A program made the translations under genes and the position numbers. Source: Bacillota bacterium (lineage in GTDB: Bacteria; Bacillota; Negativicutes; JBAXTZ01). From it: a DNA stretch of 64,000 nt. The stretch covers positions 21,444 to 85,443 of the forward strand of contig JBAXTZ010000004.1 of assembly GCA_037129925.1 (NCBI GenBank). Direction: 5' to 3'. Shown piece after piece: positions 1 to 64,000 of this stretch. The notes under the pieces were generated by a model. That model was given only the letters and a program-made list of their open reading frames with translations. It had not been told where the DNA came from and searched no databases. Position 1 is the first letter of the stretch, and each line of letters starts with the position of its first letter.

Positions 1-716
1 CCTTTTTCAATCCGCTGAGTGGTTTGGCAGTGCTGGCATTCTGGTGGTTTGTCAAATATCTCGTATTTGCTAATTTCATGGATTTTACTTTTTCGATATT
101 GCAACCGGTCGTTGACTTGTTTGCAACACCGTGGTTGGCAGGAACAATTTTTCTGCTCGACCGCTTTCTCTGGCAATTCGGCATTCATGGCTCAACACTT
201 ATCGGTGCATTGATGAGTCCACTGTGGGCGAAAATGAGCATCGACAACATCGCGTCGGTTTCCAGCGGCAGTCAGATTTTGCACATCTGCAGCAATGAAT
301 TTATCAACTATTATCCGCGTGTCAGCTTTTTGCCGGCAATCTTGGCGATGTACATTTTCGGCAAATCGCGACTGCGGACATTGGCAAAAGTTTCTTGGCC
401 AAGCGCATTATTCAACGTCGCCGAACCGATAATGTTCGGACTGCCGTTAGTCATGAATCCTTACTGTGTTTTACCCTGGTTGTTTGGCAGCCTGTTCTTA
501 TTTGTGCTAGATTATTTTGCCGTACTTTACAACTTTGCGCCTGCGCCGTTCCTGAATGTTCCCTGGACAACCCCTCACATATTTATGGCTTATCTTGGCA
601 CCGCCGGAAGTTTTCGCGCCTTGCTATTATCGCTACTAAACAATATAATTATGTTTATATTCTGGATTCCGGCAATTGTGTTATCAGTAAAACGGAATCA
701 AAAGGAGCAGTTATGA
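1..716 (+). CDS. PTS lactose/cellobiose-family EIIC permease, 3' portion (5' end cut by window edge)
   Basis: Open frame runs off the left edge. Contains the NVAEPIMFGLP-type EIIC motif and multiple TM helices. Stop at 714-716. Confidence 0.75.
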   Translation, partial: FFNPLSGLAVLAFWWFVKYLVFANFMDFTFSILQPVVDLFATPWLAGTIFLLDRFLWQFGIHGSTLIGALMSPLWAKMSIDNIASVSSGSQILHICSNEFINYYPRVSFLPAILAMYIFGKSRLRTLAKVSWPSALFNVAEPIMFGLPLVMNPYCVLPWLFGSLFLFVLDYFAVLYNFAPAPFLNVPWTTPHIFMAYLGTAGSFRALLLSLLNNIIMFIFWIPAIVLSVKRNQKEQL

Positions 717-1069
717 ATTATTATCGTTTAGCCTATAAAAAGTATGCCACGTTTACCGGCCGCGCCACTCGTGCTGAGTATTGGTATTTCCAGTTGGTTA
801 ATGCATTAATTGTTTTGGTGTTGTCGATTTTGGATCAAGCCAGCGGTTCGGCTGTGAGTTCGACGGTGCTAGTAGTCTATTGGCTGGCAACGCTGTTGCC
901 AAATCTAGGCGTAACCTTTCGACGATTGCACGACACCGGCCGCAGCGGGTGGTGGATATTTATCCACTGTATCCCTTTGGTTGGAGCGCTAATCATGCTC
1001 TATTTTTTAGTGCAAGACAGCTATCCGTCCGATAATCAATATGGTCAAAATCCAAAGTATAACTTGTAA
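713..1069 (+). CDS. DUF805 family small inner-membrane protein
   Basis: ATG at 713 preceded by AAGGAG. The N-terminus MNYYRLAYKKYATFTGRATRAEYW is a typical DUF805/YhaH signature and the protein has TM helices. The ATG overlaps the upstream stop codon. Confidence 0.7.
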   Translation: MNYYRLAYKKYATFTGRATRAEYWYFQLVNALIVLVLSILDQASGSAVSSTVLVVYWLATLLPNLGVTFRRLHDTGRSGWWIFIHCIPLVGALIMLYFLVQDSYPSDNQYGQNPKYNL

Positions 1070-1074
1070 TTTAT

Positions 1075-1120
1075 TCAAAAAGCACTGTGATACGCGTGGC
1101 TATCACAGTGCTTTTTTGTT
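1075..1120. terminator. Bidirectional rho-independent terminator between the DUF805 gene and gpsA
   Basis: 12-bp perfect stem agcactgtgata / tatcacagtgct with an 8-nt loop. Flanked by an A-run upstream and TTTTTT downstream. Confidence 0.65.
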
Positions 1121-1137
1121 TCGATATCCGTTATCGG

Positions 1138-2130
1138 TTATTCGGTTTCGGCTTTCATACCCCGTGCCATTAATTGTTGCAGCGCCGCAATCGGCTCGAC
1201 CTGCTCGTAAATTACTTGATGTGCGGCAATTACAATTGGCATTTCCACGTTATAGCGCTCCGCCAACCGTTTTGCCGCGAGCGTCGTTTTAATCCCTTCG
1301 GCAATCATTTGCAGTTTTTCGTTAATCTCATCGACGCTAAATCCCTGCGCCAGCATTCGTCCGGCACTAAAATTTCGACTGTTGATGCTGGTGCAGGTGA
1401 CTATCAAATCCCCCAACCCGGACAATCCGGAAAAAGTTTGTTTGTCCGCGCCTAATGCCGCGCCCATCCGAATCATTTCTGCCAAACCACGGGTGATAAA
1501 AGTCGCCCGCAGGTTATCTCCGAGCGCTAGCTGGCTGACAATTCCCGCACCGATTGCCATAACATTTTTTAACGCGCCGCCCAATTCGACGCCGACAATA
1601 TCGGTCGAGGTATATACTCGAAAATTATCCGCTACCAGCAATTGCTGCACCTGTTCACTGACAGACAGGACTTTTGCCGCGACTACCGCGGCCGCCGGCA
1701 ACCCCGCAGCGATTTCTTTGGCGATATTTGGACCGGAAAGAATTGCCAGCGGATTGTCCGGCAAAACTGCGGCAATTACTTCAGACATTCGTTGTAGCGT
1801 ATCCACCTCAATTCCCTTGATTGCCGAAACAATATTTGTAGCTGGCTGAACAAATTCTTTGATTTCTCGCAAAACCCCGCGTAAAGTATGTGAGGGTACG
1901 ACCAAAAAAACTACGTCAGCGGCTGAAACAGCAGCGCCAATATCCATAGTGTATTCAATGGCCGGGCAAAGCGCTTTGCCCGGCAAATAGCGCTCATTTA
2001 CGCCGGATTGTTGAAGTGCTGCCAACTGCTCAGCCCGCCGCACCCAGAGTTTTACGGAAAAGCCATTCCGGGCAATGAGGTCGGCAATAGTCGTCCCCCA
2101 ACTGCCGGCGCCAATAACTGTCACGTTCAT
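1138..2130 (-). CDS. gpsA: NAD(P)H-dependent glycerol-3-phosphate dehydrogenase
   Basis: 330 aa. N-terminal Rossmann motif VIGAGSWGT. Full-length similarity pattern to GpsA. Confidence 0.93.
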   Translation of the reverse strand: MNVTVIGAGSWGTTIADLIARNGFSVKLWVRRAEQLAALQQSGVNERYLPGKALCPAIEYTMDIGAAVSAADVVFLVVPSHTLRGVLREIKEFVQPATNIVSAIKGIEVDTLQRMSEVIAAVLPDNPLAILSGPNIAKEIAAGLPAAAVVAAKVLSVSEQVQQLLVADNFRVYTSTDIVGVELGGALKNVMAIGAGIVSQLALGDNLRATFITRGLAEMIRMGAALGADKQTFSGLSGLGDLIVTCTSINSRNFSAGRMLAQGFSVDEINEKLQMIAEGIKTTLAAKRLAERYNVEMPIVIAAHQVIYEQVEPIAALQQLMARGMKAETE

Positions 2131-2352
2131 AATTCACCTCGGAATATTTTATACATTTTTCTTAATTGGCTATCATGACGGTAGATGCCTGTGGATAATT
2201 ATACCACGCTAATATGTGATACCGACTTTTTTTACTCACTCTTTTGTAGCGGCCAACATTTTCGCAATTGTATAAATTTTGCAGTCAGCTCAGCAGGTTT
2301 TAGCGCTTCGATGTCGAATTAATAATTCTGAAATATTTTTATGAGGTGTGCC

Positions 2353-3516
2353 GTGAAAAAATCAATCTTGTTTTCTATGCTTATACTTGTTACTTTATTT
2401 TTATCTGCCCCGGTATCGGCTGCCATGGATTATACTGCTATCATCGAACGTGAATCACAATGGATTGCCAGCCTGCAACAACCATCCGGCGCCATCGTCA
2501 TGACCCGCAACCGGACCGTAACCTGGAACAATAATGAATACTACAAAATCGACCCCTACAACGCAAATTTGGCGGTCACCGGATTATTAACCAATCCATC
2601 GCCTGGTACAGTAGCTGTTGCCCGAAATTGGATAAACTGGTATCTGACACACTTAAACACCAATGATTACAATAAATTAAACGGCACCATATATACTTAT
2701 CTCGCTGACCCCAAAACCGGCGCGGAATATTCGACCAATACCTACGACGCTACCGACTCTTATGCCGCGACTTTTCTATCGCTGTTGAAAGTTTATGCAA
2801 AAGTCAGCAGAGATACCCAATATTTAGCCGCCAACCGCGCCACCATCGAAAGCATCGCCGGCGCGATGTTGGCAACGATGCAATCCGATGGCATGACCTA
2901 TGCCAAACCCGACAACCAAAAAAAATATCTTATGGATAATTGCGAGGTATTCTCAGGCTTAGCCGGAATTGCTTATCTCGAAAGTGAAGTGTTTAACGAC
3001 AACAAAAAGGCCCGGGGTTACAACAACCAACGGGATGCCGTGCAGAAGGCAATCGAAACAAGACTATGGAACAGCAATACGCAAAACTACGATCAAACAG
3101 CAGGAGTGCCTTCGAGCTGGCTGACTTTCTATCCGGATACCGTCAGTCAAATGTACCCGATCTGGAACGGTGTAATACCGGCAAACAGTCCGGTTGCAAA
3201 AAACCTTTACGGACAACTCTGTCTAAGTTTTCCCGGCTGGCCGTCGATTGACACCACCGATAATTTTGCCTGCGCGATGGTCAGCTATAGCGCCGCAATG
3301 ATCGGTGACCAAGTTAGTGTCGACATCTTTCTCGCGAACGTGCGCAACCGTTATATTGATCAAAATCACCCCTGGCCCTGGTACAACGCCGAAGCGGCTT
3401 TTGCAATCGGCGCCGCGGCAATGCACATCAGTCCGGCACCGCCTCCTGAAAACGAAGTTGTCCCGGCAGTTATGGTTGGTGCCGCCTTCCTGGCGTTCGG
3501 ACCGCGGCGGTGGTGA
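2353..3516 (+). CDS. Secreted hypothetical protein (possible alpha/alpha-toroid glycosidase-like fold)
   Basis: Signal peptide KKSILFSMLILVTLFLSAPVSAA (GTG start at 2353 after GAGGTG; alternative ATG at 2341). Rich in W/Y/N. I recognise no confident family. Confidence 0.5.
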   Translation: MKKSILFSMLILVTLFLSAPVSAAMDYTAIIERESQWIASLQQPSGAIVMTRNRTVTWNNNEYYKIDPYNANLAVTGLLTNPSPGTVAVARNWINWYLTHLNTNDYNKLNGTIYTYLADPKTGAEYSTNTYDATDSYAATFLSLLKVYAKVSRDTQYLAANRATIESIAGAMLATMQSDGMTYAKPDNQKKYLMDNCEVFSGLAGIAYLESEVFNDNKKARGYNNQRDAVQKAIETRLWNSNTQNYDQTAGVPSSWLTFYPDTVSQMYPIWNGVIPANSPVAKNLYGQLCLSFPGWPSIDTTDNFACAMVSYSAAMIGDQVSVDIFLANVRNRYIDQNHPWPWYNAEAAFAIGAAAMHISPAPPPENEVVPAVMVGAAFLAFGPRRW

Positions 3517-4790
3517 TGAATTTCGATTGCACAATAATTCCGCCATCACCAATAACCACTCAAACACCTCTGGAAATCCGTGCCGCTTGTTGTGCCAAAT
3601 CGTTTGCCAAATTTGTTATTAGCATTACGAACGGTACCCGTAACCAAATTCTTTTTGAAGGTAACGGAGAAAAATTTCTTGATTGGTCAAACGTTGCTTT
3701 GCGAATCAATACCTCTGAATGGAGAGGCGATAATACAATCATTCTTCAAGCCTTAGCTAGCGACAACCAGATTATTCAAGAGCAGCGTCGTAAGATACAA
3801 ATTGTTGAAAGTTTTTCTCGTTCGACCGGCAAACTCGATGGCGCATGGTGTGGACTGTATCATTGGAGTGAGTCCGAAGGCAAGTTATGGAACCCGGTTA
3901 TTAAACAGTTTACAACTGCTGATTGGCAGCAGTTAATCCGCGACATGCATGCTCTGGATATGAATGTAGTTGTCCTCCAAGAGCTGTTTCGCAATGAAGA
4001 GTATTTTGGCAAGCACGACATTCCAAATAGTGGCTATTCCGGCCGCGCTTTTTATCCCTCAGCGCTATATCCCGGTCGCATGGATATTGCTTGCAGTGAC
4101 CCAGTCGAAGCAATTATGACAGTCGCCGATGAACTTGGCATGCATGTTTTCCCGGGAATCGGAATGTATGCCTGGTTCGATTTCACACCCGGCTCGCTGG
4201 CGTGGCACAAGCAAGTGGCTAAGGAAATTTGGCAACGATACGGGCACCATTCATCATTTTATGGCTGGTATATTTCCGAAGAAGTATTCGGCGATTTGGA
4301 TTATGGCGCCAATACCAAGCATAACATCATCGAGTTCTTTCGCTCCTTCAAGCAGTTTAAGAACCAATTTTCCCCAGTCAAACCAGTACTGCTGGCACCA
4401 AACTGTTTTTATGTGCGCCGTGGTGAAGCTGCCTGGCGCGACCTTGCCAAGGAACTTGACATAATCTGTCCTTTTGCCTTTCACCGTATGGATGCCGAGG
4501 ATGACAGCCCGGAAGACACAATTGCATTGCTGCAAGACATTTGCGATCAAAGCGGAGCGCATCTGTGGTTAGATATGGAAAGTTTCTTGTTTAACCCGGA
4601 TATGTCGCTGTTTCCGCGTCCGGTAGCGGATATGATTTTAGAGCTACACCGTTTCAACACCTTTGAAAAAATTCTCTGTTACCAATTCCCCGGACTGATG
4701 AATTCGCCCACCGCACGGTTACAGCCCGGCGGTCCGGCTACGGTAGATAATTTTGTCAAATATCAGGAGTATGTCAAGAAAATTTATTGA
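3516..4790 (+). CDS. DUF4434-like putative glycoside hydrolase
   Basis: About 425 aa. Its start overlaps the upstream stop. Resembles the DUF4434 family of predicted TIM-barrel glycosidases. Start codon uncertain (GTG 3510 or ATG 3516). Confidence 0.5.
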   Translation: MNFDCTIIPPSPITTQTPLEIRAACCAKSFAKFVISITNGTRNQILFEGNGEKFLDWSNVALRINTSEWRGDNTIILQALASDNQIIQEQRRKIQIVESFSRSTGKLDGAWCGLYHWSESEGKLWNPVIKQFTTADWQQLIRDMHALDMNVVVLQELFRNEEYFGKHDIPNSGYSGRAFYPSALYPGRMDIACSDPVEAIMTVADELGMHVFPGIGMYAWFDFTPGSLAWHKQVAKEIWQRYGHHSSFYGWYISEEVFGDLDYGANTKHNIIEFFRSFKQFKNQFSPVKPVLLAPNCFYVRRGEAAWRDLAKELDIICPFAFHRMDAEDDSPEDTIALLQDICDQSGAHLWLDMESFLFNPDMSLFPRPVADMILELHRFNTFEKILCYQFPGLMNSPTARLQPGGPATVDNFVKYQEYVKKIY

Positions 4791-4829
4791 ATGTGTGTAA
4801 CCAACAAGCAGGACAATAAGGAGAATAGT

Positions 4830-6290
4830 ATGAGCCGCATAAAACTATTTGCGTTACTGACAACCATTATTTTCATTGCCAGCCTGTTTGCCGGTTGCGG
4901 CGGCAACTCGGCGGTAAAGAAAGATGATATGAAGGAACCGGTCGAATTGACCTACTATTTTTTATCTTATGGCGAAATCAAAGATTTGCCCTTGGTTGAA
5001 GCCAAAATCAATGAATACTTGAAACCCAAAATCAACGCTACTATCAAGTTGATGCCGATTGCCGATGCTGATTACAATCAAAAATTGACGACTATGGCCT
5101 CGGCTGGCGAACCAATGGATCTGGTGTTTACCAGTTTCTGGGCCTACCCGTTTATCAAAGCGGTAAATACCGGACAATTGCTGGCTTTAAACGAACTACT
5201 CGACCTGTACGGACCGGATGTCAAGAAAAATGAATATCCCGAATACTGGCCGGCGGTGACAGTTAACGGAAACATCTATGCTGTTCCAATCAATGGCGGT
5301 ATCGCCTACCAACAAGCTTATACTTTTAACAAAGTCTTAGTGGAAAAATATAACGTCGATTTGTCAGCCATAAAAACTTTTGAAGATCTCTACGCGGCAT
5401 TGGTAAAAGTAAAAAAACAGGCGCCAAACCTTAACGGCTTAGCCTGCAATTCAGCTTATGCACCGGCTGACGAAATCGATTATGTATTTGACCGTGATTT
5501 TCCGGCTGCGGTTAAAATCGACGATCCAACTTGCAAAGTGTATAACCAATTTAACGATCCGCGCGTTATCCAATTGTTGAAAATTTATCACGAGATGTAT
5601 AAGCTTGGTATTGTTCCGCGTGACAAAATTAATTCCGGCAACGTACAATTGTTTCGGCAAGGTAAGACTATGTGCGAAATCAATGTTTTTGGACCGGGCC
5701 TGGATGGCATAATGACCAGAACTTATGGCTTCGACACAATCTCTATCCCGGCTAACAGCCGTGGTGTTAAATCAACTTTTTCCGCTACTGGAAATATGTT
5801 GGCTATTTCGGCAACCAGCAAGCATCCGGAGCGAACGATGATGTTTTTGAACCTTTTGAATAGCGACCCTTATCTTTCTAATTTATGTGCGTACGGTATT
5901 GAAGGAATACACTGGAAAGCCGTCGGTACAGATCGCCTCGACTTCTTGCCGCAACATTTAAATTATAATATTTCGTTAGTCGGTAATCCGTTTATTGGTC
6001 GTTTGACACCCACCGACCCGGATAATCTTTGGGATATATTAAAAAAAGCTAACGCAGTAGCCACTAAATCACCAATCTTTGGTTTTTCCTTCAATCCTGA
6101 TCCTGTCAAAAATGAAATGTCGGCTATCCAAAATGTGAAGGATGAGTTTGTGCCGCATTTGTTTGTCGGCGAAGTTGACGTCGATTCAACCCTCGCCAAA
6201 ATGAACGAGAAATTTACTGCTTCAGGTTTAGACAAAGTGCTAAGCGAAATGCAAAGACAAATTGACGCCTGGAAGAAAACCCAAAAATAA
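4830..6290 (+). CDS. ABC transporter extracellular solute-binding lipoprotein (family 1, carbohydrate type), orphan
   Basis: ATG at 4830 after AAGGAGAA. Lipobox LFAGCGG. About 486 aa SBP_bac_1-like. No permease or ATPase genes adjacent. Confidence 0.75.
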   Translation: MSRIKLFALLTTIIFIASLFAGCGGNSAVKKDDMKEPVELTYYFLSYGEIKDLPLVEAKINEYLKPKINATIKLMPIADADYNQKLTTMASAGEPMDLVFTSFWAYPFIKAVNTGQLLALNELLDLYGPDVKKNEYPEYWPAVTVNGNIYAVPINGGIAYQQAYTFNKVLVEKYNVDLSAIKTFEDLYAALVKVKKQAPNLNGLACNSAYAPADEIDYVFDRDFPAAVKIDDPTCKVYNQFNDPRVIQLLKIYHEMYKLGIVPRDKINSGNVQLFRQGKTMCEINVFGPGLDGIMTRTYGFDTISIPANSRGVKSTFSATGNMLAISATSKHPERTMMFLNLLNSDPYLSNLCAYGIEGIHWKAVGTDRLDFLPQHLNYNISLVGNPFIGRLTPTDPDNLWDILKKANAVATKSPIFGFSFNPDPVKNEMSAIQNVKDEFVPHLFVGEVDVDSTLAKMNEKFTASGLDKVLSEMQRQIDAWKKTQK

Positions 6291-6365
6291 TAATTTTTTG
6301 CTTCGATAACTTGGGCAGGGAGATACGTCCTCAAGGCTGCCCAAGCTGACGGTGCCTTATTCGTC

Positions 6366-7030
6366 TTGGTTGTCGGCGACTTTACCGTTTTTGGCGAGAA
6401 AAAAGAATTTGTTCAACTCTTGACTGAGATTTACGCTCAAGTTCCCAATCTACCGGTATTCTCGGTGATTGGGAACCATGACCTCCTGAACATGGAAATG
6501 CCCGCGCCGGAATCCTACGCCGACAAGGTCTCGACGCCAGCCAAACGAAAAGCGGCCTACGCAAACTATATTCGCTATGTCGGACCGCCAAATTATGTTT
6601 TGGACTCACCCGAGTTGGGATTGAAAATCGTTTCCGCCGACAGTGCGACTTATGTCATCGATACCCCAACCTTGCATTGGGTCAAAGAACAATTATCCGA
6701 ACGTCAACGGAGTGCTTTTTTCGCCACACACATGCCACCGGAATGGGAAAATCGGGAATTTCCGTGGGTACCGGTAGCGCCGGAATGGTCGATGTTATTA
6801 AGGAAACTCAGCCGGACGGAGCGTTCTTTGGCCACATTCACACTTATGACACCAAACAGATATTCACGATTCCGGCTTTTATCGCCGGGGTTGCCGGCTG
6901 CACAAACATTGATTGGGATATTGGCGATCCCGGATTCGGCTATCTGATGTGTCATGTAGTAAACGGCGTACCAAGTTATTCACGCGTTGATTTGGTGACG
7001 AAAGCAGTATTCAAGTCGGCTAATTATTAG
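6366..7030 (+). pseudogene. Metallophosphoesterase paralog, N-terminally truncated and frameshifted
   Basis: Frame 3 (6366-6947) carries the GDF...GNHD phosphoesterase motifs. Reading continues in another frame (6677-7030) with the GHIHTYD motif and C-terminus. A frameshift lies near 6780-6800. No signal peptide or motif I upstream. Confidence 0.6.
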
Positions 7031-8042
7031 AATTAAGCTTAAACTCATCGTGAAGCTGAACGTTGTTACCATACAGCCAATATTCCGCCGCAGTTATGGT
7101 ATTGTTATCGTTAATTGTAATGATCATACAGCCCGGATGATTATCAGCACTCGCGACCGATGCTTGAGGAGATAGATCGGTAATTATTTTATCTGCATCT
7201 TTTGGATTGAATGATTCAAGCGTTCCCAAATCGCCAATAACCAGCTGCGGTATACCTTCCACGACCCCGCGACAGTATAAATGTTTATGCCCTGAAATAT
7301 ACGCCACTACGTTACCGGCGTTAACCAATGTTTTCCATAACTCATCTCTCAAACTCTGCTGCTGAAACATGTTCCAGTGATGCTTACTCTCCATATCATC
7401 CGGCGTATACATCGGACTGTGCCCAAATACAAACAGATACTTTTCATTTTTTCCGCTATTGACTTCAGTTTTTATCCAATCAATGTTTAGCGTCGGCATT
7501 CTATCCTTGCCGTTAACAAACTGGTCAGCCAATATAAATTTCGCTCCATTATGCACAAAACTATATGTCAAACCTTTCTCAGCCTCTGGCCCGGTCAGCG
7601 GCATTTTATTTGCGACAATATTCATATATGCATAATAACAATTTGGGTCGCGATTATCTTTTCCGTAATCATGATTACCACGGATAACATATAATGGAAT
7701 ATTATTTTCAGCCAATATTGCTACAGTTGCCATGTAATTGGCATATTGTTTGGAATACTTTTCATACACCGGCGACGTTGACTTGGTAAGTACACCAGTA
7801 ATTAAATCGCCAGTTTCAATTACAAAATCCGGTTTTTGACTTACGATAAATCTTAGAATCGGCGGCAACGCCGGCGTCACTCCGGTCAGCGTATTTACTT
7901 TCTCACAATCATGCGTATCACTAATCAAAGCAAAACTCCAACTTTTCGCATCACATTGCGGCATTGTAGCCAAGCTAATAACAACAAGAACCACCACTGC
8001 CAAAGCGGTTTGAAAAGCTTTGTTTCTTATCATTTTTACCAT
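7020..8042 (-). CDS. Secreted calcineurin-like metallophosphoesterase
   Basis: 340 aa. Signal peptide. Motifs SDTHD, GDLI, GNHD, GHSP, GHKH. Confidence 0.8.
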   Translation of the reverse strand: MVKMIRNKAFQTALAVVVLVVISLATMPQCDAKSWSFALISDTHDCEKVNTLTGVTPALPPILRFIVSQKPDFVIETGDLITGVLTKSTSPVYEKYSKQYANYMATVAILAENNIPLYVIRGNHDYGKDNRDPNCYYAYMNIVANKMPLTGPEAEKGLTYSFVHNGAKFILADQFVNGKDRMPTLNIDWIKTEVNSGKNEKYLFVFGHSPMYTPDDMESKHHWNMFQQQSLRDELWKTLVNAGNVVAYISGHKHLYCRGVVEGIPQLVIGDLGTLESFNPKDADKIITDLSPQASVASADNHPGCMIITINDNNTITAAEYWLYGNNVQLHDEFKLNSNN

Positions 8043-8142
8043 TCCCCTTTAGTACGATTTATGCAAAATTATTAGAAACATTATAACAGTAAGTTTGAAA
8101 ATAATGAATAGTTACTATTGGCTTTTTGGACCTGTCTATTCT

Positions 8143-8252
8143 GCCAATTATCACCCTGCTTGCTCCTGTGATGTGTCACTTGGTAAACGGTGCACCGAAC
8201 TATTCACATGTCAACATTCTTTCTAAAGAAATTTTTATGTCGGGTGTGTATT
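8143..8252 (+). pseudogene. Remnant of the C-terminus of another metallophosphoesterase paralog
   Basis: Translation ...APVMCHLVNGAPNYSHVNILSKEIFMSGVY* parallels the end of the 6366-7030 pseudogene (...GYLMCHVVNGVPSYSRVDLVTKAVFKSANY*). About 70 percent nucleotide identity over roughly 85 nt. No upstream ORF. Confidence 0.5.
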
Positions 8253-8254
8253 AA

Positions 8255-9802
8255 ATGAAAATCGTCTATCTTCCTCTTGATGAACGGCCCTGTAATTACG
8301 ACTACCCGCAACAAATTGCACAAATGAGCAGTTCGATCGAACTGCTGGCGCCGCCGCGCTCACTTTTGGGGCAAAAAAAAACGCCCGCCGATCGGGCTGG
8401 CTTAAAAGTTTGGTTACTGGAAAAAGCAGCGCACTGTGATGCTGTAATAATTGCCGCCGAGATGCTGCTATATGGCGGACTGGTGCCATCGCGGCTACAC
8501 GCTCAAGTTGAATCCCAATTGCTCGATTCGGTTGATTTCATAAACCAACTCAAACTCATCAATCCGGAACTCCGAATATATGTTGGTAGCTTGATCATGC
8601 GAACACCCTCATACAGCTCCAATGACGAAGAACCGCCCTACTACGAACAATACGGTGCCCATATTTTTCGTTACGGTTGGTTGTTAGACAAGAGTGATCG
8701 CGACGGTCTGTCAGCTGCCGAACACCAAGAAATGAATGACTTAAAACAATCTCTGCCTACTCTATCCATAGATGATTATGTTCAACGTCGCCAAAAAAAC
8801 ATTGTTGCGCTTACCGCGATAATCGGACTTGTCCAGCGCGGCGTAATTGAATTTATGGTAATTCCTCAGGACGACAGCGCGCTGTATGGCTACACCGCTA
8901 TCGATCAGCGTCACATCGTCAGCGCTATTGCAGAAAAACGTTTGCAGGGCAAAATCCACATTTATCCAGGTGCCGATGAACTAGGCTGTACATTGTTGGC
9001 GCGGGCGGCGCAAGTTGGCTGCGCGATTTATCCGTTCTATGCCGCTGGAAACGCCGAGAACATCGTTCCACTATTCGAGGATCGTCCGCTTGGTGAAAGT
9101 TTGCGTGCTCACTTGCTAGCAGCAGGATGTGAAGTGGTAAGCCACAGCGGGGAGGCCGATGCCGTACTTGCGATAAACGCACCAGGAAAGTTTATGCAAC
9201 AGGCTTATGAACAGGCTAAAAAAGATGTTTCTTATTCCAGTTATCGGAACTTGCGGCTGTTTATCGACAACATCCGCCGGTATCTTGATTGCGGCTATCC
9301 GTTGGCGATCGCCGATTGCGCTTTTGCCAATGGCGGTGACACTGAATTGATTGAAATGCTTGACGAAGCCCTACTGCTCGATAAAATATCAGCTTATGCC
9401 GGCTGGAACACCAACTGCAATACTCTGGGAACGGTAATTTGCGCATTATTGTTTGCCCGCCAGTCCGGCAATATTGATACAATAATCCACTTTAAACAGC
9501 TCCGTTTGATAGAGGACTGGCTATACCAAGCTCAGGTGCGCCAATCGTTATTGGACGATATTGCCTACCAAGCAAAACACGCTCCTTGCAACAACGAGCT
9601 ACAGCTAAAACTTAAACAAATTGAGTCCGGTATGGGCTTCCACGTTTTGTTTCCGCCTGATTTCGCAAAAATAGCAGCCACGCGGTTACTGCAGCGCTGG
9701 ATTAAGGCTATTCGTCACTCCTTTCATAATAAGCAAATTTCGAAAATCACCGTTAGTCACCCTTGGCAACGCGCATTTGAAATAAAACTTGATATTGAAT
9801 AA
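8255..9802 (+). CDS. DUF4127 family protein
   Basis: 515 aa. The N-terminus MKIVYLPLDERPCNYDYP is characteristic of DUF4127. Confidence 0.75.
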   Translation: MKIVYLPLDERPCNYDYPQQIAQMSSSIELLAPPRSLLGQKKTPADRAGLKVWLLEKAAHCDAVIIAAEMLLYGGLVPSRLHAQVESQLLDSVDFINQLKLINPELRIYVGSLIMRTPSYSSNDEEPPYYEQYGAHIFRYGWLLDKSDRDGLSAAEHQEMNDLKQSLPTLSIDDYVQRRQKNIVALTAIIGLVQRGVIEFMVIPQDDSALYGYTAIDQRHIVSAIAEKRLQGKIHIYPGADELGCTLLARAAQVGCAIYPFYAAGNAENIVPLFEDRPLGESLRAHLLAAGCEVVSHSGEADAVLAINAPGKFMQQAYEQAKKDVSYSSYRNLRLFIDNIRRYLDCGYPLAIADCAFANGGDTELIEMLDEALLLDKISAYAGWNTNCNTLGTVICALLFARQSGNIDTIIHFKQLRLIEDWLYQAQVRQSLLDDIAYQAKHAPCNNELQLKLKQIESGMGFHVLFPPDFAKIAATRLLQRWIKAIRHSFHNKQISKITVSHPWQRAFEIKLDIE

Positions 9803-9892
9803 AAAACCACCCTGCGAACCAAAAATTCACCGGGTGATTTTTCATCGACTACATTTTGTAGGTCAAGGCGATATTGAAATAGTAATAACTAC

Positions 9893-10864
9893 TCAATTAC
9901 CATTAATCAACTGCTCCCGCCGTTTACGATACTCAATTATCGGCGCATCGCCGGGAATTAATTTCTCATCCATCTTCAAACTGCTTTTTTTGGGTAATTG
10001 GGTCTGTACTACGCGTTTGTCTTGGCGTAAAATAACTATGGAAACTACTTTGCCAATCCAACTAAATATCGGTCCTAAGACTGGCAAATTAATTGTGCGT
10101 TGATAGTAGCGGATGTAAACCAGCGTATTTTCTTCATCTACCGGAACAAAAGCTGCAACTGCGCGAATGTCCTTGGAGATAATATTCTGCCAGATGTTTG
10201 GGAAATGAAATTGTAATTGGGGGAATTTCTCGTAGCCGGTTAGTTGTTCAGCTGTTTTAGGCACAGTTGTCCCATCATCGGCAACATTGTTAACATAAAA
10301 CTTAAGTAAATTGGCTGAGCTGGTTACCACCGGACCATTTACTACAGTGCGATTTCCGCGTCCAATCGTAGTGCCATGCACAAACGGCAGATGGAGCACA
10401 TCCAGTTGGTTTTCGATCGTCCGCGAATAATGTACCGCCCACGGATCAATGAATTGCGAATAACTAAAGCCGTTTTTCAAGTCCTCAAAGAAAAATGGTT
10501 GGGAATCACACTTATCCTGGTCGCCCCACCATAACCAAATAAAACCGCCTTTTTCGACTACGATATAGGATTGCACCTTAAAGCGCTCCGGCGGTGCCGA
10601 GTTTTTACCATTTGCCGGAATCAGGCGCACGGCGCCGCTTTTGTCATATTGAAAGCCGTGAAACGGACAGACAACATGATTGCCTTTAATCCAACCTTTG
10701 CCTAACGATGCTCCGCGATGACAACACTTGTCCTCAATACAACAAATGCCGCCGGCAACATCACGCCAGAACACCAATTTCACGCCTAAGCGCTTAACAG
10801 TTATCGGCTGTTTTTTGCCAATTTCATTGCTACTTAATACCGCGTACCATTGATTGTAAATCAT
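9893..10864 (-). CDS. Rieske [2Fe-2S] domain oxygenase-like protein
   Basis: 323 aa. Rieske ligands CCHRG...CPFHG near the N-terminus plus a C-terminal catalytic-like domain. Confidence 0.75.
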   Translation of the reverse strand: MIYNQWYAVLSSNEIGKKQPITVKRLGVKLVFWRDVAGGICCIEDKCCHRGASLGKGWIKGNHVVCPFHGFQYDKSGAVRLIPANGKNSAPPERFKVQSYIVVEKGGFIWLWWGDQDKCDSQPFFFEDLKNGFSYSQFIDPWAVHYSRTIENQLDVLHLPFVHGTTIGRGNRTVVNGPVVTSSANLLKFYVNNVADDGTTVPKTAEQLTGYEKFPQLQFHFPNIWQNIISKDIRAVAAFVPVDEENTLVYIRYYQRTINLPVLGPIFSWIGKVVSIVILRQDKRVVQTQLPKKSSLKMDEKLIPGDAPIIEYRKRREQLINGN

Positions 10865-10963
10865 ATTACCTCCAAAGCAATCTTCAATTGCCGCTCAATC
10901 ACTTGACAATGCCAAGCAAATTATATATCATCTCTACAATAATAAAAATAAGATTAAGGATGT

Positions 10964-11586
10964 TTATGAAGAAATTTTTGAATCCGAAAACGATTTTCAT
11001 CGCACTGATAATTTTTCTTGCAGTGTACAAAGTGCACGGCGATTATATTTCGCTACATACTCTTTTTGGTATCGGCGGCAACGCGTTAGTTTATTTCCCC
11101 TTATTCGTTTATGTGCTGGTGCTATATATCGGCTACTCACTGGCCAACAAATGGCGTCCGGCGGTAATCAGTGTCAAACGTCTGGCATTTTCACCGGCAA
11201 TGTTCCTGATTTTAACTATTCCCTCGCTAATCAGTGGAAAATATCACGACACCGCGCTTATCAGTTATATTGTTGGCATGGTGGGCATTTTTGCGCTGTC
11301 GATGTTTGTTCACAGTAAAATCGACATTAAAGCTGATAAGATCAAAAAACTTATTGCCATCCCCGCTGATCCGATAATAATAATCGCGACACTATTTGTT
11401 GTCGGTAACGGCGTTGCAAATGGTTATCTTAATGCAATCAATTCGCCACTTATGAAATCCGGCTGGTTGGTGCCAATTATGGCTTTCGTGTCAGCCGCCA
11501 TCGCCGGTCACCGAATTGCAAAAGCGCTCAGCTTTTATCTCAAATACCGTCAAGCGCCGCAGACTGATTTAGAAAAAACAAAATAG
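10964..11586 (+). CDS. Hypothetical polytopic membrane protein
   Basis: ATG at 10964 after AAGGA. Five to six predicted TM helices. No recognisable family. Confidence 0.5.
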
Positions 11587-11591
11587 CTCTA

Positions 11592-11638
11592 ATAAAACAG
11601 CCGCTCTCCGCAAAATGCCGAGGCGGCTGTTTTTTTAT
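11592..11638. terminator. Bidirectional intrinsic terminator
   Basis: Stem cagccgctc / gaggcggctg with an A-run before and TTTTTTT after. Sits between convergent genes. Confidence 0.6.
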
Positions 11639-12198
11639 TAGCGCTTACATTTTGCGCCGTCACTCCATGCTTTGCCGATTGCCGCACCACAAGAATAATA
11701 TTTCAAATCAGGCATTGTAAAAATCAGCTGATCGATTTTCGCCAAATCCGGCTTGCCGGCAGTCATACAGTCTTCTTGGCAAAATGCATTAATTACTTCG
11801 CCAATGAATAGTGTATTGGAAGGCAACTCAATCGTCTGGGTCAACTTGCAAGTTAAACTGTACGGCGCATTGGCAATTAGCGGCGCATTTTTCAAATCAC
11901 CGTAAACTGTTTCAAACAACCCGCCTTTATCGACTTTCCGACCTGAATTCATCCCGCAATAGTCGGCAATATCTTTTTGCAAAACATTAACGCCATTGAT
12001 ACTAAACTCTCCGGTTTCGCGAATGATTTCATTGGTCAGATGTCCTTTGTTGATTGCAATCGCAAACAACGGTGGCTGATTATTCACCCGGGTTACCCAG
12101 CCAACCGCCATAAAATTTACTTTGTCGTCCATTTTCGTGCCGACCAAAACCAATGGCATTGGGTATACAAACGCGTTTTTACCGATTTCCTTTTGCAT
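11638..12198 (-). CDS. Flavin reductase-like FMN-binding split-barrel protein
   Basis: 186 aa. Flavin_Reduct-like N-terminus (PMPLVLVGT...FMAVGW). Confidence 0.75.
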   Translation of the reverse strand: MQKEIGKNAFVYPMPLVLVGTKMDDKVNFMAVGWVTRVNNQPPLFAIAINKGHLTNEIIRETGEFSINGVNVLQKDIADYCGMNSGRKVDKGGLFETVYGDLKNAPLIANAPYSLTCKLTQTIELPSNTLFIGEVINAFCQEDCMTAGKPDLAKIDQLIFTMPDLKYYSCGAAIGKAWSDGAKCKR

Positions 12199-12199
12199 C

Positions 12200-12895
12200 T
12201 TAATTATCTCCTATCTTGAATGGATTATAACGCACACCATAATCATATGTATCCAATTGCTCTTTTTTCTTCAACCAAGCAATTACACGAAGAGTGAGCG
12301 GCGAGATCACTATTTCATAACCCGATTTGAAGACCCATTGCACCAGTACATAGGCCTGCAAATCGACTAGTGGAATCGTTCCGCCAAATGCAATACATCC
12401 GAATATTATCGAATCAAATAGCTGCCCAACGATTGTTGAAAGCACCACTCTCAACCACAAATAACGCCCCTGGCACGCAACTTTCAATTTTGACAACACA
12501 AACGAGTTCAAAAATTCGCCAACCAAATAGGCGCACAACGACGCCACAAAAATCCTTGGCATAAAGCCAAGAATTCGAGCATAAGCTTCCTGCCCGTCCC
12601 AAAACGGCGCTGGCGGCAGAATTTGCGCCACCATCAGAGTTAGCACCAAAAACAGATTACCGGCAAAGCCCAGCCAAATTACCATCCGGCTCCGGCGGAA
12701 ACCATAAACCTCGGTTAACACGTCGCCAAAAATATAACTGAGCGGAAATACTATCGTCCCGGCATCCATAAATACGCCAAAAAAATCAAATATCTTTACC
12801 GACGCAATATTGGCAGTAAGCAAGCAAATAATAAAACTTGCCGAAAACAGCAAAAATCGGCGCGAATACTGAGCGTCAACTTTGTTTTCTGCCAT
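12200..12895 (-). CDS. Queuosine-precursor transporter, YhhQ/DUF165 (VUT) family
   Basis: 231 aa with 6 TM helices. Conserved YhhQ-type motifs (ANIASVKIF, FPLSYIFGDVLTEVYG). Confidence 0.8.
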   Translation of the reverse strand: MAENKVDAQYSRRFLLFSASFIICLLTANIASVKIFDFFGVFMDAGTIVFPLSYIFGDVLTEVYGFRRSRMVIWLGFAGNLFLVLTLMVAQILPPAPFWDGQEAYARILGFMPRIFVASLCAYLVGEFLNSFVLSKLKVACQGRYLWLRVVLSTIVGQLFDSIIFGCIAFGGTIPLVDLQAYVLVQWVFKSGYEIVISPLTLRVIAWLKKKEQLDTYDYGVRYNPFKIGDN

Positions 12896-13398
12896 TAATC
12901 TTTTCGGCTCCCGAAAATCAGCCGCGCCAAAACAAATCCCAGCATTGCCGAAAAAACACAGCAGGCAGTCACTATAAACGCGTGTTTAATCCGGCTACGC
13001 TTACGACATATTTTCGTATCCGCCATGCGCGAAAATTCATCAGAAAAACTTGCTTGATTTTCTGTCATAGCAATATCCTCCGCCCAATTATCAGTTGCTT
13101 CTGCCGCCTTGCGTTCGCTACGTTCCTGAGTATAATAGCGAATAGTAATAGTAGAACTTTTACCACTCGGCGTCGTGTGAATAAACTCGTCACCCGGCTT
13201 CATAGAATTTTTCATAGCATCGCAAACCAACGGCAACCGGCTCTTCCACTTAAGCTCTTTGTGAACATCACCTGAAATGAGATCGACATATTCGACCCCT
13301 TGTTCTTTAGCTGATTGTCGCATAGTTTCAATAAACTGGCGGGCTATCGCAGACGGACGTTCAGTTTTATCCCTATTGGATGCCTTTAACTTTGCCAT
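12895..13398 (-). CDS. Hypothetical tail-anchored protein, translationally coupled to the YhhQ gene
   Basis: 167 aa soluble domain plus one C-terminal TM helix. Its stop overlaps the YhhQ start (ATGA-type overlap). Confidence 0.5.
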   Translation of the reverse strand: MAKLKASNRDKTERPSAIARQFIETMRQSAKEQGVEYVDLISGDVHKELKWKSRLPLVCDAMKNSMKPGDEFIHTTPSGKSSTITIRYYTQERSERKAAEATDNWAEDIAMTENQASFSDEFSRMADTKICRKRSRIKHAFIVTACCVFSAMLGFVLARLIFGSRKD

Positions 13399-13605
13399 TG
13401 CTCCTCCAATGTTTTTTAGTTTTTTTATTTTTTTGAGCTTTACTGGCTAATTCTATCATTTATTCTTACATTATCCATCATTGGAAAGGATTTTTCAACA
13501 GCTTAATGAGTATTAACGCAGTCATACTTATTGTTTATTGTTTTTTATTTGTGTAAACCCCTCGATGCGAATATAATTTGTATATCAATATTTTTGGAGG
13601 CGTAT

Positions 13606-15090
13606 ATGGTAAAATCTCCTGATAATAATTCATTGCCGCGGAGCATGTATTATCTTTCCGGAACCGAGATGTGGGAACGTTTTAGCTATTATGGCATCAT
13701 GTCCGTTCTCATTCTCTATTTAACCAAAGGTTTAGGAATACCCGACGACCGCGCCGGACTGATTGTCGGCACGTATATTTCTTTTACCTGGATGTCCCCG
13801 GTTATGGGCGGTTGGCTGGCAGACAAATTTCTGGGACAAGTCAACGCTATTCTGATTGGCGGAACGGGTATTTTCTTAGGGAATTTAATTTTAGCAATCG
13901 GTATCGGCGGAATTAATGGATTTTTCTTAGGTTTAGCCGTAATCATTATGGGTACCGGACTGTTAAAATCTTCGATATCGGTAATAATCGGCGAACTATT
14001 CCCGGATGGTGACCCGCGTATTGACCGCGCTTACACAATTTTTTATCTATTTATCAATATCGGTGCAACGCTCTCGGCCTCTATCGCCGAGATAGCTCAA
14101 CGTAGCGGCAATTTTGGTATCGGTTTTGCCTTTTCTACTGGTGGTATGCTCTTGGGATTACTAATTTTTTGGCGCGGAATGCGTACTTTCAAAAAAATCG
14201 CCCGCGTCAACTCCAAGCCGTCGTTACAAGAAAAATCCTTTGGAATCTCTAACAAATTCTGGATCGGTTTACTGTTGGTTGTTTCGCTTCCAGTAGTAGT
14301 ATTTTTCTTTTTGTTTTCCTCAATTACAAATTATTTTATGCTCTTGAGCGGTGTAGTGGTTGTCGCTACAATAATCGGTTATTGGATCAAGTTCAAATCC
14401 CGACGCGACCGATTGGGCATCATGGCGATATTAATCTACGTTGTTTACCAAATCGGTTATTTTTCACTATATCAACAAGTCAGCGACTCGATTATTTTGT
14501 TTATGGACCGGGTCGTCGATATGCAAATTTTGGGCGTGTCCATTTCATCGGGAGCGGCAAGTTTACTGTTTAACAGCGCATTCATTATTGTTTTAGCGCC
14601 GTTACTGGCGTGGATCTACACTCAACTTGGCAAAATCAAAAAAGAACCATCCACCCCGGTGAAATTTTTGTTTTCACTGTTGGCAATGGCGCTTAGTTTT
14701 CTGATTTTTGGTTTATCGGCCCACGGTTCACTTGGTGGTGCAATGGCATCAATCTGGCCGGTAATCTTAGGTTTTTTTGTTTTCACAATATCTGATGTCT
14801 TGAGCGGTCCGATAAGTTTGTCGTTAGTTGTTCAACTATCGCCAAAAGAAATTACCGGCTTCATGATGGGCGCAATGTTCTTTTCGATGGCTGCTGGTGG
14901 TTATGTTTCCGGATTGCTGACTGCTTGGTCAGGAATGGACGGTAGCGCTACCGCAACTGTTGGATTATACGCCGGGAAATACACCAACCTATTCTTATAT
15001 TGTGCCGGCGCGATGCTGGTTATCGCCATTCTCTATATTTTTGTAATACCGTTTCTCAAAAAAGTGCACAAAGTCTGCGCCGACGAGTAG
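13606..15090 (+). CDS. POT/PTR2 family di-/tripeptide:proton symporter
   Basis: ATG at 13606 after GGAGG. PTR2 signature ERFSYYGIMSVLILYLT and about 14 TM helices. Confidence 0.85.
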   Translation: MVKSPDNNSLPRSMYYLSGTEMWERFSYYGIMSVLILYLTKGLGIPDDRAGLIVGTYISFTWMSPVMGGWLADKFLGQVNAILIGGTGIFLGNLILAIGIGGINGFFLGLAVIIMGTGLLKSSISVIIGELFPDGDPRIDRAYTIFYLFINIGATLSASIAEIAQRSGNFGIGFAFSTGGMLLGLLIFWRGMRTFKKIARVNSKPSLQEKSFGISNKFWIGLLLVVSLPVVVFFFLFSSITNYFMLLSGVVVVATIIGYWIKFKSRRDRLGIMAILIYVVYQIGYFSLYQQVSDSIILFMDRVVDMQILGVSISSGAASLLFNSAFIIVLAPLLAWIYTQLGKIKKEPSTPVKFLFSLLAMALSFLIFGLSAHGSLGGAMASIWPVILGFFVFTISDVLSGPISLSLVVQLSPKEITGFMMGAMFFSMAAGGYVSGLLTAWSGMDGSATATVGLYAGKYTNLFLYCAGAMLVIAILYIFVIPFLKKVHKVCADE

Positions 15091-15100
15091 ATTTAACCGG

Positions 15101-15916
15101 TTACAAAAGCAGGCATTGTGCCAAAACATCAACACATATTTCGCTTATACTTTTGCCGTCGGCATCGATTGTGATGTCGGCGGTTTTTTCGTATTGTTCA
15201 GACCGCAAGTGATATAAACTCCTAGTTTCATCTGCCGTGATTCCCTCAGCTAAAGGGCGCCCGCTCGACTCTCTAAGCCGCTCTAATATTGTCTCAATAT
15301 TCAGTTTCAACCAAACTATTATGCCATTTCGTTGAAGATTGCGGCTATTGTTGGTATCCAAAATAGCGCCACCGCCGCAAGCAATAACACAATATTTCCG
15401 CTCGGACAAATCGCCTATTACGGCGCGTTCGTATTCACGAAATGTCGATTCACCTTGTTCGGCGAATATTGACTGCACGCTTCGGCAATGTAGGTTCTCG
15501 ATTTCCGCGTCAGTGTCGACAAAAGCATACCCGGAAAGTCGTGCCAATTCTTTGCCAATTGTGGTTTTTCCACAAGCCATGAAACCGGTTAAAACGATGT
15601 TTTTCGGAATGCAGTGGCGCATCTGAATATTCCGGCTCTGTTGCATAATAAATTGGAACAATTCAACTATTCGACCAGTATTTTCTCTATCTGTAACCAT
15701 ACCGGCGATGCGCTCGACTATTTCCTGTTCGCGCTGTGGTTGGTAAATGGCTAATTTGTTGAGCCATTTATATTCACCGACTGCCCGGACAGCCGCTAGC
15801 CTCCGCTGCATGGCGGCGACAATTTCCTGGTCACATTTATTAATTTCCGAACGCAATTTTTCAATATCAGCCACTTTTACCACCACCTTGCGATAGATTA
15901 GCGCAAAACTCTCCAA
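15101..15916 (-). CDS. aroK: Bifunctional chorismate mutase (AroQ class) / shikimate kinase
   Basis: N-terminal approx 90 aa helical CM motif (LRSEINKCDQEIVAAMQRRLAAVRAVGEYK). This is followed by a shikimate kinase P-loop (GFMACGKTTIG) and the SK fold. The true start is probably a GTG slightly downstream of 15916. Confidence 0.8.
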   Translation of the reverse strand: MESFALIYRKVVVKVADIEKLRSEINKCDQEIVAAMQRRLAAVRAVGEYKWLNKLAIYQPQREQEIVERIAGMVTDRENTGRIVELFQFIMQQSRNIQMRHCIPKNIVLTGFMACGKTTIGKELARLSGYAFVDTDAEIENLHCRSVQSIFAEQGESTFREYERAVIGDLSERKYCVIACGGGAILDTNNSRNLQRNGIIVWLKLNIETILERLRESSGRPLAEGITADETRSLYHLRSEQYEKTADITIDADGKSISEICVDVLAQCLLL

Positions 15917-16949
15917 TTTCGATTAGTGGAAACTGCCGCTCCAGATACCGATCCCGCGCTATCGGTAAAATAAAACTAATCATTCCGCCGCTGTTCTTTT
16001 TGTCACCCAGCATCAGTTTCGGCAACATTTTGCAATCAAGGTGTGTCAAACTAGGATCAATTTTAGTACGCTTAATAATTGCAAATATTTCCTCGGCATA
16101 GTCATCGCTAATTACTCTCAACGCTTTTGCCAGCAACGTTTCATAATACATTCCCAGCAACACCGCCTCGCCATGCAAATAGCATTTATAACCAGTGGCA
16201 ACTTCCAAAGCATGGCCAAAGGTATGCCCGATGTTAAGAATTTTACGCAACCCAGTCTCGGTTTCATCTTCACTTACTATCTTAGCTTTAATCCGGCAAC
16301 AGGCGCTAATCAAAAAAGTCATCGTTGCCAAATCACATTCGCAGATTTCGTGGTAATTATTAATGATATAATCCAGCAGCCAGGCTTCAATCAACCCATA
16401 CTTAATTATCTCGCCGAGGCCGGAGCAATATTCACGCGCCGGCAGACTGCGCAACAAACTAATATCAATATAAACCGCTTGCGGTTGATAAAAACTGCCT
16501 ACGATATTTTTCCCGAATTCAGTATTTATCCCGGTCTTGCCGCCGACGCTACTATCAATTTGGGCAAGTAGTGTCGTCGGCACCTGAATATAGCGAATGC
16601 CGCGCATATAAATCGACGCGCAAAAGCCGCCAAGATCGCCAATCACACCGCCACCAAAAGCAATAAGCAAAGATTTTCTAGTCATAGCAAACAGCGTCAT
16701 GGCCTCAATGATTTCAGCAACGCTGTTGAATGATTTCATTGATTCACCCGGAGCGATAATATGAATCTTATGCTCCATCGACTGCAACGCTTGTTCAAAA
16801 TAACCCGGCTGGGATTTGTTTATCTTGGCATCGGTTAGCACAAATATTTTGTCAACATCAACCAAATCGCTTGCTAAATTCTTGGCTAAATGTTGACCGA
16901 CATAAATATTATAACTGTTCTGGTTCAGTTCGACAGTGATCGTTTCCAT
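15867..16949 (-). CDS. aroB: 3-dehydroquinate synthase
   Basis: 360 aa with NAD-binding GGGVIGD and metal-binding motifs. Overlaps aroC by 25 nt. Confidence 0.9.
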   Translation of the reverse strand: METITVELNQNSYNIYVGQHLAKNLASDLVDVDKIFVLTDAKINKSQPGYFEQALQSMEHKIHIIAPGESMKSFNSVAEIIEAMTLFAMTRKSLLIAFGGGVIGDLGGFCASIYMRGIRYIQVPTTLLAQIDSSVGGKTGINTEFGKNIVGSFYQPQAVYIDISLLRSLPAREYCSGLGEIIKYGLIEAWLLDYIINNYHEICECDLATMTFLISACCRIKAKIVSEDETETGLRKILNIGHTFGHALEVATGYKCYLHGEAVLLGMYYETLLAKALRVISDDYAEEIFAIIKRTKIDPSLTHLDCKMLPKLMLGDKKNSGGMISFILPIARDRYLERQFPLIEIGEFCANLSQGGGKSG

Positions 16950-18064
16950 CGTTCCTCAATCTCCTCAATACTGTCAGCGCCAAACAGCCGCAGAAACTCT
17001 TCGCAGACAACCGTTGCCGCGACCGCTGCGCCGACAACTGCTGCCGCTGGAACGGCGCAGACATCGCTGCGTTCAGTATTGGCAGTAACTGCACAACGGT
17101 GGGCAATATCCACCGAGCGTAGCGGTTTGGTCAACGTCGGAATGGGTTTCATGGCACAGCGAACAATTATCGGCTCGCCGTTACTCATACCGCCCTCAAT
17201 GCCGCCGGCGTTATTGGTGGCACGATAATAGCCCTGGGGTTCGGAGTAAAATATTTCATCGTGAACCGCCGAGCCTGGTAAACTGGCACACTCAAATCCT
17301 CTGCCAAACTCCACGCCCTTTATCGCCTGAATACTTTGTAAGGCAAAGGCCAATTTGGCATCAAGCTTTCGATCCCAATGTACATAACTTCCCAAACCGA
17401 CCGGTGTCCCGGTTATCACAACTTCAAAAATGCCGCCGACTGATTCACCTGCGGCTTTAGCGCCATCAATCACTTCTATCGCCTTCAACTCTGCTTGCTG
17501 GTCAGACATAAATAGTGGCGACTGCAACACTTTTGCCATATCCCAACCAGCGTCGACAGCGCTTGTTGATATTCCGCCGATGTTGACAACGTGAAAACCA
17601 ACTCGAACAGCAAACCGCTCCAATAACTGACGGCAAATACTGCCAATAACAACCCGGGTGGCTGTCTCACGGGCGCTGGCGCGCTCTAAAACATTACGCA
17701 CATCGGTGAAACGATATTTCTGCGTCCCAGTCAGATCAGCGTGTCCAGGGCGTGGCGCGGTAACGCGCTTTCCATCGTTAATCACAGCCACTGGATTCAT
17801 TTGCTCGTGCCAATTGGCATAATCCTTGTTTTCAATCATGAAGCTAAGCGGACTTCCCAACGTCATCCCGCCGCGCATTCCTGATAGAATTCTAACGCGA
17901 TCGGTTTCGATTGCCATCCGTCCGCCACGACCATAACCGGACTGACGGAGGGCAAGATCCCGGTTGATTTGCTCAATATCAATCGGCAATCCGGCTGGCA
18001 ATCCTTCAATTATGCCGGTCAGCGCCGGTCCATGCGATTCCCCACCCGTCAAATATCTAAGCAT
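16925..18064 (-). CDS. aroC: Chorismate synthase
   Basis: MLRYLTGGESHGPALTGIIEGLPAG is the canonical AroC N-terminus (start taken at the second in-frame ATG). Confidence 0.93.
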   Translation of the reverse strand: MLRYLTGGESHGPALTGIIEGLPAGLPIDIEQINRDLALRQSGYGRGGRMAIETDRVRILSGMRGGMTLGSPLSFMIENKDYANWHEQMNPVAVINDGKRVTAPRPGHADLTGTQKYRFTDVRNVLERASARETATRVVIGSICRQLLERFAVRVGFHVVNIGGISTSAVDAGWDMAKVLQSPLFMSDQQAELKAIEVIDGAKAAGESVGGIFEVVITGTPVGLGSYVHWDRKLDAKLAFALQSIQAIKGVEFGRGFECASLPGSAVHDEIFYSEPQGYYRATNNAGGIEGGMSNGEPIIVRCAMKPIPTLTKPLRSVDIAHRCAVTANTERSDVCAVPAAAVVGAAVAATVVCEEFLRLFGADSIEEIEERWKRSLSN

Positions 18065-18094
18065 TATTTTTGTCTCCCACACTTCTGAAGTTTA

Positions 18095-18185
18095 ACTGTT
18101 GCCGGTTAAAGGCTAAAGGTTAATAGTAGCCAGTCCTTACACTTTCAACTTTGAACTATTCGCTTTTAACCCTTCACAAAGCGCT
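18095..18185 (-). other. Structured intergenic element within the aro operon (copy 2), homologous to the element at 22030-22148
   Basis: Shares the ggttaaag(g)ctaaa(r)gttaatagta module, a 3' partner that can base-pair with it, and a gaaagtg-type repeat core. See findings. Confidence 0.35.
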
Positions 18186-19010
18186 TCACGCTTGCGCGTA
18201 TGAGCCAAATACTTTTACCCAGGCGGTTTGTGCTTGGATTGCCGCTAACACTGCCTTAATTTCCGGCTGGTCTTGATGCCCGACGAAATCAATAAAGAAA
18301 ATGTATTCACCGACTATTTGCTTTGCTGGTCGCGACTCAACCCGGGTCATATTAATATTCATTTCTGCAAAAATCTTGAATACTCCGTACAAGCAACCGG
18401 CATGATCCTCGGAAAATGCAAAAGCAATTGAAGTTTTATCATTACCAGTACACTTGCTAGCGGCTTTTCCGATATACAAAAATCGCGTCTGATTGCAAGG
18501 ATTATCTTGAATATTTTCTGCCAACACGTTTAGTGAATACATATCTGCGGCTTTGACACTCGCCACTGCACCGTGATAATCACCGCCAGCCAGTGCTAAT
18601 TTGCAGGCTTGCGAGGTGCTGGTGCAGCTGACAAGTTCGATGCGTGGATGTTCACGACGGAAAAAGTTGCGGCACTGCTCCAATGCCTGTTCATGTGAAT
18701 ATACATAGCGAATTTCGTCCGCCGACTTACCACTGCTTAGTAAACAGTGCTCAATATTCAAGACATACTCACCGCAGACGGTAGTTTTTTGCAAACCAAG
18801 TAATAAATCCATCGCTGTCGCAACGGCGCCATAAGTAGAATTTTCGACCGGCAACATTCCCCCGTCAACTACGCCCGCTTCCACCCCATCGATAATATCC
18901 GCAAAACTGGACATCGCTACAAGTTTTACGTCATTGCCAAAGCGTTCGCTGTAAACAACTGCCGCCTCATAAGTAAATGAACCGATCGGACCAAGATAAC
19001 CTAGTTTCAT
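18186..19010 (-). CDS. pheA: Prephenate dehydratase (PDT + ACT domains, no CM domain)
   Basis: 274 aa. PDT N-terminus MKLGYLGPIGSFTYEAA and a C-terminal ACT domain. Confidence 0.9.
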   Translation of the reverse strand: MKLGYLGPIGSFTYEAAVVYSERFGNDVKLVAMSSFADIIDGVEAGVVDGGMLPVENSTYGAVATAMDLLLGLQKTTVCGEYVLNIEHCLLSSGKSADEIRYVYSHEQALEQCRNFFRREHPRIELVSCTSTSQACKLALAGGDYHGAVASVKAADMYSLNVLAENIQDNPCNQTRFLYIGKAASKCTGNDKTSIAFAFSEDHAGCLYGVFKIFAEMNINMTRVESRPAKQIVGEYIFFIDFVGHQDQPEIKAVLAAIQAQTAWVKVFGSYAQA

Positions 19011-19078
19011 TACAAGCTCCTTTTCCCAAGTTTTATTTTTGTAAATTATCGCCTACTATCTATTTACAGCGCTGAGCG

Positions 19079-19570
19079 CTATTTACTTCCAAAAACCGCT
19101 TCCAACACTCGCTGACAGTTGCGGCTGATTTTTGTCGGCAGCGCGGTTGTTGAAAACCATTTCAACTCCACCGCTTCACCATCGAGCATCATTTCGGTTC
19201 CGGTGAAATCTTTGCAAAGATAGACGTGATCGACAATAAAAACTTCATCGCCGTTCGGATAGACCACCCGGTGCTCTGGTCCGGAAAATATTCCGAAAAA
19301 CTTCAACGCTGTCGCCTGTAGCCCGACTTCTTCATACATTTCCCGCGCCGCGCATTGCTCGACAGTCTCGCCCATTTCCATAAATCCGCCTGGATAACAC
19401 CAATTGCCGGTGTCGGCGCGTCTTTGCATTAACGTCTGGTCGCCTTTTAGAACAATTACACTGGCAGTGCAACCGATAAACGGCTTCTTGCCAATCATCG
19501 AGCGAATATACTTTATGTAGTCAACAACCTCAGGCGGTTGAGATTCCGTTATACTGACCGTATCCATCAT
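19079..19570 (-). CDS. NUDIX hydrolase
   Basis: Nudix box GGFMEMGETVEQCAAREMYEEVG. 163 aa. Confidence 0.8.
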   Translation of the reverse strand: MMDTVSITESQPPEVVDYIKYIRSMIGKKPFIGCTASVIVLKGDQTLMQRRADTGNWCYPGGFMEMGETVEQCAAREMYEEVGLQATALKFFGIFSGPEHRVVYPNGDEVFIVDHVYLCKDFTGTEMMLDGEAVELKWFSTTALPTKISRNCQRVLEAVFGSK

Positions 19571-19581
19571 TAATTAAGCTC

Positions 19582-20880
19582 CTAACTCTTTACAACTTTG
19601 CTTAACAACTCAGCAAACCCCGGGAAGGAAATATCAATACACTCGTCATTGTCAATACTGGTCTGCCCGTCAGCAAACAATCCGGCGATTGCCGCTGCCA
19701 TTGCAATCCGGTGGTCATGATAGCTTTCGATAGCCGCTCCGTGCAACTTCTGCCCGCCCTGAATTATCATGCCATCAGGCAATTCTTCAATCACCGCGCC
19801 CATTTTGCGAAACGCGGTGACGATCGCGGTTATCCGGTCTGATTCCTTGACCCGCAATTCCTGCGCCCCGGTTATCGTGGTTTTTCCTTCAGCAATCATT
19901 GCCAGGACAGCGATGATCGGAATTTCATCTATCAACCGCGGCATAATATCGATGCCGATTTCGACGCCCTGCAACTTGCCAGTGCGCACGATAATATCAC
20001 CGGATATTTCGGCATTGTTCTCTGTTATATTATCAAATTCAATATTTGCGCCCATAATTCTCAAAACGTCAATTATCCCGGTACGTGTTGGATTCAAACC
20101 GACATTCCGGATAATCAATTCAGAATTCGGCAACAGCGCCGCGGCTACTAAAAAAAATGCCGCTGACGAAATATCACCAGGGACAACTATTTTTTGTGCA
20201 ATCAGTTGTTTTGGGGCGAGTATTGTCGCTTGGACTCCGGCGCTTAGAATATCAACACCAAAAGCCCGCAGCATCCGCTCGGTGTGATCGCGGGATAATA
20301 CTGGTTCAGAAACTCTAGTGCGACCATTAGCGTATAATCCGGCAAGCAAAATCGCCGACTTTACCTGAGCGCTGGCGACAGTGGACTGCCAGTCTATAGC
20401 TATTAAATTCCCGCCGCAAATCGTAAGCGGTGCACAACATTTTTCACCAACTCCGGACACCTCGGCTCCCATCAATCGCAGTGGCGTAGCCACTCGGTTC
20501 ATCGGACGATGTTGCAAAGAGGAATCGCCAATCAATCTACTCGTAAATGGCTGTCCGGCAAGGATGCCACTCAACAGCCGCATCGTCGTTCCGGAGTTTC
20601 CAGCATCGAGCGCGGTGGACGGTTCGTTTAAGCCGTATAAACCCTTCCCCTCAACTTCAATCAATTCATTGCGATTGTTAATTTCTATACCCAATTTTCG
20701 AAAACAAGCTATTGTACTTAAACAATCTTCGCCTTGCAAAAAGCCGGAAATTTCACTCTTGCCCTGACTAATCGCCGCTAACATTACCGCCCGATGCGAG
20801 ATTGATTTATCGCCCGGCACAGTTATTTCGCCACGAATAGTCTTTGCGGGATTAATTATCAGCATAGCGTTCATCTCCAT
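19582..20880 (-). CDS. aroA: 3-phosphoshikimate 1-carboxyvinyltransferase (EPSP synthase)
   Basis: VPGDKSISHRAVMLAA and full-length EPSPS pattern. The start may be one of the downstream in-frame ATGs. Overlaps the tyrA 3' end. Confidence 0.93.
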   Translation of the reverse strand: MEMNAMLIINPAKTIRGEITVPGDKSISHRAVMLAAISQGKSEISGFLQGEDCLSTIACFRKLGIEINNRNELIEVEGKGLYGLNEPSTALDAGNSGTTMRLLSGILAGQPFTSRLIGDSSLQHRPMNRVATPLRLMGAEVSGVGEKCCAPLTICGGNLIAIDWQSTVASAQVKSAILLAGLYANGRTRVSEPVLSRDHTERMLRAFGVDILSAGVQATILAPKQLIAQKIVVPGDISSAAFFLVAAALLPNSELIIRNVGLNPTRTGIIDVLRIMGANIEFDNITENNAEISGDIIVRTGKLQGVEIGIDIMPRLIDEIPIIAVLAMIAEGKTTITGAQELRVKESDRITAIVTAFRKMGAVIEELPDGMIIQGGQKLHGAAIESYHDHRIAMAAAIAGLFADGQTSIDNDECIDISFPGFAELLSKVVKS

Positions 20881-21982
20881 CTAGCGCTACGTTAAAGCCC
20901 TGATTGCTTAGCAGTTTTCCAGCGGCGCTCTGTTCATTATCGCTGACAAAAGCGATTCGAATCGCTCCATCGACGTTTTCCCGCACATGTAAGATTTCGA
21001 TTTCACAAATATTCAATTTGTTTTCGCCAATTATTTGCGTAAGCTTAGCGATTATTCCCGGCTGGTCTTTGACCGAAACAAAAATATTAAATGCACTCGG
21101 CAAATAATCGCGCCCGTGCTTAGGCAATCCCTCACGCACAAATTTAGCTTTTGCTAAAAAGTCCTGCAAGGCGATGTCGTTTTCGTCAGCAATTAGCGCC
21201 CGCAGCTCGCCAAGCTGCTGTTCGAGCCGCGCCAGTTCCGGCAACACTGCCTGACGGTTCAACAACAATATGTCCCGCCACAGTTCCGGCTGTCCGGCAG
21301 CAATCCGGGTCGTATCCCGAAATCCGCCACCGGCAAATGCCGCAAAATTAATACTATCCCCGGTAGCCAGGGTATTAGCGACCAACGCTGCCGCGATATG
21401 CGGCAAATGGCTGATCCGCGCGACAATTCTATCGTGTTCGTCTGGCGAAATAGTTATCGGTAAAGCACCGATGGTAGTTATTAGTTGCTTTAGTTGTTCA
21501 AGGTGTTGGTAGTCGCTGTTTTCTGAAGGGGTAAGAAAATAGTAAGCATTCTCAAATAGATACGGAGTTGCTGCCCAAAAACCGTTTTTTTCCGAACCGG
21601 CCATCGGATGACCGCCGATAAAGGCAACATTTGGCATACACTCTTTGGCCAGTTCAGCAACATAACCCTTTACGCTGCCGACATCGCTGACGATAAACCG
21701 TCTGCCTTTGGTCAGTATGGCAATTTCGGAAAACAACTCCGCGTATGCGCCAAGCGGCGCTGCAACAACAACCAATCCCTCTTCAATCAGCGCCTCCGGC
21801 AAACTCATAGCAACAACATCGATGGCGCCTTTAGCGAAAGCAGCATCGACATTTTTGCGGTCGCGGTCAAAGCCGCGTATAGTTCCTGAAAAACCGGCAC
21901 TCTTCAACGCCAACGCCAACGATCCGCCGACTAAGCCAATTCCGATTATTATTATATTCTGAAATCCCAACTCCCCACTCAA
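20852..21982 (-). CDS. tyrA: Prephenate dehydrogenase with C-terminal ACT domain
   Basis: Rossmann motif IIIIGIGLVGGS. PDH core and ACT domain. TTG start lies inside a duplicated 21-bp unit. Confidence 0.88.
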   Translation of the reverse strand: MSGELGFQNIIIIGIGLVGGSLALALKSAGFSGTIRGFDRDRKNVDAAFAKGAIDVVAMSLPEALIEEGLVVVAAPLGAYAELFSEIAILTKGRRFIVSDVGSVKGYVAELAKECMPNVAFIGGHPMAGSEKNGFWAATPYLFENAYYFLTPSENSDYQHLEQLKQLITTIGALPITISPDEHDRIVARISHLPHIAAALVANTLATGDSINFAAFAGGGFRDTTRIAAGQPELWRDILLLNRQAVLPELARLEQQLGELRALIADENDIALQDFLAKAKFVREGLPKHGRDYLPSAFNIFVSVKDQPGIIAKLTQIIGENKLNICEIEILHVRENVDGAIRIAFVSDNEQSAAGKLLSNQGFNVALDGDERYADN

Positions 21983-22012
21983 TACTTCTTACTCCCCACT
22001 CAATACTTCTTA
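21971..22012. repeat. Perfect 2 x 21-bp tandem duplication (ctccccactcaatacttctta) spanning the tyrA translation-initiation site
   Basis: Two identical adjacent 21-mers. The second copy holds the TTG start. The first copy supplies an SD-like GAGTGGGGAG about 9 nt upstream and an in-frame TAA. Confidence 0.8.
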
Positions 22013-22029
22013 CGTATGAATACTATTGG

Positions 22030-22148
22030 CTAATGGCTAATGGTTAAAGCTAAAAGTTAATAGTAACAATCTGCAAACCGCTTAAACTTTCACTTTGCAC
22101 ATCTTCCTTCTACTTTTCACTTTTCACCATTAACTTTTAACCGTCAAC
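22030..22148 (-). other. Structured intergenic element within the aro operon (copy 1) between aroF and tyrA
   Basis: The ggttaaagctaaaagttaat (22044) and attaacttttaacc (22119) arms form a long-range inverted repeat. They enclose tandem ttttcac/ctttcac motifs. Low-complexity and repetitive. Confidence 0.35.
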
Positions 22149-23150
22149 CTATATCGCTTCCATAATTTTACGTACCGAATTTACCAACAAGCCGAATTTT
22201 TCCGGTTTGAGTGACTGGGCGCCATCGCACAACGCTTCTTTGGGATTGTGATGTACTTCAATAATCAGTCCGTCAGCGCCAACGGCTATCGCCGCTTTGG
22301 ACAGTGGCGCTACCATCTCCCATTTGCCACAGGCGTGACTAGGATCAACGATAATCGGCAAGTGACTGAGCTGCTGAACCGCCGGAATGATGCTCAAATC
22401 CAGAGTATTACGAGTATAAGTATCAAAAGTGCGAATACCTCGCTCACACAGCACAACTTGATGATTTCCACCGGCCATGATATATTCTGCCGACATCAAC
22501 AGTTCTTCTAGTGTTGCGCACAACCCGCGTTTCAACAAAATTGGCTTGCGGCTTTTGCCGGCGCGCTTTAATAACGAGAAATTCTGCATATTGCGGGCGC
22601 CAATCTGAATCATGTCTGAATATTTTTCAACAATATCAAAGGTTTCCACGCACATAACTTCGGTAACAAACGGCAAACCACTCGACTCCCGCGCTGCCGC
22701 CAATATTGCCAGCCCTGCTTCCTCTAATCCCTGAAAACTGTACGGCGAAGTACGCGGCTTGTAAGCCCCACCCCGAAACATCGTCGCGCCCAAACTTTTT
22801 ACCAAGTTCGCAGTCAACACCATCTGCTCGACACTTTCTACTGAACATGGACCGGCAATAAACGCCTTATGTCCGCCGCCGACTTTAAAATCGCCAACTT
22901 GAACGATGGTGTCTTCCGGATGAAACGCCCGACTAGCCAACTTATACGGATATTGGATGCGCATTACCCGTTCAATGCTGGAATTAACACTCAAAGTCTG
23001 AATATCAATGCGGCTGGTATCACCAATCAAATGTAAAGAATTCCAATGCTCGCCATGAATTTGCTTTACTTCGACACCAAGACGATGTAACTGTTTTTTT
23101 AATTCGGCAACCGATTTTTTCTCAGCGTTGGGTTTTAAAATAATAATCAT
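22149..23150 (-). CDS. aroF: 3-deoxy-7-phosphoheptulonate (DAHP) synthase, type I-beta with N-terminal regulatory domain
   Basis: 333 aa. An N-terminal approx 70 aa ferredoxin-like extension is followed by the DAHPS/KDO8PS-like barrel (GPCSVES, RGGAYKPRTSPY). Confidence 0.9.
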   Translation of the reverse strand: MIIILKPNAEKKSVAELKKQLHRLGVEVKQIHGEHWNSLHLIGDTSRIDIQTLSVNSSIERVMRIQYPYKLASRAFHPEDTIVQVGDFKVGGGHKAFIAGPCSVESVEQMVLTANLVKSLGATMFRGGAYKPRTSPYSFQGLEEAGLAILAAARESSGLPFVTEVMCVETFDIVEKYSDMIQIGARNMQNFSLLKRAGKSRKPILLKRGLCATLEELLMSAEYIMAGGNHQVVLCERGIRTFDTYTRNTLDLSIIPAVQQLSHLPIIVDPSHACGKWEMVAPLSKAAIAVGADGLIIEVHHNPKEALCDGAQSLKPEKFGLLVNSVRKIMEAI

Positions 23151-23227
23151 AAATTCATCCTCAACTCCCTTATTGTAAGGCTATTGTAACATATAATCAG
23201 CTGGACTACATTGGTTTAGCTCTACTT

Positions 23228-23746
23228 TTACAGCGCTGGCATCATCACGACTAACACAGCGATGATTAGCACTACCGTCATAAACGGACGGGCGATATTT
23301 TTCCATTGGCGGTTGCCGTCACTGATCGCCGATACAGCGTGGTTGGCGCTGGACATTGCATAGAATAATAGTACGGCAGTCATTAAGGCAAAGTAAGCGT
23401 TTACTCCCCACTCACACCACCAGGCTATTAATGTAGCGATAGCTACGGCAAGATTGTTTAGTCCGCTTTGGATTTGATAGCGACGGCTGCCACCGCCATA
23501 ACCGGAAACCTTGCTTGCCGTTTCGCCAAAAAACACACTCTCAATCCCGGTCAACCCGGACAACGGTATTATTACCAATGGTGCCAGAATCACAAACCGT
23601 GCCACGGCGTCCTGACCAAAAAAATATGCCAGTTGAAATGCGGCTACGATTAGTACCCAGCGCGCAATCTCTAACATTCCGCAAATTCGTCCACTCATCT
23701 TTTTCAACCTTCTTATCTTCTGCTCACTTGTGATTCGCCTTGGCAA
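23228..23746 (-). CDS. Hypothetical membrane protein
   Basis: Four predicted TM helices. The start may be the internal ATG (MSGRICGML, about 23698), since the long form overlaps the ClC gene by 23 nt. Confidence 0.45.
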   Translation of the reverse strand: MPRRITSEQKIRRLKKMSGRICGMLEIARWVLIVAAFQLAYFFGQDAVARFVILAPLVIIPLSGLTGIESVFFGETASKVSGYGGGSRRYQIQSGLNNLAVAIATLIAWWCEWGVNAYFALMTAVLLFYAMSSANHAVSAISDGNRQWKNIARPFMTVVLIIAVLVVMMPAL

Positions 23747-24989
23747 GATTTCGTTCTACCAGTTCCTCATAAATTGGTCGCGTTCCCAGAAAATCCGCCG
23801 TCAGCATCGCTGCCACACAGACGACTGCCAACGGTAAAAAACAGACAAAAGAATTGGTAAGTTCGGCAGTTAACGCAACCGCAGTCAGGGGCGCCCGAAT
23901 AATCGCGGTAAAGTAGCCGCCCATGACCAAAACCATTATCATATTAGCATCAGTGGTAATACCAACTGCCGCACAACTTTTTGCCGCAATCAGTCCAAGC
24001 AACATTCCCAACCCTAACAACGGTACAAAAATCCCACCCGGAGCGTTGGACAGCATACTTGCCATGGTGAACAGCCACTTAAGCAAGAACAATGCCACAA
24101 CCCATAGCAATACTGAATTTTCGATTGCCGCCGTTGCAAAACAGCCTTCGCGGACACCAAGTAGTTGCGGGATAGTCAAACCGAAAATCCCGGTAATGAT
24201 GAAGATCCCAACAAATTTAATTTTCCGGTCGATATTTTGGCAACGGTCATACAGCCAAAAATAACTTTTACTAAAAAAAGCGCCCAAAACCCCTGCCAGA
24301 ACGCCGATCAAAATAATAATTCCATACTCCGTTAGTTTTGGAACCGGAAACTCAGTAATTTTTATTAGCGGTGCGATACCAAACAGTTTTTCGGTCACCA
24401 TCGTCGAGGTTATCGACGCTAACAATACGCACACCAAAGTCAATGGTGACAATTTCTTATACAATTCTTCAATCGCAAACATCGCACCGGCTAGTGGTGC
24501 GTTCAAAGCCGCCGCCAACCCGGCTCCGGCGCCGCAACCGAAAAGTAGTTTGAAATCAATTTCGGTCTTGAAAAATTTTCTTACACTGGCACCGACTAAC
24601 GAGCCGATTTGCACCGACGGACCCTCGCGCCCCAAGGACAAACCAACGCCCAGGCAGATTACCCCGCCAAAGATTTTGTAGCCAATAAGTTTCAGCCAAT
24701 TTCGCTCGGCCGGATTGTTGATTTCCATCTGGGTTTGCGGCACCCCGCTACCGGAAATATATGGCTCGCGTTGCACAAGCCAACAGCTCAGCAACCCTGC
24801 TCCCGACAACAGTGCAAACAAAATTATCAGCAACCACCACGAATGGGCGGCTGCGCGATAAAATGTGTCCATAACCGTAGCGATATTTTCGACAAAATAG
24901 CGATATAACGATATAGCGATTCCGACAAATCCGCCAACTACAATACTGGCAGCGATAGTAATCCAGTAACTTCGTTCAGTTTTTAACAT
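23724..24989 (-). CDS. ClC family voltage-gated chloride channel / H+-Cl- antiporter
   Basis: ClC selectivity motifs GREGP and GxFxP-like region. 421 aa polytopic. Confidence 0.85.
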   Translation of the reverse strand: MLKTERSYWITIAASIVVGGFVGIAISLYRYFVENIATVMDTFYRAAAHSWWLLIILFALLSGAGLLSCWLVQREPYISGSGVPQTQMEINNPAERNWLKLIGYKIFGGVICLGVGLSLGREGPSVQIGSLVGASVRKFFKTEIDFKLLFGCGAGAGLAAALNAPLAGAMFAIEELYKKLSPLTLVCVLLASITSTMVTEKLFGIAPLIKITEFPVPKLTEYGIIILIGVLAGVLGAFFSKSYFWLYDRCQNIDRKIKFVGIFIITGIFGLTIPQLLGVREGCFATAAIENSVLLWVVALFLLKWLFTMASMLSNAPGGIFVPLLGLGMLLGLIAAKSCAAVGITTDANMIMVLVMGGYFTAIIRAPLTAVALTAELTNSFVCFLPLAVVCVAAMLTADFLGTRPIYEELVERNLAKANHK

Positions 24990-25012
24990 ACCACCTCGTC
25001 CGAAAGCTTATT

Positions 25013-26212
25013 TTATTGCAAATGCGCATCAGCTTTGGCTAATTTCAAATGTTTTATCAACGGCGCTACCGTCAATCCTTGCACAATCAACGAAAACAAT
25101 ACTACCGCAAATGTGTAGGTAAGTAAAGTGTCACGATAAGGAAAATCAAGGGCGATGCCCATAACCATCGCCATCGACAGCGCCCCGCGCAAACTGCTCC
25201 ACACCAGCATGTGCTGCCAATTGACCGGAATTTTTTTGCCAACCAGCCGAAAAATTGCCGCTAAAAAATACACCGAAAGCGCCCGGCCAAAAAGCACCAC
25301 TACCGCGCCAAATAACAGCGGTTGCCAAAATTCAGCGGTAATAATTTTAACCACTTCGATACCAATCAACAAAAACACCAGCGAGTTTACCGCAAATGCC
25401 GCATATTCCCAAAACGCCATTACCGCGTTATAGGCGCTCGCCGATAACCGTTTGGAGATTCCATAATTGCCGATAACCAGGCTGGCAACAACCACGGCAA
25501 TAACGCCGGAAACGTGGACAGACTCGGCAGCTATATAAGTTCCATAAGCCGCTATAGTCGTAAGTGTAGTACAGAGCAAATGGTCTTTGGTTTTCATCAT
25601 TAAATACGACACGAGTGCGCCGATAACCAACCCGACTACGATGCCGCCGCAAACATTCCGGCCAAACAGCAGCAAACTCTCAATCAGGGAAAAGCTATTA
25701 CTAACAATAATTTGCTGAACCACAACAAACAGCACCACCGCCACGCCATCATTAAACAAACTTTCCGCTTCCACCACCATCGTCAACCGCTCGTTCATAC
25801 CGCTACTGCGAAAAATCGCCAACACCGAAATCGGGTCAGTCGGCGAAATAATCGCGCCAAACAACAGCGCCACAAACAGCGGCACGCCAAACAGCGCCGA
25901 CATCGACCAACCGACTGTGCACATCGAGATGATTGTGCCAAACAGCGCCAACACCAATATCAACTGCCACTGATGCCGCAGGTACTGCAACTTGATATTA
26001 ATCCCGCCCTCGAATAACAACGGCGGCAAAAATACCGCAAACAGCAACTCCGGGCTAAGATGTGCTTGGGGAATCCAGCCCAACGCCCCAATGCCCAAAC
26101 CCGCCACAACTAAAGCGATAGTGTAGGGTATTTTGATCAGCCGCCCCAGCATCCCGACAACAAACGATGCCAACAGCAAGGCGAAAGCAGTGTAAATTTC
26201 TATATTTTGCAT
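25013..26212 (-). CDS. CPA1 family Na+/H+ antiporter (NhaP type)
   Basis: Na_H_Exchanger domain. Start taken at MQNIEIYT to avoid overlap with the hsdR 3' end. Confidence 0.85.
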   Translation of the reverse strand: MQNIEIYTAFALLLASFVVGMLGRLIKIPYTIALVVAGLGIGALGWIPQAHLSPELLFAVFLPPLLFEGGINIKLQYLRHQWQLILVLALFGTIISMCTVGWSMSALFGVPLFVALLFGAIISPTDPISVLAIFRSSGMNERLTMVVEAESLFNDGVAVVLFVVVQQIIVSNSFSLIESLLLFGRNVCGGIVVGLVIGALVSYLMMKTKDHLLCTTLTTIAAYGTYIAAESVHVSGVIAVVVASLVIGNYGISKRLSASAYNAVMAFWEYAAFAVNSLVFLLIGIEVVKIITAEFWQPLLFGAVVVLFGRALSVYFLAAIFRLVGKKIPVNWQHMLVWSSLRGALSMAMVMGIALDFPYRDTLLTYTFAVVLFSLIVQGLTVAPLIKHLKLAKADAHLQ

Positions 26213-26240
26213 AATGCTCCAAAATCTTGATTTTAATGAA

Positions 26241-29200
26241 TCATACCTTCCCGCCCACGCCTTTAAACTTCTCAACAAAAGCGGCGTTTTTTTGGAAGAC
26301 ACGTTGTTTTTTTGTTAAGTATTGCGGATTGAGCGGACTCATTTTGGGCAGAATTGCATTTAACTCAGTGCCATTTTCACTTGCATACTCTCGTTTTAAT
26401 GACGCTGTGATATAACGCTTAGCGGCACCAATATTCAGGGTTTCAGTGATAATTAATTCTTCTGCTTCCCGTTGTTGCTCGGTTTGTGCAAAGGTGAAGA
26501 ACGCATCAATAATGCTGGCTTTGTCGAGAATGTCGTCCAGGTTGGTTTGGTTAATAAACTCAACCAGCAAATTTTCTTTGGCACGGTTGCCAATGCTGGC
26601 GCGGATTAAACGGCGTACTTCTTCGACCAATGCCGATTTATCTTTAAGCTTTTTATTGTTTTCAAAAATCAATTCCAATATGTAATCCAGATTAATCTCC
26701 TGCGATTTAAGCAAATCCACCTCAAAAACCACATCATCCCAATCAATAGTTGAGGAGTCTTTTGCATTAGCGGATTGCTCACGGCGAAGCCAGTCGCGAA
26801 TATCGTTATAGGTTGAACGATAATCTTGAATAGTACGCTCGGCGGGTATCGCAATCGTTTGCATGACACTTAAGTCGTCCGAGCTTAGATAGTGCTTAGC
26901 TTTAAACTCCTCCACGGCAGCAGGGTCGGTTACATCTAAACTTTGTAAGGCTTTTAACCCGGCAAATTCATCGTAGTTTTGCAGCACATTCTCGACCCGC
27001 AAATATTCACCAAATAATTTCGCGAAGTCCTTTTTATCTATTTCTTTAACAATTTCGGAAGGCAAGGGGAATCGTTGTTGTAATTCTGCTATCACAGCCA
27101 AATAGCCACGCCGTGCTTCGCCCGTTGCCACATCGGTAAAACCTTCCATGTATTCTTTGTAACTTTTTTCCAACACCACGTTTTTGGTGTTCTTGTCACC
27201 AAACAAAGTAATTGCGTCAATTGTGGCTTGTTCTAAATCGCGGAAGGAGACAATATTGCCAAAAGTCTTGGTAGCATCATAAATACGGTTAGTACGTGAA
27301 TAGGCTTGCATCAAGCCGTGGTAACGCAGGTTTTTATCCACGAACAAGGTATTCAAAGTTGGCGCATCAAAACCTGTTAAAAACATACCCACGACAATAA
27401 GCAAATCAACTTCCTGGTTTTTTACCCGCTTGGCGAGGTCTCGGTAATAGTTTTGAAACCCATTGCTATCAACGCCGTAATTGGTTTTGAACAACGCGTT
27501 ATAGTCAGCAATTGCCGCGCTTAAAAACTCTTTAGCGCTGCTATCCATTGCCGTAATTTCAAAGCTTTCATCAACAATATCTCCTACAGCCTCCTGTTCT
27601 TCATTGGCTGCAAAAGAGAAGATGGTGGCAATGTTAAGCGGCTTGATACTGTCTTTTTGTAAGCGCTTTAGTGATTCATAGTAAAGCTTGGCGGCATCTA
27701 CGCTACTCACGGCAAACATGGCATTAAAGCCTTTTCCATTGGCTTGCAGTCGATGCGTTTTTTGCTTGAAGTTATTCAATATATACTGCGAAATTTCTCG
27801 AAGGCGCTCAGGATGCAGTAGCGCTTGTTTGTTTTCTGCCGCTGTTAGTTTGCTCTCGTCTTGTTCGGTTTCAATCGCCTTAAATTGCGGTCGCACATCA
27901 TTGTAGTCCACTTTGAACTTCAATACTTTTTCATCGCGAATGGCATCGGTAATCACATAGGAATGTAATTCACGCCCAAAAACGCTGGCAGTGGTCTCGG
28001 CACCCAAGGCGTTTAGTGGTAATATCGGCGTACCGGTAAAACCAAATTGGTAGAACTGCTTGAACTTTTTCTTTAAATTTGCTTGTGCTTCACCAAACTG
28101 CGAACGATGTGCCTCGTCAAAAATAAATACCACTTGCTTGTTGTAGATGGGCAAGTCGCCTTCACTTTTCATTAAGTTATTCAGTTTTTGGATGGTGGTA
28201 ACAATGATTTTATTGTCATCTTTTTCAAGATTACGCTTTAGCCCGGCGGTACTGTCTGAGCCATTGACACTATCCGGCGAAAAGCGTTGATACTCTTTCA
28301 TGGTTTGAAAGTCGAGATCTTTGCGGTCGACCACAAAAAAGACCTTATCAATAAAATCGAGTTCGGTAGCCAAGCGTGCTGCTTTGAAGCTGGTTAAGGT
28401 TTTGCCCGATCCTGTGGTATGCCAGATAAAGCCACCACTTTCTGTGGCGCTCCAGTTTTTTGCCTGATAAGCGCTCTTTATTTTCCACAAAATGCGCTCG
28501 GTCGCGGCAATTTGGTATGGGCGCATTACCAATAATGTATCACTAACATCAAATACCGAATAATGCAGCAGCACATTCAACAAAGTATTTTTTTGAAAAA
28601 AGGTTGCAGTGAAATCTTTTAAGTCTTTAATCAACGTATTATCTGCTCTTGCCCAATTCATGGTGAAATCAAAACTGTTTTTATCGCGTTTGGTGGTATT
28701 GGCAAAATAGCGGCTATCTGTCCCGTTTGAAATTACGAAAAGCTGTAAATATTTAAACAGTGAATTGCCTTTATTGAAACTTTCTTTGCTATAGCGATGT
28801 ACTTGGTTGAAGGCTTCGCGAATGGCCACACCGCGTTTTTTCAGCTCGACTTGCACTAAGGGCAAACCATTGACCAAAATGGTGACATCGTACCGATTGG
28901 CCTGCGTGCCTTTTTGTTCAAACTGTTTAATCACCTGCACTTTATTGCGGGCAAGGTTTTTCTTGTCCAACAGGTAGATATTCTGGATATGCCCATCATC
29001 AAACACAAAATCGTGGATATAGTCGTCATGAACTTTACGCGTTTTGTCAATGCTATTATCGCTGGGCTTATCTAAATATTCCTCAACAAAGCGCAACCAT
29101 TCCCCCTCGAAGAACTGCACATTATTGAGGGTTTGTAGCTGCACGCGAATATTAGCCAGCAATTTCTCGGACGTGTTTAAGTCGCTAAGATATTCATAGC

Positions 29201-29360
29201 CTTGGCTTACTAAGTCAGCGATAAACTCGCGCTCTAAAGCGCCTTCGCTCTGGTAGGGTTCATTGACCTGCCAACACTTGGTGTATTTATCCAGCACGAT
29301 GAAGTTATTCGATTCGGCAATGGTTTTATAGTCGCTCATTTGGTTATTCTCCTCCAACAT
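26241..29360 (-). CDS. hsdR: Type I restriction enzyme R subunit
   Basis: 1039 aa. SF2 helicase motifs (TGSGKT, DEAH-like FDEAHRSQ) and the type I HsdR N-terminal nuclease region. Confidence 0.95.
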
Positions 29361-29381
29361 GCAACTAGAGTTCCAATTCTC

Positions 29382-46941: not shown

Positions 46942-48310
46942 CCAGCGTGGTCATTGCTTCAGCGATGACCCGGGTGCCAAACATTAATTCATCGATATCG
47001 GCATTTTCATCGGCATTATGCTCCCGACCAGACTTGCCGCCGGGAATTCCCATACCAAACGCTACGGTGTTTGGTAATTTTTTTGCGTAAGTGCCGCCAC
47101 CCATCGTGACCGGTTCCAATTCTTTTCCAAAATGTTTGCAAAATATCGCATTGAGCGTCGTAACCAAATAACTGTCTTTGGGGAAATACAACGGGTGGGT
47201 AAACTTGCCAATTTCCAGCTGCAGTCCTGCTGCTGCCGCAGTTTTGGCGACATCATCAGCCGCCTGTTCCGGCTTGAAAGTCACCGGAATCCGCACATCA
47301 CAGCCGACCGAAACAACATCGTTTTCACAACGAATCCGCGCCAGATTCAGGGTCAATTTCCCGGATGGTTGGTCTTCATAGCCGATACCCAAAGACTGTC
47401 CGTTCACATCTCTGCCAATAATTCTATTTATAATTCTAACAAACTCGGCTATCGAACCATTTAGCTTTTGCGTTGCCAAAAACGCCACTAATTTTGTGAT
47501 AGCGTTATCGCCCTTTTCCGGAGTTGAACCGTGCGCGGCGATACCTGTTGCCTGCAAGACTACTTTACCATCAATAATTTCCGCAGTTATTCCGGCAACT
47601 GCATTGGCAGTATTAACAAAAGCTGCTGCATTTTCGCTAACAACCGTGGCGCTTACGGCAGTTGGCACAATATTCATGGTGTCGCCGCCAAAAATACTCT
47701 CAATATATTCGCCACTGCCATTATCAACGATTTCCATCGACAAAAACGGGTGAATACCACCTTTTTCACCATAAACAACCGGAAAAGCTCCATCCGGAGT
47801 GAAGCCGAAAAGCGGGGACGGCGCGTGCGCTACATAGTATTCCATATCTTTCATGCCGCTTTCTTCATTACAGCCAAAGATTATCCGCACCCGGTGTTTG
47901 AGTTCGATACCAGCATCCTTAATTGCCTTCAAAGCGTACAGTGCGGCAATAATCGGACCCTTGTTATCATTACTTCCCCGCCCGATAATCTGATTATCAA
48001 TAATTCGCCCCTCAAGCGGCGGCACACTCCAGCCCTCACCCAGCGCTACGATGTCCAGATGTCCCAATACCGCGACATATTCGTCGCCAGCACCGTATTC
48101 AGCGTAACCGCAGTAACCATCCATATTAACCGTCGTGAACCCAAAACTAGCCGCCAGCACCAGCGCCTGATCCAATGCCTTGCGATTTTCCACACCAAAC
48201 GGCGCACCGGCTGCCGGTTCGGACTTGACACTTTCAAAATGAATCAACTCCTGAATTGATGCGATCATCGCCGCTTTGTTTTGCTCAATTAACTGAAATA
48301 CCTTTTCCAT
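46934..48310 (-). CDS. M20 family metallopeptidase (dipeptidase PepV-like / N-acyl-amino-acid amidohydrolase-like)
   Basis: M20 metal-binding motifs (GHLDIV, GRGSNDNKG, EE). The dimerisation/lid domain is present. Start taken at MEKVFQ after AGGGGGA. Confidence 0.85.
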   Translation of the reverse strand: MEKVFQLIEQNKAAMIASIQELIHFESVKSEPAAGAPFGVENRKALDQALVLAASFGFTTVNMDGYCGYAEYGAGDEYVAVLGHLDIVALGEGWSVPPLEGRIIDNQIIGRGSNDNKGPIIAALYALKAIKDAGIELKHRVRIIFGCNEESGMKDMEYYVAHAPSPLFGFTPDGAFPVVYGEKGGIHPFLSMEIVDNGSGEYIESIFGGDTMNIVPTAVSATVVSENAAAFVNTANAVAGITAEIIDGKVVLQATGIAAHGSTPEKGDNAITKLVAFLATQKLNGSIAEFVRIINRIIGRDVNGQSLGIGYEDQPSGKLTLNLARIRCENDVVSVGCDVRIPVTFKPEQAADDVAKTAAAAGLQLEIGKFTHPLYFPKDSYLVTTLNAIFCKHFGKELEPVTMGGGTYAKKLPNTVAFGMGIPGGKSGREHNADENADIDELMFGTRVIAEAMTTLAR

Positions 48311-48363
48311 TTTATCTATTCCCCCTTTCACCATTCACAATTTTACCTACAACCAGATAATTC

Positions 48364-48389
48364 GGGCGCACACACAGGTGCGCCCCTAC
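48364..48389. repeat. REP-like hairpin element, copy B (gggcgcac-acacag-gtgcgccc-ctac)
   Basis: Same architecture, flanks and loop as copy A at 31721. Two stem positions changed with compensation. Confidence 0.5.
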
Positions 48390-48436
48390 CCGCAATTTCT
48401 TTATTTCCCATACCCTAATCCCCATTCCCTATTACT

Positions 48437-50253
48437 CTATCTTAACAAATTCAAAAAGTAATTACTTTTAATAACCGTGTCGGCAACCTCCAACCCTTTA
48501 AGAACCCGCTGTTTCAATTGCTCGGTAATGTTTGCGCCTACCACCTGACGATTAGCAAGCACTGCAAAGTCTTCATTGGTGTTCAACAAATTGCGTCCGA
48601 CCGCCGAGTAGGCATATTCCTTAGCGGGAATTCCTAATAAATACGCTAATGTCGGCATTACATCAATTTCGCCTCCGGTTGTTGTCAGTCGCTCGCCTAC
48701 TTTTGCTTCCTGATAGATGATAAACGGCACACGCTTGCCATTGTTTTTCCACCAGTTCCGTTCCGGTTGAACTGTAGCGATACCGTCCTCATAATAGCGG
48801 TGCACGCCTTCGTGGTCACCATACACCGCGATTACCGAATGATCCAGTAAATCATACTTTTGCAATTCATTCAAGAAATTACCCAACATCCGGTCGGAAT
48901 AATTTATACTCTGCAAATAGTCGCCCATTTTGGATTGTTCCAATGACGGCGGCAGTTTTAGTTCGCGATATTTTTTCGGCAGATCAAAAGGACCGTGGCT
49001 GGAGAGTGTTACTATAAAAGCATAAAAAGGTTGCTGAAATTTCGCCAGTTTTTCGGCAGTTTGTTGCAAATATGGGCCATCGGCAAATCCCATGCCAAAG
49101 GATTCGTTCATATTGTATTCCGACACCGTGACAAATTTTTCAAAACCCATCGCGGCAAACGCCGGGCGAACATTCCACATCGAACCATCATCGCTTTGAA
49201 AAGCCGTCGCAGAATAACCATTGCGGCGCAAAACATTAGGCAATGTATTATAGGCGTTATTAGGAAAGCGAAAAAAAGTGCTGCCCTGACGCAGTGGATA
49301 CACCGAACAATTAGCCATAAATTCGGCGTCGCTACTATTGCCTTCGTTAACCTGTTCATAGAAATTATTAAAATAGTAACCATGCGCCGCCATCCGATTT
49401 AAGTTCGGCGTAATCTCCTGACCGTCGAAGTCTTGATTAATAACAAAATTTTCTAGCGACTCAAACTGAATTAAAATCAAATTTTTGCCGCGATATGCCG
49501 CCCAACGATTGTTTTCGGGAAGAATTTCGGCATTTTCTTCCAGCCACTTGTAAATATCGTTTTTTTCCAATTCGCTAAGAATCATAGGTTGGCTGTCGCG
49601 CCAGTAAGTATATAAACTATACAAGTGATAACCGCCCGGAGAAATATTTCGCGCGGTAACATTATTATCCCAAGGAAAAATAATAAAGTGATACTTGCCA
49701 TACCATTCAAATTTTACCGCAAGAAACTGCGACGACAGCAATACCGCGACGATCAGCTGCGTCAATAGAAATGACTTCCAACTAAAGCGAAACCGCAACA
49801 ACCGGCGCCGCTGCCAAAACACTAGCGCCAAAATCAGCGGTAGATCCACCAAAAAAAATGCGTCCACGGCGCGTATTAAAGAAACGGTAACGTCAAATAG
49901 ACTCTCGGCTCCGGTCGTCTGTCCGAGCGAGTGCGCTGACGGCAAAGTCTTGAAGCCGCGAAAATAAATCGCATCCATAATGAATATTATCGAAATAAAC
50001 AGATAAATTCCCAGCAAAAACAGTGGTCGGCGCCAATTTCTAAATAAATAAGCGAACGCAACCAACAGCAATGCAAATGACAAATAAAACTGCCAATATT
50101 GCAACAATATTTCACCAGTCTGTTCCAGCGCCGCCCAATCAACGACCGGCGTAAAAGTTACCGCCGTCAACAAGGCACTTTTGAAAATAATTCCGATAAT
50201 CACATAACAGATTAGCCAATGCGGCAAGGCTGCAGCTATTTTTTTAATATTCA
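48437..50253 (-). CDS. LTA-synthase (LtaS) family sulfatase-domain membrane protein
   Basis: N-terminal 5-TM domain plus extracellular alkaline-phosphatase-superfamily domain. The start coordinate is approximate (MNIKKIAAAL). Confidence 0.8.
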
Positions 50254-50367
50254 TTAACCTCACACACTCTCCGTCGTCTCTTATAATATAAGTTCGCCAT
50301 AAAACTCGAAATTCCTGCAAAAAAAGCAGATTGTTCAAAAAGAACAACCTGCTCATAACCTAATTTT

Positions 50368-51576
50368 CTATAGTTCTACACCGTATTCTTTTGCGACCCG
50401 CTCAAACATATTGATTGCTTTGCGGACGTATTTGCGTTTTTCTTGATATGGTCGATAGAAAAACGACCGCTTAAATCCGCAAACGATACTATCCATAAGT
50501 TTTTTCGGACCAATGTCAAAATTATCTACTGCCAATCGCAACTCGGTGCAAATATCGTTATGCGACATTAACCGGTTGTCGGTGCAGAAAGTCACCGCCA
50601 GATTGCGTTCTAACATTTTTTTGACCGGATGATCCTTCATGTTTCTGATTTCCGGCAATGTCTGCATATTACTCGTTAGACAGACTTCCAAAGTAATCCG
50701 GCGATCAGCAATATAGTTGGCTAACCGTTCAACAAAACCGTTCTTTTCAACATCCATCTGATAACCATGGATTTTGTCCAAATTAAATAACTGGGTGCCG
50801 TGTCCGACACGCTCGGCATTTAATTTTTCCAGCGCCCGATAAATCGATTCAGCCCCGTAAGCCTCTCCAGCGTGAACAGTGCGGCTGATAAACGACTTAT
50901 GGACTTCGGCAAAGGCTGCGGCATGTTTATCCGCTGGATAACCATCCTCAGCACCCGCCAAGTCGAAACCGACGATCTGACAATCCGTTTCGCTCCGCAT
51001 TTTCGCGGTCGCCCGTGCTACTTCCAGGCTGGCTAATTGAAATCGTTCAGTTGGTGTTGCATACGGTAACGCGTCAACCACTCCCTTATAGTAAGGTGAG
51101 TAGAACTCGTTCCAACAGCGCATCGCGCAAATAATTATGCCATACTCAAATTCCGGGTCAGTGTCGGGTATCAGGCGATTGATTTCCGCTTGCGCCATTT
51201 TGAAGCCGCGGTCAACAGCGGCAACAATCTGTTCAAAAGTCATGCCATAGCCCATGTGCAATTGCGGCGCGAACCGTGATTCCAGATAGCGCACCCCTTC
51301 GTTAAAACAATCCCAGGCCAACTCATAAGCCACCCTGGTTAAAGCTTCTTCATCACGCATGACTGCGCCAGTATACATAAATCCTTGTAGATATTCGACC
51401 AAAGAAGCGTACTCCGGCTTATAAACCAGAGCATTCATTCCCTCTTCGGTATAGGCCGGCAATTCGACTTTACGTTCTTTTGCCATCTCAATCAGCGATT
51501 TTAATCGTAACGAACCATCCAAATGACAGTGTAAGTCGGTCTTGGGAATGGCGCGCAAAAATGCATCTGTATACAT
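50368..51576 (-). CDS. Adenosine deaminase family amidohydrolase
   Basis: Signature TDLHCHLDGS and metal ligands. 402 aa. Confidence 0.8.
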   Translation of the reverse strand: MYTDAFLRAIPKTDLHCHLDGSLRLKSLIEMAKERKVELPAYTEEGMNALVYKPEYASLVEYLQGFMYTGAVMRDEEALTRVAYELAWDCFNEGVRYLESRFAPQLHMGYGMTFEQIVAAVDRGFKMAQAEINRLIPDTDPEFEYGIIICAMRCWNEFYSPYYKGVVDALPYATPTERFQLASLEVARATAKMRSETDCQIVGFDLAGAEDGYPADKHAAAFAEVHKSFISRTVHAGEAYGAESIYRALEKLNAERVGHGTQLFNLDKIHGYQMDVEKNGFVERLANYIADRRITLEVCLTSNMQTLPEIRNMKDHPVKKMLERNLAVTFCTDNRLMSHNDICTELRLAVDNFDIGPKKLMDSIVCGFKRSFFYRPYQEKRKYVRKAINMFERVAKEYGVEL

Positions 51577-51606
51577 ATTCCCTCCGTCAGGTATATCAAT
51601 CGCGGC

Positions 51607-52182
51607 TTAGTAAGGAATTACCTTTTTGCCAAAAGCATCATGCAATAATTGTCCGCAGGCCGCATAGATTGCCAGCAATCCGCAAACGATACCCTCGTAA
51701 CCAGCTACCATTGTTATGCCTTTGTTACCAGATAAATCTCCGGCTGCCAGCAGAAAAAACAACACCACTAACGTTCCGAATACCCACTGGCTGGAACGGG
51801 GATGTTTGCGGGTGCAGATGAACATAACCAACGAGAACAGTCCCCACAAAAATAAAAACGACGCCATTGCCGGTCCGGTCGGCGCTGCAAATCCGGCTTT
51901 AGGCAACCATAATATCCCGATTAACGATAACCAGAAAAATCCATAGGAGGTAAACGCTGTAGCGCCAAAAGTATTCCCTTTACGGAATTCCATAATGCCG
52001 GCAATTACTTGAGAAATCCCGCCGTAAAAAATACCGATGCTCACTACTACTGATGTTAACGGCATAATTCCGGCGTTTGCCAGATTAAGCAACACGGTCG
52101 TCATGCCGAACCCCAGCAGTCCCAGCGGCGCAGGGTTGGCGATGGAATCGGCAAGTTGAATTTTGGTTTCGTTCATAATCAA
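51607..52182 (-). CDS. GPR1/FUN34/YaaH (SatP) family acetate/succinate channel
   Basis: N-terminal signature NPAPLGLLGFGMTT. 6 TM helices. Confidence 0.85.
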   Translation of the reverse strand: MIMNETKIQLADSIANPAPLGLLGFGMTTVLLNLANAGIMPLTSVVVSIGIFYGGISQVIAGIMEFRKGNTFGATAFTSYGFFWLSLIGILWLPKAGFAAPTGPAMASFLFLWGLFSLVMFICTRKHPRSSQWVFGTLVVLFFLLAAGDLSGNKGITMVAGYEGIVCGLLAIYAACGQLLHDAFGKKVIPY

Positions 52183-52244
52183 TTCTCCTTGAAATTATTT
52201 ATTGCGATATGCCAATTTTACACTTATAGACACTGATTCCGCAA

Positions 52245-54200
52245 TCATTTTTTTATAAACAACGAGCGGTAATACAACAAATTGCCAACTTGCGTTATTG
52301 GTCCGCCAAAAATGCTGGTCAACAACCTATTTCCCGTTCCGTCCGGCTTCATTTTCCACAAACCTCGATCACCGATTTTGCTGTAATACAGATATTCGCC
52401 ATCAGCGCTTAAGTAACCACAGCGCTCGCTGCTGACTTTTACTAGCGCTCCAGTATCCACGTCCAGCGAATAAATTCGGTTGTCATCATCATAATTCGCG
52501 AAATACACCAGTCCGTTACTTACAACAAAGAACGCCGCGCTGTTGTCGCTAAGCCGCTCCGGCTGTCCGCCGAACAGCGCCACTCGATAAATTCGGTAGT
52601 TATCGCTCCAATTCAGATAATAAACATAGCCGTCGTCCACACAAATATTTTCTACGCCGCCAGAGGCAATTTGACTCTCAGCGCCACTTATCAAATTGCG
52701 TTTAAACAAATTATTGTCCTGTTTAGATCTGGTCCGCAATTCGGACTTGGCATACACCAGCCAGTCACCGCTTATTTGTAACCAGCGTGCCGGAACATCG
52801 GCTACCAAGTCCTTTTTCTTGCCGTCCAGCGTAATGCGATAAATTTTTTGGTTATCACTCCAGTTTTCATAGTATATGAAGTTGTTATACAAACAAAGCC
52901 CGGCGGCGCTATCTTTGCAGAATGGTTCAATGAAAGTATCGCCCTTAATCTGCCCGCTACCGTCCGGACGAACGCTATAAATCCGGCTGTCACTGCCGCC
53001 ATATGTGTCCCCGGCGGCTTCTACATAATAAATCCACTCGCCGTCAAATAGCGCTAGGTTATGATTAGCGCTATTACTGGCAACACTATCGTGGTTAATA
53101 ATCAATTTTTCGCCAATCGGCAAAAAATTTTGCAGCTGCGGCTGTTCCAAATAATCAACAATAGATTTGGCAATAACCGCCGCAGACTTCTGCCGATTGA
53201 CCCGGTCACTAATCATTTTGGCATCACCGTTGTTCGGAAACATCGTTACTTCGGCTAACACGGCTGGCATCCAGGTAGAATTCAACACGCTCAATCCCGG
53301 ACGGTCTTGCACCGGATATTCATGAGTGCGCAACGCGTCTACTAAGTTGTCATTCATCGCGATAGCCAAGTCCTTTGCCGGTTTAATTGCCATAGAATTA
53401 TATAGCACGGTAGTGCCTTTATACATTTTTGCCGCTTTTTCACTTAGTGCTTTAGCATCAAAAGCATTGTTGTGAATCGAGACAAACAGATCGGCGCCTA
53501 ACAAGTTTGCCGCCTCCGCGCGTGGTCCAAGATCGAGATCAATATCCGCTTCGCGGGTCAGATAAACACCAGTTTGCGCTTTTTTTAAGTAGTCCCTGGT
53601 CATGCCGGCAATATCCAGATTAACATCCTTTTCATAGATATTATTGCCGGTAGTACCGAGGTCATCTGGACCGCCATGCCCCGGGTCAATCGCCACCAAC
53701 CGTTTCGGATTGCTGGCATCCGTCACCCGTACCGCCACAAAAGTTTGCAACATTACTGTCTTATCGTCGGGAAAACTATAGCGGCGTTTTATCGGTAGCA
53801 CTTCGTATTTACTGCCTTTGGTTAATTTTAGCGTAAAAACAGCCTGATTGAGCGAGGTTTCGGCAGCCGCACCGACAATCAATTTGCCGTTCGCATTATT
53901 TTGCCAAGGAACTTTCCCGCCGGCAAACAGCGGCTCTCCGTCTACGGTAATTATCAGTTCGCCATTTTGCCAGCGTTCATAATATACTGGTTGCACCAAA
54001 TATTTGTTGATATCCGGCGCGGCATTATTATTGAATGTCTCAGTAACCGCAATACCAAAAACTTCGCGCCCCTCAGCCGCAAAAAAAACCGTCCTTGTTA
54101 TCTGCTGTTTACCAGCGGCGCTTGCCAAACGCGGCACAGCCAAAACCACTACAACCACAACCATCACTAAAACTATAGCCACTACCAACACTCTAATCAT
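52245..54200 (-). CDS. N-acetylmuramoyl-L-alanine amidase (Amidase_3) with C-terminal beta-propeller-like repeat domain
   Basis: N-terminal TM/signal anchor. Amidase_3 core (VAIDPGHGGPD...). C-terminal repeats with YYV/LVY motifs. Confidence 0.8.
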   Translation of the reverse strand: MIRVLVVAIVLVMVVVVVVLAVPRLASAAGKQQITRTVFFAAEGREVFGIAVTETFNNNAAPDINKYLVQPVYYERWQNGELIITVDGEPLFAGGKVPWQNNANGKLIVGAAAETSLNQAVFTLKLTKGSKYEVLPIKRRYSFPDDKTVMLQTFVAVRVTDASNPKRLVAIDPGHGGPDDLGTTGNNIYEKDVNLDIAGMTRDYLKKAQTGVYLTREADIDLDLGPRAEAANLLGADLFVSIHNNAFDAKALSEKAAKMYKGTTVLYNSMAIKPAKDLAIAMNDNLVDALRTHEYPVQDRPGLSVLNSTWMPAVLAEVTMFPNNGDAKMISDRVNRQKSAAVIAKSIVDYLEQPQLQNFLPIGEKLIINHDSVASNSANHNLALFDGEWIYYVEAAGDTYGGSDSRIYSVRPDGSGQIKGDTFIEPFCKDSAAGLCLYNNFIYYENWSDNQKIYRITLDGKKKDLVADVPARWLQISGDWLVYAKSELRTRSKQDNNLFKRNLISGAESQIASGGVENICVDDGYVYYLNWSDNYRIYRVALFGGQPERLSDNSAAFFVVSNGLVYFANYDDDNRIYSLDVDTGALVKVSSERCGYLSADGEYLYYSKIGDRGLWKMKPDGTGNRLLTSIFGGPITQVGNLLYYRSLFIKK

Positions 54201-54291
54201 TCCGCCTCCAAAAAAAATAGTTAAGTATTTATGCGCCGCTGCGTCAAACACTTAACTATAATGATAATAACTTACCAAAGGTGCAAAGCGA

Positions 54292-55089
54292 CTAGTAGAA
54301 ATAATAGCTCAAGCCGTAATAAAAGCCATTATAGTTTACTGAACCGCTATCTACAGTGAGTAGCGCTGCACTAGTCACTGTAGAAACCAAATCCGACCCC
54401 CACCCCATAGTCCGGTAACCGGCATCGACGTTTAAGCCTTCGACAACATTTACCCGCACGCCTAGTTTTGCATCATAATAGTTGGCTATGATCGGAGTAG
54501 AGTAATTGATTTGGCCATACAAATCCGCCCGACCCGGCACGACCGGAATGTCAGCGCCAATACCAATAAACGGCACCACGCTCTCTACTGGTTGTCCGGC
54601 ATAAGCCATAGCGTTGTTAGCGGTAACGCCGCTACCGCTTACTGTATTCGATGCATCAAAAAGTTTCAAGCCGAAGCTGCCCCAAATGTGTTTGTTGCCA
54701 AAATCATACGCCAACCCAAAAATATTGGAATTGCCGCTGACGGAAACTGGGCCTATCGGAACACCACTAATTATTTTAGTGCTGGTCGTACCGCCACCAA
54801 AATTCAAGCGATCATAAGTAAATGTCAAACCGGAATTATCAAATTGGTAGTTAATTACCAAACTAGGCGCAAAGTTTGCTTTAGCACCTAAGTCGCTGCC
54901 ATAGTCTAAAGTTGTTTTCGCTGAACCAGCAAAACTAAATTCTTCGCTACCATGCATATTCGGCACCCAAAAATTCAATTCCGCGGTTAAACTGGTTTCG
55001 TAGGGATTGACTTCACTTACCCGCGCAAAAGCCGTGCTGGCCGCGACCAGTAATAGTAATGCCACGACTGTAATAAATAATTTTCTCAT
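54292..55089 (-). CDS. Outer-membrane beta-barrel protein
   Basis: Signal peptide MRKLFITVVALLLLVAASTAFA. Alternating amphipathic strands. C-terminal ...YYFY aromatic terminus. Confidence 0.6.
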   Translation of the reverse strand: MRKLFITVVALLLLVAASTAFARVSEVNPYETSLTAELNFWVPNMHGSEEFSFAGSAKTTLDYGSDLGAKANFAPSLVINYQFDNSGLTFTYDRLNFGGGTTSTKIISGVPIGPVSVSGNSNIFGLAYDFGNKHIWGSFGLKLFDASNTVSGSGVTANNAMAYAGQPVESVVPFIGIGADIPVVPGRADLYGQINYSTPIIANYYDAKLGVRVNVVEGLNVDAGYRTMGWGSDLVSTVTSAALLTVDSGSVNYNGFYYGLSYYFY

Positions 55090-55146
55090 ATCTTCCTCCA
55101 CTTTTCACATTCTATCATACCATGAGTGGGCGGGACAACCCCGCAC

Positions 55147-55800
55147 CTACCTTTTTCGCGCTAACAACAATCCGTCGGCAATCGGCACTATCGTCGAATC
55201 CACCCGCTCATCGGCGTTCACCCGGGCGCAAAAGTCTGCTGTGGTTTTGGCGATTTTTTCTGTCGGCTCCACAACCCGGCCGCCGCAAAACACATTGTCG
55301 ACCGCTACTAATCCGCCCGGACGGAGTAATGTTAGTGCATGTTCATAATACAGTTCATTAGCCAGCTTATTGGCATCGACAAAAACAAAGTCATAAGTAC
55401 CGGCTTCATTTTCTGCCAAACCCGCCACCGTTTGCTCGGCGGGGGCGATTATTAGATTGATTTTATGATCAACTCCGGCAAGCTGCCAATATCTTCTGGC
55501 GACTGCGCCGGTTTCGACATCAATATCACAGGCAACCAGCTGTCCATCGGCCGGTAGCGCTTGAGCAACGCAAAGCGCGCTATAACCAGTGAAAACTCCG
55601 ACTTCCAGAGCTTTTTTTGCGTTGACCAATTTTGCCAGCAACGCCATAAATTGTCCCTGTTCCGGCGAAATTTGAAAATTCGAACGCGGGTGTTTGGCAG
55701 TTTCTTCACGCAACGCCAACTGGACGGCCGTTTCATTGGTTGAGTGTTTTACCATAAATTCGTATAGTCCGTCAGTCATTTCAATAGTTTTATTTGCCAC
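55147..55800 (-). CDS. Class I SAM-dependent O-methyltransferase (family 3, caffeoyl-CoA OMT-like)
   Basis: 217 aa. SAM motif LEVGVFTGYS and conserved Asp/Asn metal-site pattern. Confidence 0.85.
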   Translation of the reverse strand: MANKTIEMTDGLYEFMVKHSTNETAVQLALREETAKHPRSNFQISPEQGQFMALLAKLVNAKKALEVGVFTGYSALCVAQALPADGQLVACDIDVETGAVARRYWQLAGVDHKINLIIAPAEQTVAGLAENEAGTYDFVFVDANKLANELYYEHALTLLRPGGLVAVDNVFCGGRVVEPTEKIAKTTADFCARVNADERVDSTIVPIADGLLLARKR

Positions 55801-55945
55801 TAGTCCTCCAAAAATTTAATATATTCTCTGCCTTGATAATTGGATATTGCTATTCTAACATGCTATAATTTCCATATAAATTATGTTATGCAACATGTTC
55901 ATAAGCATAATCATTTTTCTGTTGCTAGATTACGAGGAGATTGTG

Positions 55946-56497
55946 ATGAAAAAACTTATATTTTTGTTTGTCGCGCTATTAGTTCTCTGTCTTAGCTCCG
56001 TCAGTTATGCCTGGTTTCCGGATTACACCCAAGCCTATAACGATGACATCAACCGCGGCGATTTCGATAGCGCTATCGCCCTCGATCCGACAAATGCCAA
56101 AGCCTACTGGTTTCGCGGACGAAGCGAGGTGTGGCACAGTCAGTTTGATGCGGCTATCAGCGATATGAATTATAGCATAAAACGCGACTATAGTCTCACG
56201 GATTCATATTTTTATCGCGGTCGAGCCTATGCCGGAAAAGCAATCGCGTCGCCGAATGCTACCACTCTTACAGCTCAAGCAATAGCCGACTTTGACGAAA
56301 CGATAAAACGTGATGCCAACTACGGAAATGCCTATTTTTTTCGAGCCGGTGTTTATGAACAAACCGGTGATCTAACAAAAGCGATTAGCGATTATCAAAA
56401 GTATTTAGCTTTAAAAAACGACAATACCGATCCAACGCTCGTCGGCTACGCCGAGCAGAGAATCGTCAACCTTAAAGCCTGTTGTCAGGCCGACTGA
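55946..56497 (+). CDS. Secreted tetratricopeptide-repeat protein
   Basis: ATG at 55946 after GAGGAGA. Signal peptide. Repeated AYxxRG-type TPR units. Confidence 0.7.
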   Translation: MKKLIFLFVALLVLCLSSVSYAWFPDYTQAYNDDINRGDFDSAIALDPTNAKAYWFRGRSEVWHSQFDAAISDMNYSIKRDYSLTDSYFYRGRAYAGKAIASPNATTLTAQAIADFDETIKRDANYGNAYFFRAGVYEQTGDLTKAISDYQKYLALKNDNTDPTLVGYAEQRIVNLKACCQAD

Positions 56498-56582
56498 CAT
56501 AAATTGCTATTTTATTATTGAATAAACCCAAAATAAAATCTATAATACGCCTGCGTTAATTTTTCAAAATTTAGGAGGGCAG

Positions 56583-57215
56583 ATGAGTTCAACGTTAAAG
56601 CAAATTGCTGAGGCTATGCTCGATGGTCTTACAAAAAAAACCAAGGAACTTACCGAAAAGGCCGTTGCCGAAGGCATACCGGCAAAAATCATTTTAAACG
56701 ACGGGTTGCTTGCCGGAATGCAAGAAGTCGGCATACTATTTAAGGATGGCGAGTTGTTCGTTCCCGAAGTGCTAATTGCCGCAAAAGCAATGAATATGGG
56801 GATGGAAGTGCTAGCTCCACTGTTAAGCTCCGGTGATGTCAACCAACGCGGCGTGGCATTATTAGCTACCGTCCAAGGCGATTTGCACGATGTCGGCGTG
56901 AAATTGGTGGGTATGATGTTAAAAGGCAATGGTTACGAAATAATTAATTTAGGCATTGATATTCCCACAGAAACTATCGTCGCCGCAGTAAAAGAACACC
57001 GACCGAAGATATTGGGAATGTCGGCAATGCTCACTACAACGATGGTCGCAACCCGGGACGTTATCGCCGCTTTGAAAGCCGAGGGTCTATATGATGACCT
57101 GGTGGTTATGGTTGGCGGCGCGCCGGTAACGGAACAATTCGCCAAAAGCGTAGGCGCGTTATATGCTTCCGATGCATCAACTGCTGTTGATGTGGCTAAC
57201 GCGGCACTGGAATAA
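56583..57215 (+). CDS. Cobalamin (corrinoid)-binding protein of methyltransferase systems
   Basis: B12-binding N-terminal helical cap plus Rossmann domain with DxHxxG motif (GDLHDVG). 210 aa. Confidence 0.85.
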   Translation: MSSTLKQIAEAMLDGLTKKTKELTEKAVAEGIPAKIILNDGLLAGMQEVGILFKDGELFVPEVLIAAKAMNMGMEVLAPLLSSGDVNQRGVALLATVQGDLHDVGVKLVGMMLKGNGYEIINLGIDIPTETIVAAVKEHRPKILGMSAMLTTTMVATRDVIAALKAEGLYDDLVVMVGGAPVTEQFAKSVGALYASDASTAVDVANAALE

Positions 57216-57247
57216 AGCTGAATTATGAAAGCTGAAATCTGAAATTT

Positions 57248-58159
57248 ATGCGAAAGAAGATATTTCTGGTCACCGGTTTTCTCGGTAGCGGCAAAACTAC
57301 TTTCTTGCAAAATCTGTTAGCGCAAATCGCCCCCCGCCACAAAATCGGTGTCATCGTAAATGAATTTGGGCGCACCGGCATCGACGGCTCGCTAATTGCC
57401 AGAAACGGTTTGGAATTGCATGAACTGTCTGGTGGTTCAATTTTTTGCGCTTGTTTAAAGGGAAATTTCATCGCGGCGCTAGATGTTTTTTTGGATTTGC
57501 CAATTGAATACTTGTTTATTGAGAGCAGCGGATTGGCGAACCCCGCCGGTTTTCATAACATTTCCAGTTTTATTGACAAGCCTGATTGCATTCAATCAAT
57601 TGCGACGCTCTGCGTTGTAGACGGCAAATATTTTCTTGACCAACTGGATATGTTTAATTCAGTGGAAACGCAAATACGCGCTGCCGACTTAGTGTTGGTT
57701 AACAAAATTGATTTGACGAGCCGCGAACTGTTGACAGAAATCGACAGCGCCATCAGCAACCTTAACGCTGCTGCTAAAATCATCCGTACTGCTTTCGGTT
57801 CGCTTGAGTTGACCGAACTCGAATTGGTCGGTTGCCAGCAAGCTGTATTACTAATTAACAACCGTACGGATTTTCGCCCATTTACGCATACATTAATTAC
57901 TGATACCGCGCTTTCGTTTGAGCAGTTGCGTAATTTTCTCGTGGCAATAACGCCGTTGGCGTTGAGAGTTAAAGGCTTCTTACTCACTGATTCCGGTCTG
58001 GTAAAAATTGATGTGGTCGGAAAAACCATTAACATCGTCTCGCACCCGGCTCCGGTTACTGCAAAGTTGGAAATCATCGCCAATCAAGCGCTGCCGGTCA
58101 ACCGCGAGCTAATAACGGCATGGCAGAAACATTGTCCCGGCGAAATCAGTCTCGTCTAG
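57248..58159 (+). CDS. CobW/COG0523 family G3E GTPase (putative metallochaperone)
   Basis: P-loop GFLGSGKTT, CxCC-like region and a C-terminal CobW_C domain. Confidence 0.85.
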   Translation: MRKKIFLVTGFLGSGKTTFLQNLLAQIAPRHKIGVIVNEFGRTGIDGSLIARNGLELHELSGGSIFCACLKGNFIAALDVFLDLPIEYLFIESSGLANPAGFHNISSFIDKPDCIQSIATLCVVDGKYFLDQLDMFNSVETQIRAADLVLVNKIDLTSRELLTEIDSAISNLNAAAKIIRTAFGSLELTELELVGCQQAVLLINNRTDFRPFTHTLITDTALSFEQLRNFLVAITPLALRVKGFLLTDSGLVKIDVVGKTINIVSHPAPVTAKLEIIANQALPVNRELITAWQKHCPGEISLV

Positions 58160-58184
58160 CGCGGCGTAACAATCAACCATCCTT

Positions 58185-59555
58185 ATGATAAATAAACTGG
58201 AGGCTCTCATGACTGGCACCCAAAAACGTTTTCTCTGGATGATCATTTTCACTTCAGCCATCGCCGGCGTACTGTACGGCTACGATCTCGGCATCATTTC
58301 CGCCGCATTTCTCGTCTTGCCCAAGCACATACCGATGAACGAAACCATGATGGGCTTTCTTGGTTCGGCGGTGCTGTTTGGCGGCGCGTTCACTATTCTG
58401 ATTGCTGGGCCACTAGCCGATGTTGTTGGTCGCAAGAAAATGATCGTAGCCGCCAACATCATTTTTCTTGGTGGCGTGGTGTTGCTGGGCTTTGCCCAAG
58501 ACTACTCCCACATCATCGTCGGGCGCTTGGTTCAGGGCGTAGGTGTTGGAATCATCACTATCGTAGTTCCTCTATATCTTGCCGAAGTTCTGCCTAGCAA
58601 TTATCGTGGTCGGGGCATCTTGGCGTTTCAATTGCTGTTAGGCTGCGGCATATTTTTCGCCAATCTTATCGGTTTATATTTTACGCCATCAGAAGATTGG
58701 CGGAGCATGTTCCTCTCCAGCGGCATACCCAGTCTGCTACTGCTGTTGCTATGTTTCGGGCTGCCGGAATCACCGCGCTGGCTGGTGGCAAAAGGCAAAA
58801 AAGTGCGTGCTTTGAACATTCTTCGAAAAATCAACCCGCCGAAGCTTGCGCAAGCCGAAGTTCTCGATATTGAATCCAACCTGGAACTGACCAAAGGTGA
58901 GAGCAATTGGCGGGCGCTTTTCGATAAGCGCTATGCTTGGGCGTTGTTTTTGGTTTTTTCGAACGCCATTCTTATTCAATTGACCGGCATCAATTCGATA
59001 CTCCAATATAGTGGCATTATCTTAAAAGAAGCCGGTTTGGCTTCTAACGAGGCGGCGATGCTGGGTAGCACCGTTTTGACCAGTGTTATTATCGTTGTGC
59101 CGTTGTTGGTTATGTTTATTATTGATAGCTTTGGCAGGAAGAAAATCCTTTGTATCGGTACCGCCGGTGTATTTGTCACACTTGCCGCCGCGGCAACTGT
59201 ATTCTTAACCATGGCGCCTTCGCAAAATCGCGGCATCGCGATGATTGTCTGCCTAACAGCCTTTTTGATCGCCTACAGTTTTGGACCAAGCGGCGTTATT
59301 TGGTTAATGCTTTCGGAGTTGCTCCCCAACAAGATTCGCAGCGTTGGCATGAGCGCGGCATTGTTTGCCAACTCGATGATTTCATCGATTTTTGCCATCG
59401 TGTTTTTGCAACTATCGACTTTTATCGCCTATTCCGGCGTATTCTATATGTGTTCAATCTTCGGACTTATATACTTCTACATTGCTTACAGATATGTCCC
59501 GGAAACCAAAGGAAAATCTCTTGAACAAATTGAACGCGAGTTAGTTGGTCGTTAG
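58185..59555 (+). CDS. MFS sugar-porter-family transporter
   Basis: 12 TM helices. Sugar-porter signatures (GRKK, PESPRW, PETKG). Confidence 0.8.
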   Translation: MINKLEALMTGTQKRFLWMIIFTSAIAGVLYGYDLGIISAAFLVLPKHIPMNETMMGFLGSAVLFGGAFTILIAGPLADVVGRKKMIVAANIIFLGGVVLLGFAQDYSHIIVGRLVQGVGVGIITIVVPLYLAEVLPSNYRGRGILAFQLLLGCGIFFANLIGLYFTPSEDWRSMFLSSGIPSLLLLLLCFGLPESPRWLVAKGKKVRALNILRKINPPKLAQAEVLDIESNLELTKGESNWRALFDKRYAWALFLVFSNAILIQLTGINSILQYSGIILKEAGLASNEAAMLGSTVLTSVIIVVPLLVMFIIDSFGRKKILCIGTAGVFVTLAAAATVFLTMAPSQNRGIAMIVCLTAFLIAYSFGPSGVIWLMLSELLPNKIRSVGMSAALFANSMISSIFAIVFLQLSTFIAYSGVFYMCSIFGLIYFYIAYRYVPETKGKSLEQIERELVGR

Positions 59556-59647
59556 CGGCCGGCGGCTAGCGGCTGGATCTGGGGAGTTCTACCAGCAACT
59601 GACAGCCAGCGGCCAACAACAGCAAACTAAAACGAGGAGAGAAAAAA

Positions 59648-60640
59648 ATGACACCACGAGAACGCTATGAAGCGATGTTAACCGGACAATCCTGTGACAT
59701 AGTGCCACGCACACCGATATTGATGCGATTGGCAGCCGAACAAATCAATGCAGAATACATCGAATTTACACGCAACTACAAAGTAATGGTCGAGGCGCAG
59801 ATTTTTTGCGCTGAAAAATTTGGCATCGACCAGCTCAGTGTCATCTCCGGTAGCTACGGCGAAACACAGGGCTATGGTGGCGAGATCGGTTACCGTCCAC
59901 TGGGACCGTATGTTAGCCGACTGCCACTTGGCGCGACAACTGATCTCGGTACCCTGCGCAATCCCGACCCGTTTACGACGCCGCTACTGATTGACCGGTT
60001 AAACGCTATCCGCGAATATCGCCGTTTGACCGGCGAAAAATATTCCGTTTGCGGCTGGATTGAAGGACCGGCGGCGCAATCGGCCGACATGCGCGGCATT
60101 GAGCAGTTTTTAATGGATTTGATTGAGGAGCCGGAGTTTTGCGCGGACTGCATGGATCTGGTAACCGACAAAGCGATTATTTTCGCCAAGGCTCAACACG
60201 AAGCCGGCGCTGACACCATTGGTGTGGGCGATGCCATTGCCAGTCAAGTATCTTTGCGGACATACAAAAAGCTCATATTCCCCCGCGAAAAACGATTGTT
60301 TGACGCAATAAAAGCGCTGGGTTGCTATACCAAGTTGCACATTTGCGGCAATATTACTCATCTATTGCCGGCAATAGCCGAGCTGGATGTTGATATTATT
60401 GATGTTGACCACATGGTTGACATCAATAAAGTTCGTGATATTTTAGGCTCGCGGGTGGCAATAACCGGCAATATTGATCCGGTGTTGGTCATGACCGCTA
60501 ATCCAGAATACATCGCCAAAACCATGCGCGACACTTATGCCGCTATAGCCGCGCCGTTCTTGCTAAACGCCGGTTGCGAAATACCGCCGGGAACACCAGA
60601 TGTGAATTTACTGGCGCTTTGTCAACGAATTGATGCTTGA
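59648..60640 (+). CDS. Uroporphyrinogen-decarboxylase-family methyltransferase (MtaA/CmuA-like, zinc-dependent)
   Basis: 330 aa URO-D fold. Putative Zn ligands H-I-C (HICG) and a downstream Cys (GCEIPPGTP), as in MtaA. Confidence 0.8.
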   Translation: MTPRERYEAMLTGQSCDIVPRTPILMRLAAEQINAEYIEFTRNYKVMVEAQIFCAEKFGIDQLSVISGSYGETQGYGGEIGYRPLGPYVSRLPLGATTDLGTLRNPDPFTTPLLIDRLNAIREYRRLTGEKYSVCGWIEGPAAQSADMRGIEQFLMDLIEEPEFCADCMDLVTDKAIIFAKAQHEAGADTIGVGDAIASQVSLRTYKKLIFPREKRLFDAIKALGCYTKLHICGNITHLLPAIAELDVDIIDVDHMVDINKVRDILGSRVAITGNIDPVLVMTANPEYIAKTMRDTYAAIAAPFLLNAGCEIPPGTPDVNLLALCQRIDA

Positions 60641-60662
60641 GTTAGTTTTTAGGGAGATTGGC

Positions 60663-61340
60663 ATGAAAACATTACTGACGCTATGCCTCGCCTTGGTATT
60701 AATGTCGGCACCAGCCGTTGCCGCGCCGTTAAATGATTTTCACAATAACAGCTTTCAAATTGACTTCGGCTTTAGCCCGACAGTTGCTCAGACAGCAACG
60801 AGCACGTCCGGCGCCGTAACCCTGCCCAACGTTTCCGAATATAGCGGTAATTTGACTTATGCTGTTGCGGATTTCATTGCGCTCCGCCTAGGCGCGACAG
60901 CGCTTACCAATTCCATGGTACAATGGAACAACACTGATACAGGAGTTCTCGGCTTAACGCAAGCCAACCTGCAAGTCGTTGTCAATCCCAGCGAATATTG
61001 TCAACCATTTTTCGGGGTACAATATGCGGTGTATAACTTGCCGGATCAAACTGGCGGAAATTGGAAAAATTTAGATTATAAGCAAGCCGGAATTTGCGGC
61101 GGTGTCCAATTAACCTTGCCGCTTGCCGACTTGTTTTTGTTAAATGCCAGCGGCATGTATGGTACCTATTACAACTCTGCTTATGCCGGGGTCGCTTTAC
61201 GCTTGTTCGGACAACTCGACGTTGATGCCGGTTATGCTTATGAATACTACAACACCGCACAGCTAAACAATCTGCCGGTTGGCGCGCCCAACTCGATAAC
61301 TGCTCAAGGAATGCGGTTGGGAGTTAGTCTCAGACTATAA
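60663..61340 (+). CDS. Secreted beta-rich protein, possible outer-membrane beta-barrel
   Basis: ATG at 60663 after AGGGAGA. Signal peptide MKTLLTLCLALVLMSAPAVAAP. Alternating hydrophobic pattern. Confidence 0.5.
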   Translation: MKTLLTLCLALVLMSAPAVAAPLNDFHNNSFQIDFGFSPTVAQTATSTSGAVTLPNVSEYSGNLTYAVADFIALRLGATALTNSMVQWNNTDTGVLGLTQANLQVVVNPSEYCQPFFGVQYAVYNLPDQTGGNWKNLDYKQAGICGGVQLTLPLADLFLLNASGMYGTYYNSAYAGVALRLFGQLDVDAGYAYEYYNTAQLNNLPVGAPNSITAQGMRLGVSLRL

Positions 61341-61350
61341 AACTTTTTTT

Positions 61351-61378
61351 AGCGCTCCACTTTGGAGCGCTTTTTTGT
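61351..61378 (+). terminator. Intrinsic terminator
   Basis: Stem agcgctcca / tggagcgct with loop ctt and TTTTTT after. Confidence 0.7.
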
Positions 61379-61450
61379 TTAGTATTTGTTGAGAAAAATA
61401 TGCTATAATAATTTTAACGTTCACCAATTAGAAAGAAATTTGGAGGAGAA

Positions 61451-62344
61451 ATGAAAAAAAGTTTGGCGCTTCTGCTCACCATTCTGCTGGTAATCTTGAC
61501 AAGTTCATTATGCTCGGCGGAAATGGCGGTTCAATCCAACGGTCTGCAGGGTAATTCCGTTCAAGCTGACGGTTACGGCACGGCAAAAGCCACTGCCAAC
61601 CCGGCACAGGCAACAATAATGGCTCGCCGTGCGGCAATTGTTGATGCTTATCGTAATCTTTTGGAAAATATTCAAGGCGTGCAAATCGACGCCACCACTA
61701 CCGTTCAAGATGCCATGACTACCAGCGATACTATCTACACCAAAGTAACCGGTTTTTTGAAAGGTGCTAAAGTAGTTCAAGAAAGTTGGACTCCGGAAGG
61801 CGCTTATCACGTGGTTGTTTCAGTTGCGCTCTACGGTCAAACCAGTTTGGCGGCAATCATGGAACCAACAATTCGCGCTAACGCGCCGGCTGTTGGCAGC
61901 TATGCGCCGATCAGCCCCGGCATAACCGTTCCACCGGCAATCACCCCTGTTCCGACAACGCCGCTACCGGTAACGCCGATTCCAATAACGCCAGCGCCGG
62001 TAGTAGGTCAACGGTCAGCGACCGGACTGATTCTTGACTGCCGCAACACTTCACTCGAACGGACAATGGCGCCGGTTATTTACGATGAGGACGGTCGGGT
62101 AATCTACTCCAGCACGATTATTTCCTATGATGTTTTGATAAATAAAGGTTTGTGTGACTACGTGGTCCAGAGTTCGACTGATTACTCACGTGCCGGCAAC
62201 GCTCCGCTCACGATCACACCAATGGCGTTGCGGGACTTCAACCGCAATTTTGTGGTCAGCCGCGCCGATGGTGCCAGAATCTTGGCTGCTAATGACCAAA
62301 GCAATATGTTAGCGCAGGCCGCCGTAGTAGTTTTGATTAACTAA
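61451..62344 (+). CDS. Lipoprotein with LPP20-like N-terminal domain and Pro/Thr-rich linker
   Basis: GGAGGAG RBS. Signal peptide with lipobox-like LTSSLCSA. Linker ITVPPAITPVPTTPLPVTPIPITPAPVV. Confidence 0.5.
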   Translation: MKKSLALLLTILLVILTSSLCSAEMAVQSNGLQGNSVQADGYGTAKATANPAQATIMARRAAIVDAYRNLLENIQGVQIDATTTVQDAMTTSDTIYTKVTGFLKGAKVVQESWTPEGAYHVVVSVALYGQTSLAAIMEPTIRANAPAVGSYAPISPGITVPPAITPVPTTPLPVTPIPITPAPVVGQRSATGLILDCRNTSLERTMAPVIYDEDGRVIYSSTIISYDVLINKGLCDYVVQSSTDYSRAGNAPLTITPMALRDFNRNFVVSRADGARILAANDQSNMLAQAAVVVLIN

Positions 62345-62355
62345 TTTACCGTTTT

Positions 62356-62401
62356 TTACAAAAAAAGACGTTCTCGATAATTTCGAGAACGTCTTTTTTT
62401 G
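62356..62401. terminator. Bidirectional intrinsic terminator
   Basis: 12-bp perfect stem agacgttctcga / tcgagaacgtct flanked by an A7 run and a T7 run. Confidence 0.75.
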
Positions 62402-62539
62402 TAAAAAACATTTAAAAATTTTTGTAAATGCAGGATATTACAGCAATCGTAGCGAATATAGTAAATTTGAAGAAGATTTGTAAAGAAAAAGCTTTTCTCG
62501 ATCATAAAGATAAATATATTTCGAAGGGGATTGTCTATT

Positions 62540-63475
62540 TTGAAAAACACAACTGTTTTTGATCTGTACCAACTGTTCCACCAGAACAACACTCCGCGCA
62601 AATATCCGCAACGATTGCATTTTCGCGGTGTAGACGGCTACGATGTTTACAATTCGTCCGCACCGTTTCATTCTCAGGGAAAAGAACTTATCGCCGGCCG
62701 GGTTGAGAAACGCGACAGTGAACACTCCCGGGTAATGTTTTTTGAAAAAGTCAATCACGAGTTTATTTTACTGGCCGACGCTCCAGTATTTACATTACAG
62801 GATCCTTGCATTACCCATATTGGCGGCGAGTTGGTTTTGAGCGGGGTTGAGATTTTCCCGCATCCGGACAATCCAGCAGCGCTCTGGTGGCGCACCGCTT
62901 TTTATCGCGGCAAAGATGTATATTCACTGAAGCGGTTTACTGCCGGTCCAAACGGCATGAAAGATATCCGGTTGTGCGAACTTAAAGACGGAAAAATTGC
63001 CGTATTCACCCGCCCGCGTCACCCGATGGGCGAGATGGGTTCGGATGGTGGTCGCGGCGTTATCGGCTATGTTGAAATCGCCAATCTTAGCGAACTTATC
63101 CCGGAAAATCTAAATAAAGCCGAGCATCTGGATCAAATACAGGAACACAGCTGGCTGGGCGCAAATGAAGTATTTTGCCTGAGCGAAAATTTACTGGGAG
63201 TTCTTTGCCACGTGGCGATGTTTGATTTCAACAGCAGCCGTCACTATTTTGCGGCAGTATTTACCTTTGACCGAACGACACGTCAGCCCGGCAAGTTAGA
63301 AATAATCGCCGAGCGAAACGACTATTTACCGGGACCGGCAAAAATTCCCGACCTACACGACGTTATTTTTCCGGCATGTTTGCGATTTAATGAAGACCGC
63401 GCCTGGTTGATTTGCGGCGTGAGCGATTGCGAAATGCAGTCGTTGGAAATTGTTAATCCCTTTAAAAATTTATAG
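62540..63475 (+). CDS. DUF1861-like beta-propeller protein (GH130-like fold)
   Basis: About 310 aa. TTG start at 62540 with AAGGGGA 9 nt upstream (alternative TTG at 62531). Immediately upstream of a sugar ABC permease. Confidence 0.55.
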   Translation: MKNTTVFDLYQLFHQNNTPRKYPQRLHFRGVDGYDVYNSSAPFHSQGKELIAGRVEKRDSEHSRVMFFEKVNHEFILLADAPVFTLQDPCITHIGGELVLSGVEIFPHPDNPAALWWRTAFYRGKDVYSLKRFTAGPNGMKDIRLCELKDGKIAVFTRPRHPMGEMGSDGGRGVIGYVEIANLSELIPENLNKAEHLDQIQEHSWLGANEVFCLSENLLGVLCHVAMFDFNSSRHYFAAVFTFDRTTRQPGKLEIIAERNDYLPGPAKIPDLHDVIFPACLRFNEDRAWLICGVSDCEMQSLEIVNPFKNL

Positions 63476-63500
63476 TTCCAAACTTTAAGGCGAGGTGAAT

Positions 63501-64000
63501 ATGATCCAAGGATTTTTATCTGATTATTTACCGACTACGCTGCGCTGGGCACTCGTCGGTATAGTACTGGTTGCGTTGATGGCAGCGACTTACTGGGTAT
63601 TGCGTCGTTTCAAAGTCAAACACGGATCAGCAGTCGGTTTCGTATTTGTATTACCGATGACGCTGGGATTACTGATATTTACGCTATTTCCCTTTCTCTT
63701 TTCCTTTTATTTGAGCTTCACGGAATTCAATATGTTTCAAGCGCCAACATGGGTTGGTTTGGCCAACTACACGCAAATGTTTACCAATGATACCTATTTT
63801 TGGCCATCCTGCAGTCTGACGCTAAAATACGCTTTATATAGTGTGCCGCTGAGTCTTATCGCCTCGGTTGCCGTGGCGTTATTGCTGAATCGGCCGATAA
63901 AAGTAGTCGGTTTTTGGCGGACACTGTACTATGTTCCAGCAGTTTTGCCGGCGGCAGCGACAATGTTGCTTTGGCGCTGGATGTTCGCGCCTAATTCCGG
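63501..64000 (+). CDS. Carbohydrate ABC transporter permease (MalF/UgpA-like), 5' portion, continues beyond window
   Basis: ATG at 63501 after GAGGTGAA. TM helices and the start of the EAA-loop-containing permease fold. The ORF runs off the right edge. Confidence 0.8.
   Translation, partial: MIQGFLSDYLPTTLRWALVGIVLVALMAATYWVLRRFKVKHGSAVGFVFVLPMTLGLLIFTLFPFLFSFYLSFTEFNMFQAPTWVGLANYTQMFTNDTYFWPSCSLTLKYALYSVPLSLIASVAVALLLNRPIKVVGFWRTLYYVPAVLPAAATMLLWRWMFAPNS

Follow-up and report, generated by a model that had tools for sequence, protein, structure and literature searches.

Our analysis identifies two homologous copies of a modular, inverted-repeat element in separate intercistronic spacers of an aromatic amino-acid operon; both copies are made up of degenerate heptanucleotide repeats. 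The elements are restricted to one species and are missing from the orthologous spacers. We somewhat favor the reading (with a probability of roughly 0.55) that they arose by lineage-specific expansion of heptamer repeats through slippage and inverted duplication, that the resulting palindrome was copied to a second spacer, and that it is neutral or a passive barrier.

The operon lies on the minus strand of the window (the whole 64,000-nucleotide stretch of DNA that was analyzed), and its gene context, taken from open reading frames and Pfam, is that of the first-pass annotation:

23183-23191, minus strand: extended -10 TGTTACAAT of the operon promoter, about 30 nt 5' of the aroF start
22149-23150, minus strand: DAHP synthase (aroF; Pfam)
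21983-22148, minus strand: aroF-tyrA intercistronic spacer, gap 1, 166 nt (ORFs, Pfam)
20852-21982, minus strand: TyrA (Pfam)
Listed between TyrA and PheA, minus strand: EPSP synthase and NUDIX (Pfam)
18186-19010, minus strand: PheA (Pfam)
18065-18185, minus strand: pheA-aroC intercistronic spacer, gap 2, 121 nt
16925-18064, minus strand: chorismate synthase (aroC), true ATG at 18064 (Pfam)
Listed after chorismate synthase, minus strand: AroB and CM-AroK (Pfam)
15056-15080, minus strand: terminator-like hairpin and T-run 3' of CM-aroK (terminator scan)

The GC content is 34% in the aroF-tyrA spacer, where C makes up just 9% in the mRNA sense, and 39% in the pheA-aroC spacer. The extended -10 is kept in the relatives L002, L004, L005 and L015; no leader RNA was found at this promoter, and the leader is very short. 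The hairpin and T-run after aroK is also conserved in relatives and is the likely end of the operon. Control of the pathway is probably mainly allosteric, since DAHP synthase carries a ferredoxin-like regulatory domain (DAHP_snth_FXD) and both TyrA and PheA carry ACT domains (Pfam).

The first-pass annotation had described the same modular layout in both gaps, and this is borne out. A common module occupies 22042-22065 and 18104-18128, distal complementary segments are present in both spacers, and the elements can be delimited as follows:

22042-22142, minus strand: element 1, 101 nt, in the aroF-tyrA spacer, bounded by GGTTAAAAG...CTTTAACC in the mRNA sense; predicted long-range hairpin
22121-22142, minus strand: 5' arm of element 1 (inverted repeat) and start of its direct heptad array
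22042-22069, minus strand: 3' arm of element 1, inverted heptads, TTACTATTAACTTTTAGCTTTAACC
18104-18171, minus strand: element 2, 68 nt, in the pheA-aroC spacer, bounded by GGTTAAAAG...CTTTAACC

Element 2 is an imperfect palindrome over nearly its whole length, with 31-nt arms (18141-18171 and 18104-18134, 71% complementary) around a 6-nt center. The inverted repeats of element 1 are nested, with arms of 19 nt at 22051-22069 and 22121-22139 (84% complementary). The GC content of the elements is 32-37%, and their flanks read GTTGAC...ATTAGC and GTGAAG...GGCAAC.

Aligned with each other, the two elements are 75% identical across 68 common positions. Smith-Waterman comparison of spacer against spacer gives scores of 43 (versus 17.7 +/- 2.7 for dinucleotide shuffles) and 80.6 (versus 29.7 +/- 5.0), and neither is reached by any of 2,000 shuffles. 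Chance likeness of two AT-rich, low-complexity spacers might be argued from BLAST, which alone yields a single 17-nt match (E ~0.1), and from the 5' modules, which MAFFT aligns in two different registers. It is nevertheless extremely improbable, and we consider it ruled out by the shuffles; in addition, the 3' arms are nearly identical, the 5' arms are collinear and the termini are the same in both copies. Thus, the claim that the gaps hold homologous copies rather than accidental AT-rich filler is upheld. The covariance model scores element 1 at 124.9 bits and element 2 at 79.2 bits; the nhmmer profile E-value of 1.4e-14 for copy 2 is not independent evidence, because both copies were used to build the profile.

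The arms also suggest how the copies are related. Between the elements, the 3' arms are identical at 26 of 29 positions (90%) and the 5' arms at 24 of 31 (77%), while partner arms within one element match at 19 of 25 and 22 of 31 positions (71-76%). Since like arms are closer between elements than partners are within them, the two copies probably go back to a single ancestor, already palindromic, that was duplicated from one spacer to the other.

Both elements consist of degenerate heptanucleotide repeats with a unit of approximately AAWRGTK, and in each a direct sub-array precedes an inverted one. The internal tandem repeat proposed in the first-pass annotation is real, and TRF resolves it, together with a neighboring duplication, into the following arrays:

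22088-22138, minus strand: degenerate heptamer array, AGTGAAA-type units (mRNA sense), about 7.4 copies (TRF, period 7, 63% matches)
22023-22047, minus strand: heptamer array, CCATTAG x 3.6, directly 3' of element 1 (TRF, period 7, 88% matches)
21972-22013, minus strand: perfect 21-nt tandem duplication, GTAAGAAGTATTGAGTGGGGA x 2 (TRF, 100% matches, score 88)

The aroF-tyrA spacer is 7-nt periodic throughout (lag-7 identity 0.59, z = 9.0) and the pheA-aroC spacer is likewise periodic (0.46, z = 5.1), with no equal among 2,000 shuffles in either case; the two spacers are the top two 7-nt-periodic stretches of the window and the only ones with a strong 7-nt period. Tandem head-to-tail 7-nt units, of the kind that defines LSSR and STRR repeats, are seen both in the TRF arrays and in the lag-7 autocorrelation, although in gap 2 TRF reports no array at a score of at least 30. 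The 21-nt duplication (3 x 7) contains the tyrA Shine-Dalgarno sequence (GGGGAG) and TTG start (21982-21980), and its upstream copy forms a 4-codon mini-ORF. Low-complexity composition had been named as a possible explanation of the similarity, and it nearly applies: degenerate heptanucleotide tandem repeats account for much of the modular layout, and the resemblance of the 5' modules stems in part from repeat register, MAFFT giving two registers, yet the 3'-module match is true homology.

Conservation in orthologous operons, whose absence the first-pass annotation had named as a refutation of a function, was not borne out. The palindrome is missing from the syntenic operons of five relatives (TyrA 82, 79, 75, 65 and 55% identical), whose short spacers measure 30/116/44/51/18 nt and 55/4/36 nt, and it is carried by same-species contigs only. 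In a second strain of the species (GCA_964573965.1, 99.2-99.9% identical) both spacers are unchanged, with no copy-number variation of the heptamer arrays between the two strains, and one JGI contig has a 58-nt deletion whose length does not correspond to an integral number of repeats. As the nearest relatives are without the elements, these look like recent repeat DNA and not like conserved regulatory RNA. Traces of the heptads are nevertheless found in the clade. The 5' end of the L004 aroF-tyrA gap is approximately 70% identical to the 5' arm of element 1, the 5' module being common to both, and GTTAATRG recurs in the aro gaps of L002 and L004. The heptad tract thus appears to be partly ancestral in the clade, and the 5' arm of element 1 appears ancestral to the locus.

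The search for more copies with the covariance model and nhmmer recovered only these two sites and no third one in 187 kb, of which about 80 kb came from this genome and 107 kb from relatives. No related copy was found in 185,579 representative genomes (the host genome not among them), JGI metagenomes, viral contigs, plasmids or phages. These results bear on whether the elements are mobile, as a species-specific MITE-like or REPIN-like element would be. The imperfect inverted repeats at its ends (GGTTAAAAG.../...CTTTAACC) would give the hairpin as a by-product, and it would have reached the two spacers through independent insertions or local hopping. Two copies with identical, defined termini in different spacers are also expected of a mobile element, about 80 kb of the genome having been inspected, and the empty sites in relatives, the intergenic location, the size of 68-101 nt and the greater likeness of arms between copies than within a copy all agree with it. 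However, flanks read directly have no target-site duplication at either copy, dispersed copies are lacking in all the sequences searched, and no transposase or RAYT-type gene occurs among the window proteins scanned. Moreover, the L004 spacer seems to hold a positional homolog of the 5' arm of copy 1, a match not expected from insertion, and the heptad periodicity continues past element 1 (22023-22047 and 21972-22013). We therefore regard a mobile origin as possible though not likely.

Of the long-range stem-loops of about 100 nt that the first-pass annotation proposed, one copy only is significant by prediction. Copy 1 has a significant predicted RNA fold (-30 kcal/mol, z = -4.2, with none of 200 shuffles folding as well), whereas copy 2 folds no better than its shuffles (-20.9 kcal/mol, z = -0.8) and disrupts three pairs of the copy-1 stem. 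None of the 14 consensus pairs carries a compensatory change (consensus energy -7.3 kcal/mol), a comparison of low power with two copies. Rfam 15 gives no match at gathering thresholds across the 64 kb, and at E <= 10 within 17900-23400 it gives two chance-level matches, both beyond the gaps. On the minus strand, no terminator-like site or promoter was found within 21983-22148 or 18065-18185; nor was a Shine-Dalgarno-sequestering partner found in the spacers, an ORF of at least 20 aa in gap 1, or, on direct reading, a leader peptide with aromatic codons. The suggested function as a selected structured RNA in processing, attenuation or protein binding is thus disfavored by the missing orthologous conservation, the absence of compensatory pairs and the lack of Rfam, promoter and terminator hits.

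Selected cis-acting hairpins could still block 3'-to-5' exonucleases or define RNase sites, like the REP at malE-malF, and so raise the AroF and PheA segments of the mRNA relative to the downstream cistrons. The strong predicted fold of copy 1 would suit such a role, as would the position of both copies, which begin 6-14 nt 3' of the aroF and pheA stop codons in the same orientation and follow genes for regulated branch or entry enzymes. Newbury and colleagues reportedly provided support in 1987 for mRNA protection by hairpins in other bacteria. The mechanism is well established there, and operon mRNA stoichiometry is shaped by protective RNA structures (PMC5927463). Yet the hairpin is conserved in no orthologous operon examined, the stem mismatches of copy 2 are uncompensated, and the stems are AT-rich, unlike the typical GC-rich protective stems, so that we judge selection for this role unlikely.

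The heptads might alternatively present spaced NAG/RGU triplets as a putative platform for a ring-shaped or oligomeric HutP- or TRAP-like RNA-binding regulator. Were this so, tyrA and aroC would be tuned inside the operon by aromatic amino acids in an uncultured, Bacillota/Negativicutes-related clade without an aro leader RNA, and the palindromic copies of this species would be an expanded form of the site. AG does recur at exact 7-nt spacing at positions 22, 29, 36 and 43 of gap 2 and at 111, 118, 125 and 142, 149, 156 of gap 1; the CCATTAG array places three UAG 7 nt apart in the mRNA (UAG-N4-UAG-N4-UAG at 22023-22043); the heptads AAUAGU and AAUGGUG recur in the aro spacers of L002, L004 and L005; and the operon has a promoter yet a very short leader. 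However, the AG periodicity follows automatically from the heptamer tandem repeats, and the arrays vary in number, sequence and position among species, being missing from gap 1 of L002 and gap 2 of L004. The triplets here, predominantly AAG or NGG, are mainly spaced 4 nt apart (period 7), against 2-3 nt in TRAP sites, and the single UAG x 3 cluster has neither a clean second cluster nor the terminator of a HutP site. Neither a HutP nor a TrpBP domain was found among the window proteins scanned or listed around the operons of relatives. Such a platform is therefore very unlikely.

Repeat expansion, the reading that we favor, would proceed in several steps. Heptamer tracts in the aro-operon spacers of the clade would have expanded by replication slippage, inverted duplication through a template switch would have made one tract a palindrome, and the whole palindrome would then have been copied to the other spacer of the same operon. 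As the copies diverged, spacer 1 would have gained approximately five additional heptads along with further tandem duplications. On this reading, the elements would not be regulators that respond to amino acids. In the polycistronic mRNA, the stem-loop 3' of the aroF and pheA stops would be neutral or merely a passive 3'-to-5' decay barrier or cistron separator; the elements are probably neutral, with at most a passive effect on mRNA stability predicted. That both copies lie in one operon, and that related heptads occur in the aro spacers of relatives, could reflect selection instead of shared mutational history. Among the long simple-sequence repeats of prokaryotes, heptanucleotide units are described as the commonest, with polymerase slippage given as their origin, as far as the account in PMC4679880 conveys Mrazek 2007.

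Among known systems, the elements resemble HutP and TRAP sites in having periodic NAG triplets within an aromatic amino-acid operon. HutP sites consist of NAG-N4 triplets in two clusters of three UAG, 4 nt apart and overlapping a terminator, and TRAP sites in the Bacillus aro/trp supraoperon consist of 9-11 (G/U)AG triplets with 2-3 nt spacers. Here, in contrast, there is no adjacent terminator or antiterminator and no cognate protein among the proteins scanned, triplet identity is irregular, and relatives do not conserve the arrangement. Supply and colleagues are said to have described in 1997 the Mycobacterium MIRUs, repeats of 40-100 bp in operon intercistronic regions, oriented with the operon. 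MIRUs are direct tandem units whose short ORFs run into the stop and start codons on either side, and they are dispersed over about 40 loci. Our elements share the intercistronic position and operon orientation but have neither the overlapping short ORFs nor some 40 dispersed loci. Bacterial MITEs (Correia, RUP, bcr1, ERIC-type) are similar in size, imperfect terminal inverted repeats (here the 19-nt and 31-nt arms), intergenic insertion and empty sites in relatives; the lack of target-site duplication and of dispersed copies in about 80 kb, the internal heptad periodicity and the apparently ancestral arm set our elements apart.

REP and REPIN sequences, such as the E. coli malE-malF REP, are likewise intercistronic hairpin-forming repeats 3' of the upstream cistron, lack a target-site duplication and could shield upstream mRNA from 3' exonucleases. 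REPs have short GC-rich stems, are 20-40 nt long, occur in tens to hundreds of copies and have a cognate RAYT (IS200/IS605-like) transposase. The elements described here are AT-rich, longer and found in two copies, and no cognate RAYT occurs among the window proteins scanned.

Also close are the heptanucleotide LSSRs (Mrazek 2007), the cyanobacterial STRR heptamers and the TAACTGA repeats of Beggiatoaceae (PMC4679880). As far as these accounts describe them, all share with our elements period-7 tandem units in non-coding DNA, positions adjoining stop or start codons and also inside operons, sporadic lineage-specific occurrence with a plausible slippage origin, and direct sets, rarely inverted ones. 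The unit sequence here is unrelated to STRR or TAACTGA. Unlike LSSRs and STRRs, the arrays are short (3.6-7.4 copies), their units are degenerate (63-88% matches) save in the perfect 21-nt duplication, they are seen in just two spacers of one operon and not genome-wide, and direct and inverted arrays together form a palindrome.

The window belongs to the MAG of an uncultured member of the Bacillota. The TyrA protein encoded in it is identical to NCBI MEI6285276.1, which lies on a contig of 104,903 bp, and the window's DNA is also present in the Logan assembly of SRR12676973. Pfam assignments place its gene in an aro operon of nine genes on the minus strand, in which two intercistronic gaps are unusually long for so compact a genome (6% intergenic DNA).

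Main features of the aro operon
23183-23191, minus strand: conserved extended -10 box TGTTACAAT, some 30 nt before the start of aroF
22149-23150, minus strand: DAHP synthase (aroF) with an N-terminal ferredoxin-like regulatory domain
21983-22148, minus strand: spacer 1, aroF-tyrA, 166 nt
20852-21982, minus strand: TyrA with an ACT domain
19582-20880, minus strand: EPSP synthase
19079-19570, minus strand: NUDIX hydrolase
18186-19010, minus strand: PheA with an ACT domain
18065-18185, minus strand: spacer 2, pheA-aroC, 121 nt
16925-18064, minus strand: chorismate synthase
15867-16949, minus strand: AroB
15101-15916, minus strand: chorismate mutase-shikimate kinase fusion

Since TGTTACAAT lies so close to the aroF start, the operon has essentially no leader. 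This promoter and the ribosome-binding region (GGGTTGAGGA) are kept clade-wide, in the window (23151-23227) and in orthologous contigs of related lineages (L002, L004, L005 and L015), and in all of these the 5' UTR is very short and a T-box or other leader is absent, which is unusual among Firmicute aromatic amino-acid operons. The allosteric domains on the enzymes may explain control of the pathway without an RNA-level sensor. The NUDIX gene between aroA and pheA is also found in L002 (7436-7927) and is missing from L004 and L005, whose operons are syntenic in other respects. A terminator scan finds a terminator-like hairpin 3' of aroK. Elsewhere in the window, an inverted repeat at 62351-62409, between the LPP20-domain and DUF1861 genes, has perfect 27-nt arms that each contain runs of A and of T and are separated by a 5-nt loop; it resembles a strong bidirectional terminator.

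The first-pass annotation had described related, structured AT-rich elements in the two gaps, and our analysis bears out this observation and refines it. The shared module that it quoted occurs in both spacers, and the distal segments said to pair with it exist as inverted-repeat arms.

The two elements
22042-22142, minus strand: element 1, 101 nt, bounded in mRNA sense by GGTTAAAAG ... CTTTAACC
18104-18171, minus strand: element 2, 68 nt, bounded in mRNA sense by GGTTAAAAG ... CTTTAACC

Gapped local alignment of spacer 1 with spacer 2 gives a score of 43 against 17.7 +/- 2.7 for shuffled sequences, and a second score is 80.6, with shuffles at 29.7 +/- 5.0; neither score is matched by any of 2000 dinucleotide-preserving shuffles. 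This rules out a chance resemblance of the spacers, the probability of which we consider negligible, and upholds the earlier argument against accidental AT-rich filler. Across 68 aligned positions the elements share 75% identity, and a central block of 34 nt sets them apart. In element 1 the arms are 19 nt long and 84% complementary, with an inner pair nested within them, and element 2 is a near full-length imperfect palindrome with arms of 31 nt (71% complementary) around a centre of 6 nt.

Both spacers are made up of degenerate heptanucleotide repeats, a feature that the first reading missed. At a lag of 7 nt, spacer 1 has an identity of 0.59 and spacer 2 one of 0.46 (0/2000 shuffles reach either). 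When all 28 intergenic regions of at least 40 nt, and 100-nt windows sliding along the 64 kb, are scanned for 7-nt periodicity, the two rank first and second (z = 9.0 and 5.1). The AATRGT motif is not enriched in the window's other intergenic regions. In spacer 1, TRF resolves the repeats further.

Tandem repeats in and around spacer 1 (TRF)
22088-22138, minus strand: 7-nt array of about 7.4 units
22023-22047, minus strand: CCATTAG array of 3.6 units
21972-22013, minus strand: perfect 21-nt (3 x 7) tandem duplication

When each element is written in rows of seven, a direct array of AAWRGTK type is followed by an inverted array (CTTTAAC, CTTTAGC, TATTAAC), so that the apparent terminal inverted repeats and the hairpin consist of two heptad arrays in head-to-head arrangement. 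It is because of this build that MAFFT places the 5' modules in two registers. The 21-nt duplication doubles the tyrA Shine-Dalgarno sequence, the TTG start and the first four codons. In its upstream copy, TTG AGT GGG GAG TAA makes up a mini-ORF whose stop lies 9 nt before the tyrA TTG, and this copy also supplies the Shine-Dalgarno sequence of tyrA. A same-species JGI contig (L010, Ga0194038_1030208) has a 58-nt deletion relative to window 21933-21990, with flanks 100% identical on both sides, which takes out one 21-nt copy together with the start codon of tyrA and some 16 codons, among them those at the beginning of the GxGxxG loop; this is either a real variant that inactivates tyrA or an assembly artefact at the repeat.

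A heptad-spaced array bound by a protein of the HutP or TRAP kind would account for the AG dinucleotides at exact 7-nt spacing and for one UAG-N4-UAG-N4-UAG cluster. However, heptamer repeats produce such spacing automatically, no cognate protein, terminator or conservation speaks for the array, and neither the proteins scanned in the window nor the gene tables, including those of the relatives, hold a HutP or TRAP gene nearby. We regard this explanation as very improbable.

Of the RNA hairpins proposed for both gaps, the predicted folds support the first and not the second. Spacer 1 RNA is predicted to form a hairpin that is long and stable at -30 kcal/mol (z = -4.2 against shuffles), and the fold of spacer 2, at -20.9 kcal/mol, is no better than that of shuffles (z = -0.8). 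Folded jointly with RNAalifold, the two copies give a weak consensus of 14 pairs at -7.3 kcal/mol, with no compensatory changes (n = 2); copy 2 has CG for TT in its 5' arm and C for T in its 3' arm, and these substitutions disrupt stem pairs of copy 1. Rfam gives no match in the whole window at gathering thresholds and none inside the gaps when 17900-23400 is searched at E <= 10. Consensus scans find neither a sigma-70-like promoter nor an intrinsic terminator in either gap, and an attenuator or internal promoter was dropped on these empty scans. A leader peptide or small ORF was likewise rejected, as gap 1 has no ORF of at least 20 aa; the mini-ORFs seen by eye (MVKSEK*, MCKVKV*, MSGE*) lack aromatic codons. 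With no regulatory signature found, the functional interpretation offered earlier is largely unsupported.

Five related lineages were found through TyrA homologues and their contigs fetched. The operon and its neighbours are syntenic in the relatives; the spacers are not kept.

TyrA identity and spacer lengths in the window and its relatives
Window: TyrA 100%; aroF-tyrA 166 nt; pheA-aroC 121 nt
L002/L003: TyrA 82%; aroF-tyrA 30 nt; pheA-aroC 55 nt
L004/L020: TyrA 79%; aroF-tyrA 116 nt; pheA-aroC 4 nt
L005/L006: TyrA 75%; aroF-tyrA 44 nt; pheA-aroC 36 nt
L015: TyrA 65%; aroF-tyrA 51 nt; contig stops short of the pheA-aroC gap
L016: TyrA 55%; aroF-tyrA 18 nt; pheA decayed

The inverted arm and the palindrome are absent from all five relatives. 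For the structured element this is the very outcome, a lack of conservation in orthologous operons, that the first-pass annotation had named as refuting its proposal. A hairpin selected as a stabiliser or for processing would fit the stable fold of spacer 1, and seems quite unlikely given the unexceptional fold of spacer 2 and this lack of conservation. The elements are carried only by same-species sequences: a Logan contig (L001), the JGI contig L010 and the MAG GCA_964573965.1 (L017, L018). The operon of this MAG is 99.2-99.9% identical to that of the window with both spacers identical, so repeat number does not vary between these two strains. Spacer 1 and the aroF-tyrA gap of L004 have a recognisably common 5' heptad tract, with about 70% identity across 38 nt, and the GTTAATRG 8-mer recurs in the aro spacers of L002 and L004 far above the rate expected from the rest of the 187 kb. 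It seems, then, that the aro spacers of this clade have long carried short heptad tracts; the palindrome and the expansions are restricted to the window's species.

Two further contigs deserve mention. In L016 (Desulfotomaculum sp. 1211_IL3151), inspection by eye of the 268-nt aroA-aroC gap (11394-11661) suggests a decayed pheA: an N-terminal MKLGYLGPAGS frame is followed later by an ACT-domain motif resembling IESRPAK, and most of the gene is deleted. Contig L019 (ENA ERZ27300065 k141_692349) opens at 1-17 with ATGTGTATAAGAGACAG, which resembles an untrimmed Nextera adapter and is joined to the same-species aroC start region.

Further copies did not turn up: nhmmer profiles for the full element and for its separate arms, together with a covariance model (R1) derived from both copies, return no third site in 187 kb, and BLAST-short adds none. 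This includes about 80 kb of the source genome, namely the window and flanks of 8.9 kb (L012) and 7.1 kb (L013). An exact-pattern scan with the 3' arm of 185,579 representative genomes, a set without the source genome, gives three chance-like matches in unrelated taxa, all lacking the 5' arm; the one inspected is coding DNA. In JGI metagenomes the same scan finds one contig, of the same species and locus, and one unrelated match. In viral contigs the 3'-arm pattern has no match and the 5'-arm pattern two chance matches, AT-rich, apparently protein-coding by eye and without the 3' arm. Searches of plasmids and phages with spacer 1 (blastn) give nothing or chance-level matches. A dispersed or mobile family is thus not detectable in these sequences. 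A species-specific MITE or REPIN-like element is an unlikely source of the two palindromes: target-site duplication is absent, no transposase or RAYT gene occurs among the examined proteins, and neither the 80 kb of genome nor the collection scans hold dispersed copies.

The arms themselves record some of the elements' history. Between elements, the 3' arms are identical at 26 of 29 positions and the 5' arms at 24 of 31, but within one element the partner arms match at only 19/25 and 22/31. Like arms thus resemble each other more than partner arms do, which implies that the palindrome predates its duplication; the elements are probably paralogues of one palindromic ancestor rather than the products of separate inverted duplications. 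Element 1 is longer by 34 nt, or about five heptads, which is consistent with later slippage. We slightly favor the view, at a probability of roughly 0.55, that the elements are lineage-specific repeat DNA produced by slippage, inverted duplication and copying, with a neutral or passive effect on the mRNA. On the mutational path that we infer, slippage would have expanded heptanucleotide tracts, an inverted duplication would have turned one tract into a palindrome, and the palindrome would have been copied into the second spacer of the operon. The resulting stem-loop, starting 6-14 nt past the aroF and pheA stop codons, may be neutral or may passively hold back 3' exonucleases or separate cistrons.

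If this origin by slippage and copying is correct, the aro spacers are a compact and clear illustration of intercistronic spacer growth, in which such events yield unconserved hairpins that look like regulatory RNAs, and they counsel caution in motif-based discovery of RNA elements. They would carry greater weight only if the AroF/TyrA or PheA/AroC ratio depends on the hairpins, or if the heptad arrays are bound by a protein. Effects of this barrier or separator kind are known from malE-malF and from many operons of E. coli (PMC5927463), and heptamers are, in the summary of Mrazek 2007 given in PMC4679880, the most frequent long simple-sequence repeat unit in prokaryotes, ascribed to polymerase slippage. 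The elements add a new and very local case to the known heptanucleotide and palindromic intergenic repeats.

Follow-up and report, generated by a model that had tools for sequence, protein, structure and literature searches.

A conserved operon in a Negativicutes bacterium encodes a corrinoid protein, an MtaA-like zinc methyltransferase, a G3E GTPase and a sugar-type transporter

A 64,000-nucleotide stretch of DNA from a Negativicutes bacterium (the window) contains adjacent genes for a corrinoid protein, a CobW/COG0523-like GTPase, an MFS transporter and a UroD-type zinc methyltransferase, which raises the question of how the corrinoid protein could receive methyl groups when no recognisable substrate-activating partner is encoded beside it. 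A previous reading made without database searches (the sequence-only reading) had described this four-gene module and had stressed the missing partner. The four open reading frames lie exactly where that reading had placed them (56583-60640, plus strand), and its gene inventory is correct, with Pfam matches for all four products (Table 1). Its interpretation survives in part: the inventory stands, as do the zinc motif of the methyltransferase and the lack of genes like MtrH and RamA, whereas the stress on a missing partner was overdone and a lean towards O-demethylation is weakened.

Table 1. Features of the operon and its immediate surroundings (positions are those of the window).
Feature	Position	Strand	Evidence or remark
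SAM-dependent O-methyltransferase (PF01596)	55147..55800	-	Pfam Methyltransf_3, E 1.3e-61
Secreted TPR protein	55946..56497	+	TPR_16 and TPR_2 matches
Sigma-70-like promoter consensus TTGAAT-17-TATAAT	56518..56546	+	10/12 matches; consensus match only
Corrinoid (cobalamin-binding) methyl-carrier protein, 210 aa	56583..57215	+	Pfam B12-binding_2, E 1.5e-20; B12-binding, E 2e-23
G3E-family (CobW/COG0523-like) GTPase, 303 aa	57248..58159	+	Pfam cobW, E 1.8e-36
MFS transporter, sugar-porter family, 456 aa (448 aa from downstream start)	58185..59555	+	Pfam Sugar_tr, E 6.7e-87
URO-D-superfamily MtaA-like zinc methyltransferase, 330 aa	59648..60640	+	Pfam URO-D, E 5.3e-55
Secreted 225-aa protein, last gene of the unit	60663..61340	+	Starts 22 nt past the UroD stop
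Intrinsic terminator	61351..61381	+	9-bp G+C-rich stem, then T-run

The four genes of the sequence-only reading belong to a larger transcription unit that reaches the gene for a secreted 225-aa protein and an intrinsic terminator. This terminator (stem AGCGCTCCACTTTGGAGCGCT, then T-run TTTTTGTTTA) is the strongest terminator-like site within 55-64 kb, and a scan of the same region found none between the unit's five genes; intergenic gaps in the unit measure 22-92 nt. At the other end, the promoter-like site listed in Table 1 stands upstream of the corrinoid protein gene, the ATG of which is preceded by an AGGAGG ribosome-binding site. The first gene of the unit is probably the TPR gene, which also lies directly 5′ of the corrinoid protein gene in two related loci, L001 (81% identity) and L008 (58%, with a 15-nt gap), and has a promoter-like site of its own at 55841-55869. 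Its reading frame opens at 55883, but the GAGGAG ribosome-binding site preceding the ATG at 55946 makes that codon the likely start; the product has a hydrophobic N-terminus (MKKLIFLFVALLVLCLSS). The O-methyltransferase gene further upstream is divergent to the unit and syntenic in L001 (88%) and L008 (67%), and a 32% homologue occurs about 4 kb from the UroD gene of Pontiella, beside a pseudouridine synthase gene. It is probably a conserved neighbour outside the module, and its size (217 aa) and family would fit a housekeeping tRNA or small-molecule O-methyltransferase. As for the 225-aa protein, it has no Pfam match even at E 1, is 49% identical to the product of the same-position gene in L008, and combines a signal-peptide-like N-terminus (AVA-AP) and amphipathic beta patterns with low charge and an abundance of G, N, T and Y. 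These features suggest that it could possibly be a small outer-membrane beta-barrel; its single-sequence AF2 model has a pLDDT of 30.4.

The operon of corrinoid protein, GTPase, sugar-type importer and MtaA-like zinc methyltransferase is real and conserved. Gene order from the TPR gene through the corrinoid protein, GTPase, MFS and UroD genes to the 225-aa reading frame is kept in L001 and L008, and thus in at least three Negativicutes MAG lineages, and because it is kept while protein identities to the counterparts range from 93% down to 48%, the arrangement appears to be under selection. The flanks consist of unrelated genes both here (upstream, genes for a peptidoglycan amidase and an adenosine deaminase and an LtaS-like gene; downstream, LPP20, DUF1861 and ABC sugar transporter genes) and in the two relatives. 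Pfam scans of all larger reading frames of the window did not find MtaB, MTTB, Pterin_bind, MtrH or RACo, and tblastn searches of the 64 kb with MtaB, RACo, homocysteine methyltransferase and MttB representatives returned nothing, which bears out the absence of MtrH-like and RamA-like genes from the window. Other methyltransferase or activase genes are likewise absent from the 64 kb, from the 6.6 kb past the window end, and from up to 10 kb on either side in the relatives. With no reductive activase linked to it, the system must rely on genes located elsewhere in the genome. These observations bear on whether the locus is a truncated standard mta/mtt/mtb operon with its other genes just outside, or a decaying remnant of one. 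The gene sets do share a superficial resemblance, but the lack of MtaB, MttB, pterin-binding/MtrH and RamA/RACo genes in the window and in the relatives' flanks argues against a fragment, as do the promoter-like site, the strong terminator that closes the unit, the unrelated flanks, the intact state of all its reading frames and the conservation across three lineages. We regard this explanation as refuted, with next to no probability left to it.

The UroD-type enzyme is the predicted cognate methyltransferase of the co-encoded corrinoid protein. Its AF2 model (pLDDT 95.2) has as best PDB fold match the methyltransferase MtaA (4ay7; TM 0.90, rmsd 2.1 Å) at an identity of only 23%, and against NCBIfam models it scores 149.2 bits for TIGR01463 mtaA_cmuA (cut-off 235.4) and 75.8 for hemE (cut-off 302.95). 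The MtaA-type HxC...C zinc motif noticed earlier held up on careful alignment: H231, C233 and C310 show no variation among 31 aligned homologues, are kept in 88 of 88 family members, and align with the LHICGN and GC columns of MtaA 4ay7. The corrinoid protein carries DLHDVG, which conforms to the DxHxxG motif, and is predicted to be of the base-off/His-on type; its scores against MtgC_2 (206.6 bits) and TIGR02370 (178.2 bits) are both under cut-off.

The transporter gives a hint of the substrate. It exceeds the cut-off of the NCBIfam sugar porter model TIGR00879 (283.7 bits versus 237.8), its best solved relative is the glucose transporter GlcP (4lds; E 1.2e-62), with XylE next, and it contains the PESPRW and PETKGK motifs. 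The pocket retains Q in TM5, Q and N in TM7 and W in TM10, and has Ile in place of the first Q of the QQ pair. Adjacency of a sugar porter to the UroD family recurs independently in locus L013 and in a sulfatase/SusC/SusD locus (L043). The transporter is presumed to import the substrate, which may, judging by transporter family, be sugar-like in shape and, judging by the zinc site, carry a thioether or ether methyl group.

These features make it very unlikely that the operon encodes an O-demethylase for methoxylated aromatic compounds, the direction in which the sequence-only reading had leaned, with the UroD-type protein as an MT I like OdmB, VdmB or MtvB. Acetogens that use methoxylated aromatics do occur among the Negativicutes. 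UroD-superfamily enzymes, moreover, serve as the MT I of aromatic O-demethylases (PMC10418091, PMC8630106). However, the superfamily's O-demethylases replace one or both Cys with Glu/Asp or non-ligands, and the His-Cys-Cys set found here is typical of S/Se-methyltransferases, not of OdmB/VdmB (PMC10418091). Among solved folds and NCBIfam models, those of coenzyme M methyltransferases come closest, the transporter falls far below the cut-off of the aromatic-acid symporter model TIGR00895 (133.6 versus 418.55), and neither an MT II nor an activating enzyme is linked, unlike in typical odm, vdm and mtv clusters.

The GTPase has a Walker A sequence (GFLGSGKTT) and a C67-x-C69 pair that are invariant in 13 homologues, which have L or I at the third Cys position, and a divergent C-terminal domain that matches CobW_C only at E 0.014. 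The protein matches the cobW family of GTPases but lacks the defining COG0523 motif, CxC-L standing in place of the canonical CXCC. The suggestion that it acts as a metallochaperone gains support as regards a link to the zinc methyltransferase, in that three of the four out-of-clade homologues looked up adjoin a URO-D gene (Sporomusa carbonis, Eubacterium callanderi and Halothermothrix orenii; 36-38% identity, directly adjacent), and GTPase-UroD adjacency recurs in L010, L092, L094 and L035. A connection between COG0523 and corrinoid methyltransferases has been in print since 2009: subfamily 13 comprises G3E GTPases co-localised with mtaA, mtaB, mtaC and ramM in archaea and clostridia (Haas et al. 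2009, PMC2770081). The window GTPase is like these in being a G3E GTPase beside corrinoid-dependent methyltransferase genes, and unlike them in that COG0523 is defined by CXCC (PMC2770081) whereas it and its relatives have C-x-C-(L/I).

The explanation we favour, with a confidence that falls a little short of even, is a self-contained, substrate-specific two-component corrinoid operon, with the UroD-type enzyme itself transferring methyl groups from an imported methylated compound to the corrinoid protein. A methylated small molecule would pass the envelope, possibly via the secreted 225-aa protein, and enter through the sugar-porter-type transporter. The His-Cys-Cys zinc site of the MtaA-like enzyme would bind the heteroatom of the substrate, and the enzyme would then methylate Co(I) of the corrinoid protein encoded with it, acting as an MT1 in the manner of MtpA and MtsA. 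Unloading of the resulting methyl-Co(III) protein would fall to the UroD-type enzyme again or to a methyltransferase with its gene elsewhere; the G3E GTPase may mature the UroD-type enzyme, most likely through zinc delivery. This assignment is consistent with the significant domains, the motifs, the MtaA fold, the operon structure and kept order, the lack of another methyltransferase or activase nearby, the ties of the UroD family to corrinoid chemistry elsewhere (members with 50-56% identity lie in RACo-MtaC-MtaB-G3E-UroD operons in L035 and L083, and beside homocysteine S-methyltransferase, corrinoid protein and RACo genes in L015, L018 and L025), and the recurring GTPase-UroD and sugar-porter adjacencies. 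Against it, the His-Cys-Cys site points to an S or Se ligand (PMC10418091), yet the transporter looks made for sugar; the two agree only if the ligand rule is less than strict or the substrate is an unusual one, for instance a methylthio-sugar.

A different direction of methyl flow, which we consider rather unlikely, would make the UroD-type enzyme an MT2 that moves the methyl group from the methyl-Co(III) protein to a thiol or other acceptor, with an MT1 of MttB, MtaB or other type encoded elsewhere. MtaA, whose fold and zinc site the enzyme shares, is an MT2, and in the L035 and L083 operons family members occupy the MtaA (MT2) position beside an MtaB-type MT1, so that the window enzyme could be an MT2 too. 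The corrinoid protein's nearest out-of-clade relatives (58-65% identity) adjoin genes for an MttB-family MT1, in L011 together with a His-Cys-Cys UroD. For about 90% of the out-of-clade UroD family members, the available DNA contains no corrinoid gene. Shared MT2 enzymes are often unlinked in this way, and the pattern speaks more for a shared MT2 than for a dedicated MT1; yet many of these contigs are short, and the window clade is a sister group (52% identity on average) set apart by 12 fixed differences at positions that are otherwise conserved. On the other hand, a transporter and a carrier protein without an MT1 would be odd packaging for a generic MT2, and candidates for an MT1, which is normally co-encoded with its corrinoid protein, are absent from the 64 kb and from the relatives' flanks; it is the shared downstream methyltransferases that can be unlinked, as MtqA is in Eubacterium limosum (PMC8604678). 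Coenzyme M, moreover, is generally missing in bacteria.

Less probable still is an MtsA-like, bifunctional enzyme that would carry out both half-reactions in ping-pong fashion, from an imported methyl-thioether via the corrinoid protein to a cellular thiol. The operon has a single methyltransferase gene, the documented two-component system MtsA/MtsB has just this composition (10.1101/548461), and a His-Cys-Cys zinc site suits thioether and thiolate ligands (PMC10418091). However, MtpA, predicted to be bifunctional on the same grounds, proved to be an MT1 only (10.1101/548461), a candidate thiol acceptor is not evident, and the transporter is of sugar type.

By analogy, the operon resembles known two-part methyl-transfer systems. 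With MtaABC, the methanol:coenzyme M methyltransferase, it shares the fold and zinc motif of MtaA described above and a corrinoid protein of MtaC architecture, and relatives of its enzyme occur in true MtaC-MtaB operons (L035 and L083), but it has no MtaB and its enzyme is distant from MtaA in identity and in TIGR01463 score. Type 1 mlp clusters, found mostly in anaerobic Firmicutes and proposed to serve methyl-sulfur or methyl-selenium metabolism (Kountz and Balskus 2023, PMC10418091), are likewise bacterial and contain a corrinoid protein next to URO-D proteins that are MtaA-like and of the His-Cys-Cys type, but no tetrahydrofolate methyltransferase; in a comparison made by cluster description (PMC10418091), they differ in being defined by at least Mlp2 and Mlp3 with a Ram/RACE activase, whereas the window has a single URO-D gene and lacks an activase. 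MtsA/MtsB, the methylthiol:coenzyme M methyltransferase of Methanosarcina barkeri, also pairs an MtaA homologue with a corrinoid protein for thiol/thioether chemistry on zinc, but MtsA is bifunctional and ends on coenzyme M, its substrates are small volatile or acidic thioethers, and no transporter or GTPase is linked. Finally, there is the mtpCAP operon of Methanosarcina acetivorans (MA4164-4166), which serves methylmercaptopropionate use (PMC7374477; 10.1101/548461). The window unit differs in its sugar-porter-family transporter, G3E GTPase and envelope proteins, and its host is a bacterium, not an archaeon, so that coenzyme M is not expected as final acceptor. The likeness is one of gene content: each operon joins genes for a corrinoid protein and an MFS transporter to one for an MtaA-family (URO-D superfamily) methyltransferase, and neither has an MtaB/MttB-type MT1. 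In mtpCAP the MtaA-family enzyme is itself the substrate:cob(I)alamin methyltransferase, with the unloading enzyme encoded elsewhere (PMC7374477; 10.1101/548461), and MtpA, the methylmercaptopropionate:cob(I)alamin methyltransferase, has no MT2 activity, whereas MtsA runs both half-reactions (10.1101/548461). The missing partner is thus no anomaly, and the stress laid on it was an overstatement: with MtsA/MtsB and especially mtpCAP as precedents, in which MtaA-family enzymes are the substrate:corrinoid methyltransferases themselves (10.1101/548461; PMC7374477), such a partner is not required.

Exactly where the sequence-only reading had placed them, four consecutive ORFs encode a corrinoid protein, a G3E GTPase, an MFS transporter and a UroD-type enzyme, separated by intergenic gaps of 22-92 nt (coordinates of these and other features are collected in the table). 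The unit is an operon that is larger than four genes. Directly upstream of the corrinoid protein gene lies a gene for a secreted TPR protein, at a distance of just 15 nt in L008, a Negativicutes MAG relative of the window operon, and the UroD gene is followed by an ORF for a 225-aa protein and then by a strong intrinsic terminator, the single one of its kind in this stretch. The 225-aa protein gave no Pfam match at E values up to 1 and its single-sequence AlphaFold2 model was unusable (pLDDT 30.4); judged by its composition, an outer-membrane barrel is plausible for the diderm Negativicutes host. An Rfam search of the whole window returned no match above the gathering score, and hence no cobalamin riboswitch or other RNA element upstream of the operon.

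Features of the window and of homologous loci (L-numbers, mostly metagenomic)
Feature	Position	Description
DUF4127 cluster	3510-9802 (+)	DUF4434, extracellular solute-binding protein with DUF3502, DUF4127; calcineurin-like phosphoesterase
Oxygenase-type cluster	9893-12895 (-)	Rieske + VanA_C oxygenase-type protein, flavin reductase, Vut_1 vitamin-uptake transporter
Type I restriction-modification	26241-33399 (-)	HsdR, HsdS, HsdM; YhcG/DUF1016 PD-(D/E)XK nuclease gene between hsdS and hsdM
Upstream flank		LtaS-like sulfatase-fold protein, adenosine deaminase, cell-wall amidase; unrelated functions
TPR protein gene	likely start 55946	secreted
Sigma-70-like site	56518-56546	TTGAAT-17-TATAAT, consensus match
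Ribosome-binding site		AGGAGG, 5' of corrinoid protein gene
Four-gene core of operon	56583-60640 (+)	corrinoid protein, GTPase, MFS transporter, UroD enzyme
225-aa protein ORF	60663-61340	signal-peptide-like N-terminus; low charge; rich in Gly, Asn, Thr, Tyr
Intrinsic terminator	61351-61371	9-bp stem with 6 G-C pairs, then T-run; 3' of the 225-aa protein ORF
Downstream flank		LPP20 lipoprotein, DUF1861, ABC sugar-transporter genes; unrelated functions
DUF1861 gene	62531-63475	
Continuation past window end	L005 5324-13424	two ABC permease genes, two solute-binding protein genes, 692-aa unknown
Sporomusa carbonis	L010 6280-8939	GTPase homologue directly beside URO-D gene
Eubacterium callanderi	L092 4593-6921	GTPase homologue directly beside URO-D gene
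Halothermothrix orenii	L094 1091-6918	corrinoid protein - RACo - Met_synt_B12 - UroD - GTPase
L035	3623-8996	RACo - MtaC - MtaB - small G3E GTPase - UroD
L083	4526-8990	RACo, then MtaC - MtaB - UroD
L025	3253-8828	MtaB + corrinoid protein, divergent from homocysteine S-methyltransferase - UroD pair
L015	4145-7201	UroD paralogue - homocysteine methyltransferase - UroD; corrinoid protein + RACo nearby
URO-D paralogue of L015	4145-5287	380 aa; VDCDG ... PDHRVP instead of HxC...C
L018	382-4133	RACo - homocysteine methyltransferase - UroD
L013		UroD, then directly Sugar_tr gene; GH5 glycosidase + ROK regulator near
L043	2988-14570	sulfatase - sugar-porter MFS - sulfatase - UroD - SusC - SusD; Bacteroidota-type polysaccharide utilisation locus

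The order O-methyltransferase (minus strand), TPR protein, corrinoid protein, GTPase, MFS transporter, UroD enzyme and 225-aa ORF is kept both in L008 and in L001, the Negativicutes MAG that is the closest species-level genome to the window. Identities to L001 and L008, respectively, are 90% and 76% for the corrinoid protein, 75% and 48% for the GTPase, 93% and 77% for the MFS transporter, and 87% and 78% for the UroD enzyme; such retention of the order, with one component down to 48%, speaks for the operon being a functional unit. The upstream SAM-dependent O-methyltransferase was considered as a further member of the module since a homologue also occurs near the UroD gene of Pontiella, and was rejected: this homologue is just 32% identical and stands beside a tRNA pseudouridine synthase gene, so we regard the adjacency as a coincidence.

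The sequence-only reading had allowed that the cluster might be a fragment of a standard mta/mtt operon whose remaining genes lie beyond those examined. Searching for such genes gave a negative answer, as the flanks are of unrelated function and mta/mtt partner genes are absent. Specifically, Pfam searches of essentially all ORFs of at least 180 aa in the 64 kb revealed no MtaB, MTTB, MtmB/MtbB, pterin-binding, MtrH or RACo/RamA domain, and a tblastn search of the window gave no hit to the MtaB, RACo, homocysteine S-methyltransferase or MttB sequences of related loci; the reported lack of MtrH-like and RamA-like genes in the window was thus correct. Since the terminator and the gene order kept in relatives also speak against a fragment, we give that explanation almost no credence. 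The DUF1861/ABC stretch downstream of the operon looks like a carbohydrate uptake locus, and is not conserved beside the module in L008. Elsewhere, the window holds a restriction-modification system, a DUF4127 cluster and an oxygenase-type cluster; the oxygen-dependent demethylase-like gene in the last of these is unexpected in a Negativicutes genome that is presumably anaerobic.

The corrinoid protein (210 aa) has the cap and Rossmann architecture of the MtaC/MttC/MtgC type, with a B12-binding_2 cap (PF02607, E 1.5e-20, residues 5-77), a Rossmann B12-binding domain (PF02310, E 2e-23, residues 91-187) and the DxHxxG motif that supplies the lower histidine ligand, present as QGDLHDVG. It scores below the cut-offs of the curated substrate-specific models for MtgC, MtbC and MtaC and of TIGR02370 (best hit NF047996, 206.6 bits against 370; TIGR02370, 178.2 against 215.3), so that no substrate class can be assigned to it. 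Its nearest relatives outside the clade, at 58-65% identity, come from one MAG each of the Sporomusaceae and the Victivallales, where they adjoin MttB-family methyltransferases.

By its model scores, the UroD enzyme (330 aa; URO-D, E 5.3e-55) belongs to an uncurated clade that stands apart in the superfamily. The enzyme is not a HemE protein (TIGR01464, 75.8 bits against a cut-off of 302.95), and it also falls below the MtaA/CmuA cut-offs (TIGR01463, 149.2 against 235.4; NF004889, 132.4 against 244) and those of the MtaA/MtbA equivalog models (about 102-104 bits against 400-600). An AlphaFold2 model built on a 31-sequence alignment (pLDDT 95.2, pTM 0.93) predicts a URO-D TIM-barrel fold that is closest to MtaA: the best Foldseek match is 4ay7 (TM 0.90, rmsd 2.1 A, 23% identity), which ranks above every HemE structure. 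His231, Cys233 and Cys310 are invariant in the 31-sequence alignment and in all 88 collected family members, in columns that align with the zinc motif of Methanosarcina mazei MtaA, and the HxC...C zinc motif noticed in the sequence-only reading is therefore real. Besides these putative ligands, C54 and C325 are conserved in 87 of the 88 family members and might provide a second metal site or be joined in a disulfide.

In this superfamily a His-Cys-Cys zinc site is reported to be the mark of an S- or Se-methyltransferase, while aromatic O-demethylases replace Cys ligands; in the MT I (substrate:corrinoid methyltransferase) of an O-demethylase, one or both zinc cysteines are changed to Glu or Asp or to non-ligands (PMC10418091). 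An aromatic O-demethylase of the OdmB/VdmB type, toward which the sequence-only reading had leaned, is very improbable by this comparison, as both cysteines of the UroD enzyme are retained and invariant. A His-Cys-Cys site does not in itself prove that the substrate contains sulfur. MtaB uses a Glu-Cys-Cys zinc site to activate methanol, and an MttB-linked UroD protein at another locus, L011, likewise carries HxC...C.

The GTPase (303 aa) contains the CobW/HypB/UreG nucleotide-binding domain (PF02492, E 1.8e-36) with a Walker A sequence, GFLGSGKTT, that is invariant in aligned homologues, whereas CobW_C (PF07683) reaches E 0.014 and 15.7 bits against a cut-off of 22, and is weak in homologues too. 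COG0523 is defined by a CXCC motif (PMC2770081). Although the window GTPase shares the G3E P-loop domain with that family, it has C-x-C-(L/I) in place of CXCC: the sequence reads F-C67-A-C69-L, each of the 13 aligned sequences has L or I after the second Cys, and Cys67-x-Cys69 is invariant in the window GTPase and its 12 aligned relatives, as is one more cysteine, C122. Identity drops from 63% in the clade to at most 39% outside it, mostly in anaerobic Firmicutes. Three of four out-of-clade homologues looked up directly adjoin a URO-D gene of about 450 aa, the exception being that of Clostridium carboxidivorans. This recurrent adjacency supports the earlier proposal that the GTPase serves the zinc methyltransferase, and suggests that the two form a conserved maturation pair. 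The approximately 450-aa URO-D proteins carry a weak thioredoxin-like domain. COG0523 'subfamily 13' has been tied to corrinoid methyltransferase genes since the survey of 2009 (PMC2770081). The operon offers a simple system in which to test the role of corrinoid-linked G3E GTPases.

The MFS transporter (456 aa) is a sugar porter by Pfam (Sugar_tr, E 6.7e-87) and by the curated model TIGR00879 (283.7 bits against a cut-off of 237.8), and it carries the signature motifs PESPRW and PETKGK. Compared with XylE and GlcP, it keeps the sugar-coordinating Q of TM5, Q and N of TM7 and W of TM10, but in the QQ pair of TM7 it has Ile in place of the first Gln, and it has Gln at the position of XylE Y298; it thus keeps most of the sugar-coordinating residues of the two porters.

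The UroD enzyme has 3400 homologues at E <= 0.001, the majority in phyla known for glycan degradation, and identity drops from 78-90% in the window clade (the UroD enzymes of this Negativicutes group) to 50-56% beyond it. Hosts of the wider family include Planctomycetota, Verrucomicrobiota, Pontiella (Kiritimatiellota), Lentisphaerota, Latescibacterota, KSB3 and Bacteroidota. In a neighbor-joining tree the window clade is sister to the wider family; mean identity is 52% between the two and 63% inside the wider family, and at 12 positions that are otherwise conserved the window clade shows a fixed difference, D68G, R113L and E144Q among them. We surveyed the gene context of UroD homologues in 80 metagenome loci, Pontiella and one Latescibacterota MAG. 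Across the 80 metagenome loci, many of them on short contigs, out-of-clade UroD genes have no dominant conserved neighbor, and most surveyed members lack a corrinoid gene on the available DNA. The 138 nearest ORFs at 65 non-redundant loci included Gfo/Idh/MocA proteins (8), URO-D paralogues (7), S-methyl_trans (homocysteine methyltransferase) proteins (4) and MFS transporters (3), with two each of MtaB, RACo, sulfatase, GH116 and ThuA. The carbohydrate-related neighbors may merely mirror the abundance of such genes in these phyla. Two further loci, L013 and L043, independently associate UroD with a sugar-porter MFS gene; by a rough estimate that assumes few such transporters per genome, three independent adjacencies in about 65 lineages would exceed chance.

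A minority of wider-family UroD genes sit in clear corrinoid systems, and since these members are scattered over the tree we regard the family as one of corrinoid-linked methyltransferases. L035 and L083 are complete bacterial RACo - MtaC - MtaB operons from metagenomes in which the UroD gene is the MtaA-like member; the former adjoins a gene for a 764-aa fatty-acid-desaturase, Rieske and NAD-binding fusion protein. In L015, L018 and L025 a homocysteine S-methyltransferase gene (PF02574) lies directly 5' of the UroD gene, and these may be split-MetH-like sets through which methionine synthesis draws on unusual methyl donors (compare PMC9324843). The URO-D paralogue of L015 may be a different, O-type methyltransferase that uses the same corrinoid protein. 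The role of the wider family is ambiguous, as its members occupy the slot of MtaA, an MT2 (the enzyme that unloads the methyl-Co(III) corrinoid protein), beside MtaB, and an MT1 slot beside the MetH-type homocysteine domain. The main rival explanation for the window operon, that its UroD enzyme is an MT2 whose MT1 is encoded elsewhere, draws on the MtaA-like position in L035 and L083 and on the orphan distribution of the family. We consider it somewhat unlikely, given that a carrier protein, a single methyltransferase and a dedicated importer are bundled in the operon. The gene for a corrinoid protein, moreover, normally accompanies that for its substrate-specific methyltransferase, while an unloading enzyme that is shared may be encoded apart, as MtqA exemplifies (PMC8604678).

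For these reasons we favor, tentatively, a substrate-specific two-component corrinoid methyltransferase system. A methylated compound would enter through the MFS transporter and the UroD-type enzyme would use it to methylate the Co(I) corrinoid protein; the carrier would be unloaded by an unlinked enzyme or by the same UroD enzyme, and the G3E GTPase would mature the zinc enzyme. Taken together, the sugar-type importer and the thiol-type zinc site point, speculatively, to a substrate that is a methylthio-sugar or else an O-methylated sugar or cyclitol. A methylthio-sugar such as 5-methylthioribose would reconcile the zinc site with the importer; other possible candidates are the O-methyl sugars that occur in algal and plant glycans. 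The known substrate classes of corrinoid methyl transfer are methanol, methylamines, quaternary amines, methyl sulfides and aryl methyl ethers, and a sugar-like methyl donor, if true, would extend it to a new class. Our literature search found no corrinoid methyltransferase linked to methylated sugars, cyclitols, fucoidan degraders or methylthioribose, only P450 demethylases. That the window clade, and perhaps the wider orphan family, is an oxygen-independent, corrinoid-dependent demethylase of methylated sugars or cyclitols is in our view distinctly unlikely. Such an enzyme would be an anaerobic counterpart of the oxygen-dependent cytochrome P450 enzymes with which aerobic marine bacteria demethylate sugars (PMC6292453), and would show how anaerobes handle methylated sugars without oxygen; otherwise, the operon is one more uncharacterised methyltransferase cluster of known architecture. 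It is also a compact handle on a large, uncurated MtaA-like family most of whose members have no obvious partner gene.

Bacterial MtaA-like clusters without a tetrahydrofolate methyltransferase have been described by Kountz and Balskus (PMC10418091). The window operon is not a type 1 mlp cluster, which needs at least Mlp2 and Mlp3: the operon, like the whole window, has one URO-D gene, and it has no Ram/RACE activase. Two-component systems are known from methanogens. In Methanosarcina barkeri, the MtaA homologue MtsA does both half-reactions with the corrinoid protein MtsB (10.1101/548461), and we rate a bifunctional, MtsA-like UroD enzyme in the window as quite improbable. The mtpCAP operon of M. 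acetivorans comprises genes for a corrinoid protein, a methyltransferase of the MtaA family and an MFS transporter (PMC7374477); MtpA, when purified, acts as a methylmercaptopropionate:cob(I)alamin methyltransferase and lacks MT2 activity, its unloading enzyme being encoded elsewhere (10.1101/548461). These precedents weaken the suggestion that a missing substrate-activating partner is an anomaly, so that, of the sequence-only reading, the gene inventory and the absences stand, whereas the implied anomaly and the lean toward an O-demethylase have lost ground. In gene set mtpCAP is the closest known architecture, as both it and the window operon combine a corrinoid protein, an MtaA-family enzyme and an MFS transporter with no separate MT1. 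Unlike mtpCAP and MtsAB, the window operon belongs to a bacterium, would import through a sugar porter, includes a non-canonical G3E GTPase and uses an enzyme of a large uncurated clade. By analogy, it would be an mtpCAP/MtsAB-like two-component corrinoid methyltransferase with a transporter, here in a bacterium.
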